Positions 1 to 64,000 of a stretch of DNA of 64,000 nt are shown piece by piece (the first letter of the stretch is position 1; each line of letters starts with the position of its first letter). The translations under genes were made by a program, and so were the position numbers. The stretch comes from Nemertoderma westbladi (lineage: Eukaryota > Animalia > Xenacoelomorpha), in contig JAUCBJ010005854.1 in NCBI GenBank assembly GCA_032718475.1, forward strand, positions 1 through 64,000, given 5' to 3'. The notes under the pieces are model-generated. The model was given only the letters and a program-made list of their open reading frames with translations. It was not told the origin of the DNA and did no database searches.

Positions 1-1580
1 ACCTAATCAAGGAAGGTTCACAGTGTATCGGCAAGGTCTGGTCGTCGTTATTCGTTCCACTCTTCACCAACATTATCATACTCAGCAGTATCGCCCTCTG
101 TGGAAGTATCATCGTGTTCTTGGCTTCCAACGGTGAAGCTACTTTTGTGATCAACATAATAACCCCCAATAAAAATATGGATTCTGGGTACTATGTCACG
201 AGTACTTCGCTGCCCCCAACGAGCAAGGCTTCTTCCATAACTAGCACAACGGAGTACATCTCGACTCCATCATCAACTTCAAAGTCCCATCAAACATTAT
301 CAACGAACACAACTAACGCAGTTACGACCACGATCTCAACAGAGGTCTCAACGAGCATGACTAACGCGGTGACCAATATATCAGAGATAAATGTGACCAC
401 GATCTCGACAGAGGTCGCATCGAGCACAGCTAACGCGGGGACCATCAATGAGAACAACACATCAGTAATAAAGGAGACCTCGACCTCAACAGAGGATCCT
501 ACTACTACTACGTTCAAAGAAACGTCCACGGAATCAAATATTTCTTCAACGATTTCAACCACCTACTCCGTGAGCACTAGTGAGTACTTATTAACCACCT
601 CAACCACATCATTAAAACACCGCAATGTGAAACAAGGGGACCCTTGTAAACCCGAAGATTACCCAAACACTGTGGATGGCGTGTCCTGTATATTTCTTAC
701 GTATGCCGAGATACCAAATGCCATCGAACTGCACTTCTACAACGGCTTCACATTGATTTGGTTGATCGTGTTTGCTAAGGCCTTGGAACAGATGACATTG
801 GCTGGGGCCTTCGCCAGTTGGTATTGGGCACTCAACAACCACGCAGATAGCCCTGTGTGCACTTCCTTCAAAAAATGTATCCGCTACCACATGGGCTCCC
901 TCGCATTCGGCTCTTTGATCATCACAGTGATCAACCTAATCCGAATATTCCTATTGTTCATTCAAAGTAGAATTAAAGGAGCCACAAATAAATGCGCTAA
1001 GTTTACTCTGAAGATTTGTAGGTGCTGCTTCACATGTATCGAAAAGTTTGTAGTAATGCTAAACAAAAAGGCCTACATTGAAATCGCTATCTATGGTAAG
1101 AGTTTTTGCCCCTCTGCTAAGGATGCATTTTTCCTAATCATGCGAAACTGCTTGCGTGTCACTGTCATCAACCACATAACCGAATTCCTTAACTTCCTCG
1201 GGAAGGTCTTCGTCGTCTCATTGATCGTTTTAATATCGTTTTTCTTTTTTGACGGCCGAATTCCCCTGCCGGATCGTTATGGGCCACCAGAGTTAAACTA
1301 TACCTGGGTTCCAATCACTATGATCGTGATTGGTAGCTACTTCATCGTTGGCGACCTTTTCGATGTCTTCGACATGGCCATTGACACTCTCTTAATTTGT
1401 TTCCTTGAGGACCTCGAAAAGAACGACGGCTCAAAAGAGAGACCCTATCACATGAGTCAGAACCTGATGCGAATAGCCAACGTACAGAATATTAACCTTG
1501 GTAACGAAGGTGATGGCAAAATAAACAGAAAGCCCAAACGTAAAAGGTTTAAAACTCATATAAAATTAAAGAATAAATAA
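1..1580 (+). CDS. Choline transporter-like protein (SLC44A2/4/5-type), C-terminal part; ORF is open to the left window edge
   Basis: Frame is open from position 3 (LIKEGSQCIGKVWSSLFVPL...). SLC44 hallmarks: QMTLAGAFASWYW, RYHMGSLAFGSLII, CRCCFTCIEKF, AYIEIAIYGKSFCPSAKDAF, AIDTLLICFLEDLEKNDGSKERPYHMS. No intron in 1.58 kb. Confidence 0.93.
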   Translation, partial: LIKEGSQCIGKVWSSLFVPLFTNIIILSSIALCGSIIVFLASNGEATFVINIITPNKNMDSGYYVTSTSLPPTSKASSITSTTEYISTPSSTSKSHQTLSTNTTNAVTTTISTEVSTSMTNAVTNISEINVTTISTEVASSTANAGTINENNTSVIKETSTSTEDPTTTTFKETSTESNISSTISTTYSVSTSEYLLTTSTTSLKHRNVKQGDPCKPEDYPNTVDGVSCIFLTYAEIPNAIELHFYNGFTLIWLIVFAKALEQMTLAGAFASWYWALNNHADSPVCTSFKKCIRYHMGSLAFGSLIITVINLIRIFLLFIQSRIKGATNKCAKFTLKICRCCFTCIEKFVVMLNKKAYIEIAIYGKSFCPSAKDAFFLIMRNCLRVTVINHITEFLNFLGKVFVVSLIVLISFFFFDGRIPLPDRYGPPELNYTWVPITMIVIGSYFIVGDLFDVFDMAIDTLLICFLEDLEKNDGSKERPYHMSQNLMRIANVQNINLGNEGDGKINRKPKRKRFKTHIKLKNK

Positions 1581-2049
1581 ACTTACTCTTGCACTTAATA
1601 ATTGATAGTCTGTGTTGTATGATATAGCAAGAAAAATACTTGTTTACATAACGAATTTTATAACTATATTGTAAAACCTAGCTAACATAATTGATTATAT
1701 CAGTTCAATATTATTATTTGCTATCATTTTGCTCAACATGGCATTAAGAACCACATCAACAACATCAAGTGGTTTTAATAAATAAATGAATACACATCAA
1801 GTACTACCACGGCGGAAGACCTTTGTATAAATATTAATTTTACCGTGTAAATCTTAGAGCACATTACTCACTAGCTTATTAGCATAAAATATATTATTTT
1901 ATCCATTATAACGGCACCTATTCTGTCCACGCGTCTAGCTCTATCTTGAATCGTTTGACCACCTGCATTCACCTATGCAATGTTCATTATATAAATTGAA
2001 AGATAATCATTTGGTTCGTGGGCTCAAATGTTAATTGGCTGGAAAATGG

Positions 2050-2250
2050 GGCAAGCCACGAAAGTAAGCGAGCTCATCATACGGGTACGCTCTCAATCAG
2101 TGTGTCTGTTGATCTGTCGTGTCCTATTTTAAACGTTAATAATTCGGCCAAATCTCGATGAAAATAACCAAACTTGGCACACATGTTGTTTGGCAAAAGT
2201 TTAGAAATTTAAATTTTCCAAGTTGAATTTGCGTGTGGTCTGCGAGAAGC
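2050..2250 (+). mobile_element. Degenerate dispersed element, Helentron/HINE (DINE-1)-like family
   Basis: Starts ggcaagccacgaaagtaagcg, matching ggcgagccacgaaagtaagcg at ~52681 and gcgagccacg at ~34381; followed by gtctgt-type sequence. Boundaries approximate. Confidence 0.4.
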
Positions 2251-2784
2251 TAAGATAAAAGCAGTTAATTAGTTAATTAAGTTGATTACGGTGAAAAAAC
2301 AGCCTTTTTATGCTTGCCCTTTATTGGAAATTAGTATTTTCTAGTATAAGATATAAATAATTATACATAAAAATTATACAGCTGTAATCCCCATACCCCA
2401 TACCATTATAGATTTTATTTAATTAAGTGATTTGCTTTAAGAGATGTGTTTGTAATTGATCTACTCGTAATTACGTTATTAAAATACCCTGTCACTCTGT
2501 ACTTCCAACTCACTACTCATTTAGTCATTCCAATATTTTTTATGAATTTATAGAAGTATAATTTATATTGTATCTGCATTATATTGTTATAATGTGATTA
2601 AAATATGAACAATATTAGTGTAGGGGACAACACCTTAGATAATATACCTTCATCTAAGGTGTTGAATATTTCATATTATTGTTTTAATAATTTCTCTATT
2701 TTATTTTATTTAATCTTTTGCTTCATTTATTTTATACTGGGTGCGTGAACAATTGTAAATATAGTCAGGAAAATATTTTCATAT

Positions 2785-3071
2785 ATAATCTCTAGTTCAA
2801 TAGTGGTCGTACGAAGTTCATTTTAGGCTCATTCGAAAGCTCTTTTTTTTACTCAAGAGAACAAAGTTACGATTTGGTTTGTCAAACTCTTGAAAGCTGG
2901 CTGAGCAATCATAACTTGAACAATATTTGCAAAGCATGTTTTACCCAAATTAATGTTATGCTGCATCACAATAATTTTATCTTAAATCGAATGGTAACTT
3001 TGTTCTCTGAGAAAAGGTTTTCGAATGACCCTAAAACTAACTTCGTACGGCCACTAGAACTGGAGATTATA
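2785..3071. mobile_element. MITE-like inverted-repeat element
   Basis: Left ataatctctagttc(aa)tagtggtcgtacgaagttcattttaggctcattcgaaa matches the reverse complement of right ttcgaatgaccctaaaactaacttcgtacggccactagaactggagattat. Confidence 0.65.
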
Positions 3072-3446
3072 CATTTTGAAGATCTCCGGTGACCAATAGG
3101 TCTATTCCGTGCACGCCCACATTGACTCCGAAAATACCCCCCCCCCCCCCCCCCCCCCTTAAGAATGAAATCACGCACTAAATAATAAATAAATAATATA
3201 TGTTTTTCCTTTGTGATCCCTTGATTTATGATTAACTTCGCTCGCGTAGCGATATTTTTTATGATAAAGCGGCATCAGTGTAGGTGTAGGTCCTACATCT
3301 TGGTTTTTTGTAATAAAATTAATGATATTATATTTCCACAGTACCGGTACACAGTATTAGAATAATTGCCCAAATGTAATTTCACTTCTACACCTGTTGT
3401 TTGATAGGCCGCCAGTAGATTGGTTAGCAGGTTAGGTACCGACCGA

Positions 3447-4013
3447 TCATGACGGTTCAACAGAACCTGTTTTAGATAAATGTTTTACCAAATCCACCCA
3501 GTCCCATCCTCTAGGCCGTTCCCCTTTCATATTAATAAGTCTATCCAACATTCTCCTCTTCTGCGCCTTAGTAAACTGTTCTTTCTTTACTGCCGGGGTA
3601 GCTTGAGTCCTACTACTACTGGTGTTTGTACCGGTACCGGTACTCTGCACAATATCTGAGGAGGTCCTATTAGAATAACCTTCTGTTAAACTAACGATAT
3701 TCTCTTTAATAAATTCGATGAGAGTAAATGTCATAGCAGTTCCTAAGTTTTCCTCGGCAACTTCTACTAATTTTTCGGTTATATATTTCTTTGTTTCAGG
3801 ATTTATGTGGTTGTTAAAGAATAATTCTAGGGTAATATCTGGGAGTTGCTCGGGGTAGTTAGGAGTCCATCTGATTTGTAGGAGTAGTGCACACTGAGAA
3901 TCTTCGGTAGCTTCGAGTTTATATTGGAAAACTTTCGGACTAATTTCTCGAAAGTTGTCGTCGCCATCATAAATGGATGTTAGAATATCGAGTTCCTCTG
4001 TCTGTTCTTCCAT
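3447..4013 (-). CDS. RWDD4: RWD domain-containing protein 4, single coding exon
   Basis: 188 aa: EQTEELDILTSIY, YPEQLP (RWD YP motif), LGTAMTFTLIE, C-terminal KKEQFTKAQKRR...GERPRGWDWVDLVKHLSKTG typical of RWDD4. Confidence 0.9.
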   Translation of the reverse strand: MEEQTEELDILTSIYDGDDNFREISPKVFQYKLEATEDSQCALLLQIRWTPNYPEQLPDITLELFFNNHINPETKKYITEKLVEVAEENLGTAMTFTLIEFIKENIVSLTEGYSNRTSSDIVQSTGTGTNTSSSRTQATPAVKKEQFTKAQKRRMLDRLINMKGERPRGWDWVDLVKHLSKTGSVEPS

Positions 4014-4259
4014 CGTTAGATAAAAATTAAGTCAGTGAAAGAGCAGGCAGGTACCGGTCAGCCGGTACAGCGGTACAGACAGCAGTAGGGGGCCTAAGTA
4101 AATTAAGCCGGAAATTATGTAGGCCTATACCAGTAGGCCTATACGGTATACCGGTACCAATACATAATGCAGTACAACAGTACTAAGTGGTATGTAGTAT
4201 CAGAGTACTATTAAATCTCTGATTAGACTGCTCCTCGTGTCCGATCATGTCGAACTTAC

Positions 4260-4403
4260 ATGTACGGTGTAGTCCGGGTCTCTGTGGCATTATAGTTGGT
4301 ACAAACGCCACCGTTAAGACAAGGCATGTAGATGTCGCATTCGTCTATGTCTCTGCATAGCTTCGAACCAGATTCTATAACTTGCACGGCATTAATGGGG
4401 CAC
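4260..4403 (-). CDS. Cadherin exon 40 (calcium-binding EGF, incomplete)
   Basis: CPINA...LCRDIDECDIYMPCLNGGVCTN...PY|gtaagt; the domain continues in an exon not found in the window. Confidence 0.86.
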
Positions 4404-7400
4404 CTGGAAAAAGAATAGAATGAAAGAGGCTAATAATATCTACGTTTCGCATATTATATTATTGTGTGTAAGTTCTGGAAGGCTGGACATAAAAGTTAAA
4501 GTCAAAAGATAGAGAAAAGTAATTTCAGAATTCTAGAATATTTACTGGCAATGTGTTTTAGTAGCGACAACGCCGCGGCCTATAAGTAGGAATTAACCAG
4601 CTTACCGGCAGTGTGTTTCGTCTGGTAACGCAATGCATCGTTCAGTAAGCGCACAGGTGCCCGCCACGCACATGTCTGCACATCCTGCCTCCACGTTCTG
4701 ACTTCCTACAACCCGAACATCGTTTGTGCTGCCACCAAGCGGCATAGATATGAAATCGTAGCGGAGGTCCGATATACAACCTGGTAGGAATACCAATAAA
4801 TGAGTGTTTAATTAAAAATATTTGATGTTTTGGTTTTCTTTCAGAACGAAAGACAAGGGCGAACAAGTATGTCTGTTTCAAAAACGGGGAGAGCAAAATA
4901 ATAAATGTTATACAATAACACAAAATTATGTTGTTTTTGTTAACTCCAACTCATTTGTAAATAAATATCATGCACTTCTGGTCGAAATAACATTCAAAAT
5001 AGTTAAAATCGGAGCTACAGTAAACGAGATTTCATCGAGATGGGTTCAAGCGTATAGCTGATTACAGACAGACATTTCATTTCTTTGTTCAATACAATAA
5101 TCAGTATTAATAATTGTAACTCTAAAATCCTAACCTAAAACAGTGTTTACGCATTTCAGTTTATAGTAAACAATATAATTACGAAGTATAAATAAATAAG
5201 ATAAACAATGTTTGATTGATTATTATGCCGCTTCGTACCTTTAAAGTTTTGATCAACGTTGATGGGTCCGGGGCGCGAAAGATATTCATCGGTTGTAAGA
5301 ACAACCCCACCGCCAGCAAGAAGTTTAGTGTAGCGACTACCATCCAACCACCGGAGTTTACTGGATGTGTCGATAGTCTCGTGTCTAAAAAACAAATAAA
5401 ATTATAATAAAAAATATTAACGGGGTGGGTAGATGGGAGGAAACTTGACGTTGTATTTGATATGCTACAACAAAGCTACCAAACCAAAATTCGCACTGTG
5501 TAAACGTTGATTCGACTGAACAGGTCAGCGACAGTCAGTGAATTCCTCTTCTTGTTCAGATGTGTTGGGATGAGCTGAAGACCGAATAAGAAAAGGTAAG
5601 GCAAAGTCTGCAACTTTAATTCAGACTCTGCATTAAAGTAAATAATCAGTTCCTGATAGTTCCTGATCACGAGAAGATGTGATAGTGGAATCCGTAATAA
5701 AGCGCCACGAGGTAGCTCAAAGGGCCATGAGCTAACCACGGCTCCCTCGCATAATTGACTAATTATTCGAGTGTTTCTTATCACATCACCTACTCTAGAG
5801 TGCCGACAAACAATCGACTTATATGTACCCATTGACAACCAACCTGCCACCGCCTCCGTCCAGCTTCAGATGAATTTCTTCCCCATACCGTCTGACTTCG
5901 AGCCAATGCCACAGACCATCGTTAACCAACGATTTATCCAGAGAAATCCAATAGCCGACACCATCGCCCAAATCGTAACGAACGCCAGGGTATCCATTGA
6001 CAATCTAAAAGGAAAATGCCAATGTTAAGCGGTAGAAGTGATTATCAGTCCGCTAAGTTAACTAACTTAATAATAATGACTTATTAAGCTATGTCTGGGC
6101 AGTTTAGGTCTCGTTTCCACTTACCTCGATTTTCATGTACTCAAAAGAGTCCGTTTCCGCAGCAAATAACACAACGGGTTGTTTTTGAAGAGTTTTAAAT
6201 TTCACCAATATAGTCGACAAGAATTTGTTCGTACCCGTAATACTAGTTGTATAATTGATAAAAGAATTATCGCCAAAATAGTATCCAGTTGTTGCTAAAA
6301 TAGATAATTATGATTTATTACGAATAACTTTGGTCTAATTCCAACGTACACGGTCATTTACATGATAAAATATTGTTAAGGATTCAGACTTTCGCCTATG
6401 CTAGTTGCATCTCAAAATCATAGTCACTAACAAAGTGAAACAAATTAAATAGATCCACAAGTAATTAAATAGGAAATAATGATTTAATAAGGGCAGGGTG
6501 ACTATAATCGACTTACGGGCATCGCAGTTGTCACCGAAGAATCCTGGAAGACAATCGCATCGATAGAACTGTGTGAATGAGGCCTCACAGACGCCGTGCA
6601 GACAACGCAGACCAGGGGGAGAGGTCGGGGTTAAACACAAGTGGTTCGTCGCTAAAACCAAAACATATCAAAGGTGAATAATAATACAAAGTATGTCAAT
6701 CCGAAAGTTGTGTTGAAGAGTTACTGATTATTACCCGTGATTATCAACAGAGGTAACAATTGCACGTCAAATATTACAGCAAAAATACCAACATTACAGC
6801 GCCTCCAAAACCTATTACTGGGCAACTCAACGACGTGCTCATTATGGTGAATCATGTGCGTTTGCACACTCAGGAACATCGTATACATCCGATTTTCCAT
6901 TCTATCCATTTTTAACTTTACAAAGTGAATCACGTTGATTGTACATGTATATACATGGCTAATATTATTGCATCGACACACTCACATTTACACCCAAGGA
7001 AGGAGTCCTTTTCTCCAGCTGGGCTCGCCAAATCGATGTAATTACCATCGACCTTCAAACGCCGAATACAACCGGTAAACCCATCCTGGGAGAGTTGTTG
7101 GTAGTCGAACCATTTATCGATGCTTCTTCCGCCAAGCATAGTGGGACCAAGAGTATTCAATCGACTAAAACGAAAAGTTTATATGGACGTGTGAAATGTG
7201 CAACTAACAAAAAAAATATATGAAAATTCCGTCATTATTGTCTACAAGAAACCCTCATGAATCTACGACTAATGTTCGTGGACTAATTGGTACTTAATTG
7301 CTACACAGAAGGGGTTAGTAAGTTGTTGAATGGTTCCCGTGGACAATTTCAATAATAAATATGCATTACGAGTGTACACCATGCCCAGGAATATGGTGCG

Positions 7401-10400
7401 GTGAATTAGTGACATAGACCCCCTAATTTTGTTTACAAATCTTTAAGAGATTGTAAGAAATTTTAAAAACAAGAGACAGTTTCACCTCTTCAGAATGAAG
7501 CTGCCTTAGGGATGAAGAATAATTGCGTTGTAAGCTGTAAGGGTGTAACTGGTGCTGCTATATCGCTGAAGACACTTTTTTCAAACGCTTGTAGCTAAAG
7601 ATTGAAAGCGAAAATAAAAATTCTGACTCACCCACTAAGGAGGGGGGATATGAAACTATCTGTTTCAAATTCCATGCATAAGTATAAGATTAGTAGAAAA
7701 ATTTGGGGGTCCATCTCACTGAAATACGACAATATATTCCAGGACATGGGGTGTAGTTTACATTGTACAATGTAATGTTTGTTTGCTAGGAAGGTACTGG
7801 TACAACAACACTGTGTCTACCTACAGTGTATGCTATCTATATGGAATGAATTGTATTGTAGGCTTATCCCTAATACAGTAATATCAAAACTTCACTTTCA
7901 TAGATAATTTCCAAATTTCGCCAAAAATTCAAGCTTATTATTATTATTAATTAGGTTCGCCTTACAACCCTACATTCCCGCATTATGCTTTATAATTAGC
8001 CTAACTAATCGCATTAACTACCGGTAGCGGTAGCACTCAGCCATCTCGAAGAATTACATAATTACTTAGGCCTCATCAGTGATAAGAGTCAAGTGATGCG
8101 ATAGAATACGGTACCGCTGACTTACTGGCCTTACGAGTTAATTTTTCACGCGTGCAAGTGCAGTCATATGAAGAGTTTCATTGAATCCGTGGGTTACCCG
8201 GGGTCCCGACGCAGAGGTCTGCTACCGGCACCGGAGGTTGACCCCCTGTGCTGCTGCGAGTACATCAACCTGGAGGGCAACCGCTCCCACATCGTACAAT
8301 GCTGCTGCGACTGCGAGGCCCTGGACGGGGCGGTAGACCGACTGGTGCGCCGCCAGACCGTGGGAGCCGCCCACTGGGACGACGTTGTCTCGGTGGTCTC
8401 GGATCGGCTACGGATCCCGTGTATCGGCGGCGCTCGACGCCTCCCTATACAGGCCCTCGTCGCGTTCGCAGCGGTGGGACTTTCCTTACTCGCAGCATCC
8501 ACGGGCCCCGTCGCTCTCGTACTGACTCTACTATTCGCCAACTTGTCCTGCGGTTTTATATTCACTAGCTACGTACTTCTCCGTAAACGCAGCGACATGC
8601 TGCTATGGTTGTCCTTGTCGTGTCTCTGTTGGGCCTACATCCTCTTCCTATTGTACATCGCACCCGAGGCGAATCTCTCCCAACTCGATATCCTTGTACC
8701 GACCGTGTCTACCGGAGTTACCTTAATCCTCCTTTGGTTCATCAAGTTTCGCGATCCCGGGAAAGTTACAATAGATTCCTACGCGTTGCCAGAGAGACAG
8801 TCAGACCCACCCAATGCTAGCGGGTTGTACCAACCCAACGGGTCCCCGTACCAACCCCACGGTTTACACCCGCCCAACCAACCCATACTCAGACTCGGCC
8901 TGCGTGGTTGCCGTGGGACCCAACGACACTCCTGACGGCACCTGGTGCAGACACTGCCGCCAGAGGGCGCCACCCGGGGCCTCCCACTGTAAGATGTGCG
9001 CCCACTGCGTACACCGCCTGGACCACCACTGCCCCTGGCTTGACTGCTGCATAGGCGCGGGTAACCACAAGCAGTTCGTCATGTGTCTCGCCTCCTTCAT
9101 ACTCAGCTCTTCGCTCGGCCTGCGACACACCGTCCCAGTCCTATGGGCCCGCTCTTTCAAACAGAACACATCGGACCCTTGGAGCTCCGCCTCCCTCGCT
9201 CTCGCTATCGCCGCTATCTACATGACTTCCGCCTTCTCCGGGCTCCTACTATGGCAACTGTTTACGATATCCCGTAACATCCTTTGCGCGGAGTTGTTAT
9301 ACACGATCCAGACGGCCCGTTCGGCCAACCCCGAGATTCACCGCAGTATGGGCGCCTGGAGGTTCGGTCTGCACGTCATGCGAACCTACATTAGGACTAG
9401 AGATCGAGGGTTTATAACTAACTGGCGGCTATTTATTGCCGGTAGTAAGTCGAACTACCAAAGTGCTGCAACACTATCTCCCCGTGTCATCTACATGTGA
9501 ATGTGATGCGGTAGTCTATAATAATACCTCAGATGCTATTTTGTAATTAATTTATTAAACCGTAACTTATTAATCAACAGAGCGACGTTTGTTTATGCAA
9601 TTATAATTATAAAGTAACAGTGAAAACGATCATAAAATCTTCCTAACATTGAGTCACATTACAATAATCAAAATAAAGTTATAATTTCACTCCAATTTTG
9701 ACAAAATAGCCACATATATCACAGTATTTTACTTACTTTTGCTTTATTTTCTTTTAACTCCCGCCACTAAAGTGCCGTGACAACTCCCGCCAGTAAGTGC
9801 CGTAACAACTCCCGCCAGTAAGTGCCGTGACAACTCCAGCCAGTAAGTGCCGTAACAACACCCGCCAGTAAGTGCCCGTAACAACTCCCACCAGTAAGTG
9901 CCGTAACAACTCCCGCCAGTAAGTGCGTAACAACTCCCGTCAGTAAGTGACGTGACAACTCCAGCCAGTAAGTGCCGTAACAACACCCGCCAGTAAGTGC
10001 CGTAACAACTCCCGCCAGTAAGTGCCGTAACAACTCCCGCCAGTAAGTGCCGTGACAACTCCCGCCAGTAAGTGCCGTGACAACTCCAGCCAGTAAGTGC
10101 CGTAACAACACCCGCCAGTAAGTGCCGTAACAACTCCCACCAGTAAGTGCCGTGACAACTCCCGCCAGTAAGTGCCGTAACAATTCCCGCCAGTAAGTGC
10201 CGTGACAACTCCCGCCAGTATTGCCGTGACAACTCAAGCCAGTAGCGCCGTGACAACTCCCGCCAGTAGTGCCGTAACAACTCCCGCCAGTAGTGCGTAA
10301 CAACTTAAGCCAGTAGCGCCGTAACAACTCCCGCCAGTAAGTGCCGTAACAACTCCCGCCAGTAAGTGCCGTAACAACTCCCGCCAGTAAGTGCCGTAAC

Positions 10401-13400
10401 AACTCCCGCCAGTAGTGCCGTAACTAACTCCCGCCAGTAAGTGCCGTAACAACTCCCGCCAGTAAGTGCCGTGACAACTCCAGCCAGTAAGTGCCGTAAC
10501 AACACCCGCCAGTAAGTGCCGTAACAACTCCCGCCAGTAAGTGCCGTAACAACTCCCGCCAGTAAGTGCCGTGACAACTCCCGCCTGTAAGTGCCGTGAC
10601 AACTCCAGCCAGTAAGTGCCGTAACAACACCCGCCAGTAAGTGCCGTAACAACTCCCGCCAGTAAGTGCCGTGACAACTCCCGCCAGTAAGTGCCGTAAC
10701 AATTCCCGCCAGTAAGTGCCGTGACAACTCCCGCCAGTATTGCCGTGACAACTCAAGCCAGTAGCGCCGTGACAACTCCCGCCAGTAGTGCCGTAACAAC
10801 TCCCGCCAGTAGTGCGTAACAACTTAAGCCAGTAGCGCCGTAACAACTCCCGCCAGTAAGTGCCGTAACAACTCCCGCCAGTAAGTGCCGTAACAACTCC
10901 CGCCAGTAAGTGCCGTAACAACTCCCGCCAGTAAGTGCCGTGACAACTCCCGCCAGTAAGTGCGTAACAATTCCCGCCAGTAAGTGCCGTGACAACTCCA
11001 GCCAGTAAGTGCCGTAACAACTCCCGCCAGTAAGTGCCGTGACAACTCCCGCCAGTAGTGCCGTGACAACTCCCGCCAGTAGTGCCGTGACAACTCCAGC
11101 CATAGTACTGCCGTGACAACTGCCACCAGTAAGTGCCGGGACAACTCAAGCCAGTAGTGCCGTGACAACTCCCGCCAGTAGTGCCGTGACAACTCAAGCC
11201 AGTAGCGCCGTGACAACTCCCGCCAGTAGTGCCGTGACAACTCCCGCCAGTAGTGCCGTGACAACTCCAGCCATAGTAGTGCCGTGACAACTCCCGCCAG
11301 TAAGTGACGTGACAACTCCCCTCAGAGTGCCGTGACAACTCCCCTCAGAGTGCCGTGACAACTCCCGCCAGTAGTGCCGTGACAACTCCAGCCATAGTAG
11401 TACCGTGACAACTCCGGCCATAGTAGTGCCGTGACAACTCCCGCCAGTAAGTGACGTGACAACTCCCCTCAGAGTGCCGTGACAACTCCCCTCAGAGTGC
11501 CGTGACAACTCCCGCCAGTAAGTGACGTGACAACTCCCCTCAGAGTGCCGTGACAACTCCCGCCAGTAGTGCCGTGACAACTCCAGCCATAGTAGTGCCG
11601 TGACAACTCCCGCCAGTAAATGACGTGACAACTCCCCTCAGAGTGCCGTGACAACTCCCGCCAGTAGTGCCGTGACAACTCCCGCCAGTAAGTGCCGTGA
11701 CAACACCCGCCAGTAGTGCCATGAGAACTCCCGCCAGTAAGTGACGTGACAACTCCCCTCAGTAGTGCCGTGAAAACTCCCGCCAGTAGTGCCGTGACAA
11801 CTCCCGCCAGTAAGTGCCGTGACAACACCCGCCAGTAGTGCCGTGACAACTCCCGCCAGTAGTGCCGTGACAACTCCCGCCAGTAGTGCCGTGACAACTC
11901 CAGCCAGTACTTTCACAATAAGTAACTGTTGGTAATTTTTTATATTCAGTTGAGTGGGGTTATTTACCAAAGTTGAAACAACGGTAGTTAGAAATGTTAC
12001 ACGTACGTAGTGATTTTACGTGTCTTGGGAACTAACCTCTTAAATACCCCAACAATCCTTTGAACAGTACGACATTGGGCAATGTTGTGGCGCCGTGGTA
12101 TAAACGTATCGCTAGGCATGTTAACCTTGGCGCAATGGTCCAAAGTTAACGTCGCGAAAAGTTTCAATATAGTATCATCATTCTGGAATAAAAGAAGAAA
12201 CATATAATTTTACAATCGTAAACAGAGGTTTAAGTAAATAAACGATGGAAAGGAGCATGTTACAGTGGCACGTTATTCTAACAAAAACAATTAACGAAAG
12301 TCAGTTATTCTTATCTGCGCATCACACTAGGATTAGTTAGGCCTTTACATAACTACACGAAATTAATATTAAATTATTTAGACACGTAATGATATTTATT
12401 TGGAGTAGATTTATTATACATACCGCCTCTCCCGGCTGATCGTCTCGCCAGAACTCCAGCTCAACGTGGTGCCATTCGCCATCGTCCAGACTGTTCGTAG
12501 ACGACTTGGCCATAGTTATAACCGTAGTAAAGGCTCCCAGATTCACGAAGGCCTTCAGTTCAGCGTTGACCAACTCAAAGGCAACGAAATCTCTGGGTTC
12601 TTCGACGTGTTCGTGCATTTTACTCGTGCCATCTGTTCGTATCGCACCATCTGTTCATGCGAATAAAGGGGAAAAATTTAAATCTAAAATATGCTGAGTG
12701 GACACATAAAATGATACCGGATTTCACTAAACAACAGAAAAAATTTACATTTACACAATATTTCGACTTGCCGTTAGGGTCGTGACTGGGACCGCTGTAC
12801 ATAAGCAAGGCATCGGCGTCGTTCGTAGCGAAATCGAAAGATATCCTCGAGTTTTCAGCGTGGGATCCGCACGGGTTGATGGATGGGAACAAGGCGAATC
12901 CGCCCCGGTCGAATGTTCGGATAATAACCTCGCAGTTCGGGCCGAATTCAACCGGGTTACCGTCCTCCAGGCTCTCGGGACATACGCACCTAGAAATATA
13001 CAGCCACACAGTAGTAGAGCCTATAGCCTCAAGAAATACAGCCACACACAGTACAGCATAGACATAGAAAAATACAGCCACACACAGTACAGAATAGACA
13101 TAGAAAAATACAGCCACACACAGTACAGCATAGACATAGAAAAATACAGCCACACACAGTACAGAATAGACATAGAAAAATACAGCCACACACAGTACAG
13201 CATAGACATAGAAAAATACAGCCACACACAGTACAGAATAGACATAGAAAAATACAGCCACACACAGTACAGCATAGACATAGAAATATACAGCCACACA
13301 GTAGTAGGGCCTATAGCCTCAAGAAATACAGCCACACACAGTACAGCATAGACATAGAAATATACAGCCACACAGTAGTAGGGCCTATAGCCTCAAGAAA

Positions 13401-16400
13401 TACAGCCACACACAGTACAGCATAGACATAGAAAAATACAGCCACACACAGTACAGCATAGACATAGAAAAATACAGCCACACACAGTACAGCATAGACA
13501 TAGAAAAATACAGCCACACAGTAGTAGGGCCTATAGCCTCAAGAAATACAGCCACACACAGTACAGCATAGACATAGAAAAATACAGCCACACACAGTAC
13601 AGAATAGACATAGAAAAATACAGCCACACACAGTACAGCATAGACATAGAAAAATACAGCCACACAGTACAGAACCTATAAATATACAGCCACTGAGACA
13701 GTATAGCCTTAGAAATACAGCCACACACAGTACAGCATAGACATAGAAATATACAGCCACACAGACAATACAGCCTTAGAAATACAGCCACACACAGTAC
13801 AGCATAGACATAGAAAAATACAGCCACACACAGTACAGCCTTAGAAATACAGCCACACACAGTACAGCATAGACATAGAAATATACAGCCACACAGACAG
13901 TACAGCCTTAGAAATACAGCCACACACAGTACAGCATAGACATAGAAAAATACAGCCACACACAGTACAGCATAGACATAGAAAAATTCAGCCACACACA
14001 GTACAGCATAGACATAGAAAAATACAGCCACACACAGTACAGCATAGACATAGAAAAATACAGCTACACACAGTACAGCATAGACATAGAAATATACAGC
14101 CACACACAGTACAGCATAGACATAGAAATATACAGCCACACAGTACAGAGCCTATAAATATACAGCCACTGAGACTGTACAGCCTTAGAAATACAGCCAC
14201 TCAGACAGTACAGCCTTAGAAATACAGCCACACACAGTACAGCATAGACATAGAAATATACAGCCACACACAGTACAGCATAGACATAGAAAAATACAGC
14301 CACACACAGTACAGCATAGACATAGAAAAATACAGCCACACACAGTACAGCATAGACATAGAAATATACAGCCACACAGTACAGAGCCTATAAATATACA
14401 GCCACTGAGACTGTACAGCCTTAGAAATACAGCCACTCAGACAGTACAGCCTTAGAAATACAGCCACACACAGTACAGCATAGACATAGAAATATACAGC
14501 CACACAGTACAGAACCTATAAATATACAGCCACTGAGACAGTACAGCCTTAGAAATACAGCCACTCAGACAGTACAGCCTTAGAAATACAGCCACACACA
14601 GTACAGCATAGACATAGAAAAATACAGCCACACAGTACAGAACCTATAAATATACAGCCACTGAGACAGTACAGCCTTAGAAATACAGCCACTCAGACAG
14701 TACAGCCTTAGAAATACAGCCACACACTCCAGCACCTAGAAATACAGCCACACACTCCAGCACCTAGAAATACAGCCACACACAGTACAGCATAGACATA
14801 GAAAAATACAGCCACACAGTACAGAACCTATAAATATACAGCCACTGAGACAGTACAGCCTTAGAAATACAGCCACTCAGACAGTACAGGCTTAGAAACA
14901 CAGCCACACACGCCAGCATCTAGAAATACAGCCACACACTCCAGCACCTAGAAATACAGCCACACACAGTACAGCATAGACATAGAAATATACAGCCACA
15001 CAGTACAGAACCTATAAATATACAGCCACTGAGACAGTACAGCCTTAGAAATACAGCCACTCAGACAGTACAGGCTTAGAAACACAGCCACACACGCCAG
15101 CATCTAGAAATACAGCCACACACTCCAGCACCTAGAAATACAGCCACACACAGTACAGCATAGACATAGAAAAATACAGCCACACACTCCAGCACCTAGA
15201 AATACAGCCACACACAGTACAGCATAGACATAGAAAAATACAGCCACACAGTACAGAACCTATAAATATACAGCCACTGAGACAGTACAGCCTTAGAAAT
15301 ACAGCCACTCAGACAGTACAGCCTTAGAAATACAGCCACACACAGTACAGCATAGACATAGAAAAATACAGCCACACAGTACAGAACCTATATATATACA
15401 GCCACTGAGACAGTACATCCTTAGAAATACAGCCACTCAGACAGTACAGCCTTAGAAAAACAGCCACACACTCCAGCACCTAGAAATACAGCCGCACACT
15501 CCAGCACCTAGAAATACAGCCACACACAGTACAGCATAAGCAAGCAAAAGCAAAGCAAACAGTCGGCCGAAGCCGGAGCGGAGGCGACCCGAAGGCTCCT
15601 CTTTCGATAGCTGCTACCCGAGGGTAGGGGTGGTCGCTACTCCTATCCCAAGATTTGCTCCCAGTTATTTAACTGGTACTCATTTAGTACAGCATAGACA
15701 TAGAAAAATACAGCCACACAGTACAGAACCTATAAATATACAGCAACTGAGACAGTACAGCCTTAGAAATACAGCCACTCAGACAGTACAGCCTTAGAAA
15801 TACAGCCACACACTCCAGCACCTAGAAATACAGCCACACACTCCAGCACCTAGAAATACAGCGACACACAGTACAGCATAGCCATAGAAAAATACAGCCA
15901 CACAGTACAGAACCTATAAATATACAGCCACTGAGACAGTACAGCCTTAGAAATACAGCCACTCAGACAGTACAGCCTTAGAAATACAGCCACACACTCC
16001 AGCACCTAGAAATGCAGCCACACACTCCAGCACCTAGAAATACAGCCACACACAGTACAGCATAGACATAGAAATATACAGCCACACAGTACAGAACCTA
16101 TAAATATACAGCCACTCAGACAGTACAGCCTTAGAAATACAGCCACTCAGACAGTACAGCCTTAGAAATACAGCCACACACTCCAGCACCTAGAAATACA
16201 GCCACACACTCCAGCACCTAGAAATACTGCCACACAGTACAGTACCTAGAAATATACAGCCACACAGTACAACAGCACCTAGAAATACAGCCACACACTC
16301 CAGCACCTAGAAATACAGCCACACAGTACAGCACCTAGAAATATACAGCCACACAGTACAACACCTAGAAATACAGCCACACACTCCAACAGCACCTAGA

Positions 16401-19400
16401 AATACAGCCGCACAGTACAACAGCACCTAGAAATACAGCCACACAGTACAACAGCACCTAGAAATACAGCGACACACTCCAGCACCTAGAAATTCAGCCA
16501 CACAGTACGAGTACAGCACCTAGAAATACAGCCACACAGTACAGCACCAAGAAATACAACCACACAGTACAACAACACCTAGAAATACAACCACACAGTA
16601 CAGCAGCACCTAGAAATACAACCACACAGTACAACAGCACCTAGAAATACAGCCACACAGTACAACAGCACCTAGAAATACAGCCACACAGTACAGTACC
16701 TAGAAATACAGCCACACAGTACAACAGCACCTAGAAATACAGCCGCACAGTACAACAGCACCTAGAAATACAGCCACATAGTACAACAGCACCTAGAAAT
16801 ACAGCGACACACTCCAGCACCTAGAAATACAGCCACACAGTACAGCACCTAGAAATATACAGCCACACAGTACAACACCTAGAAATACAGCCACACACTC
16901 CAACAGCACCTAGAAATACAGCCGCACAGTACAACAGCACCTAGAAATACAGCCACACAGTACAACAGCACCTAGAAATACAGCGACACACTCCAGCACC
17001 TAGAAATTCAGCCACACAGTACGAGTACAGCACCTAGAAATACAGCCACACAGTACAGCACCAAGAAATACAACCACACAGTACAACAACACCTAGAAAT
17101 ACAACCACACAGTACAGCAGCACCTAGAAATACAACCACACAGTACAACAGCACCTAAAAATACAGCCACACAGTACAACAGCACCTAGAAATACAGCCA
17201 CACAGTACAGCACCTAGAAATACAGCCACACAGTACAACAGCACCTAGAAATACAGCCGCACAGTACAACAGCACCTAGAAATACAGCCACATAGTACAA
17301 CAGCACCTAGAAATACAGCGACACACTCCAGCACCTAGAAATTCAGCCACACAGTACGAGTACAGCACCTAGAAATACAGCCACACAGTACAGCACCAAG
17401 AAATACAACCACACAGTACAACAGCACCTAGAAATACAACCAAACAGTACAACAGCACCTATAAATACAGCCACACAGTGCAACAGCACCTAGAAATACA
17501 GCGACACACTCCAGCACCTAGAAATACAGCCACACAGCACAGCCTTAGAAATACGGCCACACAGTACAGCACCTAGAATTACAGCCACACAGTACAACAG
17601 CACCTAGAAATACTGCCACACAGTACAACAGCACCTAGAAATACAGCCACACAGTACAACAGCACCTAGAAATACAGCCACACAGTACAGCACCTAGAAA
17701 TACAGCCTCACAGTACAACAGCACCTAGAAATACAGCCACACAGTACAACAGCACCTAGAAATACAGCCACACAGTACAACAGCACCTAGAAATACTGCC
17801 ACACAGTACAACAGCACCTAGAAATACAGCCACACAGTACAGCACCTAGAAATACAGCCTCACAGTACAACAGCACCTAGAAATACAGCCACACAGTACA
17901 ACAGCACCTAGAAATACAGCCACACAGTACAACAGCACCTAGAAATACTGCCACACAGTACAACAGCACCTAGAAATACAGCCACACAGTACAACAGCAC
18001 CTAGAAATACTGCCACACAGTACAACAGCACCTAGAAATACAGCCACACAGTACAACAGCACCTAGAAATACAGCCACACAGTACAGCACCTAGAAATAC
18101 AGCCTCACAGTACAACAGCACCTAGAAATACAGCCACACAGTACAACAGCACCTAGAAATACAGCCACATAGTACAGCACCTAGAAATACAGCCTCACAG
18201 TACAACAGCACCTAGAAATACAGCCACACAGTACAACAGCACCTAGAAATACAGCCACATAGTACAGCACCAAGAAATACAGCCACACAGTACAGCACCT
18301 TGTAATACGGCCAATAACCAGGGCACCTAATAACTAAAATAAACAAAATATTTAAATATCTTCAAAAATAAATTTGAGGCCAAATTACCTGTAACCATCG
18401 TATGTGTCCTCGCATGTTCCACCATTTTTGCAAAATGGTCCTTGTGAGCATTTGGGTCGGTGAGGGGGGGTATTGAAATCGAGGGCAGCACAACGGCATT
18501 CCGCTTCAAACCAGGTAAAAATTCCAACCAACCTGAACAGTCACAATAATTCAAACGTTGAAATTGATAAATAAGTATTTCATTGAATTTTTAAGTTACA
18601 TTTAAAATCATTTTCGTACACAGCGTAACAATAATGAGACCCGGGATAAAACTGCAGTGATGTAGGTAAAACGATAATCGAATTAAGTGTAAAAAAAACA
18701 TAAAACCAACCAGGTTTAACGGTGCCATACAACTGGAATTCCTTGCAGAGACCAAATCGACTATATTCATTACTCATAATGCTTTATGTAAATTGGATTC
18801 AAAAAGGGAACGGATGATGAAATAAGTAAAAAATAAAAAACTAACGTTTTGGCTCCCGAATCGACGACTTGCGGACTTTCAACATTGATATTTTGTTTGT
18901 TGTAACAACTCTTATCTTTGCATGTCTGTTCTTTAACGCATTTATTGATGTTAATCGTATCAATAGATAGACCGACTTCATTTTGGACCTAAGATGTTTA
19001 TTAATTGTGGAGATGATTAGTTTGGCGAATAAGTGTCACGCGCGTGTCATTCATTAATTAATGGGGTTTTAACGAATTTATAATTTATCTTGTATACTAA
19101 ATCACCGATAACTAAAGTAGCAGATCAATAAAGTAACCGAAAAATAAAGTCACATAAGTATTATAGGAAAGTAACCGATCGGTGAAATATAGCCGAAAAA
19201 TATAGTTATAAATTAGAGATAAATATCGTAGAAAAAAGTTGATTAAGTTGAGATTAAATATTTATACTTTGAAAAACATAGTAACCGATAAATATTGTAA
19301 GCAATCAAATAAAGTAACTGATCAATAAAGTAATCGATCTATAAAGTGAGCGATCTATAAAGTAACTGATCAATAAAGTAAGCGATCTATAAAGTGAGCC

Positions 19401-22400
19401 ATCTATAAAGTAACTGATCTATAAAGTAAGCGATCTATAAAGTAAGCGATCTATAAAGTAAGCGATCTATAAAGTAAGCGATCTATAAAGTGAGCCATCT
19501 ATAAAGTAACTGATCAATAAAGTAATCGATCTATAAAGTGAGCGATCTATAAAGTAACTGATCAATAAAGTAAGCGATCTATAAAGTGAGCCATCTATAA
19601 AGTAACTGATCAATAAAGTAAGCGATCTATAAAGTAAGCGATCTATAAAGTAAGCGATCTATAAAGTAAGCGATCTATAAAGTAAGCGATCTATAAAGTA
19701 AGCGATCTATAAAGTAACTGATAAATAAAGTAAGTTTTTGGTTTCCGAAAAAAAGAATCCGACCAAAAGTAAATATAAAAACTCAGTGCCGCAAAATAAA
19801 TAACCATACAATCCTGTTGTAACTATATAATTTATTATAATGTTAATGTAGAGTCATCAATTAAGTATTAGTTTAAGGGTGAGGCAACAATGAAATTAGA
19901 AAATTAATAGAAAACACAATGATGGAGCCATTAAGAAGACATGGAATCCACGTTTTTTCCTCTATAACAATGGCTTCGAGGAAAAAAATGATTTCATATG
20001 TTCTTTTAGATGCTCCTTACAACCAGTGCAAACAGGAGTAATTACAGTACATAAATAGTCGGCAATTAAATTGAGTTAAATTAAATATGTAAATATCAGA
20101 AAAATAGGAGTAAAACCATGCAAGCGAAATATGATAGGAAAACGGAGATCATGAAATAAATGGTTTTGCGGGGTGCAAGATGGTAGGCCCTATAATCATG
20201 CAGCCAACAACTTGAGCAACAAAATATCGATAATACTGAAACACCTAACACCATCCTGCATGCAATGACAGTTCGGAAGTCATCGGAAATCATCACGAAG
20301 ACAAGGTGATCGAGTAACAACAGTCCATGTTACGTTAAACTAACTATATTTGGTAACGAAGAAATCATTGTGACTGAGTCTTCTAAGATAGGTAACATGC
20401 AACAGTCGTTTCGCTCTCATCAGCCATGCAAAAGGTACTGCATTACCAATAGATCTTCTGCGCTGCACATCATTTTGTAGAATGTCATCATTTTATTAAT
20501 AAATTGCAAACGGCAATAGTTTGCTTACAGTTTACCGCCCACCAACACAATATATTCACAGAACAACAAATAAGCAACTCGGCGCTTTCAACCAATCAAT
20601 ATTGGGGACTCTTTAACCCATAGCCCACATTGGACCAATCAACGCAAGGAACAGTTTGCTGCAGACTTTATAAGGCATTGAAATATCACCAACCAATCAG
20701 CGGTTTAGCATTTGGTTATTTGTGTGTTTGTTACCATGGTAATGCAGCACTAACCTCGGCCCATCGGGTCTCCAACATTCCCATAAGTCCTACCTCAACC
20801 CGATTCTGGTAAATTTTACCATTAAGAACCGACGAATCATAATAGGGCGAGCCGTGGGCAGCAAAATAAACGTCGACGTAACTCGGCTTAACTGGTCCTC
20901 TTGGCGTGTAATAGGAAACAACTTCTTGACTATTATCCAATTGGACATCCTGAACAAAACGAATATTTAATTATGTTAAATTTTACTTACTATTCACTCC
21001 CTAAGACTATTTGATCACATTACCGCGGTGGTTTCGCGAATTGAAGATTAACATTATCCATTTCAAACTATTATGATTTTTAAATTAGCATGTAAAATAT
21101 TTACCGTTAAACATTGTAGATGGCTTTATAGACGCCAAACTAACACGCCCAACTCACTGTATGAGATACCAACCTGCACTGAGAATATATCGACGTTGTT
21201 CACATCGGTGTCGAGGTACCTCGATAACAGAAGCCGCAATCTGTCGTAGTAACTATCTCCTCCCATCCCGGTAGAGATAAAGTCCGCTGCGGTTACGCCT
21301 AGAAGACAAATAATGTGTGTTCATTAGAAATCGAAACTATTTTCATATGCGTTAAATTTTGGAGATGTAAGGCTGATGATATATTATCAACCGAATACGA
21401 CGATAATAAAAACTGTTCCTCGAAATTAACTGATCGCCTCTCAGTTGCTCCTCAGTCTCAAACGGGCGGATATTCTATATGTTCAACACATCCCGAATTA
21501 AATTACAGTAAATGTGACATGGAAACAGAATGACTAACGGCATATTGAACCGAAACTAATAGAGTAAGTTCAACTCACCACTAAAGCGAATAGTTCCTGC
21601 GTTGTATACGGCGTCGTCACCCAGTTCAACGACCCGCAGTACAACGGTAGAAGTGGCAGAACCAAATTGGGCGTCAGTTACGGAAACTCCGAATGTATAA
21701 TCACCGGGAGGGACACTCCAATCCTTAATAACTATTTTACCTGGAAATATAAAGGGAAATATGGAGGTAAATAAGATAAATCCTGATTTAAACTAAAGCG
21801 ATCTGGTCCTAAAAATATGCATAAAATAAAAGTTGAAAACAAAACCTTATATTATTATAATTTTATCAGGAATAAGTTAAAGATGAAAAGGGGAAATTAG
21901 AAGGAGTCGTTCTTATTTACATTTACAAAGGAAACATCTAATAAGAATAGCGGTAAGAATGTTTAAGCAACAAACAAACCTGTAGTGAGAACCCTAAAGT
22001 ATTTGGAAACGGTTTCGTTGTTGGAAGTATCCATTTCATAGGTAAAGTCAGACAGTTTCGCGTCATCCAAATCCTCGACAAATACTCCGCCGATAGATGT
22101 TTGCGCTGAAACAAATAATAAAATAATCGTATAACTGTATCGTTGGACCATTAAACGAAATGACGGTACACTGTTCTGTTACGGAGCCCCTAAGGGGACA
22201 TCCCTATCTCAATATATTGAGATAAACCGAATTTTGTTTTGTTGTGTTCTGCGATAAACTCACCTACTCCCGCATAACAGATGTCGCATGTTCGTCTACA
22301 CGAACTTCTTCTGTTGTCATCGTTACCAGCACTACAGAATCCTCTCTGCTTCCAGTACGCGCATTTGGTATCCTTGTCAACGCAATCTAAACGAAAAATT

Positions 22401-25400
22401 AATAAATTAAAATTAAAATTAAAATTAAAATAATACAATAGTAAAAGATTGCTTTTACTAAAATACTAGAATAATGGATAAAAATAGATACAGCTTGATA
22501 ATTTATAATTATATACACGTATTAGTAAATAAACTATAGAAAACTATAATAAGCACTGGTTCCTCATTATGGTAAAACAAGACAAACATTCTGTGTTCCG
22601 ATAATCACAGCCGACAACATTTGCATTAATTTATCTATTGAGGGAAAGGAACAGGTTACAGCAGTGGTAGACTATTCTAACCAAAATAATAAACGAGAGC
22701 ACATGCTTCCGTCTCAATTGTGTTGTCGTCGGTTATCGGCATAGCGTTTACATCCAGTTCACTTTCACCAGGACTATAATAATCGTACTGGAACCGTTGT
22801 ACGGGTCAGAGTAAAACGCGGATCCGGATCAGGATCCGGATTCTATCATTTAACATTGTCCCTATGGAAGTCGACTGAATTTACATTTTTAGGGTGTAAT
22901 CTGCGGATCCGTGCACTGCTAAATTTACCGAATCCGTAACCGAGTGTAAAATGCGGATTGGCCTTTTTTTCAGATCCGGAACGGAGTGTAAAGCGCGGAT
23001 TCATGTTTTAGGCTAAATCCTGAACGGAGTGTAAAACGCGGATTCATTTTTCTACTGAATCCGGGATTGGGTGTAAAATACGGATTCAGGTTTATTACAA
23101 AGTTTTATTAAATCCGGGAAGGGGTGTAAAATGCGGATTCAAGTTAATTACCATGTTTTATTGGATCCGGAATGGAGTGTAAAACGCGGATTCTATCTAG
23201 TTAATTACCAAGTTTTGTTGGATCCGGAATGGAGTGTAAAACACGGATTTACGTTAATTATCAAGTTTTATTGGATCCGGAATGGAGTGTAAAACATGGA
23301 TTTACGTTAATTACCAAGTTTTATTGGATCCGGAATGGAGTGTAAAATACGGATTTACGTTAATTACCAAGTTTTATTGGATCCGGAATGGAGTGTAAAA
23401 CACGGATTTACGTTAATTATCAAGTTTTATTGGATCCGGAATGGAGTGTAAAACACGGATTTACGTTAATTACCAAGTTTTATTGGATCCGGAATGGAGT
23501 GTAAAACACGGATTTTCGTTAATTATCAAGTTTTATTGGATCCGGAATGGAGTGTAAAACACGGATTTACGTTAATTACCAAGTTTTATTGGATCCGGAA
23601 TGGAGTGTAAAATACGGATTTACGTTAATTACCAAGTTTTATTGGATCCGGAATGGAGTGTAAAACACGGATTTACGTTAATTACCAAGTTTTATTGGAT
23701 CCGGAATGGAGTGTAAAACACGGATTTACGTTAATTACCAAGTTTTATTGGATCTGGAATGGAGTGTAAAATACGGATTTACGTTAATTACCAAGTTTTA
23801 TTGGATCCGGAATGGAGTGTAAAACACGGATTTTCGTTAATTACCAAGTTTAGTTGGATCCGGAATGGAGTGTAAAATACGGATTTACGTTAATTACCAA
23901 GTTTTATTGGATCCGGAATGGAGTGTAAAACACGGATTTACGTTAATTACCAAGTTTTATTGGATCCGGAATGGAGTGTAAAACACGGATTTACGTTAAT
24001 TACCAAGTTTTATTGGATCCGGAATGGAGTGTAAAACACGGATTTACGTTAATTATCAAGTTTTATTGGATCCGGAATGGAGTGTAAAACACGGATTTAC
24101 GTTAATTACCAAGTTTTATTGGATCCGGAATGGAGTGTAAAACACGGATTTACGTTAATTACCAAGTTTTATTGGATCCGGAATGGAGTGTAAAACACGG
24201 ATTTACGTTAATTACCAAGTTTTATTGGATCCGGAATGGAGTGTAAAACACGGATTTACGTTAATTATAAGTTTTATTGGATCCGGAATGGAGTGTAAAA
24301 CACGGATTTACGTTAATTATCAAGTTTTATTGGATCCGGAATGGAGTGTAAAACACGGATTTACGTTAATTACCAAGGTTTATTGGATCCGGAATGGAGT
24401 GTAAAATACGGATTTACGTTAATTACCAAGTTTTATTGGATCCGGAATGGAGTGTAAAACACGGATTTAAGTTAATTATCAAGTTTTATTGGATCCGGAA
24501 TGGAGTGTAAAACACGGATTTACGTTAATTACCAAGTTTTGTTGGATCCGGAATGGAGTGTAAAACACGGATTTACGTTAATTACCAAGTTTTATTGGAT
24601 CCGGAATGGAGTGTAAAACACGGATTTACGTTAATTACGAAGTTTTATTGGATCCGGAACGGAGTGTAAAACACGGATTTATGTTAATTACCAAGTTTTA
24701 TTGGATCCGGGAAGGGGTGTAAAACGCGGATTCAAGTTAATTAGTAAGTTTTAATGATCAATTTGTAAAACGCGGATTCAAGTTAATTAGTAAGTTTTAA
24801 TGAACAATATTTAAAACGCATATGCAATAAAGACCCAGACCCTCATCTAGTTGCAATTATTAATTAGTGCAATGTTTATTGTTCTTTAGTAACTTTTCTT
24901 GGCTTGCTGACTTTCCTGGTTTTTTTCTTCTCCGGACTCGGGGTGCACGATGTTTGCGTAGTAAGTTCAAGCGGCTCAACAATGGCTGTATCATTGGTTG
25001 GACTCGGAATAACGAATCCCGTAAATGGAACCTTTACAAAGTCATCACTTTCATCCATGTTTAATAAGAAATTAAATAAGAAATTATACTGAACAGTTCA
25101 GCCTCCATAAATTACGAAGGCAGCACGCTTGCAAGGCCTTAAATAGAGTACGCTATGATGCAGTACAAACTACCGCCAGCTAGGCAGAACATTGATTCTT
25201 GTTTGTAAGGGAGGTTGGGATGGATAAGCCAATCAGGGAACAGGACAATAATCCTACCATACAATTGTCTACAGAGCCGCTCTACCAGAGAGGTCACGTT
25301 CCCACGGTAGTAGTTTTTCAGCTAATCAATATCTAATAATGTCTGACGGCCAAACATCACCATCGCCCTAATTAATAATTCATTGGGAAGCATTGACCCC

Positions 25401-28400
25401 TATTAAGGTGTCCCCCAGAGCCGGATTAAGCTTATGTGTGGCCCCTAGACATAGACAAATTATTAAGGTGTCTATTAACTATTAAGGTGTCCCCCATTAA
25501 TGTTTGTGTCCCCCATTAATGTTTGTGTCCCTCATTAATGTGTGTCCCTCATTAATAGTTGTGTCCCTCATTAACAAACTCAGTAATTAACGTAAATCCG
25601 CATTTTACACCCCTTCCCGGATCCAGTAACACTTTGTAATTAACCTGAATCAATCTGCGTTTTACACCCCTTCCCGGATCTAGTAACACTTGGTAAATAA
25701 ATTGAATCCGCGTTTTACACCCCTTCCCGGATCCATTAAAACTTGGTAATTAACGAAAATCCGTGTTTTACACTCCATTCCGGATCCAACAAAACTTGGT
25801 ATTTAACGAAAATCCGTGTTTTACACTCCATTCCGGATCCAACAAAACTTGGTAATTAACGAAAATCCGTGTTTTACACTCCTTTCCGGATCCAACAAAA
25901 CTTGGTAATTAACGAAAATCCGTGTTTTACACTCCATTCCGGATCCAACAAAACTTGGTAATTAACGAAAATCCGTGTTTTACACTCCTTTCCGGATCCA
26001 ACAAAACTTGGTAATTAACGAAAATCCGCGTTTTACACTCCATTCCGGATCCAACAGAATTTGGTAATTAACGAAAATCCGTGTTTTACACTCCATTCCG
26101 GATCCAACAAAACTTGATAATTAACGAAAATCCGTGTTTTACACTCCATTCCGGATCCAACAAAACTTGATAATTAACGAAAATCCGTGTTTTACACTCC
26201 TTTCCGGATCCAACAAAACTTGGTAATTAACGAAAATCCGTGTTTTACACTCCATTCCGGATCCAACAAAACTTGGTAATTAACGAAAATGCGTGTTTTA
26301 CACTCCTTTCCGGATCCAACAAAACTTGGTAATTAACGAAAATCCGCGTTTTACACTCCATTCCGGATCCAACAGAATTTGGTAATTAACGAAAATCCGT
26401 GTTTTACACTCCATTCCGGATCCAACAAAACTTGAAAATTAACGAAAATCCGTGTTTTACACTCCTTTCCGGACCCAACAAAACTTGGTAATTAACGAAA
26501 ATCCGCGTTTTACACTCCATTCCGGATCCAACAAAACTTGATAATTAACGAAAATCCGTGTTTTACACTCCTTTCCGGACCCAACAAAACTTGGTAATTA
26601 ACGAAAATCCGCGTTTTACACTCCATTCCGGATCCAACAAAATTTGGTAATTAACGAAAATCCGTGTTTTACACTCCATTCCGGATCCAACAAAACTTGA
26701 TAATTAACGAAAATCCGTGTTTTACACTCCATTCCGGATTCATTAAAATTTGGTAATTAACGTAAATCCGTATTTTACACTCCATTCCGGATTCACAAAA
26801 TATATGAATCCGCGTTTTACACTGCAATACGGATTGCGTATTTCAGAATCCGCATATTACACTCAGTTACGGATTGTATGTAAATCCGGATCCGCCTTTT
26901 ACACTCGCAAATCCGGGTCCTGATCCGTATCCGGATCCTGAATCCGGATCCGGATCCGCGTTTTACACCTACCCCCGTTGTACCCCGTAGGGTACTAAAG
27001 TACGATATAAATGTGTCTTGAGTAGATACAGCGCCTGATTGGTGGCGCAGGTTCAAATCCTGCTAAAGTCTACATAAATTCCACACATTTGAGTCCCTGG
27101 GCGAGAAGACACTTTAGCTTTATACAAAACTCCAGGTACAATAGGAACATATGGCACATCTAATTCTTTTAATGATTAACCACTGGTTTAATACTATCAA
27201 ACTATGGGTTTTTTATACTATTAAACTATGGGTTTTTTTAATGATTAACCGCAGGTTTAATACTATTAAACTATGGGTTTTTAATGATTAACCACAGGTT
27301 TAACCGTTTAATACTATTAAACTGTGGGTTTTTAATGATTAACCAAAGGTTTAATACTATTAAACTATGGGTTTTTTTATTGATTAACCACAGGTTTAAT
27401 ATTATAAACTATGGGTTTTTGTTCTATAACCAGAGGTTTAAAATAATTGAAGCTTCGGTAAATGACGATTATTTATCCAAATTTACCACCGGTTGTTGAA
27501 CCGCCAGTTGAACTGAAAATTAAACCCCCAGTTTTCTTAGAAATAAAACTGCCGGTTTCGCAAAAAACCCCCGATGAATTTGGTTGCAGAGTTAACCGGG
27601 GTTTTTTTTGCGTAAACCGGCAGTTTTTTTTAAAATAACCCGGGTTGTGTTTTTTCAGTGTACTGAGTCAGTAAAGTGTGTGCTGGGGCCCTGGATCTCT
27701 AAGTGCGCCCGTATTACAAGTAGTCCAGTTCGCACTAACCTTTCCGGTATTTATATATGTTGATGACTTTACTTCCACTGTAATGCTTTTGGTCGTTGGT
27801 GTCCCCGACCTTTACTGTGAGTGTCGAGGTGCCTGTTAATGAAGGACTCCCTTTGTCGTTTATTCGGACGTCCAGTTTATAAGAATCCAACATTCTATCA
27901 TCCACTGTCTCTTCTCGGTCCAACGAAGCTCGTGTGTTAAGGGTAGCCGTTCCATCTGGAAAAATAGAGTAGGACACTTTCTTTAACAACGGAGAAAAAT
28001 AATAAGACGATCTCCATCATGCCACAACCGGTTATGGGGTGTTTTTTCAGCAGAACACTGTGTAGCAAGGGATCATCGGAGAAGAATTATCATTATAGAT
28101 TAAGTGGAGGGTCGTAACATGCCACACAGAATCATAGAGTTGAAACAAACTAAAGTGGAAAAAGGTTTGACTCATTGTTGGAGGTTGGTATCTTTATAGA
28201 CCCCAACTGTATACCGGTAGTATAGCTAACCTCTGTTATCTTTCAGCGAGAATTTATCCGTGTGTGTGAGCAGCGCGAATGGGAATGGACAAATGTAGCT
28301 GTTGGATGTAGAGGAAGCAGCGCCCCCAGCCGGCGTCTCGGAGCACCCGTTGGTTATCGGATGATCAAAATCCACGGCGCTAACCAGACTCGCTGAAAAA

Positions 28401-31400
28401 TAATATTATTGGTGTTATCGATATCCCAGGCGGTCGGCAGCTCCAAACCAAAACCCAGTAAGTACATTTTTTGACTTTTCGAGATAATCGCGTTTAAAGT
28501 TTTTGGACTTTAAACAGCTGGCATTTGGTTAAAACTTAATTTGATGAGTTATAATAATTTTGTGTACCTCTACAAATTGTACATATATATTAGTGCCAAA
28601 ACTTTTCTTATAAATCGACTTACACGGTTTTGGTCTGGTAGAAAAGAAAACAATTGTGAATTTTGATGCATCAATACACAGTAACGTCATGATTCCCATT
28701 TCAAAACACAGTAACTAATTTGCCCACACCAAAACCCAGTAAACTAACATTTTAACTTTTCCAATCAGTTACCTTTCCCACACCAAAACCCAGTAAACTA
28801 ACATTTTAACTTTTCCAATCAGTTACCTTTCCCACACCAAAACCCAGTAAACTAACATTTAACTTTTCCAATCAGTTACCTTTCCCATGCCAAAACCAAG
28901 TAACTGACAAGTCCCTTCGCCAAAACCCAGTAACTTTGACTTCCTTCGCCAACGGTTAGCGAAAACAAAGAGGCAACATTCTAGAATATAATATTCTAGA
29001 ACATTTAATTATTTGTCATAGTATCTGCATTCGGGAAATCCCACGTCAAAACCCAGTATATCAAACTGCTAGAAACCCAGTAACTCTGTTTACTGGGTTT
29101 TGACGTGGTAAATCTGACATTGACAATATACATACTGGGTTTTAACTTGGACAATTTGTCTTTCGGAAACGATACTCGATTTTGTTCAGAAAATACCAGG
29201 TGAAAACACAGTAAAGAATTTTGCTCGAAACCCAGTAAAGTGCAGTTACTGGGTTTTGGCGTAGGATTTTGGGATTTTTGAACATAAACTGGGTTTTGAT
29301 GGAGTAACTTTTTCAAAATAACACCAGAAAGGATAAACGAAACCCAGTAACTAGCATTACTGTGTTTCGACGTGGTATTTGGCTATTTGCTCTAAATTAG
29401 CTAATTAGTTAATTAATTAATTGTTAATACTGCGAAATCGGTTAGTGCTATGGTTTCGAAACTGAGTCAGATGAATTCTACGCCCCCAAAAACCCCAAAA
29501 ATCGAAACACACTGGGTTTTGGTGTGGAGCTGCCGCGGTGCTGAATGCTCCATTTAAACTTACTTGGGCTCCCAGACGGTGCTATATGCTCCATTTAAAC
29601 TTACTTTGGCTCCCAGAAGGTGCTGTATGCTCCATTTAAACTTACTTTGGCTCCCAGAAGGTGCTGTATGCTCCATTTAAACTTACTTTGGCTCCCAGAC
29701 GGCGCTGCATGTTCCATTTAAACTTACTTGGGCTCCCAGACGGCGCTGTATGTTCCAAAAATTCGAAGTTATAAAACTGATCAAAAGTCGGATAGTTGTC
29801 ATTAATATCATCTATGATCACCTTGAACGAAGATTTTCCAAATTGCGTTGGATTTCCTGAAACATTTACAAAGAGAAATGGAGTCAGTTCAACCAACCAA
29901 TAAATCAGGTATGTGTGCAGGGTGCAAACCATACCATGGCCGCCCGAACGAGTGAGTCAGAAGCATATATTATTGTCCTTCGACATACATTATACGACGT
30001 CCATTTGGGATCATCATTGCCGACTTTGCAAAGCTGTGCCCAACAAAAGTTATAATAATATGAAACCACTCACCCAAAACACCAATAATAAATTATACCT
30101 TTTGACACACCAAAAAAATTGAAAACGGTCCTGTAGTATAATTATCTCCATAATGACATGCTTCCGGAAAATAAGATTATCTCAAATTAATCCCTCTTTC
30201 CCTTTCCCGCTAATTAAAAATCACGTTAAGATTTGATGTCGCCCTACAATAAGTTGTTGCGTCTCCAACTACAATAATTCCAACATAATACCAACACGGA
30301 GAAAGGAAGTCAGGAAGATACCGGAAATTCGATGTAAAACAAGTTGCGGACAACAAATAGCTAAGCTAGACGAGGTTATCGGAGCCAATAAACTCACCGG
30401 TGTCTATGGCGAGTATAACAAGCTCCTGAGTCCGCGTTGTGTTCCTATAATCCTCCTGGCCCGCGGGTAACATCTCCCTGTCTAATCGTTTACGCGTCCG
30501 AACTATACCCTTCCAAGGGGACGAGGGACTCGGGACCACCTCGTACATATTCTGTACGTCCGAGTCGTATGCAATCCTAAAACTGAGATCAAAAAAGATT
30601 TAAAATTAATGAACGCAGCCTCTTATAATAGGGAAGGGGATAGCTTGTTTTTGAAAATATAAATTTGAGGCAGTTTTTCCCTCAATGAGGTCATTTTATA
30701 TGAAATTTCCCAAGGCCGAAATTAATCTAACACTTAGGAGCCTATAATTAATTAACTAATTAATACAATATTAATTAATATAACCAATTAATTATTAATT
30801 AAATTAATACTTACTTAATCCTTTGTTGCCCCCCTTCGTCTATATCGCGAGCTTCTACCTCCCCTAGAACTGTACCCGGTGCTACATTCTCAAATACTAC
30901 CTGAAATACAAAAAAATTAAATAACTTATCAATTTCGCAGTTCTTTTTAACCCTTAAACTGCGGTGACAATTTTTCTAAAACGCCATCTCCACTTGGTGA
31001 AAACTCAAATATGAGTTTTGCGATTGTTAGTTCTACTTGGTGGGAATTATTGATGAAATCTATTCTGACTTGGTGAAAACTCATATGAGTTACAGTTAAA
31101 CCGGTCTGACTTAGTTCCAACTCACACATGAGTTTCGGCTATACTATTGTTTATCAGCTGTCAGAAAGGAAGCATTGACTTATATGTCGACGACAATTAA
31201 TAGGCCCATTGTATTGGGCAGTTGATAAGCTTTATAACAGTAGTTGAATCGGCACCAGACGATTACTGCATGCTAAATAAACTACGCGGTAGTATGTATT
31301 CCAAACTGATATAATTCCGCATTCAATTCATAACTTTACATAACAATTTTTAAACTTTATCAAGTAGAAGAAAAACTCTCACCAAGGAGGAATAACAGAA

Positions 31401-34400
31401 AAATATAACCTCTACCAAGTCAGGACGATTGCTGCTCATAAACTCAGTTATGAGTTTTCACCAAGTCAAACGCTTCTTCTTAAAAAAGACCCACCAAGTG
31501 GCAATAGTCTTGCGAGAACTCATATTTGAGTTTTCATCAAGTAAGACACATCCATTAAAAAAATCCACACCCAGTGGAATTGGAACTGCCAAAACTCATA
31601 TGAGTTTTCACCAGTTTAAGGGTTAATGATCATCGGCACTTCAGACTAGTGTTACAACGGGATCGGGATCCACAATTTTCGGGCTTCGGTATCAGGATTG
31701 CAACTGTCGGGATCCCGATTTTCGGGATCGTGATAAATTTTATTGCGGCCATACTCATCCAAAACTTTAAGTAGCTCTCTGCCCTGCCCTCTTTGTAGGA
31801 GTAATATATATCTTTCGAGAATTCTCATGTACTAAAAAATTGTCCACGTCTTTTTTTCAAATTGTTCACAGACGTAGTTTATTTCCCACGTACGTATCAT
31901 TTTCCCTTAAGTTTTTAATATAATTTCTGCAACATTTTTAATACTACTGCAGTCTGACTGAATCGCTGCAACAATTCTATAATATAATCGGCCTGCTGCA
32001 TTGAAGCGGCTACATTGAGATGCTGTGCTGGGTCAGAGTAAAACGCGGATCCGGATCAGGATCCGGATTCTATCATTTAACATTGTCCCTATGGAATCAA
32101 ATCCGTAACCGAGTGTAAAACGCGGATTGACCTTTTTTCAGATCCTGAACGGAGTGTAAAACGCGGATTAACCTTTTTTTCAGATCCTGAACGGGTCTAA
32201 AACGCGGACTCATATTTCTAATGAATCCGGGATTGGGTGTAAAATACGGATTCAGGTTAATTACAAAGTGTTAATGGATCCGGGAAGGGGTGTAAAACGG
32301 GGATTCAAGTTAATTTGCCAAGTTTTATCTAATACCTTGACAGACAGAACACTGGACAGACAGAAAAACAGATAGACAGACATAGTATTAGTTTTTGTTA
32401 AAAGTAAAAACTGACGGGGGAAATGAAATCACTAACCAGGATAACCGCGCCATATCAAAACTTTTAGCTTGGTTGAATTCTTTCCTTATATTTTGACAGA
32501 CGGGCATACTGATAAACCGACAGACAGACGTAATAGACTTCGCTAAATATGAAACTGCCATCGGAAATAAAATCGGCGACCAGGAAAACTACAACAAAAG
32601 GTATTAGCTTCGTCGTATGATGTGACTGCGGTGAAGATGGAGTGGTTGAAATAACTGGAAGGTGAAGTTGTTGTTGGAACTGGGGTTGGTATGGTCGTGG
32701 ATGTGGGATGGTATGTATGGGCGACGAACCAAATGGAGCAGATATTCCACCGGACCTTGAAGATTTAGATATTCTGAACATAAATATACTATAGGTCCAG
32801 CTATTAGACGAGATGTTGCTGAAATGGATGTTACTTCAATCCCAGAAGTTGATACTAGTAATTCTAGAAAGAGACGTGCCGATTCCGCGGTCAGCTCCTG
32901 CAGTCGTAACAGTAGTATTGATGATCCTGACTTTACCGATTGGTCGGCATCTGAAGATTCCGACAATGAACATGCAAGCAAATCTACTAAAAAAAAGCGA
33001 TGCCGTTCCTATATGAGTGCTGATAACCTCCACAGGCACGTTACCAAGGAGCTGTCAGAGATGAAGAGCGTTTATGATTTTCAAGATTTCAAATGCTGTA
33101 TCAGGAAAGCTGCTAATTAGAAATCGGAAATAAAGACAATGTCACGTGATGACTTTCCAGATTGGAAAGATGAAACGTCGAAGGCGAAGCTTAAATCAAG
33201 TCGATTTCCCTTACTTGAAATCTATTGGATAGCCTTGCGGTTCGAAAAGGGTAGTAAGTTGATCCAGTTTAAGAAGGACCAAGAACCAATACGTCGTCTA
33301 GGACCAATAATGCTTAATAATAAATACCTTTACTTTTTGTATTTATTTGGGAAGGAATTAATTTTAGTCACCTCATCATTCATCATTTTGACTTCTTGTT
33401 GACATGGCAATACACCCCAACTCCAGCAAGCTCTAAACTAATAATACGTGATACAAAATGCTCTACAAAACATTCTGGCAGAACAAAAAATCACTGTTTT
33501 ATACTAGTTTCTATGAAACCAGAACCATTGGTTAAACACCCTATCTCGAACAAATCAGCTTACATTGAATGGCAAAACACCCTAATAATTTTATTTCATC
33601 AGTTTTAATCCCATTTTCGTCATTACTCACCATCTATTATATTAAAAAATTCGAAGTTGGCGTGTTAAGTTTCCTTAGGACCCATTAGCAGCGGTTTCTC
33701 ACAATGTTTTGTATGCTTAAACAGGGGAAACGCGTTTTGGTTAATTTCTCAAATTGTGTTTTTTTTAGGATAGGGTGCATTGGCAGACAAAACAATGGCA
33801 GACCACTAGAATGCATCACCGACCGGTGTCGTACAAAATCGCTTAAAAAATGACCAGTTTTACGATGTCCGGCAAGTCTCATATGTTCAATGTTGTGCAC
33901 GCAGGGTAGTGCTGGGTTTCAGAAATTGTCAATAACTGCCGAGAATGCTTAACAAAGACAGTTTACTGGAGATTTTATTATACAAACATTATATTAAATA
34001 ACAAAATAATAATTACTATCATATTCTAATTAGTCAATATAACACAACTTACCTGGCTCCATTGAACTGGTACTTTAAACTTTGGGACCTCGTCATTAGA
34101 GTCGATGACTCGGATCGTTAAGGGAACCTCGCTCCTGAGTCCCGGGGGTCTGGAACCTTGGACGGAGCTATCGGTGACCTCCATGGTCAAGTCGAAAGAT
34201 CGGATCTGATGAAAAAAAAAATAATACATTAATAATAATTAAGAAATATTTAGTTGTATATATAGTTTGGTGCAAAATGGATAGTGTGTGTTAATGGTGA
34301 AATAAAAAGTATATATTTTTGAAAAATGTTCATGTTATTCTTTGTACAAGTTTTATTGTGAACCCTAATAATGTTGTGGGGCGAGCCACGCAGTTAGGGC

Positions 34401-37400
34401 GAGCCTTTAGCGCACGATTATAATTAGTAAATAGCGCGAAATTTAATGTCCGTCTGTCTGTCTGTGTGTCTGTACGCCTGTAATTAAATATTCATTCGTA
34501 AATAACTTTTAAAGATTTTAACCATTTTCAACCAAATTTTGTATGGGCATTCTAGAGAAAATGTTCCTATATTTTTGAAAATTACGGGCAAATACCTCTC
34601 GATGTTTTGACCCCAGAGTCCAGATTAAATCGAACTTGTTTCGAACTTACTCAAGTTCGCGTGCTGCGCTACGCCCCACGAACGTGTACTACACTTATAC
34701 TTACCATATTCCTATTTGAGGGATTCGCATATTCTACTCCTGGAATCACATCATCAAACTGCAAAGAACTCTTGAGTCTTAGAATACCGGTTCCAGTGTT
34801 ACTCACTGTTACATCAAAGTAATCACTATTTGTTCCTATAGAAAGCAATAAGGATACCATTGCATATATTTGTAACTTCACAAGTGGGTTGTTTGCACTT
34901 GGTACAGTATATAGAAAAATATAAAAAAACATTGCGAAACTTCCGGCGAAACCAACCCATAATCAGCTGATTGACTGATCCGTGATGGCCTGTTGTTAAG
35001 GTTATATTAGTAGCTTTACATGAAATACAATAATTATAACTAATACCTCTGAGCTGGATTTCGTTTCTGTTGGAGTTTGGAAGATCCCCATCGAGAATTC
35101 TAAAGGTGTAGAAGGATTCGCTGATCTCCGTATCTTCTGGGACTTCCACGTTGTAACTCGACTGCACAAACTCGGGGTATTTGTCGTTGATATCATCGAT
35201 CTAAAAATAAACGAGTTTATGCAACAAGTGCAGTGCTCGTAGAGTAAGAGTATACCGGTACACGTGACACTGAAGGCCACAGCAATCAATGAGCCTTACC
35301 GCGAACTTAACTTAAACTTAAATTTGAGGACACAAGGGAAACAATGGTAACTTTTATTCCTAAAATGCGGATTTTTATCATTACATTCCTAAAATAGCTG
35401 ACTTTACTTACTATATTGATGAGATTTTCCTATTGATGACATGGTGACATGGTTGCTATCTGTATCACAAGTCAGCACTACACACAACGTGTTACATTTC
35501 TGCAGTTTGAATTACCAAACGAAATTTGGAATTCACAGCGAGCAAGGGGGGTAAAATTAAATTTTGTGATTTTGTGGTATAAAATTACGTATTTTCTTGA
35601 ACAAAAAATATATTCACCATACCATTATGACCCCTAGACCTCGCTCCCTAGGTAAATTATTTATACGTCTGGGGGTCAGGAGGAAAAAAGCTAAGGTTTT
35701 CCATGCAACAAATTGTTATAAATTACTATTACAATCATGTGCCCCCCTCCTCCTCCCTTGGCGTGTAGTGGTTAAATCCGTTGCCTTTAATTCACATCTC
35801 TCCAGTGGTCGTGAGTTCGATCCCAGCATGGGGGCGAGGGGATTTTTCATTTGGGCACGAATGCTTTAAAGTGACTATAGCCGGGGGTCATACGTGCCTT
35901 ACAACCAAATGTTAGCTAAATGAGTACCAGTTTACACTGGGGAGTATAGTTCTGGGGGGAGCGCGCCCTCTCTAACGTGCATCTTGATCTACTGACTCAC
36001 CCTTATAGTGGCCGTACCGGTACCAGACAAGTTAGCCTGATCCGTAGCCACAACAGTAACAATGTATCTGTCCACAGTCTCCCGATCCAACTCGGCGTTG
36101 GTCGTTGTAATTAACCCGACGTTATTGATTAGAAACAAATTCGAATAGTCCACAATCTAAAAACGTTATGTCATTATCAACTAAATTTGGACAAAATAAC
36201 AGTTATTTCCACATTGGAAAAAGTAAAATTTTTAAAATAAAATATTATTTTCATATTAAGATAGACTAACAATATATTTAGGATGTAGGGAGGCGCTATC
36301 GCACATCCTGGGGTAAAGTTCATTTCAAGTAAAATCAGTTTACAAATAACTCAGGTTGTTCTCACGAAAAGTGGCCGAGATTTGGTTAAAAAGGTTAATT
36401 GTTTTTTACCAAACTATATATATACCGATAGGACGATTTAAAATTTAATATTGGTTCGTATTTATCTATCTACACAAATCGGGATTCCGGCAATTAATGA
36501 TGTAATCCCGGTACCGATCCCGAATTTTTGGAACGGGATCCCGAAGTACAAATAGTAGATTTGTTGAATATCCGATGAATAGTTAAACCACAGCAGAAAT
36601 GTATTGATTATGATGAGTTTGTATGTCAGTAAACTATCAATCAGCAGTTCCAAATAGAGCGATATAAAGTTGCCAAAAACCCGTTTCATACACAACGCCA
36701 CATATTTGTAACACTTTAAAGAATTTCCCGCAAAACCTGAAATGTCTGACCCCATTTAGTACATCACACACAGTCGTGAAATTAAATTTGTTAAAAACAA
36801 ACTTCACCATGTAAAATCATGTCCCTAATACTTGTTAGCCAATCAGAATCCAGGATTTGATCTCAAAAAAGTATAGCAGAAATGCAATAGTCCACAAATA
36901 TTAACTTTTTAGGGGTTATTTTAGGGGTTATGCCTTCCTTAGGCTAACAAAGCCAAACATTCAAAAATATTTCAATGGAACATTTAAAAAAACCAAAGCA
37001 TGAATTTTCGTAATTTGTAATGATGCGAAACTCCAGAATGTTAATATTGGAAGACAATTTGATAAAATATGATCCATTTTCGGCACCTCAGATTGGTATG
37101 ATTAGGTTTCATGGAGTTAAACCCATGTCGTGTGGATATAATACGATAGATAGCCTTGTGAATGGATACAACATGGACATTTTTTGACAAAAAGGTCTGG
37201 CCGCACTTTTTGTGAGAACGACCCAACCATAGGCTACAGACTACAGTCAGTGTATAAATGCGGAATAAATATTATACAAGGAGCATTAAATGTAATCATA
37301 CCGTATAACGGAGTGAGTCGCCAGACTCGGAGGTTGTTTCTGGATCGTAGGCACTCATTATCATAACGGAGCGACCACCTGATGATCCTTCGGCAACATT

Positions 37401-40400
37401 ACCGATGTAGAAGGGTTGATTGAATACTGGAGCGGTGTCGATAATATCGTCAACCTTAACAACCACGTTTATTTGTGCCATGTTACCCTGTTGACGAAAA
37501 AAAATATATTTATACCGGCCGATAATGATTTTTAAGCTTTACATCGGCATATCGTAACCGTATAGCTATTAAAAAGAATGCTTGGAACGCCGCGTAGATT
37601 CAAGAATTATTCAGGTAATATAGATTGTAAGTATCCCAAACATTAAGTCATTTTTATTCGATAAACATTGTACATCCGTAAATTACGATTTAACACCGAT
37701 AAATTCGGTATTTTATTGAGGATAAATCAAATTATTGACAATAAATTATTTTATCCTTCATAAACTATTGAACTTATCGGCTATAAATTAATTTAGAGAT
37801 AATTAATTTAGCGGTATATTAATTTAGCGACAATGATGTAGAGCAATAAAATGTGAACAGCTACACTGTAATATTTGTGAACAATATAATTTCCTGTCAA
37901 TATTCCAACGACATTAAGTATGCTTTTAAATTAAATTAACACGTTGGTGCCCACATCTGCGAATCTATTTTTAAATTTAAAATGTTATATTAAATTTAAT
38001 TTAAGGTTGTCCCCCTGTCTGCAGGTTGTCACGCTGTCGACAGGTTGTGATCCTGTCGGCAGGTTATCACCCTGTCTGCAGGTCGTCACCATGTCGACAG
38101 GTTGTCACCTTGTCGGCAGGTTGTCACCCTGTCGGCAGGTTGTAACCCTGTCTACAGGTTGTCACCTTGTCGGCAGGTTGTCACCATGTCAGCAGGTTGT
38201 CACCCTGTCGGCAGGTTGTAACCCTGTCGGTTGGTTGTCACTATGTCTGCAGGTTGTCACGCTGTCGACAGGTTGTGATCCTGTCGGCAGGTTATAACCC
38301 TGCCTGCAGGTCGTCACCATGTCGACAGGTTGTCACGTTGTCGACAGGTTGTCATCATGTCAGCAGGTTGTCACGCTGTCGGCAGGTTGTCACCCTGTCA
38401 ACAGCTGGTCACCCTATCTGCAGGTTGACACGCTGACGGCAGGTTGTCACCCTGTCAGCAGGTTGTCACCTTGTCTGCAGGTTGTCATCCTGTCAACAGC
38501 TGGTCACCCTGTCAGCACGTTGTCACCATGTCAGCAGGTTGTCACCCTGTCAACAGCTGGTCACCCTGTCTGCAGGTTGTCACCCTGTCGGGAGGATTTC
38601 ACCCTGTCAGCAGCTGGTCACCCTATCTGCAGGTTGTCACCCTGTCGGCAGGTTGTCACCCTGTCAGCAGGTTGTCACCTTGTCTGCAGGTTATCACCCT
38701 GTCAACAGCTGGTCATCCTGTCGGCAGGTTGTCACCCTGTCAGCACGTTGTCATCCTGTCAACAACTGGTCACCCTGTCTGCAGGTTGTCACCCTGTCTG
38801 ATGGTTGTCACCCTGAGGGCAGGTTGTCACCATGTCGGCAGGTTGTCACCCTGTCAGCAGGTTGTCACCCTGTCAACAACTGGTCACCCTGTCTGCAGGT
38901 TATCACCCTGTCGGCAGGTTGTCACCCTGTAGCAGGTTGTCACCTTGTCAACAGCTGGTCACCTTGTCGGCAGGTTGTCACCCTGTCAGCACGTTGTCAC
39001 CATGTCAGCAGGTTGTCACCCTGTCAACAACTATGGTCACCCTGTCTGCAGGTTGTCACCCTGTCGGCAGGTTGTCACCCTGTCAGCAGGTTGTCACCCT
39101 GTCAGCAGCTGGTCACCCTATCTGCAGGTTGTCACCTTGTCTGCAGGTTGTCACCCTGTCAACAGCTGGTCACCCTGTCGGCAGGTTGTCACCCTGTCAG
39201 CACGTTGTCACCATGTCAGCAGGTTGTCACCCTGTCAACAGCTGGTCACCCTGTCTGCAGGTTGTCACCCTGTCGGGAGGATGTCACCCTGTCAGCAGCT
39301 GGTCACTCTATCTGCAGGTTGTCACCCTGTCAGCAGGTTGTCACCCTGTCAGCAGGTTGTCACCTTGTCTGCAGGTTATCACCCTGTCAACAGCTGGTCA
39401 TCCTGTCGGCAGGTTGTCACCCTGTCAGCACGTTGTCATCCTGTCAACAACTGGTCACCCTGTCTGCAGGTTGTCACCCTGTCTGCAGGTTGTCACCCTG
39501 AGGGCAGGTTGTCACCATGTCGGCAGGTTGTCACCCTGTCAGCAGGTTGTCACCCTGTCAACAACTGGTCACCCTGTCTGCAGGTTATCACCCTGTCGGC
39601 AGGTTGTCACCCTGTAGCAGGTTGTCACCTTGTCAACAGCTGGTCACCTTGTCGGCAGGTTGTCACCCTGTCAGCACGTTGTCACCATGTCAGCAGGTTG
39701 TCACCCTGTCAACAACTATGGTCACCCTGTCTGCAGGTTGTCACCCTGTCGGCAGGTTGTCACCCTGTCAGCAGGTTGTCACCCTGTCAGCAGCTGGTCA
39801 CCCTATCTGCAGGTTGTCACCCTGTCGGCAGGTTGTCACCCTGTCCGCAGGTTGTCACCTTGTCTGCAGGTTGTCACCCTGTCAACAGCTGGTCACCCTG
39901 TCGGCAGGTTGTCACCCTGTCAGCACGTTGTCATCCTGTCAACAACTGGTCACCCTGTCTGCAGGTTGTCACCCTGTCTGCAGGTTGTCACCCTGAGGGC
40001 AGGTTGTCACCATGTCGGCAGGTTGTCACCCTGTCAGCAGGTTGTCACCCTGTCAACAACTGGTCACCCTGTCTGCAGGTTATCACCCTGTCGGCAGGTT
40101 GTCACCCTGTAGCAGGTTGTCACCTTGTCTGCAGGTTGTCACCCTGTCAACAGCTGGTCACCTTGTCGGCAGGTTGTCACCCTGTCAGCACGTTGTCACC
40201 ATGTCAGCAGGTTGTCACCCTGTCAACAACTATGGTCACCCTGTCTGCAGGTTCTCACCCTGTCAGCACGTTGTCATCCTGTCTGCAGGTTGTCACCCTG
40301 TCAACAACTGGTCACCCTGTCTGAAGGTTGTCACCATGTCTGCAGGTTGTGGCCCTGTCTGCAGGTTGTCACCCTGTCAACAACTTGTCACCCTGTCTGC

Positions 40401-43400
40401 AGGTTGTCACCCTGTCAGCACGTTGTCACCCTGTCTGCAGGTTGTCACCCTGTCAACAACTGGACACCCTGTCTGCAGGTTGTCACCCTGTCTGCAGGTT
40501 GTGGCCCTGTCTGCAGGTTGTCACCCTGTCAACAACTGGTCACCCTGACTGCAGGTTGTCACCCTGTCAGCACGTTGTCACCCTGTCTGCAGGTTGTCAC
40601 CCTGTCAACAACTGGACACCCTGTCTGCAGGTTGTCACCCTGTCTGCAGGTTGTGGCCCTGTCTGCAGGTTGTCACCCTGTCAACAACTGGTCACCCTGT
40701 CGGCAGGTTATAACCCTGCCTGCAGGTCGTCACCATGTCGACAGGTTGTCACGTTGTCGACAGGTTGTCACCATGTCAGCAGGTTGTCACGCTGTCGGCA
40801 GGTTGTCACCCTGTCAACAGCTGGTCACCCTGTCTGCAGGTTGACACGATGACGGCAGGTTGTCACCCTGTCAGCAGGTTGTCACCTTGTCTGCAGGTTG
40901 TCACCCTGTCAACAACTGGTCACCCTGTCTGCAGGTTGTCACCCTGTCTGCAGGTTGTCCCCCTGTCTGCAGGTTGTCACCCTGAGGGCAGGTTGTCACC
41001 ATGTCGGCAGGGTGTCACCCTGTCAGCAGGTTGTCACCCTGTCAACAACTGGTCACCCTGTCTGCAGGTTATCACCCTGTCGGCAGGTTGTCACCCTGTA
41101 GCAGGTTGTCACCTTGTCTGCAGGTTGTCACCCTGTCAACAGCTGGTCACCTTGTCGGCAGGTTGTCACCCTGTCAGCACGTTGTCACCATGTCAGCAGG
41201 TTGTCACCCTGTCATCAACTATGGTCACCCTGTCTGCAGGTTGTCACCCTGTCAGCACGTTGTCACCCTGTCAACAACTGGTCACCCTGTCTGCAGGTTG
41301 TCACCATGTCTGCAGGTTGTGGCCCTGTCTGCAGGTTGTCACCCTGTCAACAACTTGTCACCCTGTCTGCAGGTTGTCACCCTGTCAGCACGTTGTCACC
41401 CTGTCTGCAGGTTGTCACCCTGTCAACAACTGGACACCCTGTCTGCAGATTGTCACCCTGTCTGCAGGTTGTGGCCCTGTCTGCAGGTTGTCACCCTGTC
41501 AACAACTGGTCACCCTGACTGCAGGTTGTCACCCTGTCAGCACGTTGTCACCCTGTCTGCAGGTTGTCACCCTGTCAACAACTGGACAACCTGTCTGCAG
41601 GTTGTGACCCTGTCTGCAGGTTGTGACCCTGTCTGCAGGTTGTCACCCTGTCAACAACTGGTCAGCCTGTCGGCAGGTTATAACCCTGCCTGCAGGTCGT
41701 CACCATGTCGACAGGTTGTCACGTTGTCGACAGGTTGTCACCATGTCAGCAGGTTGTCACGCTGTCGGCAGGTTGTCACCCTGTCAACAGCTGGTCACCC
41801 TGTCTGCAGGTTGACACGATGACGGCAGGTTGTCACCCTGTCAGCAGGTTGTCACCTTGTCTGCAGGTTGTCACCCTGTCAACAGCTGGTCACCCTGCCG
41901 GCAGGTTGTCACCCTGTCAGCACGTTGTCACCATGTCAGCAGGTTGTCACCCTGTCAACAGCTGGTCACCCTGTCTGCAGGTTGTCACCCTGTCAGCAGC
42001 TGGTCACCCTATCTGCAGGTTGTCACCCTGTCGGCAGATTGTCACCCTGTCAGCAGGTTGTCACCTTGTCTGCAGGTTGTCACCCTGTCAACAGATGGTC
42101 ACCCTGTTGGCAGGTTGTCACCCTGTCAGCACGTTGTCATCCTGTCAACAACTGGTCACCCTGTCTGCAGGTTGTCACCCTGTCTGCAGGTTGTCACCCT
42201 GAGGGCAGGTTGTCACCATGTCGGCAGGTTGTCACCCTGTCAGCAGGTTGTCACCCTGTCAACAACTGGTCACCCTGTCTGCAGGATATCACCCTGTCGG
42301 CAGGTTGCCACCCTGTAGCAGGTTGTCACCTTGTCTGCAGGTTGTCACCCTGTCAACAGCTGGTCACCTTGTCGGCAGGTTGTCACCCTGTCAGCACGTT
42401 GTCACCATGTCAGCAGGTTGTCACCCTGTCAACAACTATGGTCACCCTGTCTGCAGGTTGTCACCCTGTCGGCAGGTTGTCACCCTGTCAGCAGGTTGTC
42501 ACCCTGTCAGCAGCTGGTCACCCTATCTGCAGGTTGTCACCCTGTCGGCACGTTGTCACCCTGTCGGCAGGTTGTCACCCTGTAGCAGGTTGTCACCTTG
42601 TCTGCAGGTTGTCACCCTGTCAACAGCTGGTCACCTTGTCGGCAGGTTGTCACCCTGTCAGCACGTTGTCACCATGTCAGCAGGTTGTCACCCTGTCAAC
42701 AACTATGGTCACCCTGTCAGCACGTTGTCATCCTGTCTGCAGGTTGTCACCCTGTCAACAACTGGTCACCCTGTCTGCAGGTTGTCACCCAGTCTGCAGG
42801 TTGTCACCATGTCTGCTGGTTGTGGCCCTGTCTGCAGGTTGTCACCCTGTCAACAACTATGGTCACCCTGTCAGCACGTTGTCATCCTGTCTGCAGGTTG
42901 TCACCCTGTCAACAACTGGTCACCCTGTCTGCAGGTTGTCACCCAGTCTGCAGGTTGTCACCATGTCTGCTGGTTGTGGCCCTGTCTGCAGGTTGTCACC
43001 CTGTCAACAACTGGTCACCCTGTCTGCAGGTTGTCACCCTGTCTGCAGGTTGTCACCCTGTCAGCACGTTGTCACCCTGTCTGCAGGTTGTCACCCTGTC
43101 AACAACTGGACACCCTGTCTACAGGTTGTCACCCTGTCTACAGGTTGTCACCCTGTCTGCAGGTTGTCACCCAGTCTGCAGGTTGTCACCATGTCTGCTG
43201 GTTGTGGCCCTGTCTGCAGGTTGTCACCCTGTCAACAACTTGTCACCCTGTCTGCAGGTTGTCACCCTGTCAGCACGTTGTCATCCTGTCTGCAGGTTGT
43301 CACCCTGTCAACAACTGGTCACCCTGTCTGCAGGTTGTCACCCAGTCTGCAGGTTGTCACCATGTCTGCTGGTTGTGGCCCTGTCTGCAGGTTGTCACCC

Positions 43401-46400
43401 TGTCAACAACTTGTCACCCTGTCTGCAGGTTGTCACCCTGTCAGCACGTTGTCACCCTGTCTGCAGGTTGTCACCCTGTCAACAACTGGACACCCTGTCT
43501 ACAGGTTGTCACCCTGTCTGCAGGTTGTCACCCTGTCTACAGGTTGTCACCCTGTCAGCACGTTGTCACCCTGTCTGCAGGTTGTCACCCTGTCAACAAC
43601 TGGACACCCTGTCTACAGGTTGTCACCCTGTCTGCAGGTTGTCACCCTGTCAACAACTTGTCACCCTGTCTGCAGGTTGTCACCCTGTCAGCACGTTGTC
43701 ACCCTGTCTGCAGGTTGTCACCCTGTCAACAACTGGACACCCTGTCTACAGGTTGTCACCCTGTCTGCAGGTTGTCACCCTGTCTACAGGTTGTCACCCT
43801 GTCTACAGGTTGTCACCCTGTCTGCAGGTTGTCACCCTGTCTGCAGGTTGTCACCCTGTCAGCACGTTGTCACCCTGTCTGCAGGTTGTCACCCTGTCAA
43901 CAACTGGACACCCTGTCTACAGGTTGTCACCCTGTCTGCAGGTTGTCACCCTGTCTGCAGGTTGTCACCCTGTCTGCAGGTTGTCACCCTGTCTACAGGT
44001 TGTCACCCTGTCTGCAGGTTGTCACCCTGTCTGCAGGTTGTCACCCTGTCTACAGGTTGTCACCCTGTCTACAGGTTGTCACCCTGTCTGCAGGTTGTCA
44101 CCCTGTCTGCAGGTTGTCACCCTGTCTGCAGGTTGTGGCCCTGTCTACCGGGTATCAACCAGTCAGCAAGTCCCCAAATTAATATATATAACATAACGAA
44201 CCCGTCCTCCGTTGTCTACAGCCCGGACGTGGAAATTCCATTGCTTTTGTGACTCGTAATCTAGTGGACTCTTTACATACAGATAACCATTATCGTCCAC
44301 GTCAAAAAAGTTGTGGGCTTCGGAATTAGTATCAATAGAATACCGGATATCGCAGATAGGGTCGTTTGGACTGCAAAAAAAAGTTTAAGTTTATTTAATG
44401 AGTTAACAACGAAACTGCCTCTTTATTAGAGATATGTATAGGTATAATATAGTCTAGTTGTTGTATATATAGTCTAGTTTTTACATATATAGTCACATTT
44501 TTATGCTTTTGTCCAGCAATTAACGATTTTGCTATATTTCAGCCTTAAGCGACCCCACTAGTAGAAAAGAAGGAAAGAATGTAATTCTTGTGTTTGCTCA
44601 TTGATCGATCGGTGACGGCAGGTATTGGGTTCGATCCCGGAGGTTAGCCAGTTTGTTTTACAACTCTACCTGGCTTCACTAGTCATAATTTAAGTACAAC
44701 GAATTAAGAATCAAGCTAAGTAATAATTAATATTATATTTGAACTTACTTAAAACTCTCACACTGGGTGTTGGTCCCACGCCGACAATCCGGGTCGTTTG
44801 CTTGGACTTGGATAAAATTCCCGGGCCCAGGATTAGTTCGTTGCCCTTCCTCCACCTTCCCCTGGGGATTCGTTTGAATAAATACCGGTATTTGGTCGTT
44901 TGTGTTCTCCAGTGTGACTATAACCTGAGTGGTATCGGAATTCAACCCATCTGATGATTGCACAGTCAAATCGTACTGCAAAATATATTCGAATGTAAAA
45001 TATACAAAATTTTATTTCATAAGCGACCAATTTGCGCTGGATATCACTTTTTAACTTTGTGGCTGACATACATAGTTCAGTACGGGCCAAATAGGCAATC
45101 TGCCTGTCTGTCGGATCAATGTTTGAGTGTCGATTATCTCAGCAACGGCTCGAATAAATTGAATTGATATTTGATATACCGGTACCAGAAATAGTTTATA
45201 ACAAGTTTAGAAAGTTTTGAAAACTACAGAGAATTTCACTTTCGCTAGAATTTCCTTCTAAATTCACGATCAAAGTTTCAGAGTTGTCACAGTACTTAAG
45301 GCAACGCTGGACTGTACCGGAACTGTAGGGTAAGGTTCGCACTGAGTTTGTGTTGCAATATTCCCCCAACTAAAGTATGTAAAGGCGACCAACTTACTCG
45401 GCATCTTATCTCGTAGTCGAGTTTTTGGGCTACCAAAAGATTTCCCTGATTATCGACTCGGAAAAGGCCGTCAGAATTCCCTGAAAGAATGCTGAAGGAG
45501 CGGACTCCAGTCTCCTTCAAGTCTTTATCTTCAACGGGAAGGTTCAAAATAAGAGAACCTTTCTCTCTGTCCTCCGGTATTGTCACCTCGTATAAATCTT
45601 CTTTGAACTCTGGAGGGTGATCGTTGATATCGCTTATATGGACAGTGACCTAAACGGAAAAAGTATCAATTCTAATACAGATAGTTACCTAAACTGAAAG
45701 TGTCCATTCTAATACGGACAGTGACCTAAACTGAAAGTGTCCATTCTAATACGGACAGTGACCTAAACTGAAAGTGTCCATTCTAATACAGACAGTGACC
45801 TAAACGGAAAAAGTGTCCATTCTAATACGGACAGTGACCTAAACTGAAAGTTTCCATTCTAATACAGACAGTGACCTAAACGGAAAAAGTGTCCATCATG
45901 CTTTATACAGACAGTGACCTAAACTGAAAGTGTCCATTCTAATACGGACAGTGACCTAAACTGAAAGTGTCCATTCTAATACAGACAGTGACCTAAACGG
46001 AAAAAGTGTCCATGCTAATACGGACAGTGACCTAAACGGAAAGTGTCCATTCTAATACGGACAGTGACCTAAACGGAAAAAGTGTCCATTCTAATACGGA
46101 CAGTGACCTAAACGGAAAAAGTGTCCATTCTAATACGGACAGTGACCTAAACTGAAAGTTTCCATTCTAATACAGACAGTGACCTAAACGGAAAAAGTGT
46201 CCATCATGCTTTATACGGACAGTGACCTAAACGGAAAAAGTGTCCATTCTAATACAGACAGTGACCTAAACGGAAAAAGTGTCCATTCTAATACGGACAG
46301 TGACCTAAACTGAAAGTGTCCATTCTAATACGGACAGTGACCTAAACGGAAAGTGTCCATTCTAATACGGACAGTGACCTAAACGGAAAAAGTGTCCATT

Positions 46401-49400
46401 CTAATACGGACAGTGACCTAAACTGAAAGTTTCCATTCTAATACAGACAGTGACCTAAACGGAAAAAGTGTCCATCATGCTTTATACAGACAGTGACCTA
46501 AACTGAAAGTGTCCATTCTAATACAGACAGTGACCTAAACGGAAAAAGTGTCCATTCTAATACGGACAGTGACCTAAACTGAAAGTGTCCATTCTAATAC
46601 GGACAGTGACCTAAACGGAAAGTGTCCATTCTAATACGGACAGTGACCTAAACGGAAAAAGTGTCCATGCTAATACGGACAGTGACCTAAACGGAAAGTG
46701 TCCATTCTAATACGGACAGTGACCTAAACTGAAAGTTTCCATTCTAATACGGACAGTGACCTAAACGGAAAAAGTGTCCATTCTAATACGGACAGTGACC
46801 TAAACTGAAAGTTTCCATTCTAATACGGACAGTGACCTAAACTGAAAGTGTCCATTCTAATACAGACAGTGACCTAAACGGAAAAAGTGTCCATGCTAAT
46901 ACGGACAGTGACCTAAACGGAAAGTGTCCATTCTAATACGGACAGTGACCTAAACGGAAAAAGTGTCCATTCTAATACGGACAGTGACCTAAACGGAAAA
47001 AGTGTCCATTCTAATACAGACAGTGACCTAAACGGAAAAAGTGTCCATTCTAATACGGACAGTGACCTAAACTGAAAGTGTCCATTCTAATACGGACAGT
47101 GACCTAAACGGAAAGTGTCCATTCTAATACGGACAGTGACCTAAACGGAAAAAGTGTCCATTCTAATACGGACAGTGACCTAAACTGAAAGTTTCCATTC
47201 TAATACAGACAGTGACCTAAACGGAAAAAGTGTCCATCATGCTTTATACAGACAGTGACCTAAACTGAAAGTGTCCATTCTAATACGGACAGTGACCTAA
47301 ACTGAAAGTGTCCATTCTAATACAGACAGTGACCTAAACGGAAAAAGTGTCCATTCTAATACGGACAGTGACCTAAACTGAAAGTGTCCATTCTAATACG
47401 GACAGTGACCTAAACGGAAAGTGTCCATTCTAATACGGACAGTGACCTAAACGGAAAAAGTGTCCATTCTAATACGGACAGTGACCTAAACTGAAAGTTT
47501 CCATTCTAATACAGACAGTGACCTAAACGGAAAAAGTGTCCATCATGCTTTATACAGACAGTGACCTAAACTGAAAGTGTCCATTCTAATACGGACAGTG
47601 ACCTAAACTGAAAGTGTCCATTCTAATACAGACAGTGACCTAAACGGAAAAAGTGTCCATGCTAATACGGACAGTGACCTAAACGGAAAGTGTCCATTCT
47701 AATACGGACAGTGACCTAAACGGAAAAAGTGTCCATTCTAATACGGACAGTGACCTAAACGGAAAAAGTGTCCATTCTAATACGGACAGTGACCTAAACT
47801 GAAAGTTTCCATTCTAATACAGACAGTGACCTAAACGGAAAAAGTGTCCATCATGCTTTATACAGACAGTGACCTAAACGGAAAAAGTGTCCATTCTAAT
47901 ACAGACAGTGACCTAAACGGAAAAAGTGTCCATTCTAATACGGACAGTGACCTAAACTGAAAGTTTCCATTCTAATACAGACAGTGACCTAAACGGAAAA
48001 AGTGTCCATCATGCTTTATACAGACAGTGACCTAAACTGAAAGTGTCCATTCTAATACGGACAGTGACCTAAACTGAAAGTGTCCATTCTAATACAGACA
48101 GTGACCTAAACGGAAAAAGTGTCCATTCTAATACGGACAGTGACCTAAACTGAAAGTTTCCATTCTAATACAGACAGTGACCTAAACGGAAAAAGTGTCC
48201 ATCATGCTTTATACAGACAGTGACCTAAACTGAAAGTGTCCATTCTAATACGGACAGTGACCTAAACTGAAAGTGTCCATTCTAATACAGACAGTGACCT
48301 AAACGGAAAAAGTGTCCATTCTAATACGGACAGTGACCTAAACTGAAAGTTTCCATTCTAATACAGACAGTGACCTAAACTGAAAGTTTCCATTCTAATA
48401 CAGACAGTGACCTAAACGGAAAAAGTGTCCATCATGCTTTATACAGACAGTGACCTAAACTGAAAGTGTCCATTCTAATACGGACAGTGACCTAAACTGA
48501 AAGTGTCCATTCTAATACAGACAGTGACCTAAACGGAAAAAGTGTCCATGCTAATACGGACAGTGACCTAAACGGAAAGTGTCCATTCTAATACGGACAG
48601 TGACCTAAACGGAAAAAGTGTCCATTCTAATACGGACAGTGACCTAAACTGAAAGTGTCCATTCTAATACAGACAGTGACCTAAACGGAAAAAGTGTCCA
48701 TGCTAATACGGACAGTGACCTAAACGGAAAGTGTCCATTCTAATACGGACAGTGACCTAAACGGAAAAAGTGTCCATTCTAATACGGACAGTGACCTAAA
48801 CGGAAAAAGTGTCCATTCTAATACGGACAGTGACCTAAACTGAAAGTTTCCATTCTAATACAGACAGTGACCTAAACGGAAAAAGTGTCCATCATGCTTT
48901 ATACAGACAGTGACCTAAACGGAAAAAGTGTCCATTCTAATACAGACAGTGACCTAAACGGAAAAAGTGTCCATTCTAATACGGACAGTGACCTAAACTG
49001 AAAGTGTCCATTCTAATACGGACAGTGACCTAAACGGAAAGTGTCCATTCTAATACGGACAGTGACCTAAACGGAAAAAGTGTCCATTCTAATACGGACA
49101 GTGACCTAAACTGAAAGTTTCCATTCTAATACAGACAGTGACCTAAACGGAAAAAGTGTCCATCATGCTTTATACAGACAGTGACCTAAACTGAAAGTGT
49201 CCATTCTAATACGGACAGTGACCTAAACTGAAAGTGTCCATTCTAATACAGACAGTGACCTAAACGGAAAAAGTGTCCATGCTAATACAGACAGTGACCT
49301 AAACGGAAAAAGTGTCCATTCTAATACAGACAGTGACCTAAACTGAAAGTGTCCATTCTAATACGGACAGTGACCTAAACGGAAAAAGTGTCCATCATGC

Positions 49401-52400
49401 TTTATACAGACAGTGACCTAAACTGAAAGTGTCCATTCTAATACGGACAGTGACCTAAACTGAAAGTGTCCATTCTAATACAGACAGTGACCTAAACGGA
49501 AAAAGTGTCCATCATGCTTTATACAGACAGTGACCTAAACTGAAAGTGTCCATTCTAATACGGACAGTGACCTAAACGGAAAAAGTGTCCATTCTAATAC
49601 GGACAGTGACCTAAACTGAAAGTTTCCATTCTAATACAGACAGTGACCTAAACGGAAAAAGTGTCCATCATGCTTTATACAGACAGTGACCTAAACGGAA
49701 AAAGTGTCCATTCTAATACAGACAGTGACCTAAACGGAAAAAGTGTCCATTCTAATACGGACAGTGACCTAAACTGAAAGTGTCCATTCTAATACGGACA
49801 GTGACCTAAACGGAAAGTGTCCATTCTAATACGGACAGTGACCTAAACGGAAAAAGTGTCCATTCTAATACGGACAGTGACCTAAACTGAAAGTTTCCAT
49901 TCTAATACAGACAGTGACCTAAACGGAAAAAGTGTCCATCATGCTTTATACAGACAGTGACCTAAACTGAAAGTGTCCATTCTAATACGGACAGTGACCT
50001 AAACTGAAAGTGTCCATTCTAATACAGACAGTGACCTAAACGGAAAAAGTGTCCATGCTAATACAGACAGTGACCTAAACGGAAAAAGTGTCCATTCTAA
50101 TACAGACAGTGACCTAAACTGAAAGTGTCCATTCTAATACGGACAGTGACCTAAACGGAAAAAGTGTCCATCATGCTTTATACGGACAGTGACCTAAACG
50201 GAAAAAGTGTCCATTCTAATACGGACAGTGACCTAAACTGAAAGTTTCCATTCTAATACAGACAGTGACCTAAACGGAAAAAGTGTCCATCATGCTTTAT
50301 ACGGACAGTGACCTAAACGGAAAAAGTGTCCATTCTAATACAGACAGTGACCTAAACGGAAAAAGTGTCCATTCTAATACGGACAGTGACCTAAACTGAA
50401 AGTGTCCATTCTAATACGGACAGTGACCTAAACGGAAAAAGTGTCCATTCTAATACAGACAGTGACCTAAACGGAAAAAGTGTCCATTCTAATACAGACA
50501 GTGACCTAAACGGAAAAAGTGTCCATCATGCTTTATACAGACAGTGACCTAAACTGAAAGTGTCCATTCTAATACGGACAGTGACCTAAACGGAAAAAGT
50601 GTCCATTCTAATACAGACAGTGACCTAAACGGAAAAAGTGTCCATCATGCTTTATACAGACAGTGACCTAAACTGAAAGTGTCCATTCTAATACGGACAG
50701 TGACCTAAACTGAAAGTGTCCATTCTAATACGGATAGTGACCTAAACGGAAAGTGTCCATTCTAATACGGATAGTGACCTAAACGGAAAAAGTGTCCATT
50801 CTAATACGGACAGTTACCTAAATATATATATATAATATATATCTTGAACATGAAAACAAAAAACTAGTGTCCATATGCTTAAAATATGAACGCAGTGACC
50901 TGACATAAAAAAAAGGTCCAGTATCAAAAAGGACAGTGCCCTGCGCATACCATGTGCCCCGGTCTGTGTAGCAGGTTACTGGTATACTCACTTGTGCCCG
51001 GTCTGTGTTTTGGGCATTATCACTTGTTATAACGGTAATCACATAAACATCTTTGGTTTCGCGATCGAACGTTCGAGCGGTTTTAACCACGCCGGTTCTG
51101 TCGACACTGAAGTACGAACCATCCCCGTCTGGACCATCCTGTAAAATAAACGACCATTAATGAAAGTAACATTCCGTTCGCCGGCCGTATCAGAGTTAAA
51201 TTTAAATAGAACAAAAGTAGAATTTATATATCAAAATATAAAAGACGGAAAACCTGATGAATTCTGTACTGGAAATCAGCGTTCGGGCCGTAATCCCTAT
51301 CCTGTGCCCGAACTGTCACAACGTGGGAGCCAATAGGGACGTTCTCTGGGATCGTCTGCGAATAGGCGTCATCAGTTGTATCCAAAACGAACAGTGGAAC
51401 CTGTAAGGAAAATGAATAAAGATATATTTAAAAAAAGGAGTCTAACAGATATTTATAAGAATACCTACTATTACCGAATTAAATCCGAGTTTAATAATCT
51501 CTATAAGTGGAACTATTCATAGGAAACCGCAAAGAAGTGGACAAACTAAACCAGCGGGAAATAAAGTAATAAATATCCCTCTGTGAAATTAACTTTATTT
51601 AATATGAACACTAGGCTGAGTGGTAAATTAGATATATTTCAATAATAAATGATTATTAATGAATAGAGTATTTTAATTGAAAATTATTTACTCGAAATCG
51701 GCCGTAGGCGACCCAATGGTTGTTGAGCGAGTTTAGCTAACCTGGTTATTCGCGTCCTGAATGATCACCTCAACTTCACCGTATGTTATTGCCCCGGCTC
51801 CGTCCAGGGATGTGTCTTCTATCGATAGACGCAGTTTTACAGTTACGGACGCCACTTGGGAGGGGAACATGGTTGACGCTTCTTTTCTCAATTGCAATTC
51901 GACGCAATTCCTTTGCTCCAAGTTCGGCAACAATCGGAAATTAGTCTGAAAGCGAAAGTGAAATAAAGTATACTGATTACTTGGGATATGGGCATAATGG
52001 GATACATGAAAAACAGCAAGAGATCAATCAGTCTCATGAGTTTGGATTACTGAACAAAGTAACTTAATTACTAAAACGCCTACAAAAAAACATCGCCTTT
52101 AATAAAACGACACACTTACATCCAGTGAGTCATCGGCATCCGATCTTAGAAGTAAACTGAATTTGATAGTTCCATCGCCTTCAGAAGGTCTGGCGCAGAT
52201 GTTAGCAATAGGTTTATCCACCTGAAACAATTACAGAACCAATGACAGTACTCAGTGAGTGTAACAGTGTGTGATAGAATAACAATGAGGGTAACGGAAT
52301 GTAACAGTTTCAGTTTGTGTAACACTGCGAAGTATGAGTAACTGCGTATAAAATGTATAACATCGTCTATAGTGACGTCATAACGAAAAATCTCATTACT

Positions 52401-55400
52401 TACATCCTGTGTTTCGCTTATTTGGTATTGCTGAGCCAAACTGGTAGTGAATATTGGGGGTTGGTAAACCGATTCCACCATCGTCATTGTTACATCACGG
52501 GACAACGATTTGGGGGGACTCCCGTTGTCAGACGCTCGAACCCTGGGGGGGAGGGCATCAACACAATATAATATACCAACTACGACCGACAGGCGGTGTT
52601 TTAGATTGACTGACACATTATAATGATATTATATTTTCCAAACATATTCCATTTTCTGCTTTGCTATCAAATTATTGTGAGGCGAGCCACGAAAGTAAGC
52701 GGGTTTAGAATACGGCTACGGCTGACTCAACCTCGCGTCTGTCTGTCGGTCGGTCTGTATGTCTAATCTTTGATAGCTCATATTCTCAAGGAATTCTCCG
52801 CATTCATAAAATAAAAGACAGTATATCTGATCTATGAAAAAGTTTAGAAAGTGTACATTCAGAAAAGACCCGGTCCCAACTAACTAGTGTTTGTCTAATG
52901 TCGGGATCGGGACCGGGATTGCATTAATTGCCGGGATCCCCTTTTTTCGGGATCAGGAACCCGTTTAAACACCGGCCCCAACCCGTTTAAACACTGTAGA
53001 GTTTTACGGCCCCAGACGGCTAGACCCTATAGGGAGACAAGCTATGGAAAAAAGGTGATATTAAAAAAGATTTTGTGCAATATCTCGAGAATCTTAAATC
53101 AATTCAGTATAGCAGATAAATCTTAAAGATTTAAATGACATTCTAAAATGCACCTTTTTTTTGTAGTTAGGCCTTTTTTACATTTGAGGCTTTGCCCATA
53201 CACGGTGGCGACATTTCGTTATCCCAGGTAGTTTGCATTAAGGGGAGAATCGCATAACCAACAATTTTAGATTTTCAATAATTTCTGCAATTTATTAGGC
53301 ACAACAATGTGATTTCTTGGAAAAATATTTATCATAGATTGAAAAAAACAAAAATTTTGGAAAAATAATTTTTTTTCAAAAATGCAAAAAATTTTCAAAA
53401 TGCAAAGGGTCAGAAGGAATTCATGTTAGAGTCCCAAAATTTTGTATTAAGAACCAGCATTTGGTTAACCTAAAAATTGTATTGAGCGAATTTTAATATC
53501 TCACCCCAATGTTTTCTTATATTTTGTACCGCAAAATTTGAAAAATATATAAAATGGGTAAAAAAAAATTTCGCCTGTGACTATCAACTTCATGTTAAAA
53601 TTTTAAAATTTTGTCAATACAATACCAATATGAGGTATATACTCTAGAAGGTGTGTTCCAAATTACAGCTTAATTTGATCATTTTTGGCCTTTAGTTTTT
53701 TCATTCAAAAAAGTGATTCCTCAGAAAATGGACTTAAAGATTTTAATTCGAATATTTTGGAATTATTTCTAGAAAAATAAAGCAAAAATTTAATTTTTTT
53801 AATGTTGTACTCCTTATGCTCAAATCTAAAAAAACATGGCTTCAACATCGTATCCACTCACTTAAAAAAATAACACATTTGAATTTATTAATGATTAATA
53901 TTAATGATTATATTAAAAATGTTCATAATATCAGCAATTATTATAAGTAAAAAGGTGTATACATGGACTTTTAGACATTATTAATTATTATGAATCTAAA
54001 CTCCAGATATTTAGCTGTGTACTGTAGTACTCGTAGCCCAACTAGACCTAAACGACGAAGTTCACCCCACCTTAATCCCAGACTCATTGACATAGGGTAT
54101 ATTTTAGTCGACCAAGCGGTTTTATTACAATAAAATCTGAGCACACTGTCTGTGTTTCAAGCGAGTATGGGGTGGAACTGTCTGTGTATCGTGGCGATAT
54201 TTACCTGAGTGTGTAAGTTCTTCCTTGAGGGATTTCGTTCAAATTCCTAGACGCCGATAAAGCGCCGTTAGAGCTCATGGAGAAATATTGCTTGACTTCA
54301 TTATTGCTTTCGCCTATATCGAATCTTATATCATTGGAAGTACTTATGTCGTTGTCCGTGGCAACAAACTGAAACAAATTGGTTCGTGTCAGTAATGGTT
54401 ACAGTGTAATGCAGCTCACCAAACATACTGTAATGTTAGTACATCAGCCACACTCCAATGTTAGTACATCAGCCACACTCCAATGTTAGTACATCAGCCA
54501 CACTCCAATGTTAGTACATCAGCCACACTCCAATGTTAGTACATCAAACACACTCCAATGTTAGTAAATCAACCACACTCCAATGTTAGTACATCAACCA
54601 CACTCCAATGTTAGTACATCAAACACACTCCAATGTTAGTAAATCAACCACACTCCAATGTTAGTACATCAACCACACTCCAATGTTAGTACAACAGCCA
54701 CACTCCAATGTTAGTACATCAGCCACACTCCAATGTTAGTACATCAGCCACACTCCAACGTTAGTACATCAGCCACACTCCAATGTTAGTACATCAAACA
54801 CACTCCAATGTTAGTACATCAGCCACACTCCAATGTTAGTACATCAGCCACACTCCAATGTTAGTACATCAGCCACACTCCAATGTTAGTACATCAAACA
54901 CACTCCAATGTTAGTAAATCAACCACACTCCAATGTTAGTACATCAACCACACTCCAATGTTAGTACATCAAACACACTCCAATGTTAGTACATCAGCCA
55001 CACTCCAATGTTAGTACATCAACCACACTCCAATGTTAGTAAATCAACCACACTCCAATGTTAGTACATCAGCCACACTCCAATGTTAGTACATCAGCCA
55101 CACTCCAATGTTAGTACATCAAACACACTCCAATGTTAGTAAATCAACCACACTCCAATGTTAGTACATCAACCACACTCCAATGTTAGTACATCAAACA
55201 CACTCCAATGTTAGTACATCAACCACACTCCAATGTTAGTAAATCAACCACACTCCAATGTTAGTGCATCAACCACACTCCAATGTTAGTAAATCAACCA
55301 CACTCCAATGTTAGTACATCAACCACACTCCAATGTTAGTACATCAACCACACTCCCATGTTAGTACATCAGCCACACTCCAATGTTAGTACATCAAACA

Positions 55401-58400
55401 CACTCCAATGTTAGTACATCAACCACACTCCAATGTTAGTAAATCAACCACACTCCAATGTTAGTACATCAACCACACTCCAATGTTAGTACATCAACCA
55501 CACTCCAATGTTAGTACATCAACCACACTCCAATGTTAGTACATCAGCCACACTCCAATGTTAGTACATCAAACACACTCCAATGTTAGTACATCAAACA
55601 CACTCCAATGTTAGTACATCAACCACACTCCAATGTTAGTACATCAGCCACACTCCAATGTTAGTACATCAAACACACTCCAATGTTAGTACATCAACCA
55701 CACTCCAATGTTAGTACATCAACCACACTCCAATGTTAGTACATCAGCCACACTCCAATGTCAGTACATCAAACACACTCCAATGTTAGTACATCAACCA
55801 CACTGCAATGTTAGTAAATCAACCACACTCCAATGTTAGTACATCAACCACACTCCATTGTTAGTACATCAACCACACTCCAATGTTAGTACATCAGCCA
55901 CACTCCAATGTTAGTACATCAAACACACTCCAATGTTAGTACATCAAACACACTCCAATGTTAGTACATCAACCACACTCCAATGTTAGTACATCAACCA
56001 CACTCCAATGTTAGTACATCAGCCACACTCCAATGTTAGTACATCAACCACACTCCAATGTTAATACATCAACCACACTCCAATGTTAGTACATCAAACA
56101 CACTCCAATGTTAGTACATCAACCACACTCCAATGTTAGTACATCAACCACACTCCAATGTTAGTACATCAACCACACTCCAATGTTAGTACATCAAACA
56201 CACTCCAATGTTAGTACATCAACCACACTCCAATGTTAGTACATCAACCATACTCCAATGTTAGTAAATCAACCACACTCCAATGTTAGTACATCAACCA
56301 CACTCCAATGTTAGTACATCAACCACACTCCAATGTTAGTACATCAGCCACACTCCAATGTTAGTACATCAAACACACTCCAATGTTAGTACATCAACCA
56401 CACTCCAATGTTAGTACATCAGCCACACTCCAATGTTAGTACATCAACCAAACTCCAATGTTAGTACATCAACCACACTCCAATGTTAGTACATCAAACA
56501 CACTCCAATGTTAGTACATCAACCACACTCCAATGTTAGTACATCAACCACACTCCAATGTTAGTAAATCAACCACACTCCAATGTTAGTACATCAACCA
56601 CACTCCAATGTTAGTACATCAACCACACTCCAATGTTAGTACATCAGCCACACTCCAATGTTAGTACATCAAACACACTCCAATGTTAGTACATCAACCA
56701 CACTCCAATGTTAGTACATCAACCACACTCCAATGTTAGTAAATCAAACACACTCCAATGTTAGTACATCAACCACACTCCAATGTTAGTAAATCAACTA
56801 CACTCCAATGTTAGTACATCAACCACACTCCAATGTTAGTAAATCAACCACACTCCAATGTTAGTACATCAACCACACTCCAATGTTAGTAAATCAACCA
56901 CACTCCAATGTTAGTACATCAACCACACTCCAATGTTAGTACATCAACCACACTCCAATGTTAGTAAATCAACCACACTCCAATGTTAGTAAATCAAACA
57001 CACTCCAATGTTAGTACATCAACCACACTCCAATGTTAGTAAATCAACCACACTCCAATGTTAGTACATCAACCACACTCCAATGTTAGTAAATCAACCA
57101 CACTCCAATGTTAGTACATTAACCACACTCCAATGTTAGTACATCAGCCACACTCCAATGTTAGTACATCAAACACACTCCAATGTTAGTACATCAACCA
57201 CACTCCAATGTTAGTACATCAACCACACTCCAATGTTAGTAAATCAACCACACTCCAATGTTAGTACATCAAACACACTCCAATGTTAGTAAATTACACA
57301 CACTCCAATGTTAGTAAATCAAACACACTCCAATGTTAGTACATCTAATACACTCCAATGTTAGTTAGTACATCAACCACACTCCAATGTTAGTAAATCA
57401 ACCACACTCCAATGTTAGTACATCAACCACACTCCAATGTTAGTAAATCAACCACACTCCAATGTTAGTAAATCAAACACACTCCAATGTTAGTAAATCA
57501 AACATACTCCAATGTTAGTACAACAACCACACTCCAATGTTAGTAAATCAAACACACACCAATGTTAGTAAATTACACACACTCCAATGTTAGTAAATCA
57601 AACACACTCCAATGTTAGTACATCTAATACACTCCAATGTTAGTTAGTACATCAACCACACTCCAATGTTAGTAAATCAACCACACTCCAATGTTAGTAC
57701 ATCAACCACACTCCAATGTTAGTAAATCAACCACACTCCAATGTTAGTAAATCAAACACACTCCAATGTTAGTAAATCAAACATACTCCAATGTTAGTAC
57801 AACAACCACACTCCAATGTTAGTAAATCAAACACACACCAATGTTAGTAAATCAAACACACTCCAATGTTAGTACATCTAATACACTCCAATGTTAGTTA
57901 GTACATCAACCACACTCCAATGTTAGTAAATCAACCACACTCCAATGTTAGTACATCAACCACACTCCAATGTTAGTAAATCAACCACACTCCAATGTTA
58001 GTATATCAACCACACTCCAATGTTAGTACATCAACAACACTCCAATGTTAGTAAATTAAACACACTCCAATGTTAGTACATCAGCCACACTCCAATGTTA
58101 GTACATCAGCCACACTCCAATGTTAGTACATCAAACACACTCCAATGTTAGTACATCAGCCACACTCCAATGTTAGTACATCAAATACACTCCAATGTTA
58201 GTACATCAACCACACTCTAATGTTAGTACATCAACCACACTCCAATGTTAGTACATCAAATACACTACAATGTTAGTACATCAACCACACTCCAATGTTA
58301 GTACATCAACCACACCCCAATGTTAGTAAATTAAACACACTCCAATGTTAGTACATCAAATACACTCCAATGTTAGTACATCAACCACACTCCAATGTTA

Positions 58401-61400
58401 GTACATCAACCACACTCCAATGTTAGTACATCAACCACACTCCAATGTTAGTACTTAAACAAACCCCAATGTTAACACACCAATCACACTCAAATGGTAG
58501 TACATGAACAACACCCCAATGTTAACACACCAACCACACTCCAATGTTAGTACATGAACAACACCCCAATGTTGGCACACCAACCACACTCCAATGTTAG
58601 TACATGAACAACAAACCAACCACACTCCAATGTTAGTACATGAACAACACCCCAATGTTGACACACCAACCACACTACAATGTTAGTACATGAACAACAC
58701 ACCAACCACACTCCAATGTTAGTACATGAACAACACACCAACCACACTCCAATGTTAGTACATGAACAACACCCCAATGTTAACACACGAACCACACTCC
58801 AATGTTAGTACATTAACCACGATAGCGGTTACACCAGTATATGGAACTAAAGGAACATTTAATACTTACATTGTAAATAGTACTGCCTTGGGAAATGGAT
58901 CTGGGAACGTTGATATTCGAAGGGAAGTTTACGAAGTTAGGGGCGTCATCATTTACATCCAACACATCAACCTGTTTAAAGATAAGCGATGATATTGCAA
59001 AAAAATGACTACTTCATACGTTGATATTGAGTGATATTGAGTTATAGAAGACACATGTCCACTAACTCAATATATTGAGTTAGAAGACACATGCTCGCTA
59101 ACTCAATATATTGAGTTAGAAGACACATGTCCGCTAACTCAATATATTGAGTTAGAAGACACATGTCCGCTAACTCAATATATTGAGTTAGAAGACACAT
59201 GTCCGCTAACTCAATATATTGAGTTAGAAGACACATGTCCGCTAACTCAATATATTGAGTTAGAAGACACATGTCCGCTAACTCAATATATTGAGTTAGA
59301 AGACACATGTCCGCTAACTCAATATATTGAGTTAGAAGACACATGTCCGCTAACTCAATATATTGAGTTAGAAGACACATGTCCGCTAACTCAATATATT
59401 GAGTTAGAAGACACATGTCCGCTAACTCAATATATTGAGTTAGAAGACACATGTCCGCTAACTCAATATATTGAGTTAGAAGACACATGTCCGCTAACTC
59501 AATATATTGAGTTAGAAGACACATGTCATCTAACTCAATATATTGAGTTAGAAGACACATGTCTGCTAACTCAATATATTGAGTTAGAAGACACATGTCC
59601 GCTAACTCAATATATTGAGTTAGAAGACACATGTCCGCTAACTCAATATATTGAGTTAGAAGACACATGTCCGCTAACTCAATATATTGAGTTAGAAGAC
59701 ACATGTCCGCTAACTCAATATATTGAGTTAGAAGACACATGTCCGCTAACTCAATATATTGAGTTAGAAGACACATGTCCGCTAACTCAATATATTGAGT
59801 TAGTGTGTTTTCTATCTCAGTATATTGAGTTAGCGGACATCTATACTAAGAAAAATACGAGGATTTCATGTCCTCAGAGGGGCTCCGTAACTTCAGCACT
59901 GCAGGAAATTTATGTAAAAAATAGATCGACCGACCGGTATAATAGTTAAATGCCAAATCGTTAACTCCAAATACAAATTGTGTGATTGTGTGATTTATGG
60001 TTGTAATTGTCCGGGTCAGAATTGTACAAACAATTAATAAACATACCTGAAGTGTACAGTAGGATTGCATTGGATTTTGGGTTGCTTTATCCTGGGCTAA
60101 GACGGTAAAAGTGTAGAAAGATTTGGTTTCCCGATCTAAAGTTCCACTTAATGTAATTACACCAGAGTCATCGACGGCAAATACAGAGTTGGAAGTGGAA
60201 TCTTGGAGGATTGAGTATTTCACCTGGATATAAGGAGAAACTTGGGGTACTACTACTAGTATCGGCATGCTGCATTGCAGCTGCATTTTTAAGAATGCTG
60301 TGCCGGCTTGTCGACAAAATTGCGCCGCCAGAACTCCCTATCACCCATGAGATTTGCTAGATCATCCGCATCTTCAAGGTCAGTGTCCTTTAAGATGCGT
60401 CTCAAGAAAGCCATGGGTTGTCCACCATGCTTATTCACTCCATGAGGCTGCCAAAGTACAAGATTATGCACTGGCTGGTCCTCACGGCGAAAGCAATGTC
60501 CTGCAAAGCGGAGGCGATTTTGTTCTAGTGTCAAGCTTGGGGGAACCAATGTTATATAGTGTCTGGTTGGAGATGTGTGCATTGTACTTGACACAATGAA
60601 CCCGGCGTAGCATTCTTGTGAATGTGCCATCCAGAGATTTGGTGTCCTCAGCAGTTAGAGCCCAGCATGGACTCCCATAGAGGAGTACTGGAACTACTGC
60701 TGCTCTAAATAATCGGACCTTAAGTTTCCGATTAATTCTCGGTGACTTCCAAATCCTGGAAAGCCTATTAAAGGCTGCCCATGCCTTTCCCTTACGTATT
60801 CGAAGGTCCTCACCTGACTTCCGGATCCATGATCCCAGGTAACAGAATTCATCCACATGCTCAAGCATACCATCTTTTGAGCTTATGCTCATCCGATCAG
60901 AGACTTGCTGAGAACTTTCAACGTTAACTGTCATAATTTTGGTCTTTCTGGAGTTAATAAAAAGACCAACACTATAGAAGCAGCATGTTCTAATGAGCTG
61001 AGGAGCCGTTAGGCTCCCTCTAGTGATTCTGAGAGTACTCCTAAGTCATCAGCAAAGTCTAGATCAGTTAGGTACTTGGCAGGATTTCCTCGACTTCTGG
61101 AGCCAGTAGGTGGAGTTATCATCACCCCATCATCATTATGATGATCTAAGGACATGCGTAGAACATAGTCAACCACAATTATGAACAAGAATGGTGCAAG
61201 TGTGTCTCCCTGGAGGACGCCCCATAACACTTCAAATGGTTCAGTGTCACCATCAACAGTAGACACAAATGTTGTCGAACCATCGTATACTGATCTGATT
61301 GCTGCAATAATTTCATCAGGAATCCCATATAATGAAAGTATGCTGAACATACGTGAGCGGGAGACTGAATCAAAGGCCTTGAAGAAGTCAACAAAGATAA

Positions 61401-63021
61401 CAGCCAGATGCCTGTCGTTCTTTTTTGATAACTCTTCAATTATCCTTCTAAGTGCCAAAATGGGCTCCATGGTCCCACGACCTTTACGGAACCCATTCTG
61501 ATTTCCACGGAGCAGTCTCTCAATGGGATCCCTGATGCGATTTAATAGAATTCTATTGTATAGCTTTGCAGCAATCGAGATCAATGAGATTCCCCGAAAA
61601 GAACCATAGAGTGTTAGGTTGCCCTTCTTGGGAACTGGCACCAACTTATTTGTTTTCATTTCTTGTGGGACTCTTGTTGTTCGGTACATGTCTACTATGA
61701 TGGGATAGATGAGCTTTAAACACTCAGGTATTTTAAAGACCTCAGGGGGAACACCATCTACTCCACTGGCACGATTGGTCTTAATGCTCTTTGCAGCAGC
61801 CTTCACTTCTGCAAAGGCGATATCGCCAATGGGAATATCTGGGAGTACAGAGTCAGACACTTTTACTTCTATAAAGTTATCAGGCACTTGGGGTACAATG
61901 CTATTCCACTCTGCCATATAGACATAACGGTAGGGAATATCAGCGTGTGGGGTTATTGTTAAGACAATGGGCGCTTAAAAATAAATTTTAAATTATTAAA
62001 TTAAAAAAAATTAAATTTAATTGGAGTGCTATTAATTAATGGTTATAGTGTTTGAGGCCAACGACTTACTTCACCATTTATGCCTATGTCGCTATCACGC
62101 GCGTTCACTTCGATTAACCGGGTGCCTTGGGGTGCGTCCTCGCTTATCTCTATCGGTGCTGTCTGACACCTATCGAATATCGGTGGATGCATGTTCACTC
62201 TCAAAATATTCACGATGAGTTCTGTCGTGCTGGAAAATTCTCCATCACTTGCCTAAACAGAAAATATAAAATATAACATATTTTTCCATAAATAAAAAGT
62301 TACGTATAATATAATAGTGGCCGGATAAAAAGTAATTTTGTTGTCAAAGCAACATAACATGATAATGTTTAACATGAGCGTTCATAAAAACTTATGTACT
62401 TAAATGTACTATGTAGCTGTAGCATTGAGGCCTAAAAACATGGGACCTCCTATCCTATATAGGTATAATAGGTCCCATTTAAGAGAGCGAATTTAGATTA
62501 CCACGTAAGAAATTAGGTCCACAAATTATTCGTGTTTCATCATGGTTAATTTAGGTACAAATAGTATTTTGGGTAAGCTTTCATAGTATACAATACTAAA
62601 TATAATAGAAATAAACCATAAAAAATTTACAAATTACAAATTTAGTGTACAAAACACAGAATGGACCCCTGGCAAGGAACTCTAGTATGAATAGTCGAAC
62701 CTGTATAGTGAGAGAGTAGGAATCCTCGGAGAACTGATCTCCGTTTACGCTGGTCGTAATTTGTCCGTTCGATGAACCGATATTAAATAGGTTGCTGCTC
62801 CCCGCCGTTATCGAGTATCTGATGGTTGTCGTCCCGACGTTTTGGTCGCGATCGTACGCCGTCAACGTCCGGACCGGCGTCCCGGAACGGGCGCTCGAGT
62901 CGACGACAGCGCTGTACGAGGCGAGGTCGAACTTCGGGGGTTCGTCGTTGGCGTCCTCTACGGTTATCTCGACAGAGGCGGTCCCCGTTCGTCTGGGGTT
63001 GCCGTGATCAATAGCCAAAAC
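4260..63021 (-). CDS. Non-chordate-type (type III, N-cadherin-like) classical cadherin; 40 exons, partial at both ends
   Basis: Exons join with matching phases through GT-AG introns (one GC-AG). Repeated DxNDxxPxF, LDRE/LDYE and AxDxG motifs, then an NC domain (VDIFSV, VYFAAHGSPYY) and EGF-LamG-EGF-LamG-EGF-EGF, as in Drosophila N-cadherin-type proteins. Confidence 0.92.
4606..4780 (-). CDS. Cadherin exon 39 (LamG2 end / EGF)
   Basis: GCISDLRY...NVEAGCADMCVAGTCALTERC...HCR|gtaagc. Confidence 0.86.
5239..5384 (-). CDS. Cadherin exon 38 (LamG2)
   Basis: RHETID...KLLAGGGV...VDQNFK|gtacga. Confidence 0.82.
5844..6004 (-). CDS. Cadherin exon 37 (LamG2)
   Basis: IVNGYPGVRYDLGDG...VNDGLWHWLEVRRYGEEIHLKLDGGGG|gttggt. 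Confidence 0.88.
6125..6294 (-). CDS. Cadherin exon 36 (LamG2)
   Basis: PTTGYYFGDNSFINY...VKFKTLQ...EYMKIE|gtaagt. Confidence 0.85.
6517..6651 (-). CDS. Cadherin exon 35 (EGF)
   Basis: TNHLC...RCLHGVCEASFTQFYRCDCLPGFFGDNCDA|gtaagt. Confidence 0.9.
6986..7164 (-). CDS. Cadherin exon 34 (LamG1 end)
   Basis: RLNTLGPTMLGG...GFTGCIRRLKVDGNYIDL...GCK|gtgagt. Confidence 0.9.
7375..7756. mobile_element. Degenerate MITE
   Basis: Imperfect TIRs: tacaccatgcccaggaatat...gaccccctaatttt versus aaatttgggggtc...atattccaggacatggggtgta. Confidence 0.5.
8168..9500 (+). CDS. ZDHHC23: DHHC palmitoyltransferase ZDHHC23-like, nested antisense in cadherin intron 33, split over two frames (8168-8935 and +1 frame to 9500)
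   Basis: ORF1: PLCCCEYINLEGNRSHIVQCCCDCEALD (ZDHHC23-type N-terminus), TM segments, DPG. ORF2: WCRHCRQRAPPGASHCKMCAHCVHRLDHHCPWLDCCIGAGNHKQF. AATAAA at ~9673. Confidence 0.85.
9757..11910. repeat. 24-25 bp minisatellite (cccgccagtaagtgccgtaacaact)
   Basis: Tandem array with regional variants; explains the repetitive ORFs at 9744-11970. Confidence 0.97.
12037..12182 (-). CDS. Cadherin exon 33 (LamG1)
   Basis: NDDTILKLFATLTLDHC...QCRTVQRIVGVFK|gttagt. Confidence 0.8.
12424..12650 (-). CDS. Cadherin exon 32 (LamG1); alternative in-frame acceptor at 12632
   Basis: ...RDFVAFELVNAELKAFVNLG...SLDDGEWHHVEL...PGEA|gtatgt. Confidence 0.85.
12772..12989 (-). CDS. Cadherin exon 31 (EGF end / LamG1), GC donor
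   Basis: tttctag|RCVCPE...FGPNCE...ISFDFATNDADALLMYSGP...PN|gcaagt. Confidence 0.85.
12986..18310. repeat. ~28-39 bp satellite filling cadherin intron 30; unit related to the exon 31 acceptor
   Basis: Units such as cagcacctagaaatacagccacacagtacaa; the array starts at the exon 31 acceptor (gcacctagaaatatacagccacacagta). Confidence 0.97.
15539..15685 (-). mobile_element. 5'-truncated SINE/retroposon inserted in the satellite
   Basis: Flanked by direct repeat agtacagcata (15528-15538 and 15686-15696); (tttgc)n 3' tail; shares taaatgagtaccagtt with the SINE at ~35917. Confidence 0.8.
18389..18532 (-). CDS. Cadherin exon 30 (NC end / EGF)
   Basis: LVGIFTWFEAECRCAA...CSQGPFCKNGGTCEDTYDGYR|gtaatt. 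Confidence 0.88.
18846..18988 (-). CDS. Cadherin exon 29 (NC domain)
   Basis: VQNEVGLSIDTININKCVKEQTCKDKSCYN...VVDSGAKT|gttagt, phase 2. Confidence 0.85.
19300..19735. repeat. 16-bp minisatellite (ataaagtaagcgatct)
   Basis: Visible tandem array with degenerate left flank. Confidence 0.92.
20395..20430 (-). ncRNA. Possible minimal/degenerate type I hammerhead ribozyme core
   Basis: Minus strand tgcatgg-CTGATGA-gagc-GAAAC-gact-GTT-gcatgt; stem I has a mismatch next to the core and stem II is minimal. Confidence 0.35.
20794..20949 (-). CDS. Cadherin exon 28 (NC domain)
   Basis: DVQL...YVDVYFAAHGSPYYDSSVLNGKIYQNRVE|gtagga. Confidence 0.88.
21174..21298 (-). CDS. Cadherin exon 27 (NC domain)
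   Basis: GVTAADFI...SYYDRLRLLLSRYL...NVDIFSVQ|gttggt. Confidence 0.88.
21579..21740 (-). CDS. Cadherin exon 26
   Basis: GKIVIK...PGDYTFGVSVTD...DDAVYNAGTIRFS|gtgagt. Confidence 0.88.
21980..22105 (-). CDS. Cadherin exon 25
   Basis: AQTSIGGVFVEDLDDAKLSDFTY...YFRVLTT|gtttgt. Confidence 0.85.
22264..22386 (-). CDS. Exon 24: ShKT (ShK toxin) domain, symmetric phase 1-1 exon within the cadherin gene
   Basis: tttcgtttag|DCVDKDTKCAYWKQRGFCSAGNDDNRRSSCRRTCDICYAGV|gtgagt; C-x6-C-x8-C-x11-C-x3-C-x2-C with W and G at typical ShKT positions; 123 nt. Confidence 0.85.
   Translation of the reverse strand: MALTRIPNARTGSREDSVVLVTMTTEEVRVDEHATSVMRE
22803..26974. mobile_element. Foldback-type (probably MULE-related) non-autonomous transposon with tandem-repeat TIRs
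   Basis: 9-bp TSD ccgttgtac (22794-22802, 26975-26983); termini gggtcagagtaaaacgcggatccggatc / rc gggtaggtgtaaaacgcggatccggatc; inverted arms of 53-bp units (~22803-24800 and ~25570-26974). Confidence 0.88.
27170..27660. repeat. Degenerate AT-rich tandem repeat / possible TE end
   Basis: Repeated atgattaaccacaggtttaatactattaaactatgggttttt units. Confidence 0.5.
27740..27955 (-). CDS. Cadherin exon 23
   Basis: DGTATLNTRASLDRE...DKGSPSLTGTSTLTVKVGDTNDQKH...NIYKYRK|gttagt, phase 1. Confidence 0.9.
28231..28392 (-). CDS. Cadherin exon 22
   Basis: TSLVSAVDFDHPITNG...PFPFAL...KFSLKDNR|gttagc. Confidence 0.82.
28435..29535. mobile_element. Non-autonomous DNA transposon (MITE) with 4-bp TSD
   Basis: TIRs cggcagctccaaaccaaaacccagt / actgggttttggtgtggagctgccg; cggt at 28431-28434 and 29536-29539; many internal aaaacccagtaa motifs. 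Confidence 0.85.
29540..29755. repeat. 41-bp tandem repeat spanning the exon 21 donor (5 copies)
   Basis: ccatttaaacttactt(g/t)ggctcccaga units starting at 29550, 29591, 29632, 29673, 29714. Confidence 0.92.
29728..29856 (-). CDS. Cadherin exon 21
   Basis: GNPTQFGKSSFKVIIDDINDNYPTF...SGSP|gtaagt. Confidence 0.88.
30398..30582 (-). CDS. Cadherin exon 20 (alternative in-frame acceptor at 30576)
   Basis: NFRIAYDSD...RKRLDRE...LVILAIDTG|gtgagt. Confidence 0.85.
30815..30900 (-). CDS. Cadherin exon 19
   Basis: VVFENVAPGTVLGEVEARDIDEGGQQRI|gtaagt, phase 2. Confidence 0.88.
30951..31622. mobile_element. piggyBac-type MITE
   Basis: TTAA|cccttaaact ... agtttaaggg|TTAA; internal repeated tggtgaaaactcatatgag motifs. 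Confidence 0.85.
32030..32330 (+). mobile_element. Truncated left end of the foldback family seen at 22803
   Basis: gggtcagagtaaaacgcggatccggatcaggatccggattctatcatttaacattgtccctatgga is identical to 22803 onward. Confidence 0.85.
32990..33290 (+). pseudogene. Degenerate DNA transposase fragment (family uncertain, possibly Sola-like)
   Basis: SYMSADNLHRHV...VYDFQDFKCCIRKAAN*KSEIKTMSRDDFPDWKD...LRFEKGSK with an in-frame stop; resembles transposase C-termini from memory only. Confidence 0.45.
34053..34205 (-). CDS. Cadherin exon 18
   Basis: IRSFDLTMEVTD...IRVIDSNDEVPKF...SQ|gtaagt. Confidence 0.88.
34380..34680 (+). mobile_element. Helentron/HINE (DINE-1)-like element
   Basis: gcgagccacg start, gtccgtctgtctgtctgt microsatellite, ttttcaaccaaattttg; related starts at ~2050 and ~52681. 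Confidence 0.5.
34705..34835 (-). CDS. Cadherin exon 17
   Basis: GTNSDYFDV...GILRLKSSLQFDD...RNM|gtaagt. Confidence 0.85.
35047..35200 (-). CDS. Cadherin exon 16
   Basis: IDDINDKYPEFVQSSYNVEVPED...|gtatta, phase 1. Confidence 0.88.
35759..35945 (+). mobile_element. tRNA-derived SINE (5' part)
   Basis: A-box tggcgtgtagtggtt, B-box gagttcgatccc, downstream taaatgagtaccagtttacactgggg; no acceptor stem closing. Confidence 0.65.
36001..36156 (-). CDS. Cadherin exon 15
   Basis: IVDYSNLF...ELDRETVDRYIVTVVATDQANLSGTGTATIR|gtgagt. Confidence 0.9.
37302..37487 (-). CDS. Cadherin exon 14
   Basis: GNMAQINVVVKVDDIIDTAPVF...SAYDPE...LRYT|gtatga. Confidence 0.88.
38004..44150. repeat. 19-bp satellite (gttgtcaccctgtctgcag), ~6.1 kb, with higher-order blocks
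   Basis: Tandem array in intron 13; explains the long Cys/His/Pro ORFs at 37944-44252. Confidence 0.98.
44202..44370 (-). CDS. Cadherin exon 13
   Basis: PNDPICDIRYSI...PLDYESQKQWNFHVRAVDNGGR|gttcgt. Confidence 0.88.
44749..44975 (-). CDS. Cadherin exon 12
   Basis: YDLTVQSSDG...LENTNDQIPVF...VQANDPDC...|gtaagt, phase 2. Confidence 0.88.
45398..45649 (-). CDS. Cadherin exon 11
   Basis: tttag|VTVHISDINDHPPEF...KLDYEIRCR|gtaagt. Confidence 0.9.
45640..50820. repeat. 35-40 bp satellite made of the exon 11 acceptor plus its first 10 nt
   Basis: Unit ggacagtgacctaaacggaaaaagtgtccattctaatac; the leftmost copy overlaps the real junction (ggacagtgac|ctaaacggaaaaagt). Confidence 0.98.
50992..51138 (-). 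CDS. Cadherin exon 10
   Basis: DGPDGDGSYFSVDRTGVVKTARTFDRETKD...RAQ|gtgagt. Confidence 0.88.
51254..51400 (-). CDS. Cadherin exon 9
   Basis: VPLF...TIPENVPIGSHVVTVRAQDRDYGPNADFQYRIHQ; weak donor gttttc. Confidence 0.85.
51742..51945 (-). CDS. Cadherin exon 8
   Basis: TNFRLLPN...EVEVIIQDANNQ|gttagc. Confidence 0.82.
52120..52221 (-). CDS. Cadherin exon 7
   Basis: tttcag|VDKPIANICARPSEGDGTIKFSLLL...SLD|gtaagt. Confidence 0.8.
52404..52542 (-). CDS. Cadherin exon 6
   Basis: RVRASDNGSPPKS...QPPIF...ISETQD|gtaagt. Confidence 0.85.
52681..52860 (+). mobile_element. Helentron/HINE-like element 5' part, followed by other TE debris to ~54070
   Basis: ggcgagccacgaaagtaagcg...gtctgtctgtcggtcggtctgtatgtc. 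Confidence 0.45.
54205..54368 (-). CDS. Cadherin exon 5
   Basis: FVATDNDISTSNDIRFDI...GRTYTL|gtaaat, phase 2. Confidence 0.85.
54430..58815. repeat. 25-bp satellite (ccacactccaatgttagtacatcaa)
   Basis: Very homogeneous to ~58455, with longer degenerate units beyond. Confidence 0.98.
58870..58971 (-). CDS. Cadherin exon 4
   Basis: VDVLDVNDDAPNF...GSTIYN|gtaagt. Confidence 0.88.
59040..59835. repeat. 36-bp satellite containing a 22-bp perfect palindrome
   Basis: Unit gttagaagacacatgtccgctaactcaatatattga, about 21 copies; ctaactcaatatattgagttag is self-complementary. Confidence 0.97.
60047..60223 (-). CDS. Cadherin exon 3
   Basis: VKYSIL...GTLDRETKSFYTFTVLAQDKA...LQ|gtatgt. Confidence 0.9.
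60251..61885 (-). mobile_element. 5'-truncated RTE-like LINE retrotransposon, degenerate reverse transcriptase
   Basis: RT motifs PVPKKGNL..SFRGISL, QNGFRKGR, FVDFFKAFDSV, GVLQGDTLAPFLF, LDFADDL, FCYLGSWI; stop and frameshift; 11-bp TSD acttggggtac (60240-60250, 61886-61896); short tag-repeat tail. Confidence 0.92.
62070..62252 (-). CDS. Cadherin exon 2
   Basis: ASDGEFSSTTELIVNILRVNMHPPIF...NARDSDIGINGE|gtaagt. Confidence 0.88.
62701..63021 (-). CDS. Cadherin exon 1 (numbered within window), EC repeat
   Basis: tttcaag|VLAIDHGNPRRTGTASVEITVEDANDEPPKF...LTIQ|gttcga. Confidence 0.9.
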
Positions 63022-63249
63022 CTTGAAATAAACAATAAAATAAAATAATAACGTTAAAACTTATTATTATCTCGCTTTATTCCAAAAATTAATTCAAGGT
63101 AAAGCTAAAACTTTTGTCATTAAGTAATATTATATAGTATACCACTTCGCGTTTCTAAATTGCGTCACATTAATTCAAGGGCTAACACAACATGAAGGTA
63201 AGATTAGATTTAACCGCAATTGATAAAGTAATAATGATATAAAACTTCG

Positions 63250-63502
63250 AATACCTTGGATCATGGATATAGAGAGTAGCAAAAAATATGTAAAAATTAG
63301 TAAAGCAAAGTCTTGGGTATAGCTCTATCAAAAATGGATACCATCTGGAAATCAGATCTCTCCAGGCACCTGAAGACTAAGTTCTTTCGAGCCACAGTGG
63401 AAAGTGTATTTTTATACGGGGGTGAGACCTGGACACTGACTAAATCACTTGAACAACACCGAATTGATGGTTGATATACACAAGACTACTAAGGGCAGCC
63501 TT
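63250..63502 (+). pseudogene. Old RTE-like LINE RT C-terminal fragment
   Basis: Broken frames read KAKSWV...MDTIWKSD...LKTKFFRATVESVFLYGGETWTLTKSLE...YTRLLRAAL. Confidence 0.7.
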
Positions 63503-63608
63503 GATTTTTATGATAAAAAATATTATCAATTATCAATATTATCAAACTCATCAATATTATTTTATTAATTACCCGAACATAGAATGTCAATTTAAATCCT
63601 TTAAGTCC

Positions 63609-63941
63609 TTTATTACGACTCATAGTTGGTATGGTTGGTTATAGTTGTTAACATTTGCACTCCCACACAAACGTTTATTACGACTCATAGTTGGTATGGT
63701 TGGTTATAGTTGTTAACATTTGCACCCCCACACAAACGTTTATTACGACTCATAGTTGGTATGGTTGGTTATAGTTGTTAACATTTGCACTCCCACACAA
63801 ACGTTTATTACGACTCATAGTTGGTATGGTTGGTTATAGTTGTTAACATTTGCACCCCCACACAAACGTTTATTACGACTCATAGTTGGTATGGTTGGTT
63901 ATAGTTGTTAACATTTGCACCCCCACACTTAAACGTTTATT
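63609..63941. repeat. 65-bp tandem repeat, ~5 copies
   Basis: tttattacgactcatagttggtatggttggttatagttgttaacatttgcactcccacacaaacg; period 65 (63671, 63736, 63801). Confidence 0.93.
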
Positions 63942-64000
63942 AAATCTATTATTATGACCAGACCAGCGAAATGAACTTGAAAATTAGAGTAAAAAATATA

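Follow-up and report, generated by a model that had tools for sequence, protein, structure and literature searches.

Is a ShK-toxin (ShKT) domain truly encoded within a classical cadherin in the 64-kb stretch of DNA analysed here (the window), and if so, how did it get there and what could it do? An earlier note on this sequence had described a 123-nt exon with good splice sites and a complete six-cysteine ShKT domain, and had placed it in phase 1-1 between two cadherin exons. Both parts of this description were borne out. The exon lies on the minus strand at 22264..22386, is open throughout and is bounded by AG and GT. The cadherin exon upstream of it (27740..27955, minus strand), which encodes the final part of the last EC repeat together with the first NC residues, ends in phase 1, i.e. 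after one base of a codon; the exon downstream (21980..22105, minus strand), which encodes the B strand of the cadherin-like sandwich of NC, needs phase 1 and begins with two bases of a codon. On balance, we consider it reasonably probable that this intact exon was shuffled into a phase-1 intron, is mostly spliced in and adds a surface-loop knob to the NC domain, where it would serve for accessory binding or packing and not for blocking channels.

The ShKT exon and its splicing signals

The borders of the exon are those of the domain: the six-cysteine domain occupies 22384-22277, with one residue before the first cysteine and a tail of four after the last. The cysteines of the product follow the spacing C-x6-C-x8-C-x11-C-x3-C-x2-C, and the Pfam ShK profile named in the earlier note, PF01549, matches it with 31 bits (E 3.9e-7, profile positions 2-37 of 37; cutoff 20.9 bits). 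When all six frames of the window were scanned for the ShK spacing, this exon was the sole match, a pattern that arose once in 60 locally shuffled windows, and no second copy of the exon was found elsewhere in the 64 kb.

We scored the splice sites with profiles trained on 28 homology-supported exons of the cadherin gene, leaving the ShKT exon out and scoring the true acceptors leave-one-out. The T-rich acceptor tract ending in AG (22387..22440, minus strand) reached 14.1 bits, a score higher than those of all 2926 decoy AGs and of 25 among the gene's 28 true acceptors. The donor GTGAGT (G|GTGAGT; 22258..22263, minus strand) scored 8.4 bits, which is the median of the true donors and is equalled or bettered by 14 of 4850 decoy GTs. 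Both are the top-scoring sites in the 5.6 kb separating the flanking exons, the donor being the best in 27739-22106. An alternative donor 4 bases upstream (22268, 4.7 bits) was rejected as weaker and frame-shifting. Among 14 open phase 1-1 intron candidates the ShKT exon ranked first, and the candidate in second place turned out to be a genuine cadherin exon previously overlooked. The three-periodic coding score of the exon, 0.119, is mid-range for this gene, whose 28 other exons run from 0.035 to 0.246, and only 1 of 3000 random intronic 120-mers scored as high; another frame of the exon is likewise coding-positive (0.109).

Could these sites serve a transcript other than that of the cadherin? 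Neither a signal-peptide or first exon in the upstream intron nor a separate terminal exon in the 158-nt intron behind the ShKT exon (22106..22263, minus strand) was found, be it for a separate ShKT transcript or for a secreted precursor of its own, and the acceptor nearest to the ShKT donor is the cadherin's own, 158 nt off. As partner exons of either kind and any further copy within the window are missing, a transcript that uses the ShKT sites would be a cadherin transcript, and the exon is predicted, from its splicing signals, to be part of the cadherin mRNA. That it is instead a stranded relic, or a piece of another transcript outside the cadherin mRNA, we regard as improbable. The exon is absent from every homologue examined, polar residues precede its fourth cysteine, and a frameshifted neighbouring gene in the assembly indicates that decayed sequence occurs here; against this, none of the six cysteines has been lost, and the frame and the two splice sites have stayed intact amid satellite-filled introns, in addition to the absence of partner exons and copies. 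An assembly chimera seems scarcely credible: the exon does adjoin a satellite-rich intron, but it is unique sequence 158 nt from a cadherin exon, its phase and strand are right, and its sites fit the splice profile of the gene.

The upstream intron (22387..27739, minus strand; 5353 nt) consists mostly of two 53-bp satellite arrays (23059-24753 and 25576-26800), and no other credible exon was found in it. A 60-codon ORF (25058-24879) was considered as a cadherin exon and rejected, having no Pfam match and ending in a stop. The two arrays are oppositely oriented and enclose a unique 0.7-kb island (24820-25580), possibly a transposon remnant, which has short repeats at its ends and harbours this ORF, whose last part is a basic stretch.

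The host gene and the site of the insert

The EC-repeat exons of the host gene occupy 28231..62252 of the minus strand, and the gene goes on past 63000, off the upper end of the window. Collinear tblastn matches to six type III cadherins give the domain order EC repeats, NC, EGF, LamG, EGF, LamG, EGF, the last five being encoded at 4260..18532 (minus strand) with homology matches in the same order. This corresponds to the type III layout, EC repeats followed by NC-CE1-LG1-CE2-LG2-CE3 (PMC5473995). Further NC exons lie on the minus strand at 21579..21740 (end of the cadherin-like sandwich), 21174..21298, 20794..20949 and 18846..18988, of which the latter three match Pfam Ig_Shg at profile positions 22-59, 69-99 and 102-136, each alone under the curated cutoff. 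Exon 20949-20794 retains the cleavage motif Gly|Ser-Pro-Tyr-Tyr of DN-cadherin, the cleaved chain of which begins S-P-Y-Y-K (PMC8325961). The chain of 29 exons from 62252 to 18389 is free of stops both with the ShKT exon (1518 aa) and without it (1477 aa); no transmembrane or cytoplasmic exons were found from 4260 to base 1 of the window. Type III cadherins have 14-17 EC repeats, and the modelled chain covers part of this gene. The 34 aligned homologues are 29-35% identical to it, none being close. Judged by its layout, its NC cleavage motif and these identities, it can be classed as a divergent member of the type III classical cadherins; a role at adherens junctions, as the earlier note has it, is conjectural, the catenin-binding exons lying outside the window.

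With Drosophila DN-cadherin, spider Pt1/Pt2, sea-urchin LvG and the 'neural-cadherin-like' proteins of molluscs and fish (PMC5473995), the window gene shares the series from EC repeats through NC to EGF and LamG domains, the start of NC and the cleavage motif. It differs from them in that it alone has a complete ShKT domain in the first NC loop, together with extra insertions in the last EC repeats. There are three of these other insertions, of 6-11 residues. The last-EC-repeat exon at 28231..28392 (minus strand) carries a second loop insertion, rich in Ser, Ala and Gly and closed by two cysteines, at a place where homologues have a short Asn-Gly-Pro-Pro-Phe; two lophotrochozoan rows of the published alignment show Cys-rich loops in the same EC repeat (PMC5473995).

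Where in the protein does the ShKT domain sit? The earlier note had it inside the membrane-proximal EC repeat. By family nomenclature the site belongs to the NC domain and not to an EC repeat proper, given that, in the published alignments (PMC5473995, supplements 5 and 12), NC starts at the Gly-Ser-Lys motif shortly ahead of the ShKT insertion. The insertion point is ~12 residues into NC, in its N-terminal cadherin-like part; EGF, LamG, EGF, LamG and EGF, five domains in all, lie between it and the membrane. The ShKT site is on the membrane-distal chain, ~170 residues ahead of the NC cleavage site; cleavage of NC is dispensable in DE-cadherin and has no known function (PMC8325961).

In an AlphaFold model of a mosquito homologue (P0003, 34-row alignment), the equivalent site is a six-residue surface loop (264-269) between strands 254-263 and 270-274, with pLDDT ~89-92. 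The isolated ShKT exon, modelled from its single sequence, formed two helices at a mean pLDDT of only 58.6, and a fold search with this low-confidence model returned unrelated rows (Z <= 3.0) and no ShKT chain. The first and last cysteines of ShKT domains are bonded together, which brings entry and exit side by side and makes the fold suited to insertion into a loop. The domain would probably form a small disulfide-bonded knob on the NC surface loop, at the neck of the membrane-proximal globule.

Origin and inclusion of the exon

Is the ShKT insertion found in other cadherins? A cysteine-pattern scan and phmmer detected no ShKT domain in 162 distinct homologous proteins, which were mostly from arthropods but also from molluscs, one annelid, one hemichordate, fishes and birds, with cnidarians, echinoderms, xenacoelomorphs and the majority of small phyla hardly represented. 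PF01549 was likewise absent from the 58 proteins of one homologue set and from 120 listed of the 574 in another, and the fetched DNA of 46 related metagenome loci held no ShK-spaced frame. Searches with single window exons recovered no close relative (one unrelated beetle cadherin; 12 matches elsewhere, mostly short fragments and one mosquito cadherin; 0 of 499 candidates). The statement in the earlier note that ShKT is not known from classical cadherins thus agrees with the homologues, the loci and the literature searched, in which we found no report of a cadherin-ShKT fusion, subscription journals and the InterPro and SMART architecture tables being outside that scope. None is described in the parts of PMC12549020, PMC3534327 and PMC10734073 that were consulted; in the main text, ShK occurs 0 times in PMC5473995 and PMC10734073, and cadherin 0 times in PMC6409789. 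Taken singly, the domain, its host family and the way it was gained are familiar; it is their combination, seen in one genome, that is apparently undescribed.

The introns of related loci bear on the origin of the exon. Three metagenome loci that are near-identical to each other (L043-L045), and a fourth (L038) on its donor side only, have a phase-1 intron within the same Gly codon as the window gene, apart from a difference of one additional residue upstream; the downstream exon of the window gene (21980..22105) has three codons fewer ahead of the conserved Ile-Gly than L043-L045. In loci of arthropod type the intron either is missing or is in phase 0 and lies one base earlier, immediately ahead of the conserved Gly. 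Since an empty phase-1 intron occupies the same site in two independent sequences, the ShKT exon appears to sit in an old, normally empty phase-1 intron. We consider exon shuffling into this pre-existing intron of a type III cadherin gene the likely origin, as the earlier note had proposed; an intron at the same place in these two sequences, which are unrelated and of non-arthropod type, is what exon shuffling predicts. EGF, kringle, Kunitz and similar modules are extracellular class 1-1 units spread by exon shuffling. Like them, the ShKT exon is symmetric in phase 1, encodes a single domain and occupies a pre-existing phase-1 intron; it differs in being inserted in a loop within a domain, the usual place being between domains.

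Two side observations concern the same site. Where NC starts, the arthropod-type loci L014, L021-L034, L039 and L040 have an intron in phase 0, and the non-arthropod-type loci L038 and L043-L045 have one in phase 1, a base later, which makes a one-base intron slide possible. A hemichordate homologue (P0067, near residues 1515-1540) and a sea-slug homologue (P0090) have insertions here of 20 and 12 residues, respectively, which are not ShKT and are perhaps gene-model errors at an intron or hidden small exons.

Is the exon part of every cadherin mRNA, or is it switched? The earlier note argued that the symmetric phase would let it be included or skipped. Both forms are indeed free of stops (27740>22386 with 22264>22105 when included; 27740>22105 when skipped), but symmetry says little about regulation here: 19 of the 29 exons in the chain are symmetric and the six around the ShKT site are all in phase 1-1. 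The loop length was also compared. The pattern was recognized in 155 homologues (it missed 7 of 162); in 152 of these, 27 residues separate the DxND linker from the conserved Ile-Gly, the other three having 30, 39 and 47. In the published rows, counted by eye, the distance is 27, 28 or 30 in 20 of 20 (PMC5473995). In the window gene, the skipped form would have a spacing of 25, with the usual Gly replaced by Ala, and the included form 27 plus an insert of 39 residues. Across 50 other length-invariant segments the window gene is shorter in six, by two residues in one and by one residue in five.

The strength of the splice sites and the skipped loop being the shortest seen lead us to somewhat favour routine inclusion, as far as predicted splicing can tell, over a regulated cassette that would yield tissue- or stage-specific isoforms with and without the knob. 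Cassette exons tend toward weaker splice sites, and those of the ShKT exon are at or above the strength of constitutive exons in the same gene. A cassette nevertheless keeps a minor share of our expectation: besides the two stop-free joins, the exon length is a multiple of three, many N-cadherin isoforms are listed for fly and beetle, and four of the 46 loci (L016-L019) have a spacing of 26 residues without the Gly, so that the skipped loop of 25 may fold. Under routine inclusion, the ShKT exon would be spliced into most mRNAs.

The possible role of the domain and its genomic surroundings

Does the domain act on K+ channels, as the earlier note suggests? ShK blocks channels via Lys22-Tyr23, MMP23 has Arg-Leu at these positions, and the Lys-Tyr dyad is neither necessary nor sufficient (PMC6409789, PMC5793123). 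Among solved structures, the MMP23 toxin domain (2k72, E 0.017) comes closest in sequence to the window domain. The Arg-Leu positions of 2k72 align with Asp-Asp in the window domain (Asp-Asn when counting back from the fourth cysteine), and its loop between the third and fourth cysteines is acidic or polar at the dyad positions and contains no Lys and no aromatic residue. Before the fourth cysteine the window domain is polar, whereas MMP23 and the worm peptide 2mcr are hydrophobic, a difference that could reflect relaxed selection. As the Lys-Tyr pair is absent, along with the Arg-Leu pair of MMP23, the suggestion of K+-channel binding by the toxin mechanism is not supported, and a role as pore blocker or channel binder is unlikely.

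With the sea-anemone toxins ShK and BgK the window domain shares the cysteine spacing (BgK, 1bgk, is a weak match, E 1.6), but it lacks the Lys-Tyr dyad and is not a free secreted peptide. With the MMP23 toxin domain and the ShKT modules of enzymes, which include astacins, peroxidases, tyrosinases and prolyl hydroxylases (PMC5793123), it shares the six-cysteine framework, an Asp after the first cysteine, a Trp after the second and a larger extracellular host; it differs from them in its location within a loop of an adhesion receptor's domain, where those modules lie between or behind the domains of an enzyme, and in lacking the Arg-Leu of MMP23. Release as a free secreted peptide was rejected: a dibasic Arg-Lys precedes the domain, and no second site follows it. 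A dibasic site before the domain is also found in some toxin precursors.

Could the domain still be a tethered ligand through which the cadherin is linked to Kv channels in cis, in the way that the toxin domain of MMP23 modulates Kv1? The similarity to 2k72 speaks for this reading, as do several Lys and Arg residues elsewhere in the domain, since alternative basic residues might block channels (PMC6409789). However, the positions of the MMP23 Arg-Leu hold Asp-Asp or Asp-Asn, the site is five domains away from the membrane, and several ShKT peptides show no activity on Kv channels, whether they carry the dyad or not (PMC5793123). We therefore rate such a ligand as decidedly improbable, and rate no higher its combination with splicing, i.e. 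a splice-switchable tethered ShKT domain that binds or regulates K+ channels in cis. If true, it would provide a direct link between adhesion and the excitability of the membrane, be it at junctions or at synapses.

Instead, an accessory module for cis-binding or packing is, on sequence grounds, the most likely role of the ShKT knob. In DN-cadherin, EC1-EC11 form the trans-adhesive unit and the membrane-proximal part a globule (PMC8325961); a knob on NC would lie outside this unit and would act in cis or on neighbours in the matrix or membrane, rather than on homophilic specificity. It is also plausible that the domain is a nearly neutral passenger, since the gene accepts other insertions nearby. 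Among bilaterian cadherins, type III is regarded as ancestral, and the variants known of it have mostly lost domains (PMC5473995). A foreign domain gained within NC would indicate that this region can accept a module, and would offer a natural probe of the role of the membrane-proximal globule; it would also make an adhesion receptor one more host of the ShKT fold. The weight of the case is limited by a single genome, a promiscuous domain and a gene tolerant of nearby insertions.

Further repeats and genes lie within the cadherin gene. A 5.3-kb satellite (12991-18313), built of 31-36 bp units of which the 31-bp one occurs ~150 times, fills the intron that precedes the exon at 12989; its minus-strand unit resembles the acceptor region of that exon, with a decoy acceptor, at 18326, opening the array. 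A 41-bp repeat in 5.4 copies (29536-29757) reiterates the end of exon 29856-29728 together with its donor GTAAGT, which creates several decoy donors. Large intronic satellites also occupy 9756-11909, 38000-44200 and 55700-59950, comprising a 25-bp unit in 88 copies as well as GC-rich and 36-bp arrays. The last visible cadherin intron holds two intronless ORFs, one on the cadherin's strand for an RWD-domain protein of 188 aa (3447-4013, minus strand) and one on the opposite strand for a choline-transporter-like protein of 467 aa with a Thr/Ser-rich N-terminus (177-1580, plus strand). An intronless DHHC palmitoyltransferase-like gene (8168-9500, plus strand) lies antisense within a cadherin intron and is split into two overlapping frames around a short repeat at ~8810-8930, by either a frameshift or an assembly slip. 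Reverse-transcriptase-like reading frames inside another stretch of cadherin intron (60700-62000, minus strand) presumably belong to a LINE-type element.
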